Assembly (NCBI GenBank): GCA_964187785.1
Contig: OZ076409.1
Location: 29,328,001 to 29,392,000 of the forward strand
Direction: 5' to 3'
DNA from: Amphiscolops sp. MND2022
Taxonomy: Eukaryota
Length of the DNA: 64,000 nt
How positions within the stretch are numbered: position 1 is the first letter of the stretch; each line of letters opens with the position of its first letter. Shown one piece after another: positions 1 through 64,000 of this stretch. Below the pieces are notes generated by a model. It was not told the DNA's origin. It ran no database searches and saw only the letters and a list, made by a program, of their open reading frames with translations. Position numbers and translations under genes: made by a program.

Positions 1-172
1 GGGCCTTTTCAATTCGGCTGGCAGGTCTTTCTTAAAGACACGGAGTCTTTCAGCGGACTATGCTTGAAATTGCCAAATTCCAGTTTCCTGTTCTGAGCTT
101 GAACAAATTTTTCAGAAATTTTTCTGTCAACGATAGGTCATCATTACATATACTCTGCCATCATACTGACAG

Positions 173-394
173 TATGATTCCAGGCTGATCTTACCCAGGA
201 CCATGAAGGTTTATTGTTCCAGGCTGACCACACTCTGGGCATATATGGTCCAGTCTATGATACGCCATGTTCCATAAAAAAGCAAAGTTTATGTTTCCAG
301 CCTGGCCACATTCTGGGCCATATTTGAGTCAGTCTATGATCAGCCTGGAACCATAAACCTTTATGGCCCAGAGTATGGTCAGCCTGGAGCCATA
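173..394. repeat. Short fold-back repeat built from CCAGGCTGA(T/C)CA / TGATCAGCCTGG motifs
   Basis: Motif 'ttccaggctga' recurs at ~178, ~217 and ~295; reverse-complement copies 'tcagcctgga' occur at ~340 and ~379. Confidence 0.55.
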
Positions 395-824
395 TGCAAA
401 TCAGGATAATATAGTCAGTTAACGCATACACTGATGAAATTACAAGGATACAATAGCAGTTTCATTTTTTACCGTAGCAATTAATTGTAAATTTATTGCT
501 AGGTAATCAATTAATTGCAATTCAAGTGTTTTGCTTCCAATCATGTTTGAACACCCCCGGGTGGTGACAAAGTTTTCAGTTTTTATCACTTTTTGACCAT
601 GGTTAAATAGGGGTGATGTTACATATGCAGCAACATTTTGTGGCAGCTATTCACACGCCCGAAATTGAATTTGGGTTGCACAAGGCCGAAAAAAATGGGT
701 TGCCCAAGTCGAAGTATTAATTTGGGTTGTACAAGTCGGAAAAGAATATTCATCATATTTGTTGTATGGCCCAGTCGCTTCGCTCCCTTCGCCGAGTAGC
801 AACCTTGAGGCATGGCCATATGGG

Positions 825-1362
825 ACCTGGTTGGAACTGTTTCAACTTTTTACATGTATTTGTAGGTTACAAAGCAAATTTTTCATGATTTTATAAAATT
901 CTCAAAGAATCATCCATGGATTAAAACTTCACTGATTTGATTCAAATTTATCAAGCTGCCTATAAGATGCATGCTAAATTTGGCGGCACTTCTGCACAGC
1001 AAAATTTTGCAGGTTTCACAAGGACGCCGTTCTAATTTTGAAAACAGCAGAGACCTTCGTCAACTTTATCGCCATTTTAATGCAAATACACTTCAGTCAC
1101 ATTATAAGTTTCAAATTAGCATCATATTCAGCGTGCTATTTCACTAGCGGTGATTACATAAGGTGCTTGAGAAACTTACGCGTGAAAACAAAGTGATCGC
1201 AGCGGTGAAGAAGTGGAAATGTTTTCAGTTTTAATTGAAATTGTGGAGGCTGCATTGCAATCCTACAAAAGTTTCCATGCAGGTTCAGGGAATTTTCCAT
1301 AGTTAAAAAATAGCCTGCATGTTTCCATGCTGCATGTAAAACGTTCAAGCAATCGCGACTAG
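825..1362 (+). mobile_element. MITE-like non-autonomous DNA element (CCCTAGT...ACTAGGG family), interrupted at its right terminus by the giant LTR element
   Basis: Colinear with 26493-26900 (ttggaactg...tgtaggttac...caagctgcctataagatgcat...cagcgtgctattt...gactag|gg). The last GG of the terminus lies after the LTR element at 19883-19884. Confidence 0.8.
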
Positions 1363-1631
1363 TGTACTGACCTACATTAATAACCAATAGTATTTAGATG
1401 TTCATAGAATGTTCTAGAATGTACATTTATTTGTTATTGAATGATTGTAAATCTCTACTCCTTCAGAGAGAGAAAACTAATAATCAGTATTCAGTTGACT
1501 TCCTTTTTGTTCTACTCCTAACACCTCGGAATAGTTGTAATTAAGTAAGCTAGCTAGCCTGTCTCTCAGCCGCTTTTAGTAGTTGCGTATAAGACCATCA
1601 AAAACAATAACCAACCATTAAAAGCAGCACA
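1363..1631 (+). repeat. 5' LTR of giant element
   Basis: TGTACTG...CAGCACA; matches 19610-19878 except for 2 substitutions. Confidence 0.97.
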
Positions 1632-1634
1632 ATT

Positions 1635-1646
1635 TGGTGCGACTTG
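1635..1646 (+). promoter_or_regulatory. Putative primer-binding site
   Basis: TGGTGCGACTTG begins 3 nt after the LTR; TGG is complementary to tRNA CCA. Cognate tRNA not identified. Confidence 0.7.
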
Positions 1647-2113
1647 TAAAATTTTTCTTTTGCCTTTTCTCCTGGATGATTTCTCTTCTCTCAACAATCA
1701 TACAAATACCACTCTCCATATTTGAAATTCTCTGGAATTGCAGTGAAATCTTTCTAGAATTTCTTGAAAGTTTGGTCTGTGACTTTCTAAATTTCATTAA
1801 TAAATACATCATCCTTCGAAACACAATTTCTCCACTACAACAATCAACTTTAATATAACAAATTTTCTTCAATACCGGTTTATCACGTTTTCTAACACGT
1901 TGACACTGTTCTTCTTCCTGTTCTTCTAGCCATACCGGTTTATCACGTTTTCCAATACGTTGAAACGGTTTCTTTTCGGACTGATTTATCCATTGTGACA
2001 CAGTTCTGTTTTTCTTCTTTTTCCAGAATGATTTATCCAAAGTGACACAGTTCTGTTCTCCATACTGATTTATCACAGCTAATCCGGAAGCTTGTTGAAA
2101 CAGTTCTCTGATG

Positions 2114-2250
2114 TTTGTCTGGTTTATCAAGGTTTTCTAACACCTTTGACACAGCAACATTTGTCTGGTTTATCAAGGTTTTCTAACACCTTTGACACAG
2201 CAACATTTGTCTGGTTTATCAAGGTTTTCTAACACCTTTGACACAGCAAC
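2114..2250 (+). repeat. 46-bp tandem repeat x3 in the 5' leader of the giant element
   Basis: tttgtctggtttatcaaggttttctaacacctttgacacagcaaca starts at 2114, 2160 and 2206; related diverged units at ~1872 and ~1932. Confidence 0.9.
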
Positions 2251-3603
2251 TTTCTTCAATCCTGCTATCTTGAACGTCAGGTGGACTCCTGGTGTAATAG
2301 TTGACTGAGTGCATGTCCAACTCCGCTCACCTATAAGCACATACGTCTCAAGATCAACTTCGTGTTGGCAGAAAACCTGGATTTTCTACTTTTACGTTTC
2401 GGATCCCCTTTCTACAAAATTTCCTACAAAAAAATTTCAGAAATAGACTCTGAAAACAAAAAAAGGCAACCAAGACTAACTACCATAAACAACCACGCAC
2501 TATTCCCTTTCTTTCCCTATTGTCGACAAACAATACAAATAAATTCACAAAACTTAAATAATACAAATAACTTCAAAAATGGTTTCAATAACCAACAAAA
2601 AGAACAATAACAAATAAACTCAAACTTACCTCAAGTACTTCCAATAATAATAAATTTAACATAATCCTACAAAACAATTATTTTAACAAAATACAACATA
2701 CAATTTTCACAACTCTTTTGCTTTAAAACTTAAAATAAGGCATGTAAATAACACAAACAAAGTAAAGTTAGTTTTCTACTTTCAGGCACCCACAATTCCT
2801 ATCCCCTCCCGTTAAAATTTGGCCAATCAGACAGCCTCACCAGCGTACTCTGATTCTAAGACTGACTGAAAACCTTAGTTAAGTGTAAACGTTTTTAAGG
2901 AGAATCGAGAGGACACCGAACTACGTTCGAATCTTCAAAATTCTCAGGAAGTAAAAGTAAAAGTAAAAGAAACAAAGATCAAATTTTGATCTTGATCAGT
3001 ATTGATCAGACTTTGGATAGTGGACGTTGATTGTTCAGAGTTCCACTCCTTTAGTCTTAAAACACACAACCCACTTAAAATTAAAACAACCTTAGTTTTC
3101 TGGACGTGTCAGTAACCTTATGTTAGACACCTTAAAGTGATCCAGACTTAAAATAACATTTAGTTTCTGTTAGCAATCCTTTGAGGTTGAATACAGATCC
3201 TACTGCACCCGCTTATTTCTTCTCTATCCTAAAATATTAACTTCTCAAATAACTTCAAATTACAATACAACTTATATGAACCCAAACCAAGAAATTTATC
3301 CTTTCAACTTTTTTTTCCACCAATTAGCTCACTTCAAAACCCTACACCAAACGATTTTGAAAGATTAATTGAACAATATCAACGATATTTCTTCTTTATC
3401 ATAAATCAACAAAGAAATTACCCAATAGCTCGAACTTAGAAAATCTTTATACAAGACATTTCAACGTTATAACCTTCACATTATAACATGTGGGAAAAGG
3501 TTACTACAGTAGTACTCATTACAACATACACGTTTTGTGTCTTATTTATAGTTTGTGTTCTTCTTGAAAAAATACTTACAGTGATAAGAGATAAACTTTA
3601 AAA

Positions 3604-6600
3604 ATGTGCTCAACGACAACCCCTCTACCTTTCCAAACTCCCGTCATTAAAAATGCAAAAGTTGTAAAATTAGAACTAAACCCATTTCTACAAAACATTA
3701 TTTCACATTATACACAACCACTCCCATTTGAAAATGAGCCACACACAATTGAAACAATCCCTCTTATTAGAGAACATTTGGACACATACCTTTTCTATAT
3801 TAGATATAAAGTTTTAACAATCACCGAAGAATACCCACCTTTTCAAATATCCTTTCCTCAACAAAAACTTAACTCATCTCATATATACAGAAGAACAATA
3901 AACCCAATAAACCTTCAAGTTCCTATTAAACAAGTTTTTCATGCTTTTCTAAATAATGTAAAAGACCACAATTTAGCACACGAAATTCCAAAATATAGTC
4001 CAAATGCACTCGACGATCTTCAACGATACATAGACAATTTCGACGTAGAAATTATTGAAACATTGGTTAATCCTGAAGACAACCCTCATCATTGGTTACA
4101 AGCTGACATAGTACGAATTCAAAATTTCATCTACCACTACTTCAAAGACCTAACATTAAATGACCAAACAATTCCTCAGATCAAAGTAATATCTTTATTT
4201 CTCAGAAAATATTTCAGATTTAATTATCAATTATTATGGTCTCAACAAGATCAATCTGCTTTTACAGAATTTCCAGATCAATTTACATTAGAAGAATGTT
4301 TACCATTCATCATCAGTGAACAAAATGAACACCCTTACTTTCATAAACCACAATTAATTACAAAACAAACCTTAGATTACATACGTTTCGATCCTCTATT
4401 AATCACAGAAAATGATCTATTCCCAGATAATAGACCTTACCACTATCAACAAAATTCTCAAGATCAACAAAATTTACATTTTAACACTAACAATTCTACT
4501 GAAGATGATAACACCGATCAGGAAAATACAACCCAACAACAAAATCAACCTGAAAACTATAACGATAACGAGTTTACTACCCAAGAATCTACAATCTCAA
4601 CATATAATCCATCACAAACAGGGACATCAACATCAGTACATACTCACTCCTTTAGAGTTCCCACTAGAGTTGTAAATCAAAGACAAAATATACATAGTCC
4701 TCAATCTCATTTAGATACATCTCCAAACCGTAATATAACTTTTAACCTTCCACATACAGATGACATAAACGATGAAACCCATGATACATTACAATATAAT
4801 ACTATGACTACATCTAGTGCTCAGAATACTTCTGCTAATGTTGCATCTCCAACAAGAACTACCTCTGATTCTACAAGATACATTACTCGACCTAGATATG
4901 ATCCTCCATCAATTCCCTCCGCCTTTCGCTCAAACAGATCGACCACTTCTAGTAATAATTTTAATGATAATCCTCAAACTTCCAACCGATATTACGATCC
5001 ATTTTATTATAACTTTTATCCTCCATCAAACACAACTACCAATACAAATATAAACCAAAACCACTCTCAAATTAATACAATTTCAACAACACAAAACCCC
5101 TTCATACAATTATCAAATACCAATACGTCCCAGAATATATATTCTCAAAATCGAGGAACCTCGTGTACTTCCATTTCTTATTCTAATATTACACAGGATT
5201 CTCAAAGAAGACTTCATATTCCTCCACTTACACATATCCCAACTGATCCTCTGTATCGAATGCATCCAAATCCAAATCTTAACCCTAATCCTAACCCATC
5301 CTCACCAAATACAATCCAACATATACCTCCACCACTCACACAACAATTAGCTTCTTCACACCAATATCTACCAATGCCACAAGATAACTTTATAAACATG
5401 TCCGCTTCAATACCAGAACCTATGAAACCTTTTGATGGTTTGGACCATTCTTACACCCCCGAAGAATATCTACAACAAGTCGAAGCAAGATTAACCTTCG
5501 CCATAGGTGAAGAACCTCAAAATAATCCTATAAAATACAAATCTTGGCATAACAGACGCATGGCTTACATACAATGTTCATTAATAGGAACAGCTCTCGA
5601 TTGGTACACTAACCTCCATATATCATATAAACAACAATGGAATTCCTTTGTACAACTATTCAAAAAACAATTCTCATCTCAAAAAACTGCTTACTACGCT
5701 CAAGTAGAAGCTATGTCACTCATGAAAAAGGATAATGAAACAGTTCGCCACTTCGCCCTTAGAGTACAACAATTAGTTAAAAAGGGATGGTGTAATGAAA
5801 ATGCAGCTACCATAAATCTCAAAAATAATGAAATCTTTACAAAAGGGTTACCAAAGAAGTTAAAAGATTTTGCCCATAAATGACGAGTTAAACATGTATC
5901 AACATTACTTGAACCTTCAATACCATTTCATACACTTGTTAGACATGTCGATTCAGAAGATATTGCCAATGAAAAAATCAGAACTAACGACTTAGCCCTA
6001 GAAATAAACAAAGTATCGCTTGAAGAGGATACTAACAAAAAAAAATTTGAATACGAAGATCAGATAATGGTTACTCAAACTGGAGACCCAAATAACAAAA
6101 GCAAACCAGCGTATAGAAAATATTGTTCCTATTGTCATAAAAATAATCATAGTATTTCAAATTGTTATCAAAAACAACGTGATGACGAATACCAGAACTA
6201 CAATAACCAAAGATCACGAACTCCTCAACAATCCTTTGTACAATATTTTCGCAGTAAACCTAATAATCCTCAGGAAAATCGAAATGAAAATACAAACTCT
6301 TATTCCTCAGATAATGATCGTAATAAATATAATCAAAACTACTATAATGATAGATACAGAAACAATGATAGATATCGTAGCAATAGTAGAGAATATTCGC
6401 AAAACAACTATAGATCAAACTCTCGACAAAGATATTATAATCGATCCCGAAGTCTGTATAGATCTCGATTTGATAATTATTATCAAAGAAGAACTCCATC
6501 TAGATCTCCATATAGATCTCCATACAGAAATAACTCAAATTACAGATATAATTCTCGCTCAAGATACAGATCTCGTTCTCAATCACAAGGAAACTCCTTT

Positions 6601-7212
6601 AAACGATATAATTATCCATATAGATCTCCATCAAGACCTAGAGATTTTAGATCAAGATCTAGAACACCCTCAAGAAACAGACAACAAAACAGAATAAATC
6701 AAGTAGACGTTAAACCCCCAAAAGAAAATGATAGTACAAAATTTGAAATCCACACCTGTCAAATGACTGAAATAGCTAATACAATCACCCTTTATAGTTG
6801 GTTTTATCCACTATATATTCACGCCTCTGAAACAAATGACAACATATTACCTTCAAAATTAGAAATCTTATTCCTTTTAGATACTGGAGCTTCCATATCT
6901 GTTTTGAATTTACCAACATTTAATGTAATTTCCAAACAATTAAACATCAATGTTCCAACTAACCTCCAAAACAAAAGAGCCAAAACTCTTACAGTTGCAA
7001 ACCAAACTGAAGTACCAATAATACATTTTATTTCGATGACCTGTTTCACTGAAGTAAATCACAAAACACGATCCTTCAATATCGATTTTGCCGTAGCAAA
7101 TATCAAATACAACATTCTTGGAACACCCTTTTTCAAAAAGCACATCCAAAATATTGATTTTCAACAAAACATTATGACGTACACAGAACAACATCCAAAG
7201 CTTTCAAAAAAA
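3604..7212 (+). pseudogene. gag: Gag-protease, interrupted by one in-frame TGA at 5881-5883
   Basis: Capsid-like block PFDG...LIGTALDWY...W..F...F...ETVRHFALRV; CCHC knuckle CSYCHKNNHSISNC; RS-rich tract; aspartic protease LLDTGASIS...ILG. ORFs 3604..5883 and 6067..7440 share a frame with no other stop between them. A decayed N-terminal extension may start at ATG 3276. Confidence 0.9.
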
Positions 7213-10200
7213 CTACATTTTCTACATTTACAGAAAAAGATTATCCATATATTTCTTACATTTATACTATTAAATGTAAGGAACCAATTCACTTTAAACC
7301 AAGGTCAGGAAAAACCATACCTTTTCCAATTAAAAACTATTCAAATCTACATTTTGAACTCGAAGATAATACGAAGTTCTACCCAACAAACCCATATACA
7401 TATTTCTTACAAAAATTTAAAAATATCTTTCATTTCTTAGACATGATAGTCAATGAAAAAAGCAAAGACTCATGTGCAACTATAATTCAAAACTTTACAT
7501 CTTACCCAGCTACATTACCACGAGGAATTATTGGATATATAGAAATACCTATTACGCAAACAACTCCTCCTCACTACAGAGTTAACGATGTAAATTCACT
7601 CATTCACTCTGTAATACATGCATATCACCCTGATACCACAACCCCGATTAAACAAAATCCATATACAGATATGAACTTATGTACTAGGGTAATACCACAA
7701 TCCCTATTAGAAATAAACAAGATAGAAATTAACGACAAAACACTTCAACTTCCTATACCTTCTGTTACTGGAAACCTTCGACCTTCAGATAAATTTCGAA
7801 AAGATTTCCCTCCAATACCCTATTCTACAGAAAACCAACAATTCATAAAGAAGTTCAATTTCGAATACTCAGATTTAACCGATACAGAATATGTAAATCT
7901 CTGCAAGATTCTAATTAACAACCAAAATTGTTACGCCAAACATAAAAACGACGTAGGAAAGATTTCTACTCCTTTTCGAATTAGAATAAAAGATAATTGT
8001 AAACTTCACACACAAAGACCTTCTAAAGTACCTATCCACTATAGAGATAGACTAAATAAACTTTTACTAGAACTCGAAAAATACAACATCATAAAACAAA
8101 TTGGTTCGACAACAGATGAAAAACATACTATTGGAACAACATTTTTAAACCCTTTAATTATTATCCCAAAAGGAGACGCAATAAAAGTTGTTTTAGACGC
8201 AAGACATCTAAACTCAAACACTAACCAAGAACTTGAATCTTGGCCTATTGAACCTTTAGCTCCTCAATTAGCTAGAGCAAACAAAAAATACAAATCAACT
8301 ATTGATCTAATGTATGCATATGCTCATACACCATTAGATGAAGAAACAATTAAACTTACAGGATTTTCATCCGGTGACAAATTATACGCCTTTATTCGTG
8401 GATTTTACGGATTAAAAGGACTTCCAAACTTCTTCACAAAACAAATGTCAACTTTCTTTAGATCACTTATTGACAAACGTTCTGCGTTAGTTTATATAGA
8501 TGATATTCTATTACTCGCAAATGAAAAACAAGAAATGTTTGAACTTATAAAAGAATTACATACAATAGCATCTCGAGAAAATCTCAAACTTGCACCTGAA
8601 AAATCGTTCTACATGTTACTCAAAGTAAAATTCCTTGGACATGAAATTGGTAACAACACAATTAAGCCAATTCCATCCAAAATTGAAGCTATTAAAAGAA
8701 TCCCATCACCAAAAGAAAAGAAAGATGTTATGCAATTTCTTGGCAGTGTTAACTTTTATTCAAAATTCATTGAAAAACTTCATATAAACCTTAAACCATT
8801 GTATACATTACTACATGATGATGTTAAATTTCAATGGACACCTGAATTAGAGAAACTATTTCAAAATGTTAAAAACGCAATGACAGCAAACACTGAATTA
8901 ACAATACCCAACACCACGCATCCATTTTTTATAACAGTAGATGCTTCGTTAGTAGGTTTAGGCGCAGTCTTATTCCAAATGAACGAAGAAAATAAGATGA
9001 AAGTAATTTCTTATAACTCCAGAATTCTCAATACACAAGAACAAAAACTTTCAACTTTAGACAGAGAACTTCTTGCAATAGTTTACGCATTACAAATATA
9101 TGAATTTTTGATCATTGGATCTCCTCATCCTATATATCTCTTCACAGATCACAAGCCTTTACTACATTGTTTCGCAAAGAAAGGAAATCTTAGTCCTAGA
9201 TTCTATAGAGCACAAATGCAATTAACCAAATTTTCCAAATTAAAAATCATTCATACCCCTGGAAAAAATTTAACTGTAGCAGACATGCTTTCAAGAACCT
9301 TTACAAAAGAACAGCTACAAGTACACCAATTACGACACAAACAATTACCACCTCAAATAGATTTCTCTATCATGAAAGATAATCAACTCAAACCAGTACA
9401 TTATTTAGTAAAACATGAAGAAATAAAATATAATCAAAAAAAAGATTGTCATCCTATCCTTGCTGACTACGGAGACGACCAATTCTCCATCCGTATAAAT
9501 AACAAAGGAGAAGATATACATATAAAGCCTTTAGATTCCTTCTCTTTTCAATCTATTGTTCCATTCGAATCAAAATATAAAAAGCCTACAAAAAAACAAG
9601 CAAAATCTCTTTTACAACAATCGACAATTCTTAATGATACTGACATTCTTAGTGATGAAGATGAAATAACACCATCAAATAATATCCAACAACAAAACTC
9701 GAACATAGTAAAAAAATACACCCTTGCTATACAATATCCTACCAAATCTGACTATTGTACACAACAAGTTCCATTTTTTGATCCATCCTTTTTCAAATAC
9801 AAAAATTATTTTAATTACTTCTTCCTACCAGAAGATACACAAATAACCATTGAAACAATAAAAACTCAACAAAATCAAGATACTGTTTTACAAAAGGTTT
9901 ACCAATGGATACTTAATAATGAAAGACCCTTACAAATAGACCCAACAAATGCAGCTAACTCTTTCTTATTAGTATATTACAAACTCTTCAACCAATTATA
10001 TATTAATCATGATACAAAAATTATTCACATAGATTATCCTAATCTTCACGATTCAAACCCGAATCAAAGAGACAAAGTATGTCTACCATTTAAACTTTTC
10101 CACACAGCTTTTAACAAACTTCATGCTCATGGACATTCAGGAATAAAAATATCCATCAAAGCTTTCAACCAATTTTACTTCATACCGTACCTGAATAAAT

Positions 10201-11637
10201 GGATGTCAATATTCATCCATGATTGCATTGAATGCCAACAAAATAAACATATTAACCAAAAATTACAAACTGCATCTATACAAACCTTCTCAGAAAATGC
10301 TTCATATTTTAATTACCGAATATCAATGGATACAAAAGGACCTATAAACCCACCATCAAATCAAAATTCATACATTCACGTTATAGTAGACGCTTTTAGT
10401 CACTTTGTAGTAACAGTACCCATAAAACAAAATAATGCTCAAAACGCTGTTAACTCACTACTACATCATTGGTTAACAAAATTTGGACCTCCTGTATACC
10501 TAGTTACCGACCGTGGAACAGAATATATTAATTCAGAATTTGCAAATCTTTGTATCACAATGGGAATTAGACATTCACCAAGAACTCCTTATGCACCATG
10601 GACAAATGGTTTAGTTGAAAATCAAAACAGAAATCTTGGAACTCATCTCAGACTTTTCTTACATAACACTCCAGAAAATTGGTCAACTCAAGTCCATATG
10701 TATGCTTATGCACATAATTCACAACCACTTTCTGAATTAAACTTATCTCCATATGAAATAGTATTCCATACTATACCCAGAATTCCAATCAACTTTGAAC
10801 TCAATCTCCAAAGAGATACATATAGAAATTGTACTTCTCAATATTGTCAAGAATTACCACTTCATACACACTATGACAAATCAAATCTAAACCCTTTCTT
10901 TCATAAAATTTTATCTAAACCAATTCCACAATGGATCTTAGCTACTGAAACTGCTATGATACAGATATACCATACGGTATATGAAAACACAAAAAGAAAG
11001 ATTAATTCCTATGCTTATTTTAACAAAACATATCACAATCCAAGACCCTTAGATATTGGTACATTTGTACTAAAAGAAATTTTCTCCATGTTCATTTTTC
11101 CGATAAATTAAAACCTCTCAGAATTGGCCCATTCAAAATTATTAACAAACTCTCCGATATAACATATGAAATTGTTAATCAAGATGGGTATACATCGCAC
11201 ATACATAGAAATCATTTAATTCCTTATTATCCAAAAGAACCAGTTATTTTCCCTTTCATACAACAATATAACCCTCATTTATTTAATGACTGTCATTCAA
11301 ATACAAACGATCAAATAATTAACTCTGATGAAGACAAATATACAGACGAAGAACAATTTCCTTCCACAACATTTAATAAAGAAACGGATATACCATCCAC
11401 GATTGACTTACAACCAGAACCATTTAACCAATATTCTTCATTTCCATATAAACAAAAAGAACAAATTACTCAAAATACCTCCCTGGATAACCAATCAGAT
11501 ATTCATGATTATGATAATTTTATTAATCCCCAAGACACTCCTATAATAGATACAATTTCCGCCCACAACCAAGAAAAGACTACCGACTCTTCCTTGGTGA
11601 AAAGGATATAATTTCATTTTCTCAAAAATCCTGCTGA
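7212..11637 (+). CDS. pol: Pol: reverse transcriptase, RNase H, integrase with GPF module (frameshifts at ~7210, ~11075, ~11535)
   Basis: RT VVLDARHLN and YIDD; RNase H TVDAS, RELLA, TDHKPL, ADMLSR; integrase HAHGH..CIEC, MDTKGP, TDRGTEY, NGLVE. The -1 frame after 11075 gives KLKPLRIGPFKII...YEI. All catalytic residues appear intact. Confidence 0.95.
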
Positions 11638-11806
11638 AATACGGAATACAGAAAGAAATACACACAAAGAAAGTTTGAAAGAAAGAAAAAGTTTGAAGCT
11701 TAATGCGAAAATAAATGAAATTTATTTCACGAATGAGAATAAAAGAAAGAAGTCCTAATTGATATAAAACTATAACTATTTTACAAGCTGAAGCTAACTA
11801 TCATAA

Positions 11807-13276
11807 CACAACGATTTCAAAATTGATAGACATATTCACTCACCATCATCAACTACAAATAACTCTTCTTCTAGTTCAACACATTCACTCCAAAGATTAC
11901 CTGAATATACAGCATATTTAAACTCAGATACAGACATACTGGATTCCTCATCCTCAAATCCCAGTCCATCCGCTCCATATACTCCTGATAGAGTACCAAC
12001 AACACCCACTAATACACCTATATCCCAAACTCAACCACAAATATTAACAACTCAATCACAACCTATTTCACGAAATCTAACATTTTTAGAAACAAATTCA
12101 CCACTTTCTGACTCTAATGATGAAACACCTACAATATCAAATACACAAGATACTTCAGATATTTTGAATAGACCTCCTCTTCCACCGATTACTACTACTC
12201 GTTCTATTCATATCCCTGATCCTAGCTCAGTCCTACAATACATAAATTCTTGTCCACACAAAGTACCAACTGCAACGAAAACAAAAAGAAAAACTCCTTT
12301 ACCTACATTACCACAAAATCTTGATTTACCATCATCAAGTAATATCCCAATAACATTTTTACCAGAACCTTCATTAAAATCACCAACGAAAAAATCACAA
12401 CAATACCCAACTCCTTCACCATCGGAACTAAGTTCCTTCACATTTTCTCAAATATATCCCAAGCTTGAATTACAACGTGTACATTCAACAACTACCTCTT
12501 CATTAACAGATTTATATCATAAAGATAAAGACTCTGACTCAACTGCTAGTACTAGAGTACCAAGACATAATTATAACCTTCGATCTCAACAACAAAGAGA
12601 TTCTCAAGAATTACAATCCTTAACTAGTTCAAGTACAAACTCAAGACTACTTCGACAACACGCCCAACCCAGATTGGACACTTCTTCTCTTTCCTCATCT
12701 CAGCCCACTATACCATCTTCTCTATCACAACCATTTCAAATCACATCAGGATTTGAAACAGCCTCTCTTATTTCTGAAGAGCCAGCAACTATATCAGATA
12801 GCGCAGCTAATTTTTCACGAGTTTACTCACCTAGTTCAATAGCATCAAACTCCTCTATACAATTACCTGAATATTTTTTAGAAGAATTCTCAAGACCTCC
12901 ATCGCCAAATCCTCACGAATATCCTATTCGTATTAACTCAAAAATTGTTCGCACGCTTAACGAAGATCCTCGATACACGGTATTACCTGCAAGATTTATA
13001 AACAATAGTTCACTCTCAACTCAAAGAAAACAAAGAGAACTACGAAGATTACAAGAACAACAACTCACATTAAAATTTGAAGTAGAAGTCACATTCAACT
13101 CGTTAGGACCTCATCCATTCTCTCTTTCAACAAGAGTAGCACATAAAACAACCCCATCACCATTCATTGTTACCTCCATTTCCTACCTTTGTGACGCAGA
13201 TTTACCTGAGATTAGAACAGGACATATAAACTTTTTTAATCCCTACTCAGGACTCAATTATAGATCAATATTTTAA
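11807..13276 (+). CDS. Accessory ORF3: Ser/Pro/Thr-rich disordered protein with a short C-terminal globular segment; no ATG start
   Basis: Frame open from 11807 to TAA 13274-13276 (~490 codons; the track starts it at TTG 12164). Contains PSAP and YPKL motifs. Confidence 0.7.
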   Translation, partial: HNDFKIDRHIHSPSSTTNNSSSSSTHSLQRLPEYTAYLNSDTDILDSSSSNPSPSAPYTPDRVPTTPTNTPISQTQPQILTTQSQPISRNLTFLETNSPLSDSNDETPTISNTQDTSDILNRPPLPPITTTRSIHIPDPSSVLQYINSCPHKVPTATKTKRKTPLPTLPQNLDLPSSSNIPITFLPEPSLKSPTKKSQQYPTPSPSELSSFTFSQIYPKLELQRVHSTTTSSLTDLYHKDKDSDSTASTRVPRHNYNLRSQQQRDSQELQSLTSSSTNSRLLRQHAQPRLDTSSLSSSQPTIPSSLSQPFQITSGFETASLISEEPATISDSAANFSRVYSPSSIASNSSIQLPEYFLEEFSRPPSPNPHEYPIRINSKIVRTLNEDPRYTVLPARFINNSSLSTQRKQRELRRLQEQQLTLKFEVEVTFNSLGPHPFSLSTRVAHKTTPSPFIVTSISYLCDADLPEIRTGHINFFNPYSGLNYRSIF

Positions 13277-13278
13277 CC

Positions 13279-15858
13279 ATGAACCAAATCACCTTTACCT
13301 TTCATTTAATATATATAATACAAGTTGTTAAATACACGTATATAATAAATATAGTTCACTCTTTAGTTCACCCTTCAACTGTTCCCAAAGTTGACACCAC
13401 CAATTCCGAAAATCATATTTCAGACCAAGATCCTAACATTTTAAACTTAATGGTATCTCATTATGATTGTGCAAAACAAAATAACTTAAGACAATTCAGT
13501 TTATTAAATGCAGAACCATGTAAACAAGCACCCTCAGATATACAACACACAAAAACCCAAGCAACAGTTTACGTTAGAGCAAAAGCCAAAAGAATCAAAG
13601 CCTTTAAATGTGAAGCATATATAAAGACTGAGAAAGTCTGGTGTTCACAAACATTCACATCTAGTAGACGATATGATCGTTTACAATGGGGACAAAACAC
13701 ATTAGAACTTCCAAAAATATTGGACCCTATTGAATGCAAAAATATGATCAGATATTTAAACGCGACTGATAGCGAAGAATTAAAAAACTACAATATACAA
13801 AGCTCTTTCTCATTGTTCGACGATAGTAATTATCAAAACACAATTGAACGAATTCAGACACCATTTAGAGTAAAACAATTAAATACATGGCATATTGGAA
13901 CCTTCGTATTTGACGAAAATTATCCTGATTGGATAGTTAATGTTACACAAAATACATAATCTAGATGTCGATCAGACCGCGAACATTTAATTACCCGACA
14001 AAGTTGGAAACTTAGAATTGTTAACACCGCAATAGATTATGACGATAAAAACAATCAATTAATACATGACGGACACAAATTACCATGTTATCATTCAGAC
14101 GGATTTTGTAAACCAACGACCAAAACTCCATATACATTAACATGGTTTGATGAAAAATTTTGCCTCATATTTCAACTTCAAGAATTCATTGGTAGAATGA
14201 CACGAATCAAAGATAGATATTGGATAGAAACCAATACCTTCATTGAAACTTCAAACATCACACAAAAACTTCAAACCGAAGGAATACAAGGAACAAAATA
14301 CCCTAATATAAAAACACCACAATCAAAAGTAAGCAATCCAAGCCTTTCTCGATTTGAAATATACCCAATTGCACAAACCTTCTGTGGAAAACCTGAACCA
14401 TTATTTTCAACACAATATGATGACATCTTTGTTACATACTTAGATGGTTTTGATATGAACACAGGATTACCAAAACCACACTCAATAATTGACCAAACAA
14501 TTAGTGGAAATATAAAATATGATGATTCAAACAAAAGGTATATATTTCCTGCATTGAATATATCAAACAATTTCGCCACTTTAGACTATGATGCCCACAT
14601 TAATACAAAAATTGATTTCACAATAAATCATGTATTTAAATCCATGACAGTACAAGAACTAAACACTCTTCATACAATATGTGAACTAGAAAGAACTCAA
14701 CTGTTAACAATACTAGCAATGTCAGTTAAAAATCCCCAATTAGCCGGTTTTCTTTTAACTGGAAATCGTAGTAACTTTCTCTACGTTGAAGGATCTACAG
14801 CATGGCTGTATGATTGCCCTCATTTTATATCACCACTATACAAGGCAGATAAATGCTTTGATAGAATTCCTATACATTACAGAGAAACGATAATGTATGT
14901 TGACCCAATAACAAGACAAACTTTTAACTACGCAACACCAATTGAATGTGGAAATAACCCACAAAATATAATAGAATTAGATCCAGATTCCAACGACGGA
15001 GATTTTTATGTGTTAACACCAGAACCACTCAAACGAGAAGCACCACAAATGTTTAAACCTACCCAAATTAAAACAACAATCACTCCTAATACATTTACCG
15101 CCCAAGATGCCGGTATATACTCAAATGCAGAATTAGATCAATTCTGGAATAGAGTATTATTTGCTAAACATTCAGACACAACTCTTCAATTACTTGGAAA
15201 ATCATTAAGCTATGATTTCATTTCAATGCATAATGAAAAACACTCATACTCAGGACATAATCCCTATAATCATTTAAGGATTGGAGTACATGACCACTTG
15301 TTAAATCTTTCACCACTTTTAAACCCTGACTGGTTCAGTCAAGCATTCATTAATTTCTTTGGATACCCATGTTATGTTTTAACCCAATGTGGAATTTATT
15401 TTTCAACATTCCTTTTCATTAGAGAAGTTTTAACATTTTTACTCAAATTCTACAGAACAATTAGCATAAAATATAATCTCCAAAGCAACATTTCCATTTT
15501 GAGTTCAATAGCCCATGGATTTTTTAATATAGTTACATCGGAAATGGTAACCGATTTAAATAATACAGGAAAACGAAAACGGATATACACTAAACACAAA
15601 ATTACAACAAGTGAAAATGATAATATCCTATTGCCGGAAAAAGAATTAAACAATAAACGAAGACACTCTGATACTGACTCCCCTTATTTACCCCCTAAAT
15701 ATTCCAGTAAGAATTCAACATTTCAATCACCGCAAAAGACACACCCAACTAATGTAAACCATATTAATTCTCAGGACTATGACCCAATAATGTCAATTGT
15801 AATAGCTGTACCGGAAAGTCTTTATAAAATTCAATCCCTCCTAGCTGAAAAGCAATAA
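13279..15858 (+). pseudogene. env: Envelope glycoprotein, chuvirus-like class III fusogen, with one premature TAA at 13957-13959
   Basis: ORFs 13279..13959 and 14197..15858 are in frame and joined by open sequence. Hydrophobic N-terminus; motifs HYDC..N..FSLL....C, LPCYHSDGFC..TLTW, ICELER..L..LA....P..AG.LL, KCFDRIP..YVDPITR..TPIEC, GIYS..EL; N-glycosylation sequons; C-terminal TM segment and basic tail. Confidence 0.85.
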
Positions 15859-16263
15859 TTTAAAAAAAAACAAATTAACCTCAAGAAAAGTTCACAAAAT
15901 TATCAACCAAATTCTTCTCAGTTTCAACTTTCATTCACACCCAAATTCTCACTCGGACCGGTCTCTCCTTTTCAACTCAACTCAACTCTCAACCAGAAGA
16001 CTTCAACTGGATTTTCAGTCCATCTAAACGACCGAAATCACAGAAGTTTCTATTCCTGGAATAGATGCCACTGTGATTGTTGATGTTTTCAACCCATCAT
16101 TGACCCAGTATTCCCATATTGTAAGTACAATTTAAACTTTAATTTTAACAAACAATTTATTGGATAGAAAAGACATAACAAAAGTTTTCCTTAGTATTAG
16201 AAATTATGTAATCAAATGTTATAATCATTATTTTAGCTCTACAAAAACACGCAAGTTTAAATA

Positions 16264-17556
16264 ATGGAATCCTTGCCTGAAATTGATGTAGTTAACTCTA
16301 ATCCCTCTGAATTGCTTGCAACCCCTTTGAATATAACTATTCAACAAAATGTTGACGAAGATAATAACTCTTCCTCAAACTCTCAAGACCCTATAGAAAA
16401 TATCCCTATTGAACAAGTAGATCATGTTAACACAAGATCTCAAAAAAGAAAGTACCCAGATATAACCGCAGATAAACCTTTTATGGAATCTGGCGCTTGC
16501 CCTCCTTTCATAAAACCAATTAAACAAGATGAAGATAGAGATTGTGAATTAGTTCCTATTCTCTCGTCGAAACAATTCACATTTCAATCTCAGTTAACTT
16601 CGTTATACATGATTCCAACAAAATACACATTCATCATCAGAGAATTTAAAAATGATTATCATACATCAATTGCTTCAAAACTGATTACCCCATATGATTG
16701 GTGGTTAAACAAGAAAGTGAAAATTTTCTCACTTCAATACAACTTCCTCAGACCATCTCCATATGATCTTCGAACAGAAGAAAATGATGCAAATTTTTTG
16801 CCATATCAAATCAAAAAGGCCCACCATATGACTTATCAAAAGTTCCTTCAATATAAAGAGCCCGATAATTATATATTCTTCAACTCCAAATATACATCGC
16901 CATTCACTTTCAACTCAGAATATTTAATAGATCATACCAAAACAAAAGGAAAACTTAGAAATTATGACCCGCTGAAACAAAGTTTTCTCTTCCTTCCAAA
17001 TGATAACCCAAAAAGACCAATCATTGTTCCACAAGAATACCTCATTCTAAACGACGATTCGTTACTACAAGAAGATATACCTCAATATATATCTGATCCT
17101 CTTCCTCCACTTCAACAAATAGCCTCTCAACCATTGGGAGACTGTGAAAAGTCTTATTTCCACGCAATGATCAAAAAGGGATATTCAAATAATGAATTAA
17201 TTTTCATTATTTCCCACCTGCTTTCACTTCTTACAAATGGAAATCACAAAGAATATAAAAAGGCAAAACAAGAAACGCCTAAGAAAACCAAAAATGATAT
17301 TCCTCAACCACAAAGTTTTCGGCCAACAGATGAATTACAGAAATATACAGAAATTCTGAATATCATAAAACCGTATCATCATCCAAACCGAGATATTCTT
17401 ATAACAATCGCTGAAATCGTAAATACCCTTGAACAAGCTCGAAGCATAATACAAAATATCGTATTTGATACGACAAGAATTAGCCAATCAGCTTTGTGTA
17501 TTCGCACATCCTTAGACGAATTCAACTACACTATTGAAAAAATGCATCGATCTTAA
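16264..17556 (+). CDS. Accessory ORF5, 430 aa, unknown function
   Basis: Intact ATG-to-TAA ORF inside the element, with the same A/C-rich codon style as gag-pol. Confidence 0.75.
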   Translation: MESLPEIDVVNSNPSELLATPLNITIQQNVDEDNNSSSNSQDPIENIPIEQVDHVNTRSQKRKYPDITADKPFMESGACPPFIKPIKQDEDRDCELVPILSSKQFTFQSQLTSLYMIPTKYTFIIREFKNDYHTSIASKLITPYDWWLNKKVKIFSLQYNFLRPSPYDLRTEENDANFLPYQIKKAHHMTYQKFLQYKEPDNYIFFNSKYTSPFTFNSEYLIDHTKTKGKLRNYDPLKQSFLFLPNDNPKRPIIVPQEYLILNDDSLLQEDIPQYISDPLPPLQQIASQPLGDCEKSYFHAMIKKGYSNNELIFIISHLLSLLTNGNHKEYKKAKQETPKKTKNDIPQPQSFRPTDELQKYTEILNIIKPYHHPNRDILITIAEIVNTLEQARSIIQNIVFDTTRISQSALCIRTSLDEFNYTIEKMHRS

Positions 17557-17901
17557 CTGGTAATTATGGGATAATAGCTTTAAAAGTTGTTAACACTTAT
17601 CACTTAATCTCTTAACAACCTGTCAAAATTAATTGAATCTACACGCATATGCCTGCTATGCATGATTCTAATACATGCTTGATGTTAAAATACACTTTTA
17701 AAATGAAATAACATAAAAATTTCAATCACGACATAAAAATTTTCAACGAAATTCTTCAATTGCTCCTCCTTTTAATGGACCGATTTCATTAAATAAGTAC
17801 TTATATGAAAGATATTTAAATACCCTTCAAAAGACTTCCAAAATACAACACCTTAATTCTTAAAATTAAAAAGTTATAACATCACAAAATTCAATAAAAA
17901 A

Positions 17902-18555
17902 ATGTCAACTACGAAATTCTATTTTCAAAGGAACTTTATTGTAAACAAACTAATCTATTTTAGGTGAATATCGTCACAACTGCTTCTTCAGCATTCCTTC
18001 CTCCTCTCAGGTCACCCATTCAAGAAGAATTCCGAAGTATCTTCTACAGCTTTCAACGAAATTTTCTCATTCCTCAATATGACAACTATCCACTCTGGCG
18101 ACATTGACTGCCCGATAGCTCCTTTTCTTTCAATCTCTTCAGCTCGATTGCAATCCTTGATCCTGAAAAAGCATTTAACGACATTAAATGCGCAGCTTTG
18201 AACAGAAAAAAAGGCAGACCCACATCTTACAAGGATGATATTGCTTAATATGTTCCAAATATTCCAAATAACAAGAATAAATTTCGACCAATATCTCCAT
18301 ATTCATAAACATCCTGACACTTATTCAACTCGAAAGGATGCCACTACCCAAACAGAACATACTACCAACAAACCCAAGCGTTTAATACGAACTCTATCCA
18401 ATAGAATGCGTTCCGAAATGGAAAAACAACGTCTAAATTCGTATTGGCCCTCAGATGACAATGATGACACTGACGAAGACCTTCAAAAAGATCCCCCAGA
18501 AGCACTTATAGATGATAATTACCCACACAAAACATATACTTACGTTTCCTTCTAA
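17902..18555 (+). pseudogene. Possible decayed accessory ORF6
   Basis: Protein-like fragments (FRSIFYSFQRNFLIPQYDNYPLW; ILDPEKAFNDIKC; ORF 18235..18555) broken by stops and frameshifts. Confidence 0.4.
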
Positions 18556-19594
18556 TATCAACAGACGCCACCAACAGCACCCGTCTACTCCCATCTTCGA
18601 ATTCCACATCTTCAACGAGCAACAGACCAGCACCCATCTTCAACTTCACCGCCGCCCAACAGTTGCCCACCTTCATTCATCTGCTGACCCTTCTTCTTCC
18701 ATCTTCCAATCGTCCATCGTCACCCACATGCTCAGCCAAAGATGATTGATAAGTAATAATAAAGAAAACTCAAAGAAAAACATTGTGCATGATAACATTT
18801 CGAAAAAGTTTCAAACTCATCTAATATTTCATACAATTCAAACTCTCATCTAAATTATTCATTATGTAGTTATTATTTCAAATTTCATCCCCACCCACAT
18901 TTATTTGCCCAAAAATTTTTATTCCCACCTTTACCGATATTTATTTGCTTTATTTTTAAAGAATAATTAGTAATAAGTATTATTTTTCGGTGCTATCCTA
19001 CCCAACAAAAAATTCACAAATATTATCAACAAATCTTTTCAAATTTCAACAAAACCAGCTCCAAATCAGATCAAGCACATTGTTCAGATCAAATTCGAAT
19101 AATGACAGACCCCAGTTCTCAAAGTTTTCAACATTTGTTACATAACAAACCCGCCAAAGTTAATTACAACCTGAAATCTTTTCAAACGTATTTCACGTTC
19201 GAAAAATTTTTTTTTCTCAACAATATTGTTTCTTTGACTCTTTGATCTCTAACTCGTATGATGTTTGGTCACGTTTGTTCAATGCGAAGTTCATTCAAAA
19301 CTTCAACAGAAGCATAAAATTGAGCATCTACCAGTTCAAAAAACAAGCCGACGAAAGCATAGTGAAAAAGAACACTTTGACGCTTTTGAACTGTAGTCGC
19401 ACCTACGAGGTGTCAATCAAAATTTTGACAATTCGAGGTACACCAATGAGTCGAACTTACACCACTCTTAACGAGACTTATGCCAATCATCCATCAAATG
19501 AAAAATGTTAACTAGCTGAAACGCTAAGAACATTTAAACAAAAAATTTTTCTTCATTTCAATTAATGATGCTACTTTAAAATTTTATTTTATTT

Positions 19595-19609
19595 AAAAAC
19601 CGGGATGGA
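19595..19609 (+). promoter_or_regulatory. Polypurine tract
   Basis: AAAAACCGGGATGGA directly abuts the 3' LTR. Confidence 0.75.
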
Positions 19610-19878
19610 TGTACTGACCTACATTAATAACCAATAGTATTTAGATGTTTATAGAATGTTCTAGAATGTACATTTATTTGTTATTGAATGATTGTAAATC
19701 TCTACTCCTTCAGAGAGAGAAAACTAATAATCAGTATTCAGTTGACTTCCTTTTTGTTCTACTCCTAACACCTCGGAATAGTTGTAATAAAGTAAGCTAG
19801 CTAGCCTGTCTCTCAGCCGCTTTTAGTAGTTGCGTATAAGACCATCAAAAACAATAACCAACCATTAAAAGCAGCACA
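19610..19878 (+). repeat. 3' LTR of giant element
   Basis: 269-bp direct repeat of 1363-1631, followed by the CTAG TSD. Confidence 0.97.
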
Positions 19879-20621
19879 CTAGGGACGTCGCTCCGCTTCC
19901 CTTCGCTCCTGTACTTAGGGCACTAGAAGTATGTGAACATAGCTGACTAGGGGAATGTGAAAAATTCATTTTTTCATCTTTGAACGGACTTCATTCCAGT
20001 TCGACCCCTGTCAGCCAATCAGATTGGACGAGTGAAGAAAACCACGTTTAAACGACGCTGGGATTTCTAAGATTTTGAAAAAATATATATTTATATGCAA
20101 ATATATTTACATTTAAAAATAAAAATTTCATTTTTCAACTCAAACAAATAAATTACATCTTTAATGTGGATAACTTCTAGAAGAAAATGTTTTGCATAGC
20201 TAGCATTGCAATGCTTACTCGCACTTCTAATTTTGTAGAGCTTCCCTTCAATCTTGCAACCCTGAAACTTGACGATCAATAAAACGAGTGTTGCCAATGC
20301 ATTCCGAATAACAAGTCTTCCTATTTGCTGACAAACGTTTCTGGATCATTAAAACTGTTGATACCGTGATTGCTAATTTGAATAAATATATATTGTTTCA
20401 ATGACATTACCTTTTTTAAGGGGGTTATGTTCATGACAAAATTTTTCTTCCTAATTATATATAAATATATTTCTACAACCCTTGTCAGTCATATCTACCA
20501 CAAAAAGTAAATCCGTGACAATCAGACAATGTCCATTAGTAAGCATGGTAAGAATGTTTTCCGTACTATAGTCCTTGTATTAATCGAACGTTTTATGTTA
20601 GAGTCCTTTTATGGAGTTCGT

Positions 20622-21139
20622 CCCTTGTTGAAACTGCTTGAATTTTTTGCATGTACTTTAATGTTGCCGGCAAATTTTAGTATAAGTTATTAGAACTCTT
20701 ACTGAAACCTTCATGCGAAAATCTTTCCCTGTTCTCTTCGCATTAGATTTTTGTCAAACCGCTTGAAAGATTCATCAGAGTTTCGACGGCAATTTTAACC
20801 TCTGAGTTTTTGCAAGTTATAATAAATAGGTCTATTTTTGAAAGCAACCTAGGAGTTATTAGTTTCAAAGCAAAACGACTTCAGGGGCGTAATAAACTAC
20901 AGTTCAGCGTCCTATTTGAGAATCAGTGATCACACATGTGAGGAAACAAAGGATGAAAACAAAGTGATTGTTTCGGTAGAGAAGTGGAATTTGTTTTTAA
21001 TTCAATTGTGTAGTGAAAAATGACGTGTAATTCTACACTACTTACCACTGACACCTTTCCGAATTTTTGATGTTTTAAAAATAATTACCCTGCACGCAGG
21101 CCTGCAGCGTCTAAACAGTTCCAGCAGACTCAACTAGGG
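20622..21139 (+). mobile_element. Diverged member of CCCTAGT MITE family
   Basis: Starts cccttgttgaaactgcttgaa and ends actcaactaggg; similar layout to 825-1362. Confidence 0.6.
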
Positions 21140-21151
21140 ATGTTATCCATA

Positions 21152-21356
21152 CACTGCATGATATGAATGAAGAAGCATTATATAGTCAAATAATGCAGAT
21201 GTTTTGACTTTATCGGCTACCCCCTTACCAAAGCCCAGTTTCCATCAAAACATCTAAACATGTTATCATTCCTTTTTTCCGATGATTGATTGCGAATGAA
21301 GCACAAATCTCTATAAAATGTGACTAAATAATGCTTCTTCATTCATATCATGCAGT
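21152..21356. mobile_element. Small MITE with ~36-bp terminal inverted repeats
   Basis: actgcatgatatgaatgaagaagcattatatagtca (21153-21188) versus tgactaaataatgcttcttcattcatatcatgcagt (21321-21356); preceded by TA. Confidence 0.75.
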
Positions 21357-21361
21357 AAATG

Positions 21362-21901
21362 CCTTAGTCGAACCGGCCGGGGAGTTTTCCATGTTGCAGC
21401 CATGCATGTTTTCTAAATTACTGATAAACATAACAAATACTGAAAGCATGAATGGAGAAATATGAAGGGATTACAATGCAGCTTCCATAATTTCGAATAA
21501 AACAGTTCCTCTTCTTCACCACTGCGATCACTTTTTTCACTCGTATGTTTCTCAAATAAGTACCTTATGTAACCACCGTTAGTCAAAAAGCACGCTGAAT
21601 ATGACGCTACTTTGAAACTTATGTGACTGAAGTTTATTTGCATTTAAATTGCGGTAAAATTGTTGAGGCCAAATCTGCTTTCAAACTTAGAATGGAATTT
21701 TAATGAAACCTGCAAATCTTCGTGTCTCGGAATTGCCGCCAAATTTAATCTGCATTTTATAGGCAGCTTGCTTGATAAAAAATATTTTGAATCAGTGAAA
21801 TTTTAATGCATGGAAGTCTCGTTGAGAATTTTATAAAATCATGAGAAATTAGCTTTGTAACCTACAAAACTTTTAAAAAATTATAGCAGTTTCAACCAGG
21901 G
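21362..21901 (-). mobile_element. Reverse-oriented member of CCCTAGT MITE family
   Basis: Reverse complement of the 825-1362 / 26493-26900 sequence (agcacgctgaatatgacgct, ttataggcagcttg, gtaacctacaaa, ttcaaccaggg). Confidence 0.8.
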
Positions 21902-22482
21902 TGGATAACATCCCTAGTTGAGACTGCTGGAACTGTTTAGATGCCACAGGCGTGCATGCAGGGTAATTGTTTATAAAACCAGAAAATTAAGTGTTTCCAA
22001 ACTGTGATGCTAGCTTCAACTTGAGAAAGTTCTTTTGTTACAGCCACGTGCGTGCACGGTTTTGGAACATCTATATAGTTTGCGTAACCGGCTGAGAATT
22101 AGAATACCTTATTCGAATAATGCAGACTTTTGAATAAACTACTGAGTCTTCTGAACCAAAGTGCCACTTTTCACTTCGAAACAGCAAGCCTTGTCATATG
22201 CACGTATTTTTAGTATTTCGCCCCGATTTCAAGTTTTGATGCTCCGTTGTTCGAAAATTAGATTTTGCTGGAGCAAGAATGGAATGGCTTGGGGTTTTAT
22301 ACTTGCAAAACTACCATAATAGTTCTATGATTAGAAAGTGTGCTTCATACGGGCTCCCGAGTAAAGAGACTGTTTGTTCTAAAACAATTTTGTTTCTTGT
22401 TTCTGGGTATTTTCTATCTATATTTCAATGAAAATTTAGATCAGTAGTCAACGTAGCCGCAGGCAAATGTGCTCCAACTCTG

Positions 22483-23064
22483 CCCATGTTAAACATCTTG
22501 GCTAATTCATGGATATTCATCAATGATTCATCCATGATTCATGGATCGCCATGTCATGAATCATTCCATGATCTTGGAAAGATATCGATGATTCATGGAT
22601 GATTCATGTATGGAAACCCATAAATCATGGATGAAATCCACGATGCCGAGGATGATCATCGATGCAAATTAATAAGGTCCAGTTTTTGAACTGGCCGTTA
22701 AAATGAATACACTAGAATCGATGAATTATGAAAATACCCTCAAAAATGATGAAAACACTTAAAAAGAGCACAAATTAAGCGGATATCATGGGATTGGACA
22801 TCTATTAAAACAAACAAATCAAATAAATCTACGTTTTATGAGAACCGACACGCACAGAAAATTTTGCCTAGTTTGAAGATTAGAACGAATTTTTCAGCAT
22901 AGCAAATCATGGATGAATCATAGATGACCATCATGGATGAAAATTCATGAAGCATCACTCTGCCATGGATCATCAATGTTTTTTCATGAATAAGTATGTA
23001 ATGTGTTGAAAAATCCATGATCATGGATGAAGATCCATGAATTAGCCATGATGGTCAACCTGGG
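22483..23064. mobile_element. MITE with ~44-bp TIRs and internal CATGGAT/ATCCATG subrepeats
   Basis: The left end cccatgttaaacatcttggctaattcatggat is the imperfect reverse complement of the right end atccatgaattagccatgatggtcaacctggg, which is followed by TA. Confidence 0.75.
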
Positions 23065-23126
23065 TAATTCTGCTCGAGCCGTATTTACAGTGTATGCAAA
23101 CTTCTCGAATATTTTTGTTTTGGATC

Positions 23127-23187
23127 ACGGGAATCTCGTATTTTCTCCAGTATTATCATAATACTGGAGAAAATACGAGATCCCCGT
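23127..23187. repeat. Near-perfect palindrome, 30-bp arms, 1-nt centre
   Basis: acgggaatctcgtattttctccagtattat-c-ataatactggagaaaatacgagatccccgt. Confidence 0.9.
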
Positions 23188-23836
23188 AACATGATGTTAG
23201 TTTAGAAAACACGAGCATAATAATGGAGTATATCGATCGAGGCAAAAGAAACGAACCTGAAATCAGGATCGGGCTCAATAAAACAGCAACTGTAACTATT
23301 AGTGCTTGGTTACGATGGGTTTTCACTAAACCTCTCCAATTCGTCTGCGCCATTGTAATAATTTTGATATCTCCTGAAATAAGGACGCAACTTCGAAGCT
23401 GTGTGAAAAGTTTTCAACTTTTGTGACTGCCATTCGATATACAGAAGAATCTCCAAGTGAATTGAGCCATGAGACTCAACTGCTCGTCACTGTAGTTGTA
23501 ATTACTCGGAACAAATCGCGTGAGAGAAAGGAAACAGTGAAACAAAAGTAAGTATGAGAAATTTCGGAGATGAGCATCGATGATATTCAGGATCCTGAAT
23601 TGCAATTATTATTTGCTATCAAAAATGAATTATTGTTGTTGTATTTCTAACTAATTCTATGGAAGAAACAAGTTTTCTAAAACAACACTATCTTTTACTC
23701 AAGTGTAGTATAAGGCTTTCGTAACATAAAATGATACAGCAGTTCTATATCGAATGTTTATGTCTCTAAACACTATGTCTACAATCGAAACTCGTAGAGG
23801 TTAAATGTTCTTGATTGATGGATGAACCGTATAACA

Positions 23837-24009
23837 ATTGTTATTGCTATAAGCCAACAATATCTTTGTTTATTCACAATTACTACAGTATTTTTCAACA
23901 ATTATTTATTGAACGCTCGAGCGTTCAATGAATAATTGTTGAAAAAGACAATTGTAATTGTCAATGAATAAAGATAAGGAATTTATTGTTGACTTATAGC
24001 AATAACAAT
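23837..24009. repeat. Fold-back element centred on CTCGAG
   Basis: Core tttttcaacaattatttattgaacgctc|gagcgttcaatgaataattgttgaaaaa; outer arms attgttattgctataag / cttatagcaataacaat. Confidence 0.85.
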
Positions 24010-24798
24010 AATTCATTTTTGATAGAGGAAAATTTTTGATTTTTGATAGAATATCTGGGGGTGATATCTATAAAAGTAAAGATTACAATAAGTACTTCAA
24101 AAACCTCGCACTATTGTTTAATGTCAAATATATTGTCTTTAGTACCGCGGACAACCAAAATAACCGTTCTTAGCTGCTATGAAGCGGCCGCACGACGTAT
24201 TAATGCAGTAAGACGGCCGCCACCACCTGAACCTAAGTAAGAAAATTCTAATCGGAACGAAACTTTAACATTGAATTTCTCGATACCTATTGCGAATATA
24301 ACAAAAATTAAACCACCAAAATGTCCCTTTTTGACCTGACTACGTGTTGAGTAAACATTTAGGAACTTTGGAGGAACGAGTTTCAACAGAAATTGCACTA
24401 GAAGTCATAAAGTTTACTTCTGATGAACCTTTAGTACCGAAGTAGATAAAACCGGATTGCTCAACAATTAGTCAGGCTCCCAAAAAGGAAAGATGATGAA
24501 TTATGAATAATGATATGACTGAACCGCCAAAAAAATAACATTGGCCGAAGTGTGCGCCATTTGAGCGACACACAAAGTGAGTTGAAATCTAGAAAACGGT
24601 TTGCTGCTTTGGTGTCCGATAGCATCCTGCATCAGACGCCGGAGTATCGAAATTGCAGATTTACTTCGATTAGCCGGTTAGCCCGTGCCTTCAGCCTAAC
24701 AACCTGATACAGCCTGATATATTGCTACTCCGCTTTTCGCTAGTACGGATTTCGACGCGGGAGTAGGATGAACTGCAGGTCTATCGTATTACAGGTAA

Positions 24799-25030
24799 TT
24801 GAGCCTAAGTGGGCTGATAATACACGGTTGAGCCTAAGTGGGCTGATAATACACGGTTGAGCCTAAGTGGGCTGATAATACACGGTTGAGCCTGAGTGGA
24901 CTGATAATACACAGTTGAGCCTAAATGGGCTGATAATACACGGTTGAGCCCAAGTTGGCTGATAATACACGGTTGAGCCTAAATGGGTTGATAATACACG
25001 GATAAGCCTGAGTGGGCTGTTAATACACGG
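24799..25030 (+). repeat. Minisatellite, 29-bp unit x8
   Basis: ttgagcctaagtgggctgataatacacgg repeated head to tail with no spacers. Confidence 0.95.
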
Positions 25031-25576
25031 ATTTTGTTTCCACTCCAAGACCGATAGAGATTTTGCGGTGAGTTGATTCTTTCGATATCTTCGATATCAC
25101 CTCCATCCTCACGGATACAAACCTAAACCTTGCTGAAACCCTTGTTTATCGTTTTCCTGTGCTAGATGTCACCCAATATACACCGTAATATTCTCCGCTA
25201 TTTTCGATGTTATCATATTATTCATTCTATTATTCGTGGATGTGAAATTGTATTTGTGTCTATTAATCGACCTATTTATTTGGTGCGTTTTAACTAAAGT
25301 TCAACCTGCTTCTTTTCATCAGCGAAAAGATACAATAAAAACAGCTCAAGAGTAGCGAGACGAACCCCCTGAAAGACGGTAAAAAACAAAATTGCGAAGA
25401 TCGTGATTTCCTTGTCACTCTTACCCCCACCGCCTTCGATTAAGTTGATTCGTCTCTTCTTCGGAGTTAATAAAAATTTATGTAGATACTCAGCCAGTCC
25501 TTGTCTCGTGCTTGGTACCTACGGGTTTAATTGAGTTGTAGTGGAGCTATTCTCACAAATAGTTAAAGCTACTGGA

Positions 25577-25777
25577 AATACCAAAAATCTTACAAAATAT
25601 TTTTCCAAAACAATGAAAGTCATTGAGATTTAAAAGTTATAGTTGATATCATTTTTTGATTCAGTGTATTGACATACTATGTCAATACACTGAATCAAAA
25701 AACGATATCAACTATAACTTTCAAATCTCAATAACTTTCATTGTTTTGGCAAAATATTTTGTAAGATTTTTGGTATT
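25577..25777. repeat. Palindrome with ~100-bp arms and 1-nt centre at 25677
   Basis: aataccaaaaatcttacaaaatat...gtattgacata-c-tatgtcaatac...atattttgtaagatttttggtatt, with few mismatches. Confidence 0.92.
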
Positions 25778-25840
25778 GAAATTATTTCCAACACAATCAA
25801 TAATATAGTATATTATTGATTGTGTTGGAAATAATTTCAA
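25776..25840. repeat. Perfect palindrome, 32-bp arms, 1-nt centre at 25808
   Basis: ttgaaattatttccaacacaatcaataatata-g-tatattattgattgtgttggaaataatttcaa. Confidence 0.92.
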
Positions 25841-26492
25841 GTATTCATTTTTTCCATCGTAAGTGAAAATTATTCGTGAGACAATTTTATTGCACGTCAA
25901 TATGGCACACACCTGATGAAATTTACCATACGCAACATGTGTATTACACGTATTGTGTGTAACAATTAAAAATGCGTCACCACTAAGATTAATTTATGAA
26001 CTGAAAGTTTTTGCATATTCATGTTTCTGAAAATCAAGAATCGTGAAAAAGAATTTTAATGGTAAGTTATTACTTTTTAACTACAAATTGACGATAGAAG
26101 TAATGCACTGCTGGATCTGAGAAAAAAGAATGCAACGAAAATTGTTCACATTCTGTTTAAACGTTTGCTACGACGAAATGAATAGTGCGTTTCAATGGTC
26201 TGTATGTACACTATACATCTACAGGAAATGTATATTTGCTTTCTAAGCGTGGACGAAATACACATGAGGAAAAATTCAGCTCATTAAAAAGCGTATTTAA
26301 GCTTTCTGGTATGACAAATACCATTTTGGTTAATACTGTGACAAAAACTTCAGTTGCGGAATTGTGTAGTACAATACTGTGATTAAGAAAACGTCCCGGG
26401 GAGAAGTTAGACTCGATTTTCTCGAAATTGGTTGAGAATTGAGATAAGCATCAGAAATAAAAATTTCTTAGAATTTCCTCTAGTTTATATTA

Positions 26493-26900
26493 CCCTAGTT
26501 GGAACTGCTTGAAGTTTTTACATGTTTTTGTAGGTTACCAAGCTAATTTTCTATGATTTTATAAACTTCTAATAGAAGCGTCCATGCATTAAATTCTCAC
26601 TGATTCAACCTAGTTTTATCAAGCTGCCTATAAGATGCATCCTAAATTTGGCGCCAGTTCTGCGCCGCAAAGTTTTGCAGGTTTCATTTAGACACCGTTC
26701 TAATTTTGAAAGCAGCTGAGACCTTCGTCAATTTTACCGAGATTGTAATGCAAATAAACTTCAGTTACAAAATAAGTTTCAAAGTAGCGTCACATTCAGC
26801 GTGCTATTTGACTAACGTTGGTTACATAAGGTACTTACTTGAAAAATTTACGCGCGAAAACAATGCAGCATGTAAATAGTTCGCGCAAACTCGACTAGGG
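26493..26900 (+). mobile_element. CCCTAGT MITE family copy with both ends and TA flanks
   Basis: TA|CCCTAGTT...CGACTAGGG|TA. Confidence 0.85.
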
Positions 26901-28039
26901 TAGTGTTTCTAAAATTTTTCTAGGACAAAAACTGAGAAAAATTCAAATAGCTGACTTTGAGCCAAATTACGACTTTTTGCTGTTTTTCCAATTTTGACCA
27001 TTCTATCCACAGTTTTCAGGCACGTTTTATACTCAATTAACTCCCGCAAATCTACTGAATCCATGAATGTAATTTGATTCCAAAAATTATCAATCGTTTT
27101 CGAAATATGATGCTGGAAAGGTAAAATTTCGTCGATTTACATGTATTAAGATAGGAAATTAACGTTTAGTGGAGAAAAAGTGCGATTGTTTTTCCATTTG
27201 GAAAGTTTTGGAAACAAAAAATAAATCATTGAATTCTAGAAAATTTAGAATTTTTATTAATCCTGCGATAGCATGAATATTATTGAAACCACAAGATTTC
27301 CAGTTTTTGTTCAGTAAAATTTTTGTTGTGATACTGAAAAATTCTTAAATTTTATTCTGCAGTGAGTATAAGCGTGACATTTGAATTTCTCGAGCTGCCG
27401 ACAACAATTCGGTTCTCTGGCGATGGAAGGAGCGAGTGGTATTTATGCTTTAGTACAGCGAGTTACTGAGATGAAGCGAACGAGTGTTAATTATTCGTGC
27501 GCCGAGTTAATGAAATGAAGCGAATGCGTGTTATTTATTTGTTCGGCGAGAGCTTTGCCTGCATTCAAATGTGATTGTGAAACTTCGTCTACGCTTAGTT
27601 GTTGTGTTTGGTTTAGTCCGAGAAGGATTAAAGTCGGTGTAAAATTGCAGTAATTATTTGTGCGCTATATAAATGTTTATGATATGCTTCTATTTTTAAT
27701 GAAAAGTAAAGCAGAAATAAGAGTGTACTGCGGAGGGGCCTATTTTGTTGAATTGTAGCGAAAGCTAATACTAGGTTATTAAAAAAAGTAACGCACAAAA
27801 GTATCGGAGACCAAAAAAGTTTTGAAAAACTTCAAAAAATTGGGCTTTTTTCAATTTTTTCCTTATGCGGGTACTGTAGAAGAGACTACTTGACGCTCTG
27901 AAGTCCTTTTGCTATTTTTGAGCCTCAGATATGGCTTGTTCAATTTTGGTCGGCGCTTTTCGTTGACTTTTCTTTTTTAAGACCATCGAAGTGGCTGATT
28001 TTATAAGCTTTATAAGCTGGTTTCACTACTGTCACACTA

Positions 28040-28407
28040 ATGTAACTTCTACTTCCACATGGCATAGAGGTTAGTCAGGATATTTTGAGGTCTGCCAGGC
28101 AGAAGGACGTGGGTTCGAGTCTCAACCTTGACCAAAATTTTTTGTGCATGTTATTTCGGCTTTGTGAGATATTTTTTAAATGTCTGTAAAAGGTCCCCGC
28201 AATTTTTTTTATTTTTCTAGAGAATGGATGTTCAAAAAATTCCAAAGGGCCCCCTTTCTCATTTTTCGGCACTATGCGACTCAGCGGAGACTTGAAAAAA
28301 ATTCTTTCCTCATGCGGGTACTGTAGAAGAGAATACTTGACACTTTGAAGTCTTTTGCATTTTTGAGCCTTAGGTATTGCGCCGACTTGGGCCGTTCCCG
28401 GCTTGTT
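28040..28407 (+). repeat. Interspersed repeat with tRNA-like A/B boxes
   Basis: tggcatagaggttag (A-box-like) and gggttcgagtc (B-box); 3' end ttttgagcctta...ccgttcccggcttgtt is shared with ~27860-27940 and ~30780-31292. Confidence 0.55.
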
Positions 28408-28942
28408 TTTTTCGAAATGGAGTTCTCATTTCTCATTACGAATGTTTTAAAGATGTGAGTAAGGTTTTTAGCTTCGACGAAAAACTCAAACGTGAGCTCT
28501 CGAAATTCCAAATGTTAGTCAACAAACGTTTCATAACAACGAAACACTGCATTCCAGGGCGCCAATCGATCAAGTTAACAGTTTTCCTCCGAGCATCTAT
28601 AAAACTTTAGTAATGAGAACTACATTTTGGAAGAACGACAGAAAAAATGACAATTTCAGTGCCATTTTTCACAAAGGTTACGATTTTGCGAAGTGAAACT
28701 TTTTTTCCGTTTTTTTGGTTCACCTAGTGTTTGTTTTCGCATCAATTTAATATCAATAAACAAAACAAAGAAATGCTTTTGGAAACAATGTATGAGTTTA
28801 AATTAAGCTGTCACTTCGGGAAGCTGTCACAATTGTGTCCGGAAATCAAGACCAAATTTTGCCAAAAATGTCGCACAATGTAGGAAAAATCCAAGAAGGA
28901 AGCTTTTGACGCCGTCAAGGTTTGCAAAGCAAAAAGTTTAAT

Positions 28943-29012
28943 CCCTTGCGGGATTTGAACTCAAGGCCGTCCTGCTCGGGAAGCGCACATCCGCACCACT
29001 AGGCCAAGTGGC
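28943..29012 (-). pseudogene. tRNA-derived segment (tRNA-Gly-like pseudogene or SINE head)
   Basis: Minus strand reads gccacttggcctagtggtgcggatgtgcgcttcccgagcaggacggccttgagttcaaatcccgcaaggg: D-arm TGGCCTAGTGG and T-loop GTTCAAATC, but imperfect stems. Confidence 0.5.
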
Positions 29013-30779
29013 GAGATGGAAATGTCCTTTCAAAATGTCCGCTCAAAAAAAAACGTATACAAAAAGCGTCGATAAAAATAGGAGTGCCACTTGACCTGGT
29101 GTAAAGTTCGTACCATCAAAATACGAAGTGAAAAAAATGGTGTTTTTGAGAATAACTGTGAAAGTATTCAAAAGACCTTGCTCGTTTTTTTCTCTATTTG
29201 AAAGGTTTCGAATTTAGTTCTGTTATTCGAATTTCATGTAGAGGATACTTTCACTTTTTATGGTTTGCTTTGTTAATTATCAAGGATGAAACAATATGCG
29301 AAGGTGTAAAGCCAACCCGTTCAAAACTCAAAACGCGGTGAGTCTCTTAGAAATGCTCAGGATGGCAAAATACCCAAATCCACGAAAAAAAATTCAAAAA
29401 AGTCTCACAATGCCAAAAAACTTTAAGATGGGACCCTTCAGGCCTAAAAAACGTCTCTTTAGAACCCGAGGAAAACCAAAAGGGGGCCCGTTGATGAAAT
29501 TAGAAACTTTTCGAAACAAATTTGCACATTGCCGAAAAAAAAAGATATTTAGATCTCGGCAGACATTGAACCGACGATGGCCTTTATTGGAAGCGCGCAT
29601 GGCTACTGGCGACGTGAACAAACTCTAGACTCTGTTTGGAAGTGAAAGGTGGATCAGTCGCATACATTTGGTGGTCTTACCAAAAACTAGTCACTGTAAC
29701 AGTCGGACACACTTTCGTACAAAATGCGCCGACTAAAAACAATACAATTAAAACATTAGCCATTATGAAAGCCGAAAAGTTTGTCAGTAAAATTACCGAT
29801 AAGTTCTCAAAACTTCACTCGTTCGTTTTCAGTCGGAGCTTTTCTAGTAAAAAGAGCCCGACTATTACAGTGGCTAGTTTTTAGGGCGACGAGCGAAGCG
29901 AGATGCCTTATTGTTTGCGTTTTTTTTCGCCAAAACGTGACATCCCTCTGCATTAGTAGAAGTTGTGGCTATTTTTATCCAAACCAATTTCTCAGAGACA
30001 ATTCAAAATTTTGAAAACAGAACCGCAACTGAATGCCCTTTCTGGCCATGTGAGAAGGTTCCAAATTTTTTCCACCTGGGCGTTTTTATTAGCTTCGAAA
30101 ACACGATTTTTGCGACAATTTTTAGGGTTTTTTTTCAGATTTTGCGTAATTTTACAACTTGAATCATATCGAACCGTCTCAAAAATAGGTACCAACTGAC
30201 GCAAGAGGATATCTTCTCTAAGGTCGTGAAAGTATCATTATCCTACCATCATTGGTCGTTGAGAAAATGGCAAATAAAAATCGGAAAATGTTTGGGTTTT
30301 TTTGCGGAAAAAAGTGTATTTTGACTTACCCCATGCAATTGGGAGTGCTTAGCGCAATTCCGTAGAACCCATTACTCCCGGGCACTCTCGGAGATTTTCC
30401 GAGATTTTTAGGCTGATGCGATTTTTTAGGCATCGGAAACGTGAAATTTCTGATAATTTTAAAAGTTTTTGCCAATTTTGCCTATTTTCGGTTGATAACC
30501 ACATCAAACCGGCCAAACATAGACGTCAGCTGACGTATGCGGACCCCTCATTTCAGTGGCTGAAAGTTTTATGGGCGTTGAAAAACGGCGAATAAAATTG
30601 GAGTTTTTGGGTGTTTTTGCGTATTTTGACATTCCTATTTGTATATGCATGGGCATAATACAACAATACACGAGCTGGAAGCTAATTTTCCTTGCTGAAG
30701 AATTTGAAGCCTCGACGAGATCGTCTGCTCGGAGCCGTCTTGCAATGACAGTTGCGCTTGTTTTTTCTTTTTTTGTCAG

Positions 30780-31292
30780 ACCACAGACCTCAATGTGTAT
30801 GTGCCACTTTTTAGTCCAGATTTTACTCGGTTTACGGTGAACCCAGCGGTCACGGGTTCGAGTCCTTGCTTTAGCCAGAAACTTTTTCTAGCATTTGCGA
30901 AAGCGGATGAGACTGAAGGGCCCTCTTCCAACTTGTTTCGGCACTGTGCTACTTTTCTCTAATTTTTTTTTGCCTTCAAAGGCTCCCACTTTCAAGTTTT
31001 TAGATATTTTGCAGCAAAAAACAAAATTGCCAAAAAGCCCAATGGGTATCCCCTTTTAAGTATTTCGGCACTATGAGACTGTTCGAATTTCTCAATTTTC
31101 GTTTTGTTTAGAAAATTCAAAAAAACTCGAAACTTAAATAAAGTTTCTAATTTTTTTTGTCTCCAAACGGTCCCCTGAATTTTCAAACTGGATTTTCAAA
31201 AAGCCCGAAGGGTCCTCCTTTTTACAGATTTAAAACTTTTGCGCTTTTTTAGCCTTAGAAATAGCGCCCACTATAGATGTTCCCGTCTTGTT
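30780..31292 (+). repeat. Another copy of the B-box-containing interspersed repeat
   Basis: cacgggttcgagtcc, tttcggcactatgagact and agcctta...gttcccgtcttgtt are shared with 28040-28407. Confidence 0.55.
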
Positions 31293-31849
31293 AAAGTCTA
31301 CTGGTTATAATGGGACACTTGTTACTTTACTTGCTTTGTACGATAATTCCATGCCACGAGTCTCTCTCAAAATGTTTTCTTTGAAACCTTGATCAGCTGT
31401 GAGAACGAAGACGCTGGTGAAGACAGATACGTCTCTCACGTTTGTTTAAAATACACTATGGTACCAAAAATGGAAAAACTGTTGTTATCAATGGCTAAAA
31501 CTTTGAAAGCGCAAACTTTGTTTTGGAGGATATGCATTCGGCAGAAAAGTCGCAGTTGCAAAACTTTCTCAAATTACAATTGTATTTTTGTTGCGAAATC
31601 GAATGAACGTTCAATAGGTTATCTCAAAAACTCTTTCGGAAAGTTAGTATTTTTTAAAATTTTATTACGCATAATCTCAAAAACGACTTCTCAGAAGAAT
31701 AGACTGTAGCTGTCCATTTTTTGTAGCTGTGAAAGACACCTCTTTGCTTCGTTGAGGTAGAAAGAGTTTTTTATTATCTATCTCATTTGCCCAACATTGT
31801 TCCTTTTTGGAAATGAGCTGTGGGCTTGATATATACATATACAATTCAG

Positions 31850-32062
31850 ATCTATCGAACTGTTTTAGAAAGCAGTGGGTTCCTTCTGTATTCTGCTAGT
31901 GTCGAACTTGCTGTGGCGTTAACCTCAATTATGATGGACCTCAAGTTTGGGCTCGGCGAGCTCCGCAAAACCCAACCATGTCTGAACTACTGTGTAGAAG
32001 TGTACATGCAAGACGACCCTGCAAATCACAACTGTATCGAATCAGTTTCATATATCCCATAG
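31850..32062 (+). CDS. Candidate terminal coding exon of an unidentified host gene
   Basis: ttcag acceptor ending at 31849; open frame IYRTVLESSGFLLYSASVELAVALTSIMMDLKF...CIESVSYIP*; AATAAA downstream at ~32167 and ~32207. Confidence 0.35.
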   Translation: MYRTVLESSGFLLYSASVELAVALTSIMMDLKFGLGELRKTQPCLNYCVEVYMQDDPANHNCIESVSYIP

Positions 32063-34684
32063 CCTTATTCGATAGAAATTGATGTTTTATCAGTTGGTAA
32101 ATTAGTACTATTATTGAAAATGATCATTATATGTACAAAATCAATTACAACTTTGTAAAATATCCTAATAAAAGTAAATTTTGCTGACAATCTGTAATCA
32201 TACTTATAATAAACTTATTCGCTGTGAAATCGTTTTTAACTTTTATATTTACCCTTTTTTCTGACAATGCTTTCTTGGAAAACGAATAACCAAGCGTTTT
32301 GAATCGCATCATCGAAATTTTGTTTTCAACAGGTTTACGTTACATCCTCCCCGGGCCGTAGTTTGTCGTCCGCGGGAAACGAGAGAGGATGCAAAAAACA
32401 TTGCCAGTGGGTTTTAGCAACGTCATTACAGCTTGTAGCTTTCTTTGATTCGAACAAAAAAATCAAGTTAAATTATTAGCATCCGTTCGTTCAAAAATCA
32501 CGTCGTTCATTTTTTAGATGGTTCTCTTGAGCACAGGTATATGACTTTTTTGAAGTAAAATCAAATTTGATAAAAAATGTTAATTTTCATTCATTTCAGT
32601 TCTGGTTAAAAGATATTCGTTGCAGTGGTACCTCGCGCGGCACTAACAAGAAACTACCAAAACGTGGTAAGAATTTTTAATTTTCGAATTCGAGCAGGCA
32701 TGCACCAAATTGGGACCTACGTGCCAGGTAGTATTTACATCAAAGAATAATTGTGTATCAAAGTGTTCTACAACTAAAACAAAAATAGCACCAAAAACGA
32801 ATTTACATTGTTCCATAACACCAGGACGAAAACTGCACTTAGTAAGGCACTAGTTTTAAGCTTCTTGGGTGTTTTAGTTTAATCTGTAGCTGATAATTTC
32901 ATTTATTCTACTGATTCAGTACCCTGTGGGTTCTGAGAGGTATCCGTTGTCGCCTGTGGCTGAGGGTCCAAACCTTGAATCGCCACTTCTGAGGGAGTGA
33001 GTTCAATTGCCCCGTACTTGGGAGGTCATTGAGCTCCAAGTCTATGGCTGCTGGCTCCATTTGCGAAAATTCTCCTGCAAGTTCATCCCTCAAGGGCGTA
33101 GCATTACCTGATGAGGCGAAGTTGTCACTGACCGCTGACTCATCAAGGAACCTCTTCAGTCATCTCCACATTGGCAGCTACCTGAACCTGCGTCGAATCT
33201 TTTTGGCTTCAGTCTACGACTGATGGGTAGGAACTGCCAGTGGCAGCTATTTCTATCTCATTGGTTTCGTTGGTTATACTTTCAAGTGACACTTCGGGCA
33301 GGTTATTAGCAAGTTGCTGGTCTTCATACTGCACAAACCAATTTTTGTATGCCTTATTTGCTTCGGCGTAGCCCTCGCCAGCTGGATTTCCGCGCTCTGG
33401 CTATCAACCTAAAAAATCCAGAAAGATTTGCAGAGCCATTTTGGGATTGCTATGGATATCTCTGTTCACGGGCAAGGTTCGAACCGTACGGTCTCGTGCT
33501 ACGAAACGCATAGCTGTTTTCAGTTTCTGATACTGCTGATGAATGGCTTGACCTACTAGTTTTGGCTTTGTCCAGTAGGTGGTTTTTCTCAATATGGTGG
33601 TAGTATTGACACGCGCAGTACATCCTTGATATGTCGCATGTATAAGGATAATGCAGCCCACTGGGCGCCTCTCCACGCATTCTGTCCTCTAATCGCTGCT
33701 GTTAGAATTCGCAGGATCACAGTTACATGTCATTCAGGGAAATTGATTACTGCGCCTGTTCTGGGTACGAGAGGAATATGCTACCACCAGACTGGATGAA
33801 GTTCTAAGGGCATGGGTAGAGCGCACCGCAATTATGTTCAACTTGCTGTCTGTCTTTATTAACTGTAAACGCCATTGTAGGCCACAAGTAAGCGAAGTTG
33901 CGAACAATGGCCTGGTAAGTAGGTGGTCGTCTTGAGTTTGCAGAACTTACAAAATGCAAGACTGAGAATATGGGGGCATTGGCAGCAACCTTCAAAGGTT
34001 GTGTGGGGTATCTGAGAGCCATCACGGCACCAAATAAGGTTCAAACTAATGGAGCAAGAAGCGGGAACAGGTCCTCCACCTCCAATAGACTGAGACTAGC
34101 CACCACGGGAGAACAAGAAGACTGGGAATTCTGTTGCCTCGCGTCGTATCCCCGGAGGATCATCCAATTGATGCATTATTCCCGAAACATTGACCCATGT
34201 GGAATAAATCCACACGAGCAGGGCTTCTACTTTGTTGTCTTGCACAATTTTCAATTGCAGGGATTCCGCAGTGTCCATGGTGTTGATCAGTGCATATAGC
34301 CACTTTCTCTGATTCCTTGCAAACACCAAAAAGCTGAAAAACACGTGTTGGTCTTATTTGAAACAATTCTCGTGATCAGCTGAGTTGGGCCTTGGTTCAC
34401 GGCACTGAGGCCTGCTGACATCAAGTATGCCAAAACTTCACTCACGGTGACCTCTCTCTATAGCTTCTTGGTACATTTGCCTCTGTTGGTCGTCCATTTT
34501 CCTTCTTCTTGAGCCAAGTTCGGAAACCAAAACGGGGAGCTATTATATAAGAAAATCGGAAACGGTATGTTGTGTCTCATTGCGGCCTGAGCCAGTGGAT
34601 GTTCCAATGGTAGATGTCATGTGTAGTTTGTCTGTCTCGGAGCTTCCGAATTTCTGCGTAGAACGTCTTGTGCCATTATAGCCA

Positions 34685-37013
34685 CTAACGCCAATCTGTG
34701 TCTGCTTGTGCATCAATTGTTGGTGCAGCCGTAGGAAAAACGGTCTTGTTTAACCTGTTTTGTCGTATTCCTTCGGTTTTCCCGAAATAGGAAACTAGCT
34801 CTTTGTGGAATTGAAGCTCGTGAGTCTTTTCGTCCAGCGTAGAATCGTCTCTTCGTTCGTACCAGATGTTGTCCCGCATATTCTTTTTCTCGGCTTAAGT
34901 TGTATCACTGACGTGGCGAACTCCATTCTCATCAAAAGATCTGTGAGCCATTTGCCTTCCAAAGTCAATTGCCGTAGCTTTATCGACGAGCATTTGGGAG
35001 TTGCCCTTGTATCCTGTGTAGGCCTGCAAGGCCTTCGATTTTTCGGCCAAGAATGTTGGATAAGATGTTTTGCAGGAACGCCACAAATTTGCGCTAATCC
35101 TGAGGTTTGGAGCCACTATGTGAAAGCATAGGTCGCGTGCAAAAGCTGCCTCTAGTACTAGGTGCAGGAACCGTTGCAGGGGCCCGTGCAAGTGAATTTT
35201 CCGAGTGGAGATACAAAAAAAGACTCTAGCTATTGCTCTCGTGTTCTTGACGGAACGTTCTACATTCTTCATGGCTTCGATATATGCTGATACTTCATCT
35301 GTTGTAAAACTTTCAGTTAGTCTTGTGTGTCCAGTCTCAAAATACATCCATGTGCCCCGCAGTGCGAGGTGGTCTATCACATTGCAGCAGACTAGGAAAG
35401 GGTGGAGTTTGATGGTCTCGTCTGCTGCAGGACCGAAAATCTTTTACGTCACTTAAGTCATGTCTTCCAGCGAAGAACAAGAACATCCGACGCACGTCGG
35501 TGAGAGTGTAGTTCATATTGCTGGAGGACATCATTGTTGATTCTACAAACAAAACTATCCTGGCTTTCTGTAGTACTTCTTCTTCCATAGGGAGCAGAGT
35601 AACTGGATCTCTCATGAAGTCTTTTTCGCGACGCATGCTTTTCTCATATCGGCCAGGTTGTTGCTTGCTCATCTTGAGGTGCGATGGTAATGGCTTGACG
35701 TAAGGGGAGTCACACTTTTGTAGGTCACTGCGCATCCTTTCAAACCTTGGCGGGTAACGATCCGGATGGAAAACTGCGCTTGTGACCGGGCGTAGGTACT
35801 GAGCACCAATCGTCGCTTTCGCTAGGTTCCTCACGGTATCTAGGTCTCCTCTACTTGTTACTGTCTCGAATCTCAACAAGTTTGGGTCAGTTTTCTCAGT
35901 AGTGACAGTAATCTCTCGCTGTAGACGCACTGCGTCTCTTGCTGTGATGTCTCTTTGCTGTATCTCGATGACGAAAGCAATTCCCTCGTTAACCTAACCC
36001 TTCTAGCCTCTGGCTGTAGCGTGGGTGAGGTGATCGGAGTTCGGTTTGCATTAAACTGCTCGCTTGCTCTCTTGTTGGTGTTTATTAAGGTCCTGAGGTC
36101 TATATGAGCCTTGGCTGCCTGGTTCTTAGCACGTCGCTGTTGTCGTTGGCGCTTCTTTAGTTGTGGGTCTTTTTGGTATGCTACCAATGGTTCTGGATCA
36201 CCTCTAGGACATCGTCTTTAGACGTTGATGGTGTGAACACGTGATACGAGCCTTCAAATGTCACTGTCCTAGCAGGTGGATCATTCACGGCAACTTGACG
36301 AGGTTGATAAGTATCTTGTAGATGTTCACTAATTTGGTCTGTCTTTATTTTTTTTACCTGTTTCCCCTGAAAAGCGGAAAGAAGCATGAAACTTGAGCTT
36401 GGTTGCATCGAGGGGCGAATGCCAGTGCATGCCTGTGGCATGGATGGGGTGAGTATCGGAGGTGGGAATACGGGCAACGTACAGCCAAATTGGCGCAAGT
36501 GCGAAGGTGCAGGTGTGGCCAAAATGCCCTGGTGAATAGAAGCGGGTTGGGGAAACAAGGGCGGTGGCGCAGTTAGTGGTTGCATCCTCGGATAACGTTC
36601 TTGATCCATGGGAGGCCTAGTTGGTTCGCCCTGGGTTGATTGTGATCTAGGATCGGCAATACTCTTCGTTAGATCGTAGCTGTGCCAGACTCCATCTTGG
36701 AAACTTGGGGCACGCTCGAGCGATCCAATGCCGCTGGAGACCGTAAGAATTGAATCGGGGTGGTCGTTTGCGCTTGCATTTGTGCTATGAGCATGGCAAT
36801 ACGAGCAACTAGGGTGGGTGTAGCACCAATTTTAAGGGTGTTCTGCACAAGCGCCAATGGATCGACTCTGTCATTTATTTCTGCAAGAGACGTTGTCGCA
36901 GACAAAATTTCTGGTTCAGGTAGCTGCCGACGATTGATATTCTGATCCGAAGGTGCGGGCATGCGTTGGCGGGAAGGGTTGTCCATGATGGATAGTAGCA
37001 CCGATGGTATCAT
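34685..37013 (-). pseudogene. Fragmented accessory ORF: Pro/Gln-rich N-terminus plus alpha/beta domain
   Basis: Successive minus-strand ORF pieces 36669..37013, 36181..36609, 35873..36187, 35337..35930, 34895..35380 and 34685..34879 read as one frameshifted protein. Confidence 0.55.
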
Positions 37014-37297
37014 TCTTGCGCTTGAATATGACAGTCTTTATTGGCAGCAGTGCTGCGCGTAGGGGTTGAAACAGGACTAAACAGAAAAACGGGCTGCAAT
37101 TGAGTTTAAAACATTTTTACACGTGCAGAATTGAACGAAATGGAACTAAAACAAGGTGTACGAAAACACGATAGGTGAACTCAGCTAAAGATAAACAGAC
37201 CAATTAAAGAAATTATGGATAAAAATTGGAGTTTAAAAGAGAGGCCAATGGCCTCCCAAGGAGCTCGAATTTCTTTCGAATTTCTTCCATTAGTTAC

Positions 37298-37830
37298 CTA
37301 CCATGAGTCAGTCACTGTTACTGATGCTATTGATACGTAGACGCGGTTGTGAAGCACTATTTCAACGTTTGATTCGGTAAAATGATTTCTAAGCATCGCA
37401 CACCAGGTTGGAAGTTTGTTGATCGAACGTTCAGAATCGTAAAAGGGAAGTGGACTTGTGTAAGGCACTTTTGATTGAGTTTTTGAATTCAGACCTATCA
37501 AACATAGATGTTAACCTCATGTAACATGGGATGTTTGTTAGACGCTCTTGTGAAAAGTAGGAAAATTTCGTTATTCAAAGGTTCAGTTGGTGATTTAGCG
37601 AGGGCGTTTCCTGTGACTGGACGGAGGTGCAAAGTCACCTCTTGTCCATGTTGTCAGATTATGTAGCGCGTCTTTGCCGAGTAAGATACAAGCTCCGCAG
37701 GACAACGCAAAACTAGTGTGCCAAGTGCCTGTAGTATGTCTGTGTCGGCATACGATATCCAAGGCAAGTTGTTTGGTCTAGTCTTGGGATGTGTGATCGA
37801 CCATTTACCTGTGGTGTTGCTGAGTTGTCG
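37298..37830 (-). pseudogene. Macrodomain-like remnant homologous to 54690-55200
   Basis: RPNNLPWISYADTDILQALGTLVLRCPAEL..YSA..RYI...VLHNRVYVSIAS matches RPNLVYYIVYD*TDFLQVQGHVAMCCPADL..YSAALRYI...ILHDRVYVSIAT. Confidence 0.75.
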
Positions 37831-38627
37831 ACTTATGGTGCTAAGTTCTAAAAATTGCTGTGCGGTCCTGCTACACAGTGCGGTGCAAGGGTCGGTCGCC
37901 TATGTTTGTACAGGACCAATTATGAACTATGGAGAATGCTTCAAGCACCGTTAATAGCTTCTCTAGTGTGGAGGTGTGCTGTTCCAATATACGTATACAC
38001 ACTTGTCGGCCATTTTCTGAAAAATTTCGGCTTTCGAAAGTTACGAAGTAGAAAAATGAGCTATATCAGGTGTTCCGTCTAGCTCGCCATAATTTTGAAG
38101 AAAACAATTAGAGTACCCTCTGGGTATTTTTCTCGGTTAGTACTAATGAGGATACGCCTGGGAAGAGGCCTTAAGGGCTCCTAAACAAAAACTGAACAAA
38201 GTAACTAAGAAAATTTTGGGCGCGTGAGATCTGCAATCAGGGTGGAAGAGGTGTTGTGTTGCAGGACGTCACCACCTCGTCACAGCTAAATTGGACCTTC
38301 ACTTTGCGTCCTCACGGTTCCCATACAATGCCAATAAGGTGAAACGAGATTGGAAGACCTTTCAAAACAAAATCCAGTAAGGCCGGATGTGTTTCTCCGA
38401 AGGGTACAATGGGCACAAATGGGGTACTCTGCTATAAACGCTCTATTGTTCATTCCAGACCTCAGAAATACGCAGGAAACGCAGGAATTTTGTTAGAAGA
38501 AATCCTGCTAGGTTTAGCTAAGGTAATAAAAACAATCTAGGACTCTCCAATAGGTTTTCCTAGATCCGGACCTAACAAGGCCGGAAAAAAGGAAAAACTC
38601 CTAGTAGGACGCACAATTGAAACATCT

Positions 38628-38643
38628 CCCTCTGTGGTCGCCA
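38628..38643 (-). promoter_or_regulatory. PBS, tRNA-Arg-like
   Basis: Minus strand TGGCGACCACAGAGGG, 16 nt downstream of the LTR end. Confidence 0.65.
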
Positions 38644-39152
38644 TAAACACTATTTTAGATGCAACGTCCAGCTAGCAGCGTAAATCAAAGAAGTTGGATA
38701 ATGCCTACGGTGCTTAAACAGGAGACCGTTGTCTTACTACAACCCTAGACATCACTTTTTGTCCCAAAATGGTCTCCTAGGGACTTTCCATACGTCAAAG
38801 GAGATTACTCAAATTAGAGCTCCGGGGCGACGTGCCGTCACTTTCAAAGTCCAGACACGCCCCAAAAGCCGGTAAAAACGAATCCTAGTGTTCCTGCCAC
38901 TTCCTACATACTCGCGAGGTCCGAAAACAGGTGTCTAGCAAGGCACATTTTATTAGATGAATTGTATCTGAAATAATGAATAGTATCATAGGGATGTAGT
39001 AGATCCGGTACCATCCCCAATCTGTTAGAAAACATTCAAAAGAACAAAATTAATTGAAATCAGTACTCTCAGCATTCTCACGAAATTGTCAGGGTTTTTA
39101 GAGCAAATCTTCTAAAGGTTGCTTTTTTCTTCTGCGTCTATTTAGACCATTA

Positions 39153-39357
39153 CAGTGCATAGGCAAGCTATTTTGCTGCTTGTCGTGGAATCCGGGACAC
39201 ACAAAATTCTGTGCTTGTCCATGGAATGCTTGTCCGTGGAATCAAGCACTTATGACGTATATTACCAATTTTGCATGGGTAAAGGCATGGTCGTGAAATC
39301 CGAGGCATTGAAAGCCCAAAATTGTGCTTTAAGCAAGTTTAGCTTGCCTATGCACTC
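39153..39357. mobile_element. Tc1/mariner-type MITE inserted in an LTR
   Basis: TA|CAGTGCATAGGCAAGCT...AGCTTGCCTATGCACTC|TA. Confidence 0.8.
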
Positions 39358-41917
39358 TAATGACATCTTCCTGGGTTAGACGGCACAGGACTGTTTTTCC
39401 ATCATTATTCATCGAATTTTTGTTATCATTGGTTGACGTTACAATGCTTGCTTAAGCGAACTGACTCAAGGAGCGAATTATCACCATATGTAGCAATTTG
39501 CTAAGAAAAGCGCCAGTTTGAACAAAGTCCGTCTTGGCGTATTTAGCAGATTTGCTTATTGAGTCTTCACGAATTCATTCTGAAGAAATTTTTTCTCAAT
39601 TCCCTTTCCGTGTGGGAATGGGTCTGGGTATGGTGGCGAAACGAAATGATGTTCTGATCCTTTGGAATTTTTTGGGCAGATCTTTTTAAGGACATGGAAG
39701 CGATCAACGGCAACTGATTGAAAGTAGTTACTTCCAGTTCCTAGAACAAAATTTTTAGTCGCTGATAGGTGAACGTTACATTACGTTAAGCTCAAGATCG
39801 GTGGAAATGAAAAATCGATTGGAATACGAAGACACGTATTGAAAAACGGAGGCACTTAAAATCGAATTAAGTGGTAAACGAGTTGCAACTAAATGTCTCG
39901 GTTTCAATAGTAATACTCAAAGACTCCATTGCATATCATTAACGAATTGCGAGGAAAGTTCTGTAATAAAAGAACGGAATCCTTGTATAACGATAAAGTT
40001 TGGTGCGAATAAAAATTTTTACGATTTTCTGACAAATTGACAACTTTCCATTATGACAGAAACAAAAGTTTCTGAGAAATTTGTCCAATTTACATTATTT
40101 TGATTTTGGTTTTTTATTCGCTTCTCGATATTGTTCAAAGCGGCCTATTTTTAACTAATTACACTTAATTCTACTACATGTACCAGAAGTTTCGTTAGTG
40201 AAGAATGTCGATTCGTTTTGGCCGAGGAGCTTCGTGTAAACACAAGGAGCTTCAAAGTTTGACAGACCAGTCAGTGGACAAGGTTGGATTAAAATACAAC
40301 CCTAATCAAAACCCTTTCTAGATAATGTAGAAGACCATGCTGGCTGGAGTGTTACTCTGCCTGAACGTGGTCGACGGTCTCGAAGACATCGACTTTATGG
40401 AAAAAGTAGAAGCGTTCTTTGCCATGCGTGTTCACAAAATGAAATTTTTTAAAACGTATCGAGCTTTGGCTGTACCAACGAGCAATTAATTTCTGAACGG
40501 TGACTTATGTAGACCAAGTTCCTGGAATGTGTCTCATAGATTTATTGGCGGCACTCGTGAAAATGATGATGGGGACTTCATTTAAGGGCAGTGAAAGTTA
40601 TTCACTCAACCTGTTATGTTCGTCGATAAACAACTTCAAAAAAATAATCGTTTATCGGAGTTGTATAAAATCTCAACACAAAAATTGCAGGAGGATTCTG
40701 CAATATTAACCACGCGGTACAGTAATCTATATATCTGGATCAGGTAAACATTCTCAGGCAGCCATTTCCTTCGATTTTTCCTTCCAATTTTTCCTTCTCG
40801 GTACCGAGTTCACATTAGAGTGGAGGGATCTGCCATTTTATACTTAATGAACTTTTCGCAGTCCGAACTTAGACACTTTGGCCCCGCAGCGCTCTAGTGT
40901 TCAAACTAGAAAATTGCTGTCAATAGAAACAGAAAGGAAATTTTTCATATGATGTTTCTGAAAACAAGAGATCCTATTTCAGAACCCTAAATATTGTCAC
41001 ACGTGGGTTGTACCAGAGCCAGAAGTTTTTCATCAGTACAGGGCGGTCGGGACAACTGGTCAGGTTCCTGATAGCTCAATTGGCTGCCATTCACTTCCAG
41101 GCTCCCATGAGACTTCCTCTACAGCAATTCATTTGTTATTTGCGGAATGAACCGGTCAAGGGACTTGAGCCTGTTTAGCTTTCTTCATTTGAAGCTGAAG
41201 CTGCGAAAGTAAGACCTGAAATATCTACATCAGTTTGTCAGAAAGCTCAAAAACAAGATGCAAACTTTGCTGAATCTCATGGTCGATGAGATTGAGTTTC
41301 GTGTGTGCCTTGAGTAGGTCTCTTTTGGTCCCATGAAAACATATTTGCTAGAGGTTTTAAACCAACCTGTAGTTTGAAGTTCAATGGTTTGAAGCTATAG
41401 GTTTGAAGTTCAAATGTAGTGACTTGATGAAACGTGTAATACCGCATCTCCCGCTCTTGCGCTCAGATCGATTGCAACTGGCCATTATGTGTTTGTTTTG
41501 CTCTTGGCTTTGTCGGAAGCGGCACAAAAGGTATTTTTTTGCTTTCGACATGCTACGGTGTTGATGAAGTCCCCACTAAATGCTCATAGTCTGTTTTTGT
41601 TCCTGTTTCATATAACTGAGTTAACAAATTCCCTTCAGGTTCGGAAATTCTCATATTGGCAACATACATTGTCAGCATGAGTCTCCTATGCTCGAGTTGT
41701 GTATGAGATGACTATTGCCAGAGCTAGGTGAACCACTTGTCTGTTTTGGCCCACTTCAATGAATCAGAAAATTTCTGAAAAAATATAACAACTTGACCGT
41801 AAAGCAACCACTGAAAGCATGGGGCTACAATTGAAAACGCCCCCATAGTTGGCTCGTTCAAAGCAATTTTAAAAAGTTTAGCACCAAATGTCAAAGATGA
41901 TTTTTCCGGAGAACTCA

Positions 41918-42700
41918 TGTAACGACAAGCTCTGGTACAGCAATATCAACCAATTTTGCAACTTTGACATGTTCAGAAATTTTGTCAAAAATTCTAATCC
42001 GATGTGTGACGTGGCACTGAGCGTGTGATTGCTCTTTTCGCTGTTTCTACGAAATTGGCAGGTACTTCGACAACAAAGAGCAAGAACGAGCAAAAACACG
42101 GGCGCGCCGCCATGACAGAAGCCAGAGACGGCAAGAACATCCGAATATAGACTCTTTTTGAGGTGCTAACACCGGTTTTATCGATTTTCAGCATTATGCT
42201 ACCCTATGTAGCAGAAACCGGTAAAATGAGTCTTTTCGCTTAATTGTCCTTGTTTGGTGCTTGGAGCCCCTGCGCCCCAGCTTTTTAGCTGTGTGGTTTG
42301 CCATTCCGATGTGTGCTTTGATGTATTTTTGCTGGATTTAGCCGTTTGAACTAGCGCCAGCGCTGGTTTGTGCAATTTTAGATCTTATTCCCCATTTTAG
42401 ATATGTTTCCGATATCAGGTGGAAGATGGAAATTTACACTGTTTATTCTTGGCATTGTTTTAAAAGGCTGTCTAAACGGTGGTCCCAGGCAGAGGGCCGA
42501 GACGGATGCCCGTTATTCTCAGCAGTTACAGACTGGGACCAGGCCAGAGAGCGTCCTACAAGACGGTTCCCCCACCTTGGGACTGGCTCCTACGGAGGGA
42601 AAATGAGCTAGGGCCGCGGAGATCTAGGTCCCAGATTATATTCGCTGTTCTAGTTCCTCCATTCTAAGTTGCGGTTCAAGCGCCAGCCCTTATCGTTACA
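41918..42700 (+). repeat. 5' LTR (~783 bp)
   Basis: Direct repeat of 49779-50559. Confidence 0.95.
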
Positions 42701-43399
42701 TAGAAACTCATTTTTTGGTGACCACAGAGGGATCGTCTTGGGAGGCTTTCCCTAGCGGTTTTTAAAAGATCTGGCCCCCTGGTGTTTGACGCCAAGAACG
42801 ATTGAACTCTGGAAGGAGACGTTTACCCAGAGTTTTTCCAAATTTTTTAGATGTTATGATGTTATATTTTGGTCTTTTTCCAGTCTTCAGGGGATTTTTC
42901 CGAGTACCTTTGGTATGTTTTGATAACAGGTACTTGTTGACAGATATCGTCTAAAATTGCAAGGTTCCCATCAGCGGGTCCTCTTTTTTGAAGCGTAGTG
43001 GACAGTAGCACGTCGCTACTGGTGTTTACCAGGTTTTTTTTAGCTGTTTTCAGTGATTTGCGCTTATGTACGAGAGGTGAAATTGATGGTTGAACCACAA
43101 TCCATCCGATCGATAGATGAGCAGAAACGAGTGTTCCCGACTCACCTCTCTCATTTCTTCTACAGAGCTCATAGAAGGATGGGACTCGGTGGAAAGGTAG
43201 AGCAAGCACTGACGTTGCCGACGGTGCAAACCGTTTTTCTCTGGCTGGTCTGGATGTTGAGAAAAAGGACGGCGAAGGTACCACCCCTCAATCCGGAAAA
43301 ATCGACATTTTGGAGTGTGGTATGAAAAATTTTTTCGATTGCGTATTTTTTAATGAGGAATCGTTTGGTCAGGTTAGTTCTTCCGTATTGCAACTCAGT

Positions 43400-46300
43400 G
43401 TGTGCTTTTGCAGCTGTTTTCAGTGAGAAAAGTCCGATTTTAGGTGCAAAAGTAGAAAAAACGTTGTTTTTGGCATTTTTCAGTGTTTTTCGTGGTACGA
43501 GCGCGAGCGCTCAAAGAATTAGCCACAGAAGTTGCAAAAATTGTTGTAAAGTAGCTCAAGACCTCGAGAGTGCTGCTACATAATGTAACGAGTACCAGGA
43601 AGGCTGTTGGAAACCTTTTTGAGACGTGTTTTGTATGAAAAAAAAACCGGTTTTTGGCGAAATTGGCAAAAAACCACTAAGAAATGCCACTGGGAGAGTG
43701 CTGGATTGTGATGTAATCGCCTCTTCCGTGCTGCTGTTAGTTTGGGGCACACTCCACAGTACCAAAAATAGGATTCAAGAGAGTTTGTAACGTTTTCTTG
43801 GTGAGAACAGGTCGAAAAACCTTGATTTTTAGTCAGTTTCAGGAGTAACTGAGTACACAATTAAAACCCCATGGGCACTGTCTCTTTGTTAGCTAAGAGC
43901 TTCCGCGCTCTAATTTTCTGTTTGTATCATAAAAATAACGCGTGGTGGTGAGAACCGCGTGCAAAAACTCCCATTCAGTGCTGAGAAAAGTGGAAAAACG
44001 CACTGAATTTGATCAATTTTCCACTAAACCGGACTGTCTCTGAGCTAGTTTAGGAATTGGTCGGGTCATCGATTCCTGAACCCTAGCCAAAAAAGTGGTT
44101 GCATTTTCGTAACCACCACAAAAATTAACGTTAGTGCCGATACTTTGGTGAGAGTATCGGTCACCAAAGTCGAGAAAAGCTCTCTGATGTTTTGACTTCG
44201 GAGAAGCGAAAAAAGCCGAAAAAATCCAAAACTGCAGGATTGTCAGTGCCTTATACCTAACGGGCACAACCAATTGAGGGTTTTTCCCAGTGCTACGGAT
44301 AGTGGGGCAACACGTTGGTCCCATTTTGCCCGCCGTATCACTTCCTGAGGTGATCCTCTTGGTCAAATTTTGAAAAAAGTAGTCAAAAACAGTGTTTTTT
44401 TCGCGTGCAACGTACATAGTGGGTCGAAACGTCGAACAAGCGCTCGCGCTTCAATTCGACCATATCAGTGGCATTGTAGGTGCCCACTGACATTGACTAC
44501 CAAGTTTGGTGCCGATCTGTGTGATACTTGTTGAGAAAATAGGAAAAATGCGGCGCCCAAAAAAGTGCGCAAAAAGGCAGTTTTTTCTTAATTATTCCAA
44601 GTAACCCGGGTACCTCAGACGAAAGGTGAGCTATATTGCAGCCCACCATTGTAACTTGTGCTAGTTCCGTCGTTGCTGCAGAGAATTTGAGCTTGCTAGC
44701 TCTTTCCAGTGGACCGCAATCTTGAAAAAGACGTGAAAAACAGTGTATTCCGGTACATAGTGGTACCGCACGTCTGTACCTAGGTGAAGCTGTGTACAAG
44801 GGGCGCAGCTCAAAACTGTGTTCATTTTCGTAAACCTACGTGTACCTAAGATCTGCTTGTCAATTTTGGGCTTGATACAGCGATTCCGGTGCACACACGA
44901 GCCTCTGGAGGGTTGTTGTGCGATTTTTGGAAAATCCAAAAATTCTGTGAAATTCTTCCTGTGGGTGACTGGAGACTTCTTGCCCCAAACCAGGTTGATT
45001 TTCTGGCCCAGTGTGCTTGTTGGAAAGCGCTGTGCAAATTTGAACAGACTACAAGCCTTAGAACGTGTTTGAGAAGTCTTGGACGTTGAAAAAACATCAA
45101 TTTCCTTAAATCCTCACCGAGACGAGCAGAGGTCCAAATTCTTGAGAAGACCCCCTGCAAGCCTACCACCGTCTATTTCACTACTCTAACAGCGTGGTTG
45201 GTGCCTACTGACAGCGTCTGCCAAGTTTGGTGTCAATTGCTACTGTATCTGTTGAGAAATTGACTAAAACAAACTGCACAAGATGGTGCGCAAGAAGGCG
45301 AATTCTACGAAGTCTTGGGGGATTGCCTGAACACCTTATTCAAAGAGTGGGGCCAAATTGCTTCCCACTATCGTAACCAATGCAAGTTTATTGTACTGTT
45401 GCCGAAAAAACGAGCGTGAGCGCTCTTTGCAGTTCGCCAGAATCTGGGTTGACACGTGAAAAACAGTACATCTTTAAACACAGTGATATCGAAAGTCTCT
45501 ACTGTGTTGAAACTTCACCTAGTCATCTCAGCACAAATCAGCTATTATTACCGAGTACCTCAACTTACGTAGGCTTGTGTGGTTGATTTTTAAGCCGATC
45601 CTGCGTTTCTAACGTTAGCGCTAGCCACTTGAGTTTTTCTCAAGTGAATCTGAAAAACCCAAAAAATATCTGAAAAACCTCTGACCTGTGACTGGATCCT
45701 AATACCCCGATTCTGGACTCACTTTTTGGGTCAGTGCACCAATATGGAAATGCTGTATACTTTTCAGCACGCTACAACCCCTGGAACTAATTTCGACTCT
45801 TCTTGGACGTGCATATTCATTGTTTCAGTCCAAGGGTCCACCAAGACGAAAATTAGGAAAGTGGGAAAAAAGTCATTTCTACGTGTTGGAAACCTGTGGA
45901 AACCCCTAGTTTGACCTCCCAGTAGTTCGTTCATTGCTGTGTGTGTACTATTTGATCAGTATCGAGTGGGCTGCCTTGCTGGATCTTAGCATTTTGTTAC
46001 TTGAAGTCGTGATATCCTCTGTATAGTAACGAATTGGATCATTTTTTGGAACTGTCGGCGCACCTTATTGGAAAGTTGAGATTATATTGCCCTGGACTTT
46101 TCCTATTGGCGTCAGTTGGTGCACCGTTGCTGAAAAAGTGAGCTTGAGAGCTCAGCACTGTGGACTAGAGTCTTTGATTGCATGTGAAAAATCGTGTCAA
46201 TCGAGACACGGTGATACGGAACGTCCGTACCAGATCTAAATCTTGCCCAGTGGTCTGAATTCTCATTAATTGTTTCTGTAGTGTAGCTGGCTGTACGTGT

Positions 46301-47200
46301 GATCGCGTGACCAATTTTGAGCTTGATACCACGTTTCCAGCACTTGTACAAGCCACTCGAGTAATTTTCGAAAAAAGTTGAAAAATCCAAAAATCGTTGA
46401 AAAAGACTCTAGCTTGAAGCTGGAGGCAATTATCAGCTACGGAAGGTTATTTTTTTGACTTGTGTGGCTGACGAAACGTGCTGTGTCATTTTTTACCCAG
46501 TACGATTGATAAAACTGAATTTGACTCTGTTCAGACACACGTTTTGAACGAAAAACCCCAAGAATCCACCAATAAACTATCATTGTAAATCCTCAAAACT
46601 TCCGCTGTACAGGAGGCAGACCCAAAAAGCCTTCATTTTCCAACGGAACGGACCCAGTAGACCTTCCTGGATGCAAACGAGGCAAATCCCACGGTTTAAA
46701 AAAATTGCCGGCAGGGGTCAAAAATTTTGGACTCCTCTGGAACTTTGAAATTTGATCCTGAACAGTTCAAGGCAGCAGTTTTAAGTGCCCGCGACGCACT
46801 CTGGACTACATTTTTACATTTTTCCAAACGAAAAAGTCTGGGAGTTACCTTGAGCAGGGTTTTCGATATCCAAAAGAGACCCTGAGTGTTCCGACTTAGC
46901 CAAAATCACGAGATTTTGGGAGGAGCAACTTCCTAGTGACAATAATTTGACCGGATTGCCCGAGTGTGTCACCTTTTTGAACGCTCTGGTGCCTCATTGT
47001 GGTGTTATTCCGCTGTATCGAGTAGTATCAAAGCCGAATATCACGCCAAATTTGCAGAGAACTCTTTTGGGTAATCACAACACATCCAAATCCACTGAGG
47101 TTGAGAGGTCGACAAACCGCTCGACTGTCTGCTTGGTGCGCACTATCCAACTTGGCTGCAGCAATTTGTTCTAGAGCAAAATTTTCTAGTCCACTGAGCA
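43400..47200. repeat. Highly diverged tandem array (~360/720-bp periodicity) inside the LARD-like element
   Basis: ccaagtttggtg at ~44500 and ~45221; caattttg(g/a)gcttgatac at ~44861 and ~46312; recurring gaaaatccaaaaa-like blocks. Confidence 0.55.
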
Positions 47201-47237
47201 GTGTGCAAAGTGTTGAGCAGTTTTCAGCACGCTGTGA

Positions 47238-48626
47238 TTGCTAGAAATTCTCTTGACTTTGACCCTGACACTGAACTTGGGTACACAGGTTGTTCTAGTG
47301 ATGCAGTTCGGAACCTCTAAAGCTAAAATTAAACATGGGAAAATCTCCCGCCGCCTCTGTTCCGTTTTTCAAGAGGGAAGGGGTGTCCGTGCAGCACAAA
47401 AGAGTGTTCGTGCAGCACTACCAATGGATGTTCAACCTCAAAATGAATCCCAAATGGTAGATGAACATGACCGATCGACGAAGTTAGAGGATTTGAACTT
47501 GAAAGATTGGCCTTTGGAGGATAGTTTCGAACATGTCTTCAATTTTCTAGACCCAATGCAATCTAACTTTCAGGATACCGAGCCGGAGAGGAGCATAAGC
47601 ACTCCCAGTTCTAGTTCAGTATCGTTGTCGAAAAGATCCTATCTCTATGAAACCTGTGTTCAGATTTATCAGAAACAGGACCACCAATTAGAGGCCCTGG
47701 AGCAGCAGATGGATGAGATATCAGCCTTTTTGGAACAAACCACGCTTCGCAGGGAGAATCTGCTAGCGCGAGCGTTAGCACAAATGCAGTTGATAAATGC
47801 AGAAGTGCAAGTACACCTCGGAAATGCCGATATCAATATTTCAGACGCTGTCGAATCAGAACCATTGACACCGCCAACAAAAGACATGGGGGTGGACCCA
47901 ATATCTTTGGACACCACAACCATGTGTATTGCTGACCCTTTGCCTGAATATCACGCCGGTGATAATGGGTTGCGCGAGCGCAACCTCTACTCAAGTGATA
48001 CGAAGAATGAACGAATATCAATCTCACCCTCCACTTCCTTATCGCGGGATTATTCAAGCAACTCTCACTTCCCTGGAACAAAGTCCCTAATATCAACTAG
48101 GTGGTTGCTACCGAAGTTGCTGAAAGACTCCTTTGAGTCACATTCTGCTAAACGTGGGCTACAGGATTTTATTCAGGTGGACCCGCCAGTCTTTATCAAT
48201 TGGTTGCCTTGTGGTTCAGCTAAAACTCGACCAACGGGTCATAGACGTGGTCGACCACCGCGCACAGACAATGAGCACTCATGGCAAAAAGTTCTCTTGT
48301 CCCTTTATGATGGACGTCGCCGTGGCCGTCCACCACGCCAAGTTCTACCATGGTTGCTCCGACCGAAGGGACATAGGCGTGGCCGTCCTTCGAACAACTA
48401 TTCCAGTCTTGAGACAGACCCAGTCTCCACAGTTTTCTTTATCGGATTTCCTGATGCTTCATGCCTGTTGCACGTCCTGCTGCTATTGGATGGTGATGTC
48501 TATCCAGTCCAAACCACACTCCACTTCTTTTCAAATGGGGAGGAGTTGTCGTCAACGCTTAATTTTTCCTGCTGCATTTTTATGTCAGGCATTCAATTTT
48601 GTCCATTCCTCACTATCCTCATGTGA
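47238..48626 (+). CDS. Unknown protein with a coiled coil and three AT-hook-like RGRP motifs
   Basis: 462-codon open frame; heptad-like QDHQLEALEQQMDEISAFLEQ...; HRRGRPPR, RRRGRPPR, HRRGRPS. Confidence 0.55.
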   Translation: MLEILLTLTLTLNLGTQVVLVMQFGTSKAKIKHGKISRRLCSVFQEGRGVRAAQKSVRAALPMDVQPQNESQMVDEHDRSTKLEDLNLKDWPLEDSFEHVFNFLDPMQSNFQDTEPERSISTPSSSSVSLSKRSYLYETCVQIYQKQDHQLEALEQQMDEISAFLEQTTLRRENLLARALAQMQLINAEVQVHLGNADINISDAVESEPLTPPTKDMGVDPISLDTTTMCIADPLPEYHAGDNGLRERNLYSSDTKNERISISPSTSLSRDYSSNSHFPGTKSLISTRWLLPKLLKDSFESHSAKRGLQDFIQVDPPVFINWLPCGSAKTRPTGHRRGRPPRTDNEHSWQKVLLSLYDGRRRGRPPRQVLPWLLRPKGHRRGRPSNNYSSLETDPVSTVFFIGFPDASCLLHVLLLLDGDVYPVQTTLHFFSNGEELSSTLNFSCCIFMSGIQFCPFLTILM

Positions 48627-49778
48627 AAGAGGGTGCTCAACGACTAAGGCCCGGGGAGTCAACTAAGGCCCGGGGAGCTTCAGTTGAAGACAAACACCCC
48701 TACACTCATCAACTCAATTGGATAACGCCCGGAGGATATCACTACGTTTGGTAATGGATACCTTGCAGAGTGATGTTCTTGTTGGAGCAGTTTTTTCTGC
48801 AACTTTGTTTCCTAATTTTAGTAGTCATGTAAACGTACGTCGCGACATTTTTGTTTTGAGTTTTGTTTGAGATGTTTGAATTCAAATACTTCTGTTAATT
48901 CAATAAGTAACACAGAAACTCTAAAAAAACTCTACATGTATCTCTTCACCCGAAAGGTGCTATGTTTGTTTTTGCGTAAATTTTTCCAAAGATTTCCAGT
49001 AGTTTCCTTCAAAATTCATTGTGTTATCCAGAAAAAACGGGAGCTCGCGCGCTCCAGATATCAAAATTGCAGGGTTTTGTCTCTTTTCGGCTACTTTACT
49101 CCAGTGCTTTTGCTTATGAGCAGTTCGTAGTTTGCTTCTGATGCGTTCCTTGACAGATGCTACTGAACTCTACACAGGTATGGAGCTGCACTTCAGTGCG
49201 TGTTGCCCAAACCAAGCTTAACTGTGAAAAAAAGTATCAAAGAAACAGCTTGTTTTCCTTTTAAACAGTGGTTTTTCCACTGAAAAGAAGTTTTAGCGAA
49301 AAGAACATTTAACTGTGCTGCAAACTGAAATTTTATTGCCGTGGAAAAGATGTTTTGCTGAGAACCACGTGCGCTTTGGAGCGTGAGCGCTCCGTAAAAG
49401 AAATTTTACACGTCCAAAAACCAAAGTGCTAATAGTATCCTATTCAGACTTTTGCAGAAAACTCGTGCTTAAAAAGTGGTGCTTTTTTGATTGATGCATG
49501 GAATCTTGGATTTGATCATTTTCAAGGTGCATTTTTGAGTACTGGTTTTCTAGCTTTCGAGCTAGCTCTGTTTCAACAGTTTCTGGACGATGCAGGTTCT
49601 CTGGATGGCAAGAAGCAAGACCTCATAGTTGTCCAATCAGCAAAAGATGACAGTGCCACTGGACCCTTGCAACATCACCAGTTTGAGACCCCCGTGGATT
49701 GCACTCATGATGTGGCGATGTATTCAATGCCAGCCTCTCCGCATGACAGGGACGTCATGCATAAAGCCCGGGGAGTGA

Positions 49779-50559
49779 TGTAACAGCAAGCTCTGGTACA
49801 GCAATATCAACCAATTTTGCAACTTTGACATGTTCAGAAATTTTGTCAAAAATCCTAATCCGATGTGTGACGTGGCACTGAGCATGTGATTGCTCTTTTT
49901 GCTGTTTCTACGAAATTGGCAGGTACTTCGACAACAAAGAGCAAGAACGAGCAAAAACACGGGCGCGCCGCCATGACAGAAGCCAGAGACGGCAAGAACA
50001 TCCGAATATAGACTCTTTTTGAGGTGCTAACACCGGTTTTATCGATTTTCAGCGTTATGCTACCCTATGTAGCAGAAACCGGTAAAATGAGTCTTTTCGC
50101 TTAATTGTCCTTGTTTGGTGCTTGGAGCCGCTGCGCCCCAGCTTTTTAGCTGTGTGGTTTGCCATTCCGATGTGTGCTTTGATGTATTTTTGCTGGATTT
50201 AGCCGTTTGAACTAGCGCCAGCGCTGGTTTGTGCAATTTTAGATCTTATTCCCCATTTTAGATGTTTTTCCGATATCAGGTGGAAGATGGATTTACACTG
50301 TTTATTCTTGGCATTGTTTTTAAAGGCTGTCTAAACGGTGGTCCCAGGCAAAGGGCCGAGACGGATGCCCGTTATTCTCAGCAGTTACAGACTGGGACCA
50401 GGCCAGAGAGCGTCCTACAAGACGGTTCCCCCACCTTGGGACTGGCTCCTACGGAGGGAAAATGAGCTAGGGCCGCGGAGATCTAGGTCCCAGATTATAT
50501 TCGCTGTTCTAGTTCCTCCATTCTAAGTTGCGGTTCAAGCGCCAGCGCTTATCGTTACA
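49779..50559 (+). repeat. 3' LTR (~781 bp)
   Basis: Direct repeat of 41918-42700. Confidence 0.95.
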
Positions 50560-50597
50560 TCAATTTTCCATCTTGAGATTTTTCTCAAAAGTAGGCA

Positions 50598-51330
50598 TGT
50601 AACGTCCTGCTAGCAGCGTACATCCTAGAAGTGGGACAAGGCCTAGATTGCTTGAACAGGAGACCAGTGTCTTACTACAACCTAGACATTTGTTTTTAAT
50701 CCCAAAATGGTCTCCTAAGGGGACTTTTCAGGAGTCTAAGGAAGTTCCTCAAATTAAAGCTCCGAGGCGACGTGCCGGCACTCTCAAAGTCCGGACACGT
50801 CCCACAAGCCTGTAAAAATGAATCCTAAGGTTTCTAACGTTCCTGCTACGACTTTCTACATACCTCCGAAATCCAAAAACAGGGTTTAGCTGAAATATAT
50901 TTTGTTTGCAGATAATGATCTAAAGGTGTAAAAATAGGGATCTAGATCCACTACCATCACGAATCTGCTAAATACCATGAATAAACCTTGAAACACATTG
51001 GTAACAGCACTACTTTCTAGTCTTGCATGTAATTTCCAGAGTTTTCGGGGTGAACCATTGAAAGTTTGGCTTCTTTTTCGGGTTTTCCAGGACATTTTCT
51101 GGAGAAGACGGCACACAAATGTGATTGTCTATCTTCTCACACTTCTTGGGTCTCTGTATGTGTCTTCTTTACAGTCGGGACGGGGGTTGGGTGGATGTTT
51201 ATGCGTTTTTTCTGCGTCTTCGATTTTCGGTATCCGCTAGGTTCGCCATTTTAAGTTGTCTTATTTGATATCGCACACTTTTTGAAGGACGGTGTTGGAC
51301 AGTACAGCAGTCGAAAATTTTTTAACCCGT
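50598..51330 (-). mobile_element. Solo or partial LTR related to 38660-39443
   Basis: tgtaacgtcctgctagcagcgta...aacaggagacc...cccaaaatggtctccta...gctccg.ggcgacgtgccg is colinear with 38660-38940. Right boundary approximate. Confidence 0.75.
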
Positions 51331-51639
51331 AGAATTCAGATGAAAAACGATGGCAATGTTTTTTCAGTATTCTTAATCAACTTCCGGCAGAGGGAGTTAT
51401 TCAAGATATTTCTTTAACCGTACTTTTGTCCATTGCTGTTGCAGGAACCAACTATAGAGCTCTCCTTACGAAAAATGAGGACCTTCTGTTCCTATCTTTG
51501 AAACGCGAAAGTGATCAACTTTTGAAGTGTGTAGGTTTCCATTCATATACGTGTTAGTATGTGAGTAGTTTTTTGGGGCACGAGCTTTGCGAGATGCCCA
51601 TATGGTGACGTTTTTTTTCGCAGATTTCGTGACATGTGC

Positions 51640-52560
51640 CAATTTTTCAAACTTGTGAGACAAATTTCTCAAAAACCCAGAACAGATACGGACACCATGT
51701 TTTCGCTAAAAGTTGCGCAGGAGCCTAGGCTACATTTTTGCCAAAATATTTTTTCGAAAAAAAACCGGCTTCAAAAATATGGAAAAAACGCTACTTTTGG
51801 CTATTTTTCAAATTTGATCCCCTATATCTCAAAACTGAGACCGAATACAGGGTCCATGGTTTCGTTGAATTGTACAAGCGTTTAATAGGCTACATTTTGG
51901 CCTAAGAATGATGTCAAAATGTTTTTCATACTTGATGTTTTTGGGCAGAAAGAGGACAAAAAATTTTTCGAAAATTTTTTCTAATTCGTAGCTCATATTT
52001 CTCAAAACTGATAAGAGATACAGAAACCGTTCTCTTTCGAGAAGAACAGCATAGACATAGGCTACTTTTTGGACCAACAAAGTTACCGTCATCAAGTATG
52101 ACGCCTTCGTTTTTCTGCCAAAAAAATTTTAGTTTTTTTCAAAAACATTTCTTGGTTCTTTTTTATTCGAGCTCGTATATCTCATGACCGAAGCCGATTA
52201 TGGGGTTCATGGTTTCGTTAAGTTTACGAGGCTCATGTAGGCTACGTTTTTGGCTAAAAGTGATGTCGAAATTTTTTTGCTCTGGATTTTTTAGCAAATA
52301 AAGTAATGAAAAAATTTTTCTGAATTTTTTCCATTTTTTTCCACTTTGTAGCTGATTTTTCTCAGAACTGAAAATAGATACGAAAACGATTCTCCTTCAC
52401 AAAGTGAGGCAAGTATGTAGGTTTTTTTTACTTTCAAAGTTTCCGTCATGAAGTATGACGCCTCCGGGTTTCTGCCAAAAATACATTTTTTCATTTTTCT
52501 CAAAAAAATTTCCTTCATCTTTTTATTTTTTTCATCAAAATATTCTCATCTGAGATTGGA
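51640..52560. repeat. Diverged tandem repeat (~350-bp period with ~170-bp subunits)
   Basis: tatatctca...catggtttcgtt...taggctac...tgatgtc at ~51822 and ~52175; aagtatgacgcct at ~52094 and ~52451. Confidence 0.65.
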
Positions 52561-52665
52561 TAAGTTCACAAGGTTGTGGGCCCTGGAACACAAAGAATTT
52601 ATAACACCTTCCCAGACCATTGAACGTTTCTGCTCGTGCCCAAGCGCGACATGCCGTCGCGTCTA

Positions 52666-53428
52666 TGTAACGGCAAGCTGTTGTCGGTCGCTTAACACGT
52701 TAACCGAGGTGGAGGAACCTGTAGAAATGGGTAAATCGCTCGGGACGGGCGCCCATCACCACAGATCCATTTTGCCTCCAGGGGTGAAATACGTCCCGAG
52801 GCCGTGAGTGCTTCGACGAATACTGTCCAACCGGTCCTAGTCTTTGATTGCCAATAGTAACGGGCATCTTCCTGACTCTCTGAAGACCGCCGCTTAACTA
52901 GCTTGTAAAAACAATGACAAGAATGAGGTAAATTCCAATTTCAAGATGACATGGGTACAAAGTTCTAAAATGGGGAAAAGCGTCTAAAATGCCCTAAAAA
53001 AACTAGCGCTTGACCTAGCTAAAACCAGTGAGAATACATCAGAACAGGTACGAATATGGCAAACCACACAGCTAAAAGCTGGGGCGCATGGGCCCCAAGC
53101 ACCAAACAAGGATAATTAGGCCAAAAGAATCATTTGGCTGGTTTCCGCTACTTAAGATACTTAAGGTAGCATAGTGCTAAAATCAAAGAAAACCAGGGTT
53201 AGCACCTGAAAAAGAGTATATTTTTGAGTTTTTTTAGCGCATGGGCTTCTTCGTTCTCTGTCTTCTCGCTCGGTCTTGCTCGGTCCTCATTTTTTATGGA
53301 AAACGGCGAAAACAGCGAAAAGAGCAATGACATGCCCAGTGCCACGTCACACAGCGAATTAGAATTTTTGACAAAATTTCTGAACATGTCCAAGTCGCAA
53401 AATCGCTGTACCAGAGGTTCCCGTTACA
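52666..53428 (-). repeat. 3' LTR (763 bp)
   Basis: TGTAAC...GTTACA ends; the 5' half is homologous to the LTRs at 41918 and 49779. Confidence 0.85.
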
Positions 53429-54689
53429 TCACTCCCCGGGCTCTATGCATGATGTCCCTGTCATGCGGAGAGACTGGCATTGAGAACGTCTCCAAATCAT
53501 CTTTGCCATCCATTGGGAGTTCAAACTGGTGATGTTCCAAGGGTACAGTGGCACTGTCAACTTTCGCTGATTGAGCAACCTTGAGGTCTTGCTTCTTGCA
53601 ATCCAGGAATCTGCATCGTCCACAAATTGTTGAAACAGAGCTAGCCCTCGAGCTAGAAAACAAGTACTCAAAAAAGGCATCTTGAAATTGATCAAATCCA
53701 AAAAGCACTAATTTGTTAGCACGAGTTTTCTGCACGAAATTTGCACAGGATCTTTCTAGCACAATGGTTTTTTGGACGTCTAAAAATTCTTTTACGGAGA
53801 CCTCAGGCTCCAAAGCGCACGTGGTTCTCATCGAAAATGTCTCTTCCAAGGCAATGAAACTTCAGTTTGCTGCAAAGTTAAAAGATGTTTTCGATTAAAC
53901 TTCTTTTCAGCGGAAAAACCACCGTTTAAAAGGAAGACAAGCTGCTGTTTTCGATACTATCTTGTTCACAGTTCGGTTTGGTTTGGGCAACACGCACTGA
54001 AGTGCAGCTCCATACCTGAATAGAGTTCAGTAGCATCTTTTAAGCAGCGCATAGGAAGCAAACTACGAACTGCTCGTGAGAGTTAAGCACTGGTGTGTGT
54101 TACGTAGGCAAAATTAGACAACATCCTTCAAGTTAGATATCCGGAGCGCGCGAGCTCCAGAGTTAGTTAAATATAACGTTGAACCCTGGAAGACACCGGG
54201 AAACTTGGGAAATTTACGCAAAAAATGAAAATAGCACCTTTCGGGCGAAGCGTTACATGTAGAGTTTTTGGGTTAAATCTACAGCGTTTGCATGACTGAA
54301 GCTAAAGTTTTGAAACAATGACTGCTTGAAAAGGGCGTCCGGATGACAAGAGTCCATTACCACACGTAAAGATATCCTCTGTGAGTTGTTCAATCGTATA
54401 GTGGAGTCGAGGAATGTTTTAACTTTCAATTGGGGCTCCCCGGGCCGTAGTCGTCTCCCCGGGATTCAGTCCTTGAGAACCCTCTTTTATAGGAAGACAG
54501 CAATGACCAACAGAAGATACAATAGGATGAGTTGGTGTTGACAACCACTCCCCCTTGAAAAATAGTGGAGTGTAGTTTGCAATGCTGAGGCAGCATCAAC
54601 CGGTAGCGCGCGAGCTACCAAAAGGACTTATCAAGCCAGAAATATCAGAAACTGAAATTAAAAATAAACAAAAGGAAAGAACACTAAAG

Positions 54690-55613
54690 TTAGGTGATAC
54701 CAGGAAAATGTCCAATGGTGGCAATAGAGACATAGACGCGATCATGTAGAATAACTGTGATACCAGTTTCTGCAAAAACGTCCATGACACTATGATAGAA
54801 GTTGTCCAAGCTGCGAAGTGGGCGCTCAGGGTCAACTATGGGGAAGTGAATGTCAGCGGTTCCATTGGACAATAAAAAAGCTTTCAAATGTTCCAAGCAT
54901 AGGAAGAAATCATCGGTGATTTGGGGTGCACACTGGGAGGGGCGTGCAATCAGCAGGTGGACAATCTGGTTCTCTAGGAAAGATGAGGCTGGGATAGTTG
55001 GGACCTCACCAACTTTTGGGCGAAATTGGAATTTGTTTTCGATGCCATACTCGCGAAGAATGTAGCGCAAGGCTGCGGAATAAGTATTAAGGTCTGCAGG
55101 GCAGCACATTGCTACATGGCCCTGCACTTGCAAGAAGTCAGTTTAGTCGTATACAATATAGTAGACCAAGTTGGGTCGTAAGGCACCAGGAAACACGATC
55201 TGACGTCCGGGTCCTTTTTCGTCAGCTGGATCGAAGTGGTTCTGTCCCCGAATAGCAGTCAGGTCCTGCCATACGGACCTTGATAGAGACTGATTATCCA
55301 CATTCGCCGTCGACCATGCGCCAAGAGTACCAAGTACAGTGTGGATCGTTACAGGCCGGTTAAAGGAATGAGTCCAATCATCCAAAAGGCGAATACGAGG
55401 AAAGTTGGCGAACAAAGAGATGATCAGCTCTAGCCACCGCCGGAACTGGAGTTTTCCACGATAAAGATCAACGATGTGGAAGCACAGAATTGAATCCCCA
55501 GTAACCACAGTCCGCAAACTTTCTAGACAACTACGCAAGCTGTCAGGCCGGACCAACGAGTGAGTGTGAGAGGCAGTTACAAGTAAACACCAAAATTGGG
55601 CTGGGCGATACAC
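54690..55613 (-). pseudogene. Tandem TARG1/OARD1 (Poa1p-like) macrodomain-like region at the end of pol; in-frame TAA at 55143-55145
   Basis: HVAMCCPADL...EYG...PKVGEV...HLLIAR...DDFFLCLEHLKAFLLSNGTADIHFP...VMDVFAETGITVILH parallels TARG1 AHCISED...KFG...KSGEV...YYLITK...[23 protein letters not shown]...IEEVFEATDIKITVY. The upstream unit LLVT...LRSCLESLR...W..LI..LF is weaker. Confidence 0.7.
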
Positions 55614-56840
55614 TTCACCAGGCTGACATATGACGTCGTATTTGTCAGATAGGAGGTCAGCCGTAATACAGCGGATGGATTGAAAGGTCCAAACACAAAG
55701 TTAGGAGTAACGGGAGGCACTGTGACTGCCAATGTGAATTCCAAACCGCGTAGTTCACTTCTCCACTCCTTGAAACGGGGACAAGGTTCTTCAGCAACCT
55801 TAGATTTAGACAACTCTTCCAGAACGACGTCTACAAGAAAAATTCGTTCTCTTTCTAGTCCGGTGTATGTCTTCTCTGCACTGATTACTACGCGACTAAC
55901 AAAAAGTTTACCATTGTGGATAAGGGGTTGAGGCTTTGGACGAACCGGAGTTTTCGGAGGTCCAGTTGGAATAGTAGAAGACTTGTTCAGAGCCAAAACG
56001 CAAGTGCAATTGCGGAACCCACAGGTTCCACAGCGATATCGAGGTACTCGATTACGGCGTAGGTCATAGTGTGCGTTAACCTGTGAAGCGCTTTGGTCAA
56101 CATCGGATGTGAGCTGCGCAGTGTGAATCCGATGTAATTGATGGCTGGGTGTCAATTTCACGAGCTGTTTGTCGTAAAGAGGTGGTAGTGTGTCCTCTGG
56201 GCCGCCGAGGAGGGCGACTTCGATGAGGTCCTCTGCGACCTTGTCTTCGCGCGCGCGAGCGCAAATCCTGATACTGGGAAGGAGTCCCTCGTGTTGAACC
56301 ACGAGATAGAGCAACTCGCGGCCTGCTCCTATCACGTCTGCTAGGGACGTTGTACCTAGCAGCTGGCTCGTCGGAGCCGGATAACTCAGTGTTACTGGGT
56401 TCAGTGTCTTGGAGGTTAGACATGCTTTCCGGCAATGAGGGAACACTGACTGGCTTTTCCGTCAATGAAGGATTTGTCAAAAGCGGAGCCGATGTACCCG
56501 CTAGTGTTAACGCTGCTTCTGCTGATGCCGTGGAGGCATCTTTTGTTTGAGCTGCGTCCGGGATTATTTCAGGTTCGGAGAATAATGGTAGCTGATCGTT
56601 AATGGCAGGTTCAGGTGACATATGTTGTTCATCGGGAGGCATTGAAGCTTCAACTAGCGCAGGAGGTTCAGCCTCTGAAGGATTTGGCTCATCGGACAGC
56701 AAGTCTTCAGAGCGCTCACGCTCTGGGTTGGAGAGGGAATAGTCAAATTGCTGGTAGTGGACACGACTGCCTCCGGCTCGCATTCTAGTACGCAACCTCG
56801 TGTCAATCCAGTGGCGTCTCCTTGATGGTAGCGATACATC

Positions 56841-59800
56841 TCATGCTTCAGACAGCGGTTCCTCCTCGCGATACGAGGGTTGTGAGCAGTCATCTAAGAT
56901 CTCCTCAGCTGAATGCTCGGGCTCAGGATCCATTACAACGACCACTTCGCCACTCCCAGCGGGGAGAGCAACAAACACAGTAGGTCCACCATGATGAGGT
57001 TTGAGCCGCTCAAAGTGCACTTTTTGTCCTGAGTCTAGGATATAGACACGGCCATCTTGTAGTACATGGACAATCTTGTGCGGACCACGCCAAGCTTTCA
57101 TCATTTTCAGTGATCTCTTTTGAGGTACATAGCAGCAGAACACCCAAACAGGGTCTCGTACATTATATGCGGTTGCGCGAATAGCGCGATCATACTTCAG
57201 TTTTTGACGTAGTTGCACTGATGCGTGTTTCTACGCACCAAGTCAGTCATGAATCTCTTGTTGCCGAGCCAGAATATGTTCCACATAGGCTCCATGCGAT
57301 TCAAATGATCTGGCTGCGAACTCAGGATAAAGAAAAGTGAGGGGAATTGTTTTTTCGGTCCCTCGGGTCAGCATGTAAGGTGAGGACCCAGTCGTGGCGT
57401 GGCGCGTTGAGTTATACGCTCCCATGACGTCGTCCAAGTGCTCGTCCCAGTCTCTCATGCGACGCGAGCAGAATTCCCGTAACAGGGTCAGCAAAGTTCG
57501 AGTTTGTCGCTGAACCAGGCCTTGGGTGCGCGGGTGACCCGCTTTTGAGGTGACTTTTGTGACCTGGGATGCCCTCATGAACTCGTTGGACACCTCTGCA
57601 GTCAAATTGGGGGCATTGTCTGATTGCATGCGCGTAGGCGTGCCGTGTCTGGCAAACCATTTCTGCAACAGTAACCTAGACGTGGTTACCGCATCGTAAT
57701 CTTCATGGCTGCACGGTATAGCCTCCGCAAATTTGGAGAAATGGTCAATTATCACCAGAATGCCCGTGTTGTTGCTGTCTGAGGGGCAAATTTTAAGATG
57801 GTCATACTGGACCAACTCATTGAAATACCCACTTTGGATATTTTTGAGGTGAAATCGAACGTCACCCGGTTTGTCCCGTACTTGCTGGCACGTGTGGCAC
57901 TGACTGACGTATTGACCAACGCTACGACGAATGCCTGGCCAGGTATGGCGTTCATGTATTCGCGCCAGCACCTTAGCAATGCCTTGGTGGCCCATTGCTT
58001 CGTGAGCACGAAACAGAATTTCATGCTGGTACAGTTGCGGCATTACAATCATGCACGGACGTTCGTGCAAAGGACGTTGCTGAGGGGGATACTTCACACA
58101 AAGGACCCCATTTTGGTTGATGAACAGGAGATCTTTTTTCTGCTTGTGATAGTTATGTGCGAATGCGCGCACGTCTTCGGGAAAATCATCGTGATCGATG
58201 GATTCTTGTGCCACCAACTTTTTTATGGCTAACACATGCACGTCACGGTTCTGTGCCAAAAGCAGATCTTTGATGCCATGCACCGTGTTGGCATGTTCAA
58301 GAAATTCCGTGTCTATCTCCTTGATCGCTAGGGCAGCTTCCCTAACCACCGTTAGGGCGGAGGCAATGGCTTGCTCGACTGTTTCATTGAGGGCATACGT
58401 TTTGCGTGAGGGGACGTTTGCCACATGTGTAGGCAACAAGTAATCTTGCCTAGCCTCCTCAGTGACGTCAATCCAGTCCTTGGGATACTCTGGACAAAAG
58501 TCTTCGTGTGTTTGCAATGTAGGCATTGGTGCCTCAGGTAGAGGAGCGCGCAGCGCCCTCTTCCTTTTCTCAACTGCCTGACAGCGCTTACGCCGTCGTG
58601 CAACACGACAAACTGCGTTTTTGTGGTCTGGTTTAGTGTTCCGCAAGTGAGCGGGAAGCTGGGGGTGATTGGGTATCACTCGACCGTGCAAGTCGAACCA
58701 AGTTGCAACTGGCAGCTGGTCAAATTCCTCCTGTGAGAGGAAATTCCATTTGTCCGCAACAGGTGGCAGCTTTTCGAGCTGCTTTTCTCGGCATTGATAA
58801 TCGTTGGTTCGTTTACTGAGTCCATCGGCATTGCGATGCTGAGTTTTAGGACGGTGCTTCACCGTGAAATGATACTTTTCAAGTGCCATAATCCATCGAC
58901 CATTCAAGGCCTGATCAGTGGAATACGTTTTCAGCCAAGAAAGTGCTTGATTGTCAACCCTCTGGATGAAATTTCTGACGCAGAGATAGCTGTGATTTTT
59001 GAGAATGAAATAATAAGCTGCGTACATTTCAAGCTTGGGAGCGCCATACTTCGCTTGAGTGGCATTCAATTTTTTGCTCCCGTACACAAATGGTCTCAAG
59101 CGCTTTTCGCCCGGAGGACCTTGCCACTGATGCAAAATGCCAGAAATTGCAACAGCACTGGCATCAGTGTCCAGCACAAATTCGCCCTCCAAATCCGGTT
59201 GCGCCAAGGCAGTTGCCTCGATCAAAGCTAACTTAATGGCGTTGAAAGCCTGTTGCTGCGCATCCCCCAGGCGAAAGTTGCACCCAGGCCAGTAATAGCT
59301 TGCAATGGGGCCACAAGTTTGGCATGCCAAGGAATAAACTCGCGATAATAATTGGCGAAGCCCAAAAAGCTTTGCAGCTCTGTCTTGTTCCTGGGTACTT
59401 CCCAATCGCGCAGTTTAGACACTGCTTTAGGGTCCGGTTTGATACCTTTGGCAGAGACCACACGTCCCAGGTACTTGATTTCCGACTTCAAAAAGTCGCA
59501 CTTAGCGACTCTCATCTTGAAGCCAGCTTCTCGCAGACATTCAAACACCTCGCGTAAGCGTACCATGTGGTCCTCAACTGTCTCGGTGGCAATGACAAAG
59601 TTGTCAATGTACGCCATCACCATTCAGGATATTCTGTAGCGCTCGCGCTATGGCTCGTTGGAAGCTAGCTGAAGCGTTACACATCCCAAAGGGCATCCGA
59701 GCCCATTCAAACAAACACAGCTCGCAAGCAAATGCCGTCTTCTGCCTGTCTGCTTTGCGTACTGGTATTTGCCAGAAAGCCCAGGCCAAATCGATACTGG

Positions 59801-62510
59801 TGTAGATCTTGGCCTTACCCAAGCGAGAGAGGCTTTCGTCAATGCACGGAAAGGGATACGCGTCTTTTATGGTCACTGCGTTGAGGGGGCGAAATTCGCA
59901 GCAGAAACGCAACTCCCCATTCTTCTTCTTGACCATCACGATCTAACTCTCCCAAGGTGACAGCGAGGGTTGGATCATGCCCAAAGCTAATAGGTTGCGA
60001 ACCTCCTGGTTGGCGCGCTCTGCTTTCTCGCGCGACATCCGTCTAGTCCTTCTCGATGAGATGTAGCTCCAGGTTCAACCTCGACCGTATGTTTGGCAAG
60101 TTTACAGCGGCCAATGTCCGCCTTGTGCTTCATGAAGAGGTCGTCAAATTCAGTTAGGATGTTACCCAGAGAGTCGCGGGCAGTTTGTCCCCACAACTTT
60201 TGCACCTCCTCCAACTGAGACTCGGGACCAGAACTTCCTGACGTCGCGCTCTGACAGCCCCTTCTCCGACGGGTCTGTCAAGGAAAGAAACTCGAACTCC
60301 GATGACGACAAAAACTTTGATTGGGAGCTCAGATCAATTTCAGTATAGATCCTGTTGACAAAATCGTTTGGCGATTTTGATTTTTCGTCAGCTTCCTCTC
60401 TGTGCACTTGAGCACATTGAGGAACTGCATGATAGACGAGGCGTACTGGCGCAGCAGTACCAAGCATGGTGCCACTTTTCACTTTCTGGGCATTGCTTGT
60501 CAGATTGCCTCTCTCCGACAGTGCCTATAGTGTCTTCCACGAATAAAGTGTTCTTCAACACTCGGTTCGGTGTTGCAAAGGTAATCACCACATTTCTGAA
60601 AACGAAAGCTTCCAAGTCCGAAGTGACCACTTCGGCACGTAGAAAGGCACAGTCAAACGGCTCTAGCCTCACGTCTTGATCCAAAACTACTGTACTGGAT
60701 AAAGTTTCATCGCTCGTCTGGGCGTGTGCCTGATATCACACGGGCTTAGCCGGGGCTCGCACCACTATTTTCATGGCGGTCAGATCTACGAGCACGTTAT
60801 ATGCTCTTAGGAAATTCCGACTCAGCAAGAAATCCTCCAACCCATGTGCATCATCGACTACCACGAAATTGGTTTCGAGTTCATATCCACCAAGTTGGAA
60901 GCGCACACGCTCCGCTATTCCAAACGTTTTTATTTTCTTCCCGTTAGCAGCATACAAATTGATTTTGTAGCGCTCGCGCTATGGCTCGTTGGAAACTAGC
61001 TGAAGCGTTACACATCCCAAAGGGCATCCGGCGCCATTCAAACAAACACAGCTCGCAAGCAAATGCCGTCTTCTGCCTGTCTGCTTTGCGTACTGGTAAT
61101 TGCCAGAAAGCCCAGGCCAAATCGATACTGGTGTAGATCTTGGCCTTACCCAAGCGAGAGAGGCTTTCGTCAATGCACGGAAAGGGATACGCGTCTTTTA
61201 TGGTCACTGCGTTGAGGGGGCGAAATTCGCAGCAGAAACGCAACTCCCCATTCTTCTTCTTGACCATCACGATCTAACTCTCCCAAGGTGACAGCGAGGG
61301 TTGGATCATGCCCACAGCTAATAGGTTGCGAACCTCCTGGTTGGCGCGCTCTGCTTTCTCGCGCGACATCCGTCTGGTCCTTCTCGATGAGATGTAGCTC
61401 CAGGTTCAACCTCGACCGTATGTTTGGCAAGTTTACAGCGGCCAATGTCCGCCTTGTGCCTCATGAAGAGGTCGTCAAATTCAGTTAGGATGTTATCCAG
61501 AGAGTCGCGGGCAGTTTGTCCCCACAACTTTTGCACCTCCTCCAACTGAGACTCGGGACCAGAACTTCCTGACGTCGCGCTCTGACAGCCCCTTCTCCGA
61601 CGGGTCTGTCAAGGAAAGAAACTCGAACTCCGATGACGACAAAAACTTTGATTGGGAGCTCAGATCAATTTCAGTATAGATCCTGTTGACAAAATCGTTT
61701 GGCGATTTTGATTTTTCGTCAGCTTCCTCTCTGTGCACTTGAGCACATTGAGGAACTGCATGATAGACGAGGCGTACTGGCGCAGCAGTACCAAGCATGG
61801 TGCCACTTTTCACTTTCTGGGCATTGCTTGTCAGATTGCCTCTCTCCGACAGTGCCTATAGTGTCTTCCACGAATAAAGTGTTCTTCAACACTCGGTTCG
61901 GTGTTGCAAAGGTAATCACCACATTTCTGAAAACGAAAGCTTCCAAGTCCGAAGTCACCACTTCGGCACGTAGAAAGGCACGGTCAAACGGCTCTAGCCT
62001 CACGTCTTGATCCAAAACTACTGTACTGGACAAAGTTTCATCGCTCGTCTGGGTGTGTGCCTGATATCACACGGGCTTAGCCGGGGCTCGCACCACTATT
62101 TTCATGGCGGTCAGATCTACGAGCACGTTATATGCTCTTAGGAAATTCCGACTCAGCAAGAAATCCTCCAACCCATGTGCATCATCGACTACCACGAAAT
62201 TGGTTTCGAGTTCATATCCACCAAGTTGGAAGCGCACACGCTCCGCTATTCCAAACGTTTTTATTTTCTTCCCGTTAGCAGCATACAAATTGATTCGGTG
62301 AGGTCGTAGCGCTCAACCTGTCTGCAAGGCCACACGGTTAAAGGCTGAGAAACTCATGATTGATACGCCTGACCCCGTGTCGACCATTCCTCTCAGTGGA
62401 ATAGGGTTAGCATTTGGCACTGCGAAAGATACCACGAGTGACGCACGCTCATCAATGCGGGCCTCACCTGTGGGGTCCTGCTTGCTCATTGCTGTAGCAG
62501 CGTAATTCAT
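56841..62510 (-). pseudogene. pol: Pol (PR, RT, RNase H, integrase), multiply frameshifted
   Basis: PR MVDTGSGVS; RT LRFCCEFRPLN, IDLAWAFWQ, MPFG, YIDN (catalytic D lost); RH LDTDAS, NADGLS; IN H..H..CHTC, QYDH, QSDN, GLVQR (E lost), WRGPHKI. Confidence 0.93.
59635..62296. repeat. 1331-bp tandem duplication (59635-60965 and 60966-62296) within pol
   Basis: The same ORF set recurs at an offset of 1331 bp; about a dozen substitutions seen between the copies. Confidence 0.95.
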
Positions 62511-63985
62511 GTGGCCCTAGACACACTCCTTGAGGGAACACATCTACTACCACGCTAGCATCAAATTTCATGTCCACGCCATCTATGTTGGCATGCACAG
62601 GAACTGGGTTGTACGCCGTGCACGTACTAGCTTCGCCTTCAGTATACCACTCTTTTGGCAGTGGTAAGGAGATCCTTTTGACAGCCGTATTGCTAGCTAA
62701 CTCCAGCTTCAATTGTTCCAAAGTCAAATCCGGGCGTATTTGTTGCTCCGAGGCTAGCATTAGATGTACAGACAGTATAGTTCGGCCACTAGGGTCGAAT
62801 GTTGTGGACTCAAAGCTTGTCTGCACCTGATATGTGCCACAGGTAACTGTCAGTGGAGCATTTACAATGGGTTGATCAGCTGGACGTAACAACAACACCT
62901 TGTCATAGGCAGTTGGTGCAGTTTGCGCTGCATCAGCTTTCATCTCTACTTCAGCCCTCGAGCTGAAAAAATCCGATTGAATAGACGATGTTGGACAATC
63001 TGCAGATACATCACTTGTGCACGATTTCACAGGGGCAGCAAGCGCTGAACTCGCAGCAGCAGCAGCAGCAGCAGCAACTTGTTGAGGTTTACTATCTGGG
63101 TCCTGAATCTGACGTCTTTCCGCAGAATGCACTACTAGCTTGTGTCTAAAGCAAGCACTATTCACACAGTTTGAGCGCTGAGATGCGGTTGCGTCCTGTC
63201 TACAAACGGGAGTTGTGTGCACCGAGGCGGCCGGCACTTGTTCACCCTGCAGGGACTGATAAGTTCCAGACTCAGTACGTCCTGTGTGTTGGTGACGTCG
63301 CCTTTGAAGTTCTCGAATGGAACCGTAACGATTCTACGGTAGGTGGGTCTGTTAGAAATGCCTCAGTGGCATAAACCACCGTCAGTTCTCGTTGCAACAC
63401 GGGATCACTGACCATGTCCATGAAACGATGCAAGATTTCATAGCGTCGGGTAGTGAGAGGCTCATCAGGAAAGCCCTGACTCCTGAGACATTCCAATGCA
63501 TCTAAATATTGCATCGGGTCCTCCTTTTCAAATTGATTTCGCAACCTGAAGGCCTGCTTCACCGGCCAGCGGCTACTCCCCGTCCTAAATCTACTGGAGA
63601 GCAAGGTACTCACTGATCGATTATAGCCCAAGCTTTGTCAACAGGTAAAGAATTCAAAGAAACTCGTTCCAGATACCGTTTCATACCAAGCAGCCACTCA
63701 TCAATAGTTCCGTCCTTCGAACCCCGGTATGCGGTTGGTCACTGCTGTTTGATCACGATTGGCAGTTAAGGGGGCCAACTCTTTATACATGGCTTTGGAT
63801 ATCGCCTCCGTGAATTTCAACTGTTCGGGTGATATGAATTCACTTTCTGTATCACTGGTACATGAGATTCGCTCGAGCAACCTGTCGTCAGCGATGTGAC
63901 CCACCGGCGACGCATTAGCAATGCCGATGATTGTGTTGTTCAAGGATATTGCGTCTGCAACATCACCTATTGTAGGCGCTGTCAT
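62464..63985 (-). pseudogene. gag: Gag fragments
   Basis: EDPMQYLDALECLRSQGFPDE...EILHRF capsid-like segment upstream of the protease. Confidence 0.7.
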
Positions 63986-64000
63986 CGGTTCAACCTTGGT

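Follow-up and report, generated by a model that had tools for sequence, protein, structure and literature searches.

Retroviruses with accessory genes are usually seen as a vertebrate speciality. Cer1, an element of C. elegans, measures 8.8 kb. It belongs to Ty3/Gypsy, has a single gag-pol frame and carries after pol a large frame, CERV, which lacks a start codon of its own and has no homologues outside its lineage (PMC10309623). CERV is expressed from RNA spliced from gag exons and is required for export of the genomic RNA, and Cer1 has no fusion glycoprotein (PMC10309623). Envelope genes of the gB type occur on Ty3/gypsy elements across animal phyla (PMC13524379). These elements, the "errantiviruses" of Chary & Hayashi (eLife 2026), mostly of the "ancient" group, encode an env similar to gB and chuvirus glycoproteins and are present in numerous near-identical genomic copies (PMC13524379).

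Giant LTR elements, i.e., planarian Burro, plant Ogre and fish foamy-like ERVs, are oversized and have extra coding capacity (PMC6431247). Burro exceeds 30 kb, exists in thousands of copies and encodes a polyprotein of ~5,000 aa with host-like domains, in which a mononegavirus-like fusion glycoprotein lies in frame between gag and pol; the size of Ogre is owed largely to long LTRs (PMC6431247). Mosquito BEL/Pao elements have captured a Chuviridae glycoprotein (PMC7642597), and bdelloid rotifer LTR elements have ORF3s downstream of pol, which are partly enzymatic (PMC5408684). In RTBV and badnaviruses, which are plant pararetroviruses (Caulimoviridae), consecutive long ORFs without internal AUGs are translated by leaky scanning, with a non-AUG codon as the first start (PMC5902531).

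The element studied here is an LTR element of 18,516 bp at positions 1363-19878 of a 64,000-nt window from Amphiscolops sp. MND2022 (GCA_964187785.1, contig OZ076409.1, 29,328,001-29,392,000, forward strand). All features below are numbered within the window and lie on its + strand. With a probability of roughly 75%, we read it as a recent, decayed insertion of an abundant Ty3/Gypsy family encoding gag-pol, ORF3, a gB-type env, ORF5 and probably ORF6, the downstream genes of which would be expressed from subgenomic RNAs.

While the env type and the many near-identical copies are shared with the elements of Chary & Hayashi, we note three differences. First, the present element is about twice their size. 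Second, ORF3 occupies a pol-env gap of 1.67 kb, which is above the 1,000-nt pre-filter limit of that study. Third, two more frames lie 3′ of env, whereas three ORFs only were sought in that study (PMC13524379). Such elements can escape surveys that look for gag-pol-env in no more than 10 kb. Like Cer1, the element has a single gag-pol frame followed by a large start-less frame, but it also encodes a fusion glycoprotein (PMC10309623). With Burro it shares a mononegavirus-like fusion glycoprotein and, counting candidates, a copy number in the thousands; the Burro-type arrangement was nevertheless rejected, because env is here a frame of its own downstream of pol. In contrast to Burro and Ogre, the extra genes are separate frames without known domains, and the LTRs are only 269 bp (PMC6431247). 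Capture of a negative-strand-virus glycoprotein is common to the mosquito elements, which belong to a different superfamily, and a frame after pol is common to the rotifer elements, the ORF3 types of which differ from ours; as described in the accessible text of these reports, neither carries the present gene set (PMC7642597, PMC5408684). The likeness to RTBV and badnaviruses is limited to a translation strategy that we infer from sequence, and the likeness to complex retroviruses is one of gene content, the element lying outside Retroviridae with a Pol that is nearest, among solved structures, to that of Ty3. Thus, the suggestion of the first-pass annotation that the lineage is possibly undescribed was too strong for the kind of element, since gB-env Ty3/gypsy elements, giant LTR elements and extra ORFs by env are all in print (PMC13524379, PMC6431247, PMC5408684, PMC10309623). 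What is new here, as read from the sequence, is an ATG desert ending at the env ATG, and an intron-like segment and a conserved 34-nt element before ORF5.

Boundaries, gag-pol and damage of the window copy

The boundaries were obtained by direct reading and self-comparison. The two 269-bp LTRs (1363-1631 and 19610-19878) have TG...CA ends and are 99% identical, with two mismatches, and the target-site duplication CTAG lies on both sides (1359-1362 and 19879-19882). Duplications of 4 bp also surround five of six other full copies, the sixth being one base off, and the genome holds at least 40 copies of the 5′ LTR at 99-100% identity. The LTR pairs are identical in five of the seven copies, which were picked by LTR similarity; such identical pairs, together with the many near-identical copies, speak for recent activity of the family. 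The insertion in the window is young.

The primer-binding site TGGTGCGAC (1635-1643), 3 nt past the 5′ LTR, has the same letters in all seven copies and is common to a sister family, B. It pairs with the 3′-terminal 9 nt, CCA included, of tRNA-Met(CAU) genes in the same genome, a match of only 9 nt; in family B, 11 nt match tRNA-Met(CAU) and 13 nt match tRNA-Val(UAC). Insect errantiviruses use tRNA-Ser, tRNA-Lys or tRNA-Leu, and none of the 1,512 rows of the table in the same paper has a PBS or tRNA ending ...TCGCACCA (PMC13524379). Membership in the insect errantiviruses (gypsy, ZAM, Idefix type) was rejected on the fit to tRNA-Met(CAU) and on an env that is not of the baculovirus/paramyxovirus F type. 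The LTRs, the duplication and the PBS were thus all seen as first annotated. Of the polypurine tract, what stands is a purine-rich run (19602-19609) that adjoins the 3′ LTR and ends the 3′ untranslated region (18556-19609), but it is short, which makes it a weak candidate.

The internal part measures 18.0 kb. In the family, gag-pol (3604-11611) is one frame of ~2,680 aa. At its N-terminus is a conserved Gag domain (about 3604-4470) that family B and P0413 also have; next come a low-complexity stretch, the CA domain (5569-5785), a CCHC motif (6124-6165), the protease motif DTGA (6880-6891), RT (8274-8649, with YIDD at 8493-8504), RNase H (8835-9234), the integrase zinc domain (10092-10251) and the integrase core (10311-10599), after which comes a C-terminal SH3-like part. 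Gag, RT, RNase H and integrase have Pfam matches. Among solved structures, Ty3 Gag-Pol is the best match (E = 1.3e-55), followed by caulimovirus (8e-26) and foamy viruses (3e-18). The pol order PR-RT-RNase H-IN, a Gag with a CA-like domain and CCHC knuckle, and TG...CA LTRs with a short target-site duplication (4-6 bp class) are features of Ty3/Gypsy (Metaviridae), to which the family is assigned by sequence as an endogenous-retrovirus-like member. The Pfam domains and the LTR-to-LTR span bear out the earlier description of an unusually large Ty3/Gypsy element with an env gene. Within the family, the Gag N-terminus has a dN/dS of 0.65, no different from the off-frames.

The window copy contains three in-frame stops, three frameshifts and one deletion in the env tail. 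In gag-pol, a stop at the gag/PR boundary (5881-5883) and frameshifts near 7207, 11074 and 11531 split the frame into gag (3604-5883), PR (5884-7440) and RT/RH/IN (7158-11111); env is interrupted by a stop (13957-13959) and has lost 11 nt near 15814, and ORF6 has a stop (18199-18201). Comparison with other copies showed that the splits in gag-pol and env and the ORF6 stop are private to this copy, and the gag|PR, PR|RT and IN|IN-C junctions are read through elsewhere. In 2 of 35 scored copies, gag-pol is open over 2,676-2,681 aa and the matched stretch is free of stops; this count, like all those of scored copies below, is drawn from the best-scoring candidates and is hence biased towards intact copies. 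The annotated layout is therefore right in the positions of its frames, but not in its separation of Gag/PR from RT/RH/IN, which is private damage, and the copy in the window cannot be infectious, as had been thought possible.

ORF3 and the env gene

ORF3 (11807-13276; 489 codons) has a Ser/Thr/Pro-rich front, a conserved C-terminal third and no Met codon. It stays open although the base composition predicts stops at ~6.7% of random codons, and is without a stop in 70 of 87 scored genomic copies. The counterpart in family B, 418 codons long and likewise without Met, is 41-45% identical. No Pfam match was found for ORF3, and its within-family dN/dS of 0.73 is no different from that of the off-frames. 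From 11734 to 13278, i.e., over 1,545 nt, the only ATGs in any frame are those at 12117 and 12120, which open a frame of 15-16 codons; env starts with the ATG that follows. Dinucleotide shuffles contain 10.3 ATGs on average against the two observed in family A, and 9.2 against two in family B, and in each case 1 of 2000 shuffles was as low. In both elements, the longest ATG-free gap falls in the ORF3 region. Such an AUG desert before env fits leaky scanning.

A different reading is that ORF3 is no gene of its own but, through splicing or frameshifting, extends Pol at the C-terminus or supplies N-terminal sequence to an Env precursor. The absence of Met in both families would suit this, as would the position of the frame: the pol stop is ~170 nt away in A and 105 nt away in B, and the 3′ end of ORF3 touches or overlaps the start of env. 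However, stops intervene between pol and ORF3 in both families, the open gag-pol frames end short of ORF3, and env is equipped with an ATG and an N-terminal hydrophobic segment of its own. In addition, the frame offset from pol to ORF3 is +1 in A and −1 in B, which argues against a programmed frameshift. We consider this reading unlikely, and treat ORF3 as a gene of its own.

The env gene (13279-15858; 863 codons in open copies) encodes a predicted class III (gB/chuvirus-like) fusion glycoprotein. It matches PF24664 with 72 bits in the window piece and with 89.3 bits (E = 2e-25) in an open copy, against a cut-off of 27. In a Foldseek search with a predicted model, every entry listed among the 58 matches at E ≤ 0.001 is a herpesvirus gB; this is a local similarity (TM 0.09-0.17) obtained with a low-confidence model (pLDDT 39.7). 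By profile and predicted fold, env is thus of the Monjiviricetes/chuvirus-like, herpesvirus-gB-like kind, and not of the baculovirus F type to which the first-pass annotation had referred. As judged by hydropathy, a candidate signal peptide or N-terminal membrane segment and a candidate C-terminal anchor lie at peaks at aa 8-26 and 704-722 in family A and at aa 27-45 and 715-733 in family B. The gene is free of stops in 40 of 53 scored copies of A and in 49 of 50 of B, and the dN/dS between A and B is ~0.12, with dS saturated.

The region downstream of env

ORF5 (16264-17556; 430 aa) is intact in the window copy and has an acidic N-terminus, a conserved core (about aa 95-285) and a helical C-terminus. 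It shares 40% identity with its family B counterpart (447 aa) and has no stop in 83 of 98 scored copies. Against older subfamilies its dN/dS is 0.13-0.17 (dS 0.4-0.9); ORF5 is under strong purifying selection. ORF3 and ORF5, both kept in A and B, are by this comparison real conserved genes, in agreement with the complex-retrovirus-like gene content proposed at first. The accompanying expectation of dN/dS < 1 is borne out for ORF5 and env; the within-family value of ORF3 resembles the off-frames.

Upstream of ORF5, a 34-nt element (16057-16090) with a YAG-type acceptor-like motif is 91% identical between A and B and is the only significantly conserved non-coding island in this comparison. The two families read it in different frames, which marks it as a cis element and not as coding sequence. 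An intron-like segment, GTAAGT...TTTTAG (16121-16235), lies in the 5′ region of the putative ORF5 transcript and contains the sole GTRAGT of the element. It is identical in all seven young copies. Among older copies, the donor is kept in L052 and L053 and altered in L054, the acceptor is kept in L053 and L054 and one base off in L052, and the interior is rich in indels, a pattern that suggests an intron; family B does not have this segment.

ORF6 (18079-18555; 158 aa from the first Met, in a frame open from 17968) is probably a gene. It is open in six of seven copies, as well as in 145 of the 150 that were scored, and its 3′ part has a within-family dN/dS of 0.31 in frame vs. 0.98-1.46 off frame; in the 5′ part, the in-frame value is 1.24. 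Older subfamilies retain a C-terminal motif, and the three older copies examined are frameshifted there. No significant match to ORF6 was found in family B.

These frames bear on whether the element spreads only within cells, with env and the extra frames as passengers that are open merely through the youth of the copies. Each of the seven copies examined in full has at least one broken gene, within-family dN/dS is just 0.6-0.7, and the thousands of candidate copies would be expected of an intracellular amplifier. However, env and ORF5 are open and constrained across deep splits (A vs. B and between subfamilies, respectively), env is free of stops in most scored copies of both families, and the ATG desert, kept in both, would have no purpose if env were not translated. 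A purely intracellular element thus seems quite improbable.

Still less probable is a joint acquisition of env, ORF5 and ORF6 from a negative-strand RNA virus of the chuvirus-like kind, which would make the 3′ half a viral gene cassette. The env does belong to a Monjiviricetes fusion family, and ORF5 is about the size of a mononegaviral nucleoprotein. However, neither ORF5 nor ORF6 matches any Pfam family or solved structure, ORF5 has no Atlas match either, a profile search returned only fragments of the same family, and the predicted ORF5 model (pLDDT 36.9) is unusable.

The family and its proposed expression

All six other full-length copies are colinear with the window copy over their entire length at 97-98% identity. 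Family B, with a Pol ~65% identical and a length of 18,134 bp, has the matching gene order gag-pol, ORF3, env, ORF5 and a 179-codon frame. The doubled size, and the lack of Pfam families other than env in the block at 11.8-18.6 kb, might suggest that this block entered an ordinary Gypsy element by a single nested insertion or is an artefact of chimeric assembly. This is refuted by these six LTR-to-LTR copies and by the order and size of family B, and the block has no flanking internal LTR or duplication; it is part of the element, as first annotated. The family is very abundant, with thousands of candidate copies in the genome, many of them near-identical.

In the expression scheme that we favour, the full-length RNA would serve both as genome and as gag-pol mRNA, and the downstream genes would be expressed from subgenomic RNAs. 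ORF3 lacks an AUG, and the nearly AUG-free stretch extends up to that of env, so one RNA probably serves for both; on it, translation of ORF3 would begin from a non-AUG codon or from an AUG contributed by an upstream exon, and env would be reached by leaky scanning. For ORF5, the conserved 34-nt element with its acceptor-like motif and the small intron in the A lineage make a spliced RNA the probable messenger. Env would carry particles between cells, e.g., into the germ line, and ORF3, ORF5 and ORF6, which are putative soluble proteins, would probably be regulators or virion components.

More tentatively, A and B may form a "complex" Metaviridae lineage that became retrovirus-like by its own route, with a gB-type env and three accessory proteins, one start-less and CERV/Rev-like from a bicistronic ORF3-env RNA and the others from spliced RNAs, still infectious and expanding in its host; we regard this as possible but doubtful.

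A Ty3/Gypsy lineage thus keeps, in two long-diverged families, a gB-type env along with at least two extra genes that are subject to purifying selection, and its sequence points to modes of translation and splicing that are otherwise familiar from pararetroviruses and retroviruses. Young and extremely abundant, the family is a natural system for studying which genes beyond the usual set are required by an endogenous retrovirus, how packaging and reverse transcription cope with a genome of 18 kb, and how a captured negative-strand-virus envelope joins the gene expression of a retroelement.

In the leader (1632-3603; 1,972 nt), a search gave no convincing 5′ splice donor, and comparison of copies gave no conserved frame. 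The leader contains a perfect tandem repeat of three 46-bp units at 2114-2250, and its length varies among copies.

Boundaries, copies and decay of the element

The first-pass annotation described the element at 1363-19878 as flanked by 269-bp LTRs with two mismatches and a CTAG duplication, and as carrying a primer binding site (PBS), all of which is borne out by a repeat search and by direct reading. The repeat search of the window returned a single direct-repeat pair at 1363-1631 and 19610-19878 (269 nt, 99% identity), and direct reading showed that the LTRs start with TG, end with CA and differ at two positions, with CTAG on both flanks. Three bases 3' of the 5' LTR lies the PBS, TGGTGCGAC, which is complementary to the last nine bases (including CCA) of tRNA-Met(CAU) genes in the same genome. 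A pattern for the tRNA-Met(CAU) 3' end, to which the PBS corresponds, gave 500 matches on one strand, mostly in a dense tandem array on one contig (G000:C12, about 35.58-35.66 Mb; sampled at loci L055 and L056) with spacings of about 220, 440 and 660 nt. The polypurine tract that had also been reported is weak: the stretch before the 3' LTR shows a slight purine excess only.

Unlike its flanks, the element has a plus strand that is strikingly A-rich and G-poor. Across 1363-19878, the coding strand consists of about 40% A, 28% T, 22% C and 10% G, with a GC skew of -0.27 to -0.42, and this asymmetry stops sharply at the LTRs. The leader contains a perfect 46-bp tandem repeat in three units (2114-2250) and varies in length among copies, one of which has about 900 extra bases. 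Of two candidate frames near the 5' LTR, an antisense frame of 172 codons (1618-2136) was rejected, being broken in all six other full copies and by one stop in the window copy too, and a small frame over the LTR end and PBS (1622-1855) has a weak family B match (E 4e-4) that probably stems from the common PBS region. Outside the LTRs, the host DNA holds a 70-nt direct repeat (1168-1237 and 20939-21008, 70% identity), possibly part of an older repeat that was hit by the element insertion.

In the 1.07-Gb assembly, 40 of 1,411 candidates were scored, which gives at least 40 LTR copies with 99-100% identity. Six further LTR-to-LTR copies were taken from the LTR match list, a choice biased to similar LTRs, and all six are full-length and colinear with the window copy at 97-98% identity. 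The first-pass annotation had asked whether other full copies lack the 11.8-18.6 kb block; given this colinearity, that is not what was found, and the window element is a member of a family (family A, i.e., the window element and its near-identical copies) and not a chimera. The LTR pairs are identical in five of the seven copies and carry two mismatches in the other two, and the 4-bp duplications are perfect in six and one base off in the seventh. Two family A copies (L039-L041 and L042-L044) are enlarged to 20.6 and 22.6 kb by internal duplication, of about 2 kb within pol and about 4 kb spanning pol to ORF3.

The separate Gag/PR and RT/RH/IN frames of the first-pass annotation reflect damage private to the window copy, since gag, PR and RT form a single continuous frame in other copies. 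In the window copy, an in-frame stop interrupts gag-pol at 5881-5883, and single-base length differences from the other six occur near 7207, 11074 and 11531; its env is cut by an in-frame stop at 13957-13959 and has lost 11 nt from its tail near 15814, and its ORF6 has a stop at 18199-18201. Broken in gag-pol, env and ORF6, this copy is not potentially infectious, contrary to the proposal. Two mismatches in 269 LTR positions imply that some tens of substitutions are expected across 18 kb since insertion, and we therefore infer that the damage is compatible with neutral decay. Each of the seven full copies is broken somewhere; full-length open frames are present in three of them for ORF3, two for env, four for ORF5 and six for ORF6.

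The intactness survey drew on these seven copies and on genome search tables, which favour intact copies and give copy numbers as lower bounds from the best-scoring candidates; in the tables, ORF3 is stop-free in 70 of 87 scored copies, env in 40 of 53 and ORF5 in 83 of 98, and ORF6 is open in 145 of 150. A 1,318-aa PR-to-IN query scored 35 copies, of which 18 are stop-free across the match; two of these 18 matches belong to open frames 2,676-2,681 aa long, as a frame running from the gag ATG to the pol stop should be.

Gene content and its conservation in a sister family

The frames lie where the first-pass annotation placed them. Pfam models in the element comprise Retrotrans_gag, RVT_1, two RNase H models and the zinc, core and C-terminal SH3-like domains of integrase, with PF24664 (Monjiviricetes fusion glycoprotein) on env. 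The gag-pol frame contains a CA-like domain, one CCHC knuckle, DTGA, YIDD, RNase H and an integrase with HHCC and core; its best solved relative is Ty3 Gag-Pol (E 1.3e-55), with a caulimovirus and foamy viruses behind. Gag 5' of CA consists of a conserved domain of about 290 aa, common to family A, family B and one more family and without a Pfam match, and a long low-complexity stretch. The open env copy of family A, P0001, scored 89 bits for PF24664 (cut-off 27). Foldseek with the env model, which is poor (pLDDT 39.7), returned 58 matches at E<=0.001, and those listed are all herpesvirus gB with very low TM-scores. By the PF24664 score and the gB rows, env is not of the insect F type, which the first-pass annotation had cited for insect errantiviruses. 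Hydrophobic segments lie near the N- and C-terminal ends of env, and phmmer against the PDB gave no match for it.

An env-like protein encoded in the same genome, P0004, shares 60% identity with env and led to family B, a sister family of the same layout. As defined by two fetched copies, family B is 18.1 kb long, with 421-bp LTRs, TG..CA ends and a 4-bp duplication; the first nine bases of its PBS are identical to those of family A, and its frames follow in the same order. Identity between the families is about 65% in the Pol part of gag-pol, 37-47% in the Gag N-terminal part, 41-45% in ORF3 (418 codons in family B), 61% in env (a 927-codon frame in family B) and 40% in ORF5 (a 449-codon frame in family B), and dS is saturated between them. 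Fifty family B env copies were scored at 98-99% identity, 49 of them stop-free. One family B copy (flanks L045-L047) is inserted in a decayed element of a third, related family, which has about 74% nucleotide identity to family B and a fragmented ORF3 and env. Three family B env copies at G000:C9:7861239-7900349 lie on one strand exactly 18,204 bp apart, a spacing suggestive of elements arranged in tandem with common LTRs.

ORF5 is the best-supported new gene. Two older subfamily copies retain it at 78-85% amino-acid identity (dS 0.4-0.9), and comparison with them gave dN/dS of 0.13-0.17, in agreement with the value below 1 for which the first-pass annotation had suggested looking. ORF5 has no Pfam match and no usable Atlas match, and a PDB profile search stayed at noise level (e.g., designed coiled coils at E 0.0035, cofilin at E 0.1). 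Its AlphaFold model is unusable (pLDDT 36.9), with no Foldseek match at E<=0.001, and the 489 proteins that a profile search retrieved from 1.84 billion representatives are for the most part short pieces of the same family. ORF3, also without a Pfam match, spans 489 open codons where about one in 15 random codons would be a stop, and it is conserved in family B, best in its C-terminal third.

ORF6, which has 158 aa counted from the first Met, is a probable gene. Among seven copies, its 3' part gave dN/dS of 0.31 in frame vs. 0.98-1.46 off frame, whereas the 5' part is without frame-specific constraint (1.24 in frame). Its conserved C-terminal motif persists in older subfamilies despite a frameshift there. 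ORF6 has no Pfam match, and neither it nor the 179-codon frame at its position in family B has a significant match in the other family. No internal paralogy was found among the Gag N-terminal domain, ORF3, ORF5 and ORF6. The view of a giant, young, env-bearing element with real accessory genes is upheld; the observation behind it is confirmed, and its interpretation was partly right.

Candidate expression signals downstream of pol

Met codons are entirely missing from ORF3, in families A and B alike, and hardly any ATG occurs, in any of the three frames, between a point just 5' of ORF3 and the env start codon. This desert spans 1,545 nt in family A (two ATGs observed vs. a shuffle mean of 10.3) and 1,234 nt in family B (two vs. 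9.2); among 2000 dinucleotide shuffles per family, one was as low in each case. The longest ATG-free gap of either element lies within this region, and no frame opened by the leftover ATGs exceeds 16 codons. Rice tungro bacilliform virus and badnaviruses have AUG-free ORFs, the first with an AUU start, such that ribosomes scan on to the next ORF (PMC5902531), and the AUG-poor region from ORF3 to env would, judging by its sequence, follow the same design. An alternative route for a start-less ORF downstream of pol is that of Cer1 of C. elegans, in which such an ORF obtains its start from gag exons via splicing (PMC10309623). Neither the family A nor the family B leader contains a 5' splice donor matching at least 7 of 8 consensus positions. 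Directly 5' of ORF3, direct reading revealed a short A/T-rich motif, common to both families, which may be an internal promoter or a splice site. We infer the expression mode of the downstream genes from such signs.

A 34-nt element 5' of ORF5 (16057-16090) is 91% identical between families A and B, constitutes the sole significantly conserved non-coding island between them and includes a pyrimidine-AG acceptor-like motif. Its reading frame differs between the families, so its role would lie at the DNA or RNA level and not in coding. A 115-nt intron-like segment at 16121-16235 starts with GTAAGT, the only GTRAGT in the element, and ends with TTTTAG in family A and older subfamilies; it is absent from family B. 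Of three old copies, two retain the donor and two the acceptor, and the interior is indel-rich. Directly 3' of the env stop and in the same frame, a 74-codon open frame (15859-16080) terminates inside the 34-nt element; its dN/dS in the seven copies is 0.55 vs. 1.04 and 1.49 in the other frames, and it may be a read-through extension, a small exon or a chance occurrence.

Published relatives and a second remnant in the window

The 1,512 Ty3/gypsy elements with env that Chary and Hayashi described (PMC13524379) come from most animal phyla, carry an F-type or gB-type env and in many cases occur in several near-identical copies; the kind, i.e., env-carrying Ty3/gypsy, is therefore already known. 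Their survey sought three ORFs only, and its pre-filter allowed a pol-env gap of at most 1,000 nt and, for most non-insect genomes, at most 10 kb in total, whereas the pol-env gap of the window element is 1.67 kb. Their element table has no PBS/tRNA ending like that of the window element. Giant LTR elements such as Burro, Ogre and fish foamy-like ERVs are reviewed in PMC6431247, and PMC6431247 and PMC5408684 deal with the capture of ORFs, either between pol and env or 3' of env. In the literature compared, we found no match for the gene set or its two-family conservation, nor an AUG-free ORF3 before env or an intron-like segment, which does not imply absence from print or Repbase.

The minus strand of the window also contains, at 54690-63333, a Ty3/gypsy remnant that is GC-rich (about 50%) and unrelated to the element, in which neighbouring open frames without Pfam matches accompany RNase H and integrase domains at 57243-59414.
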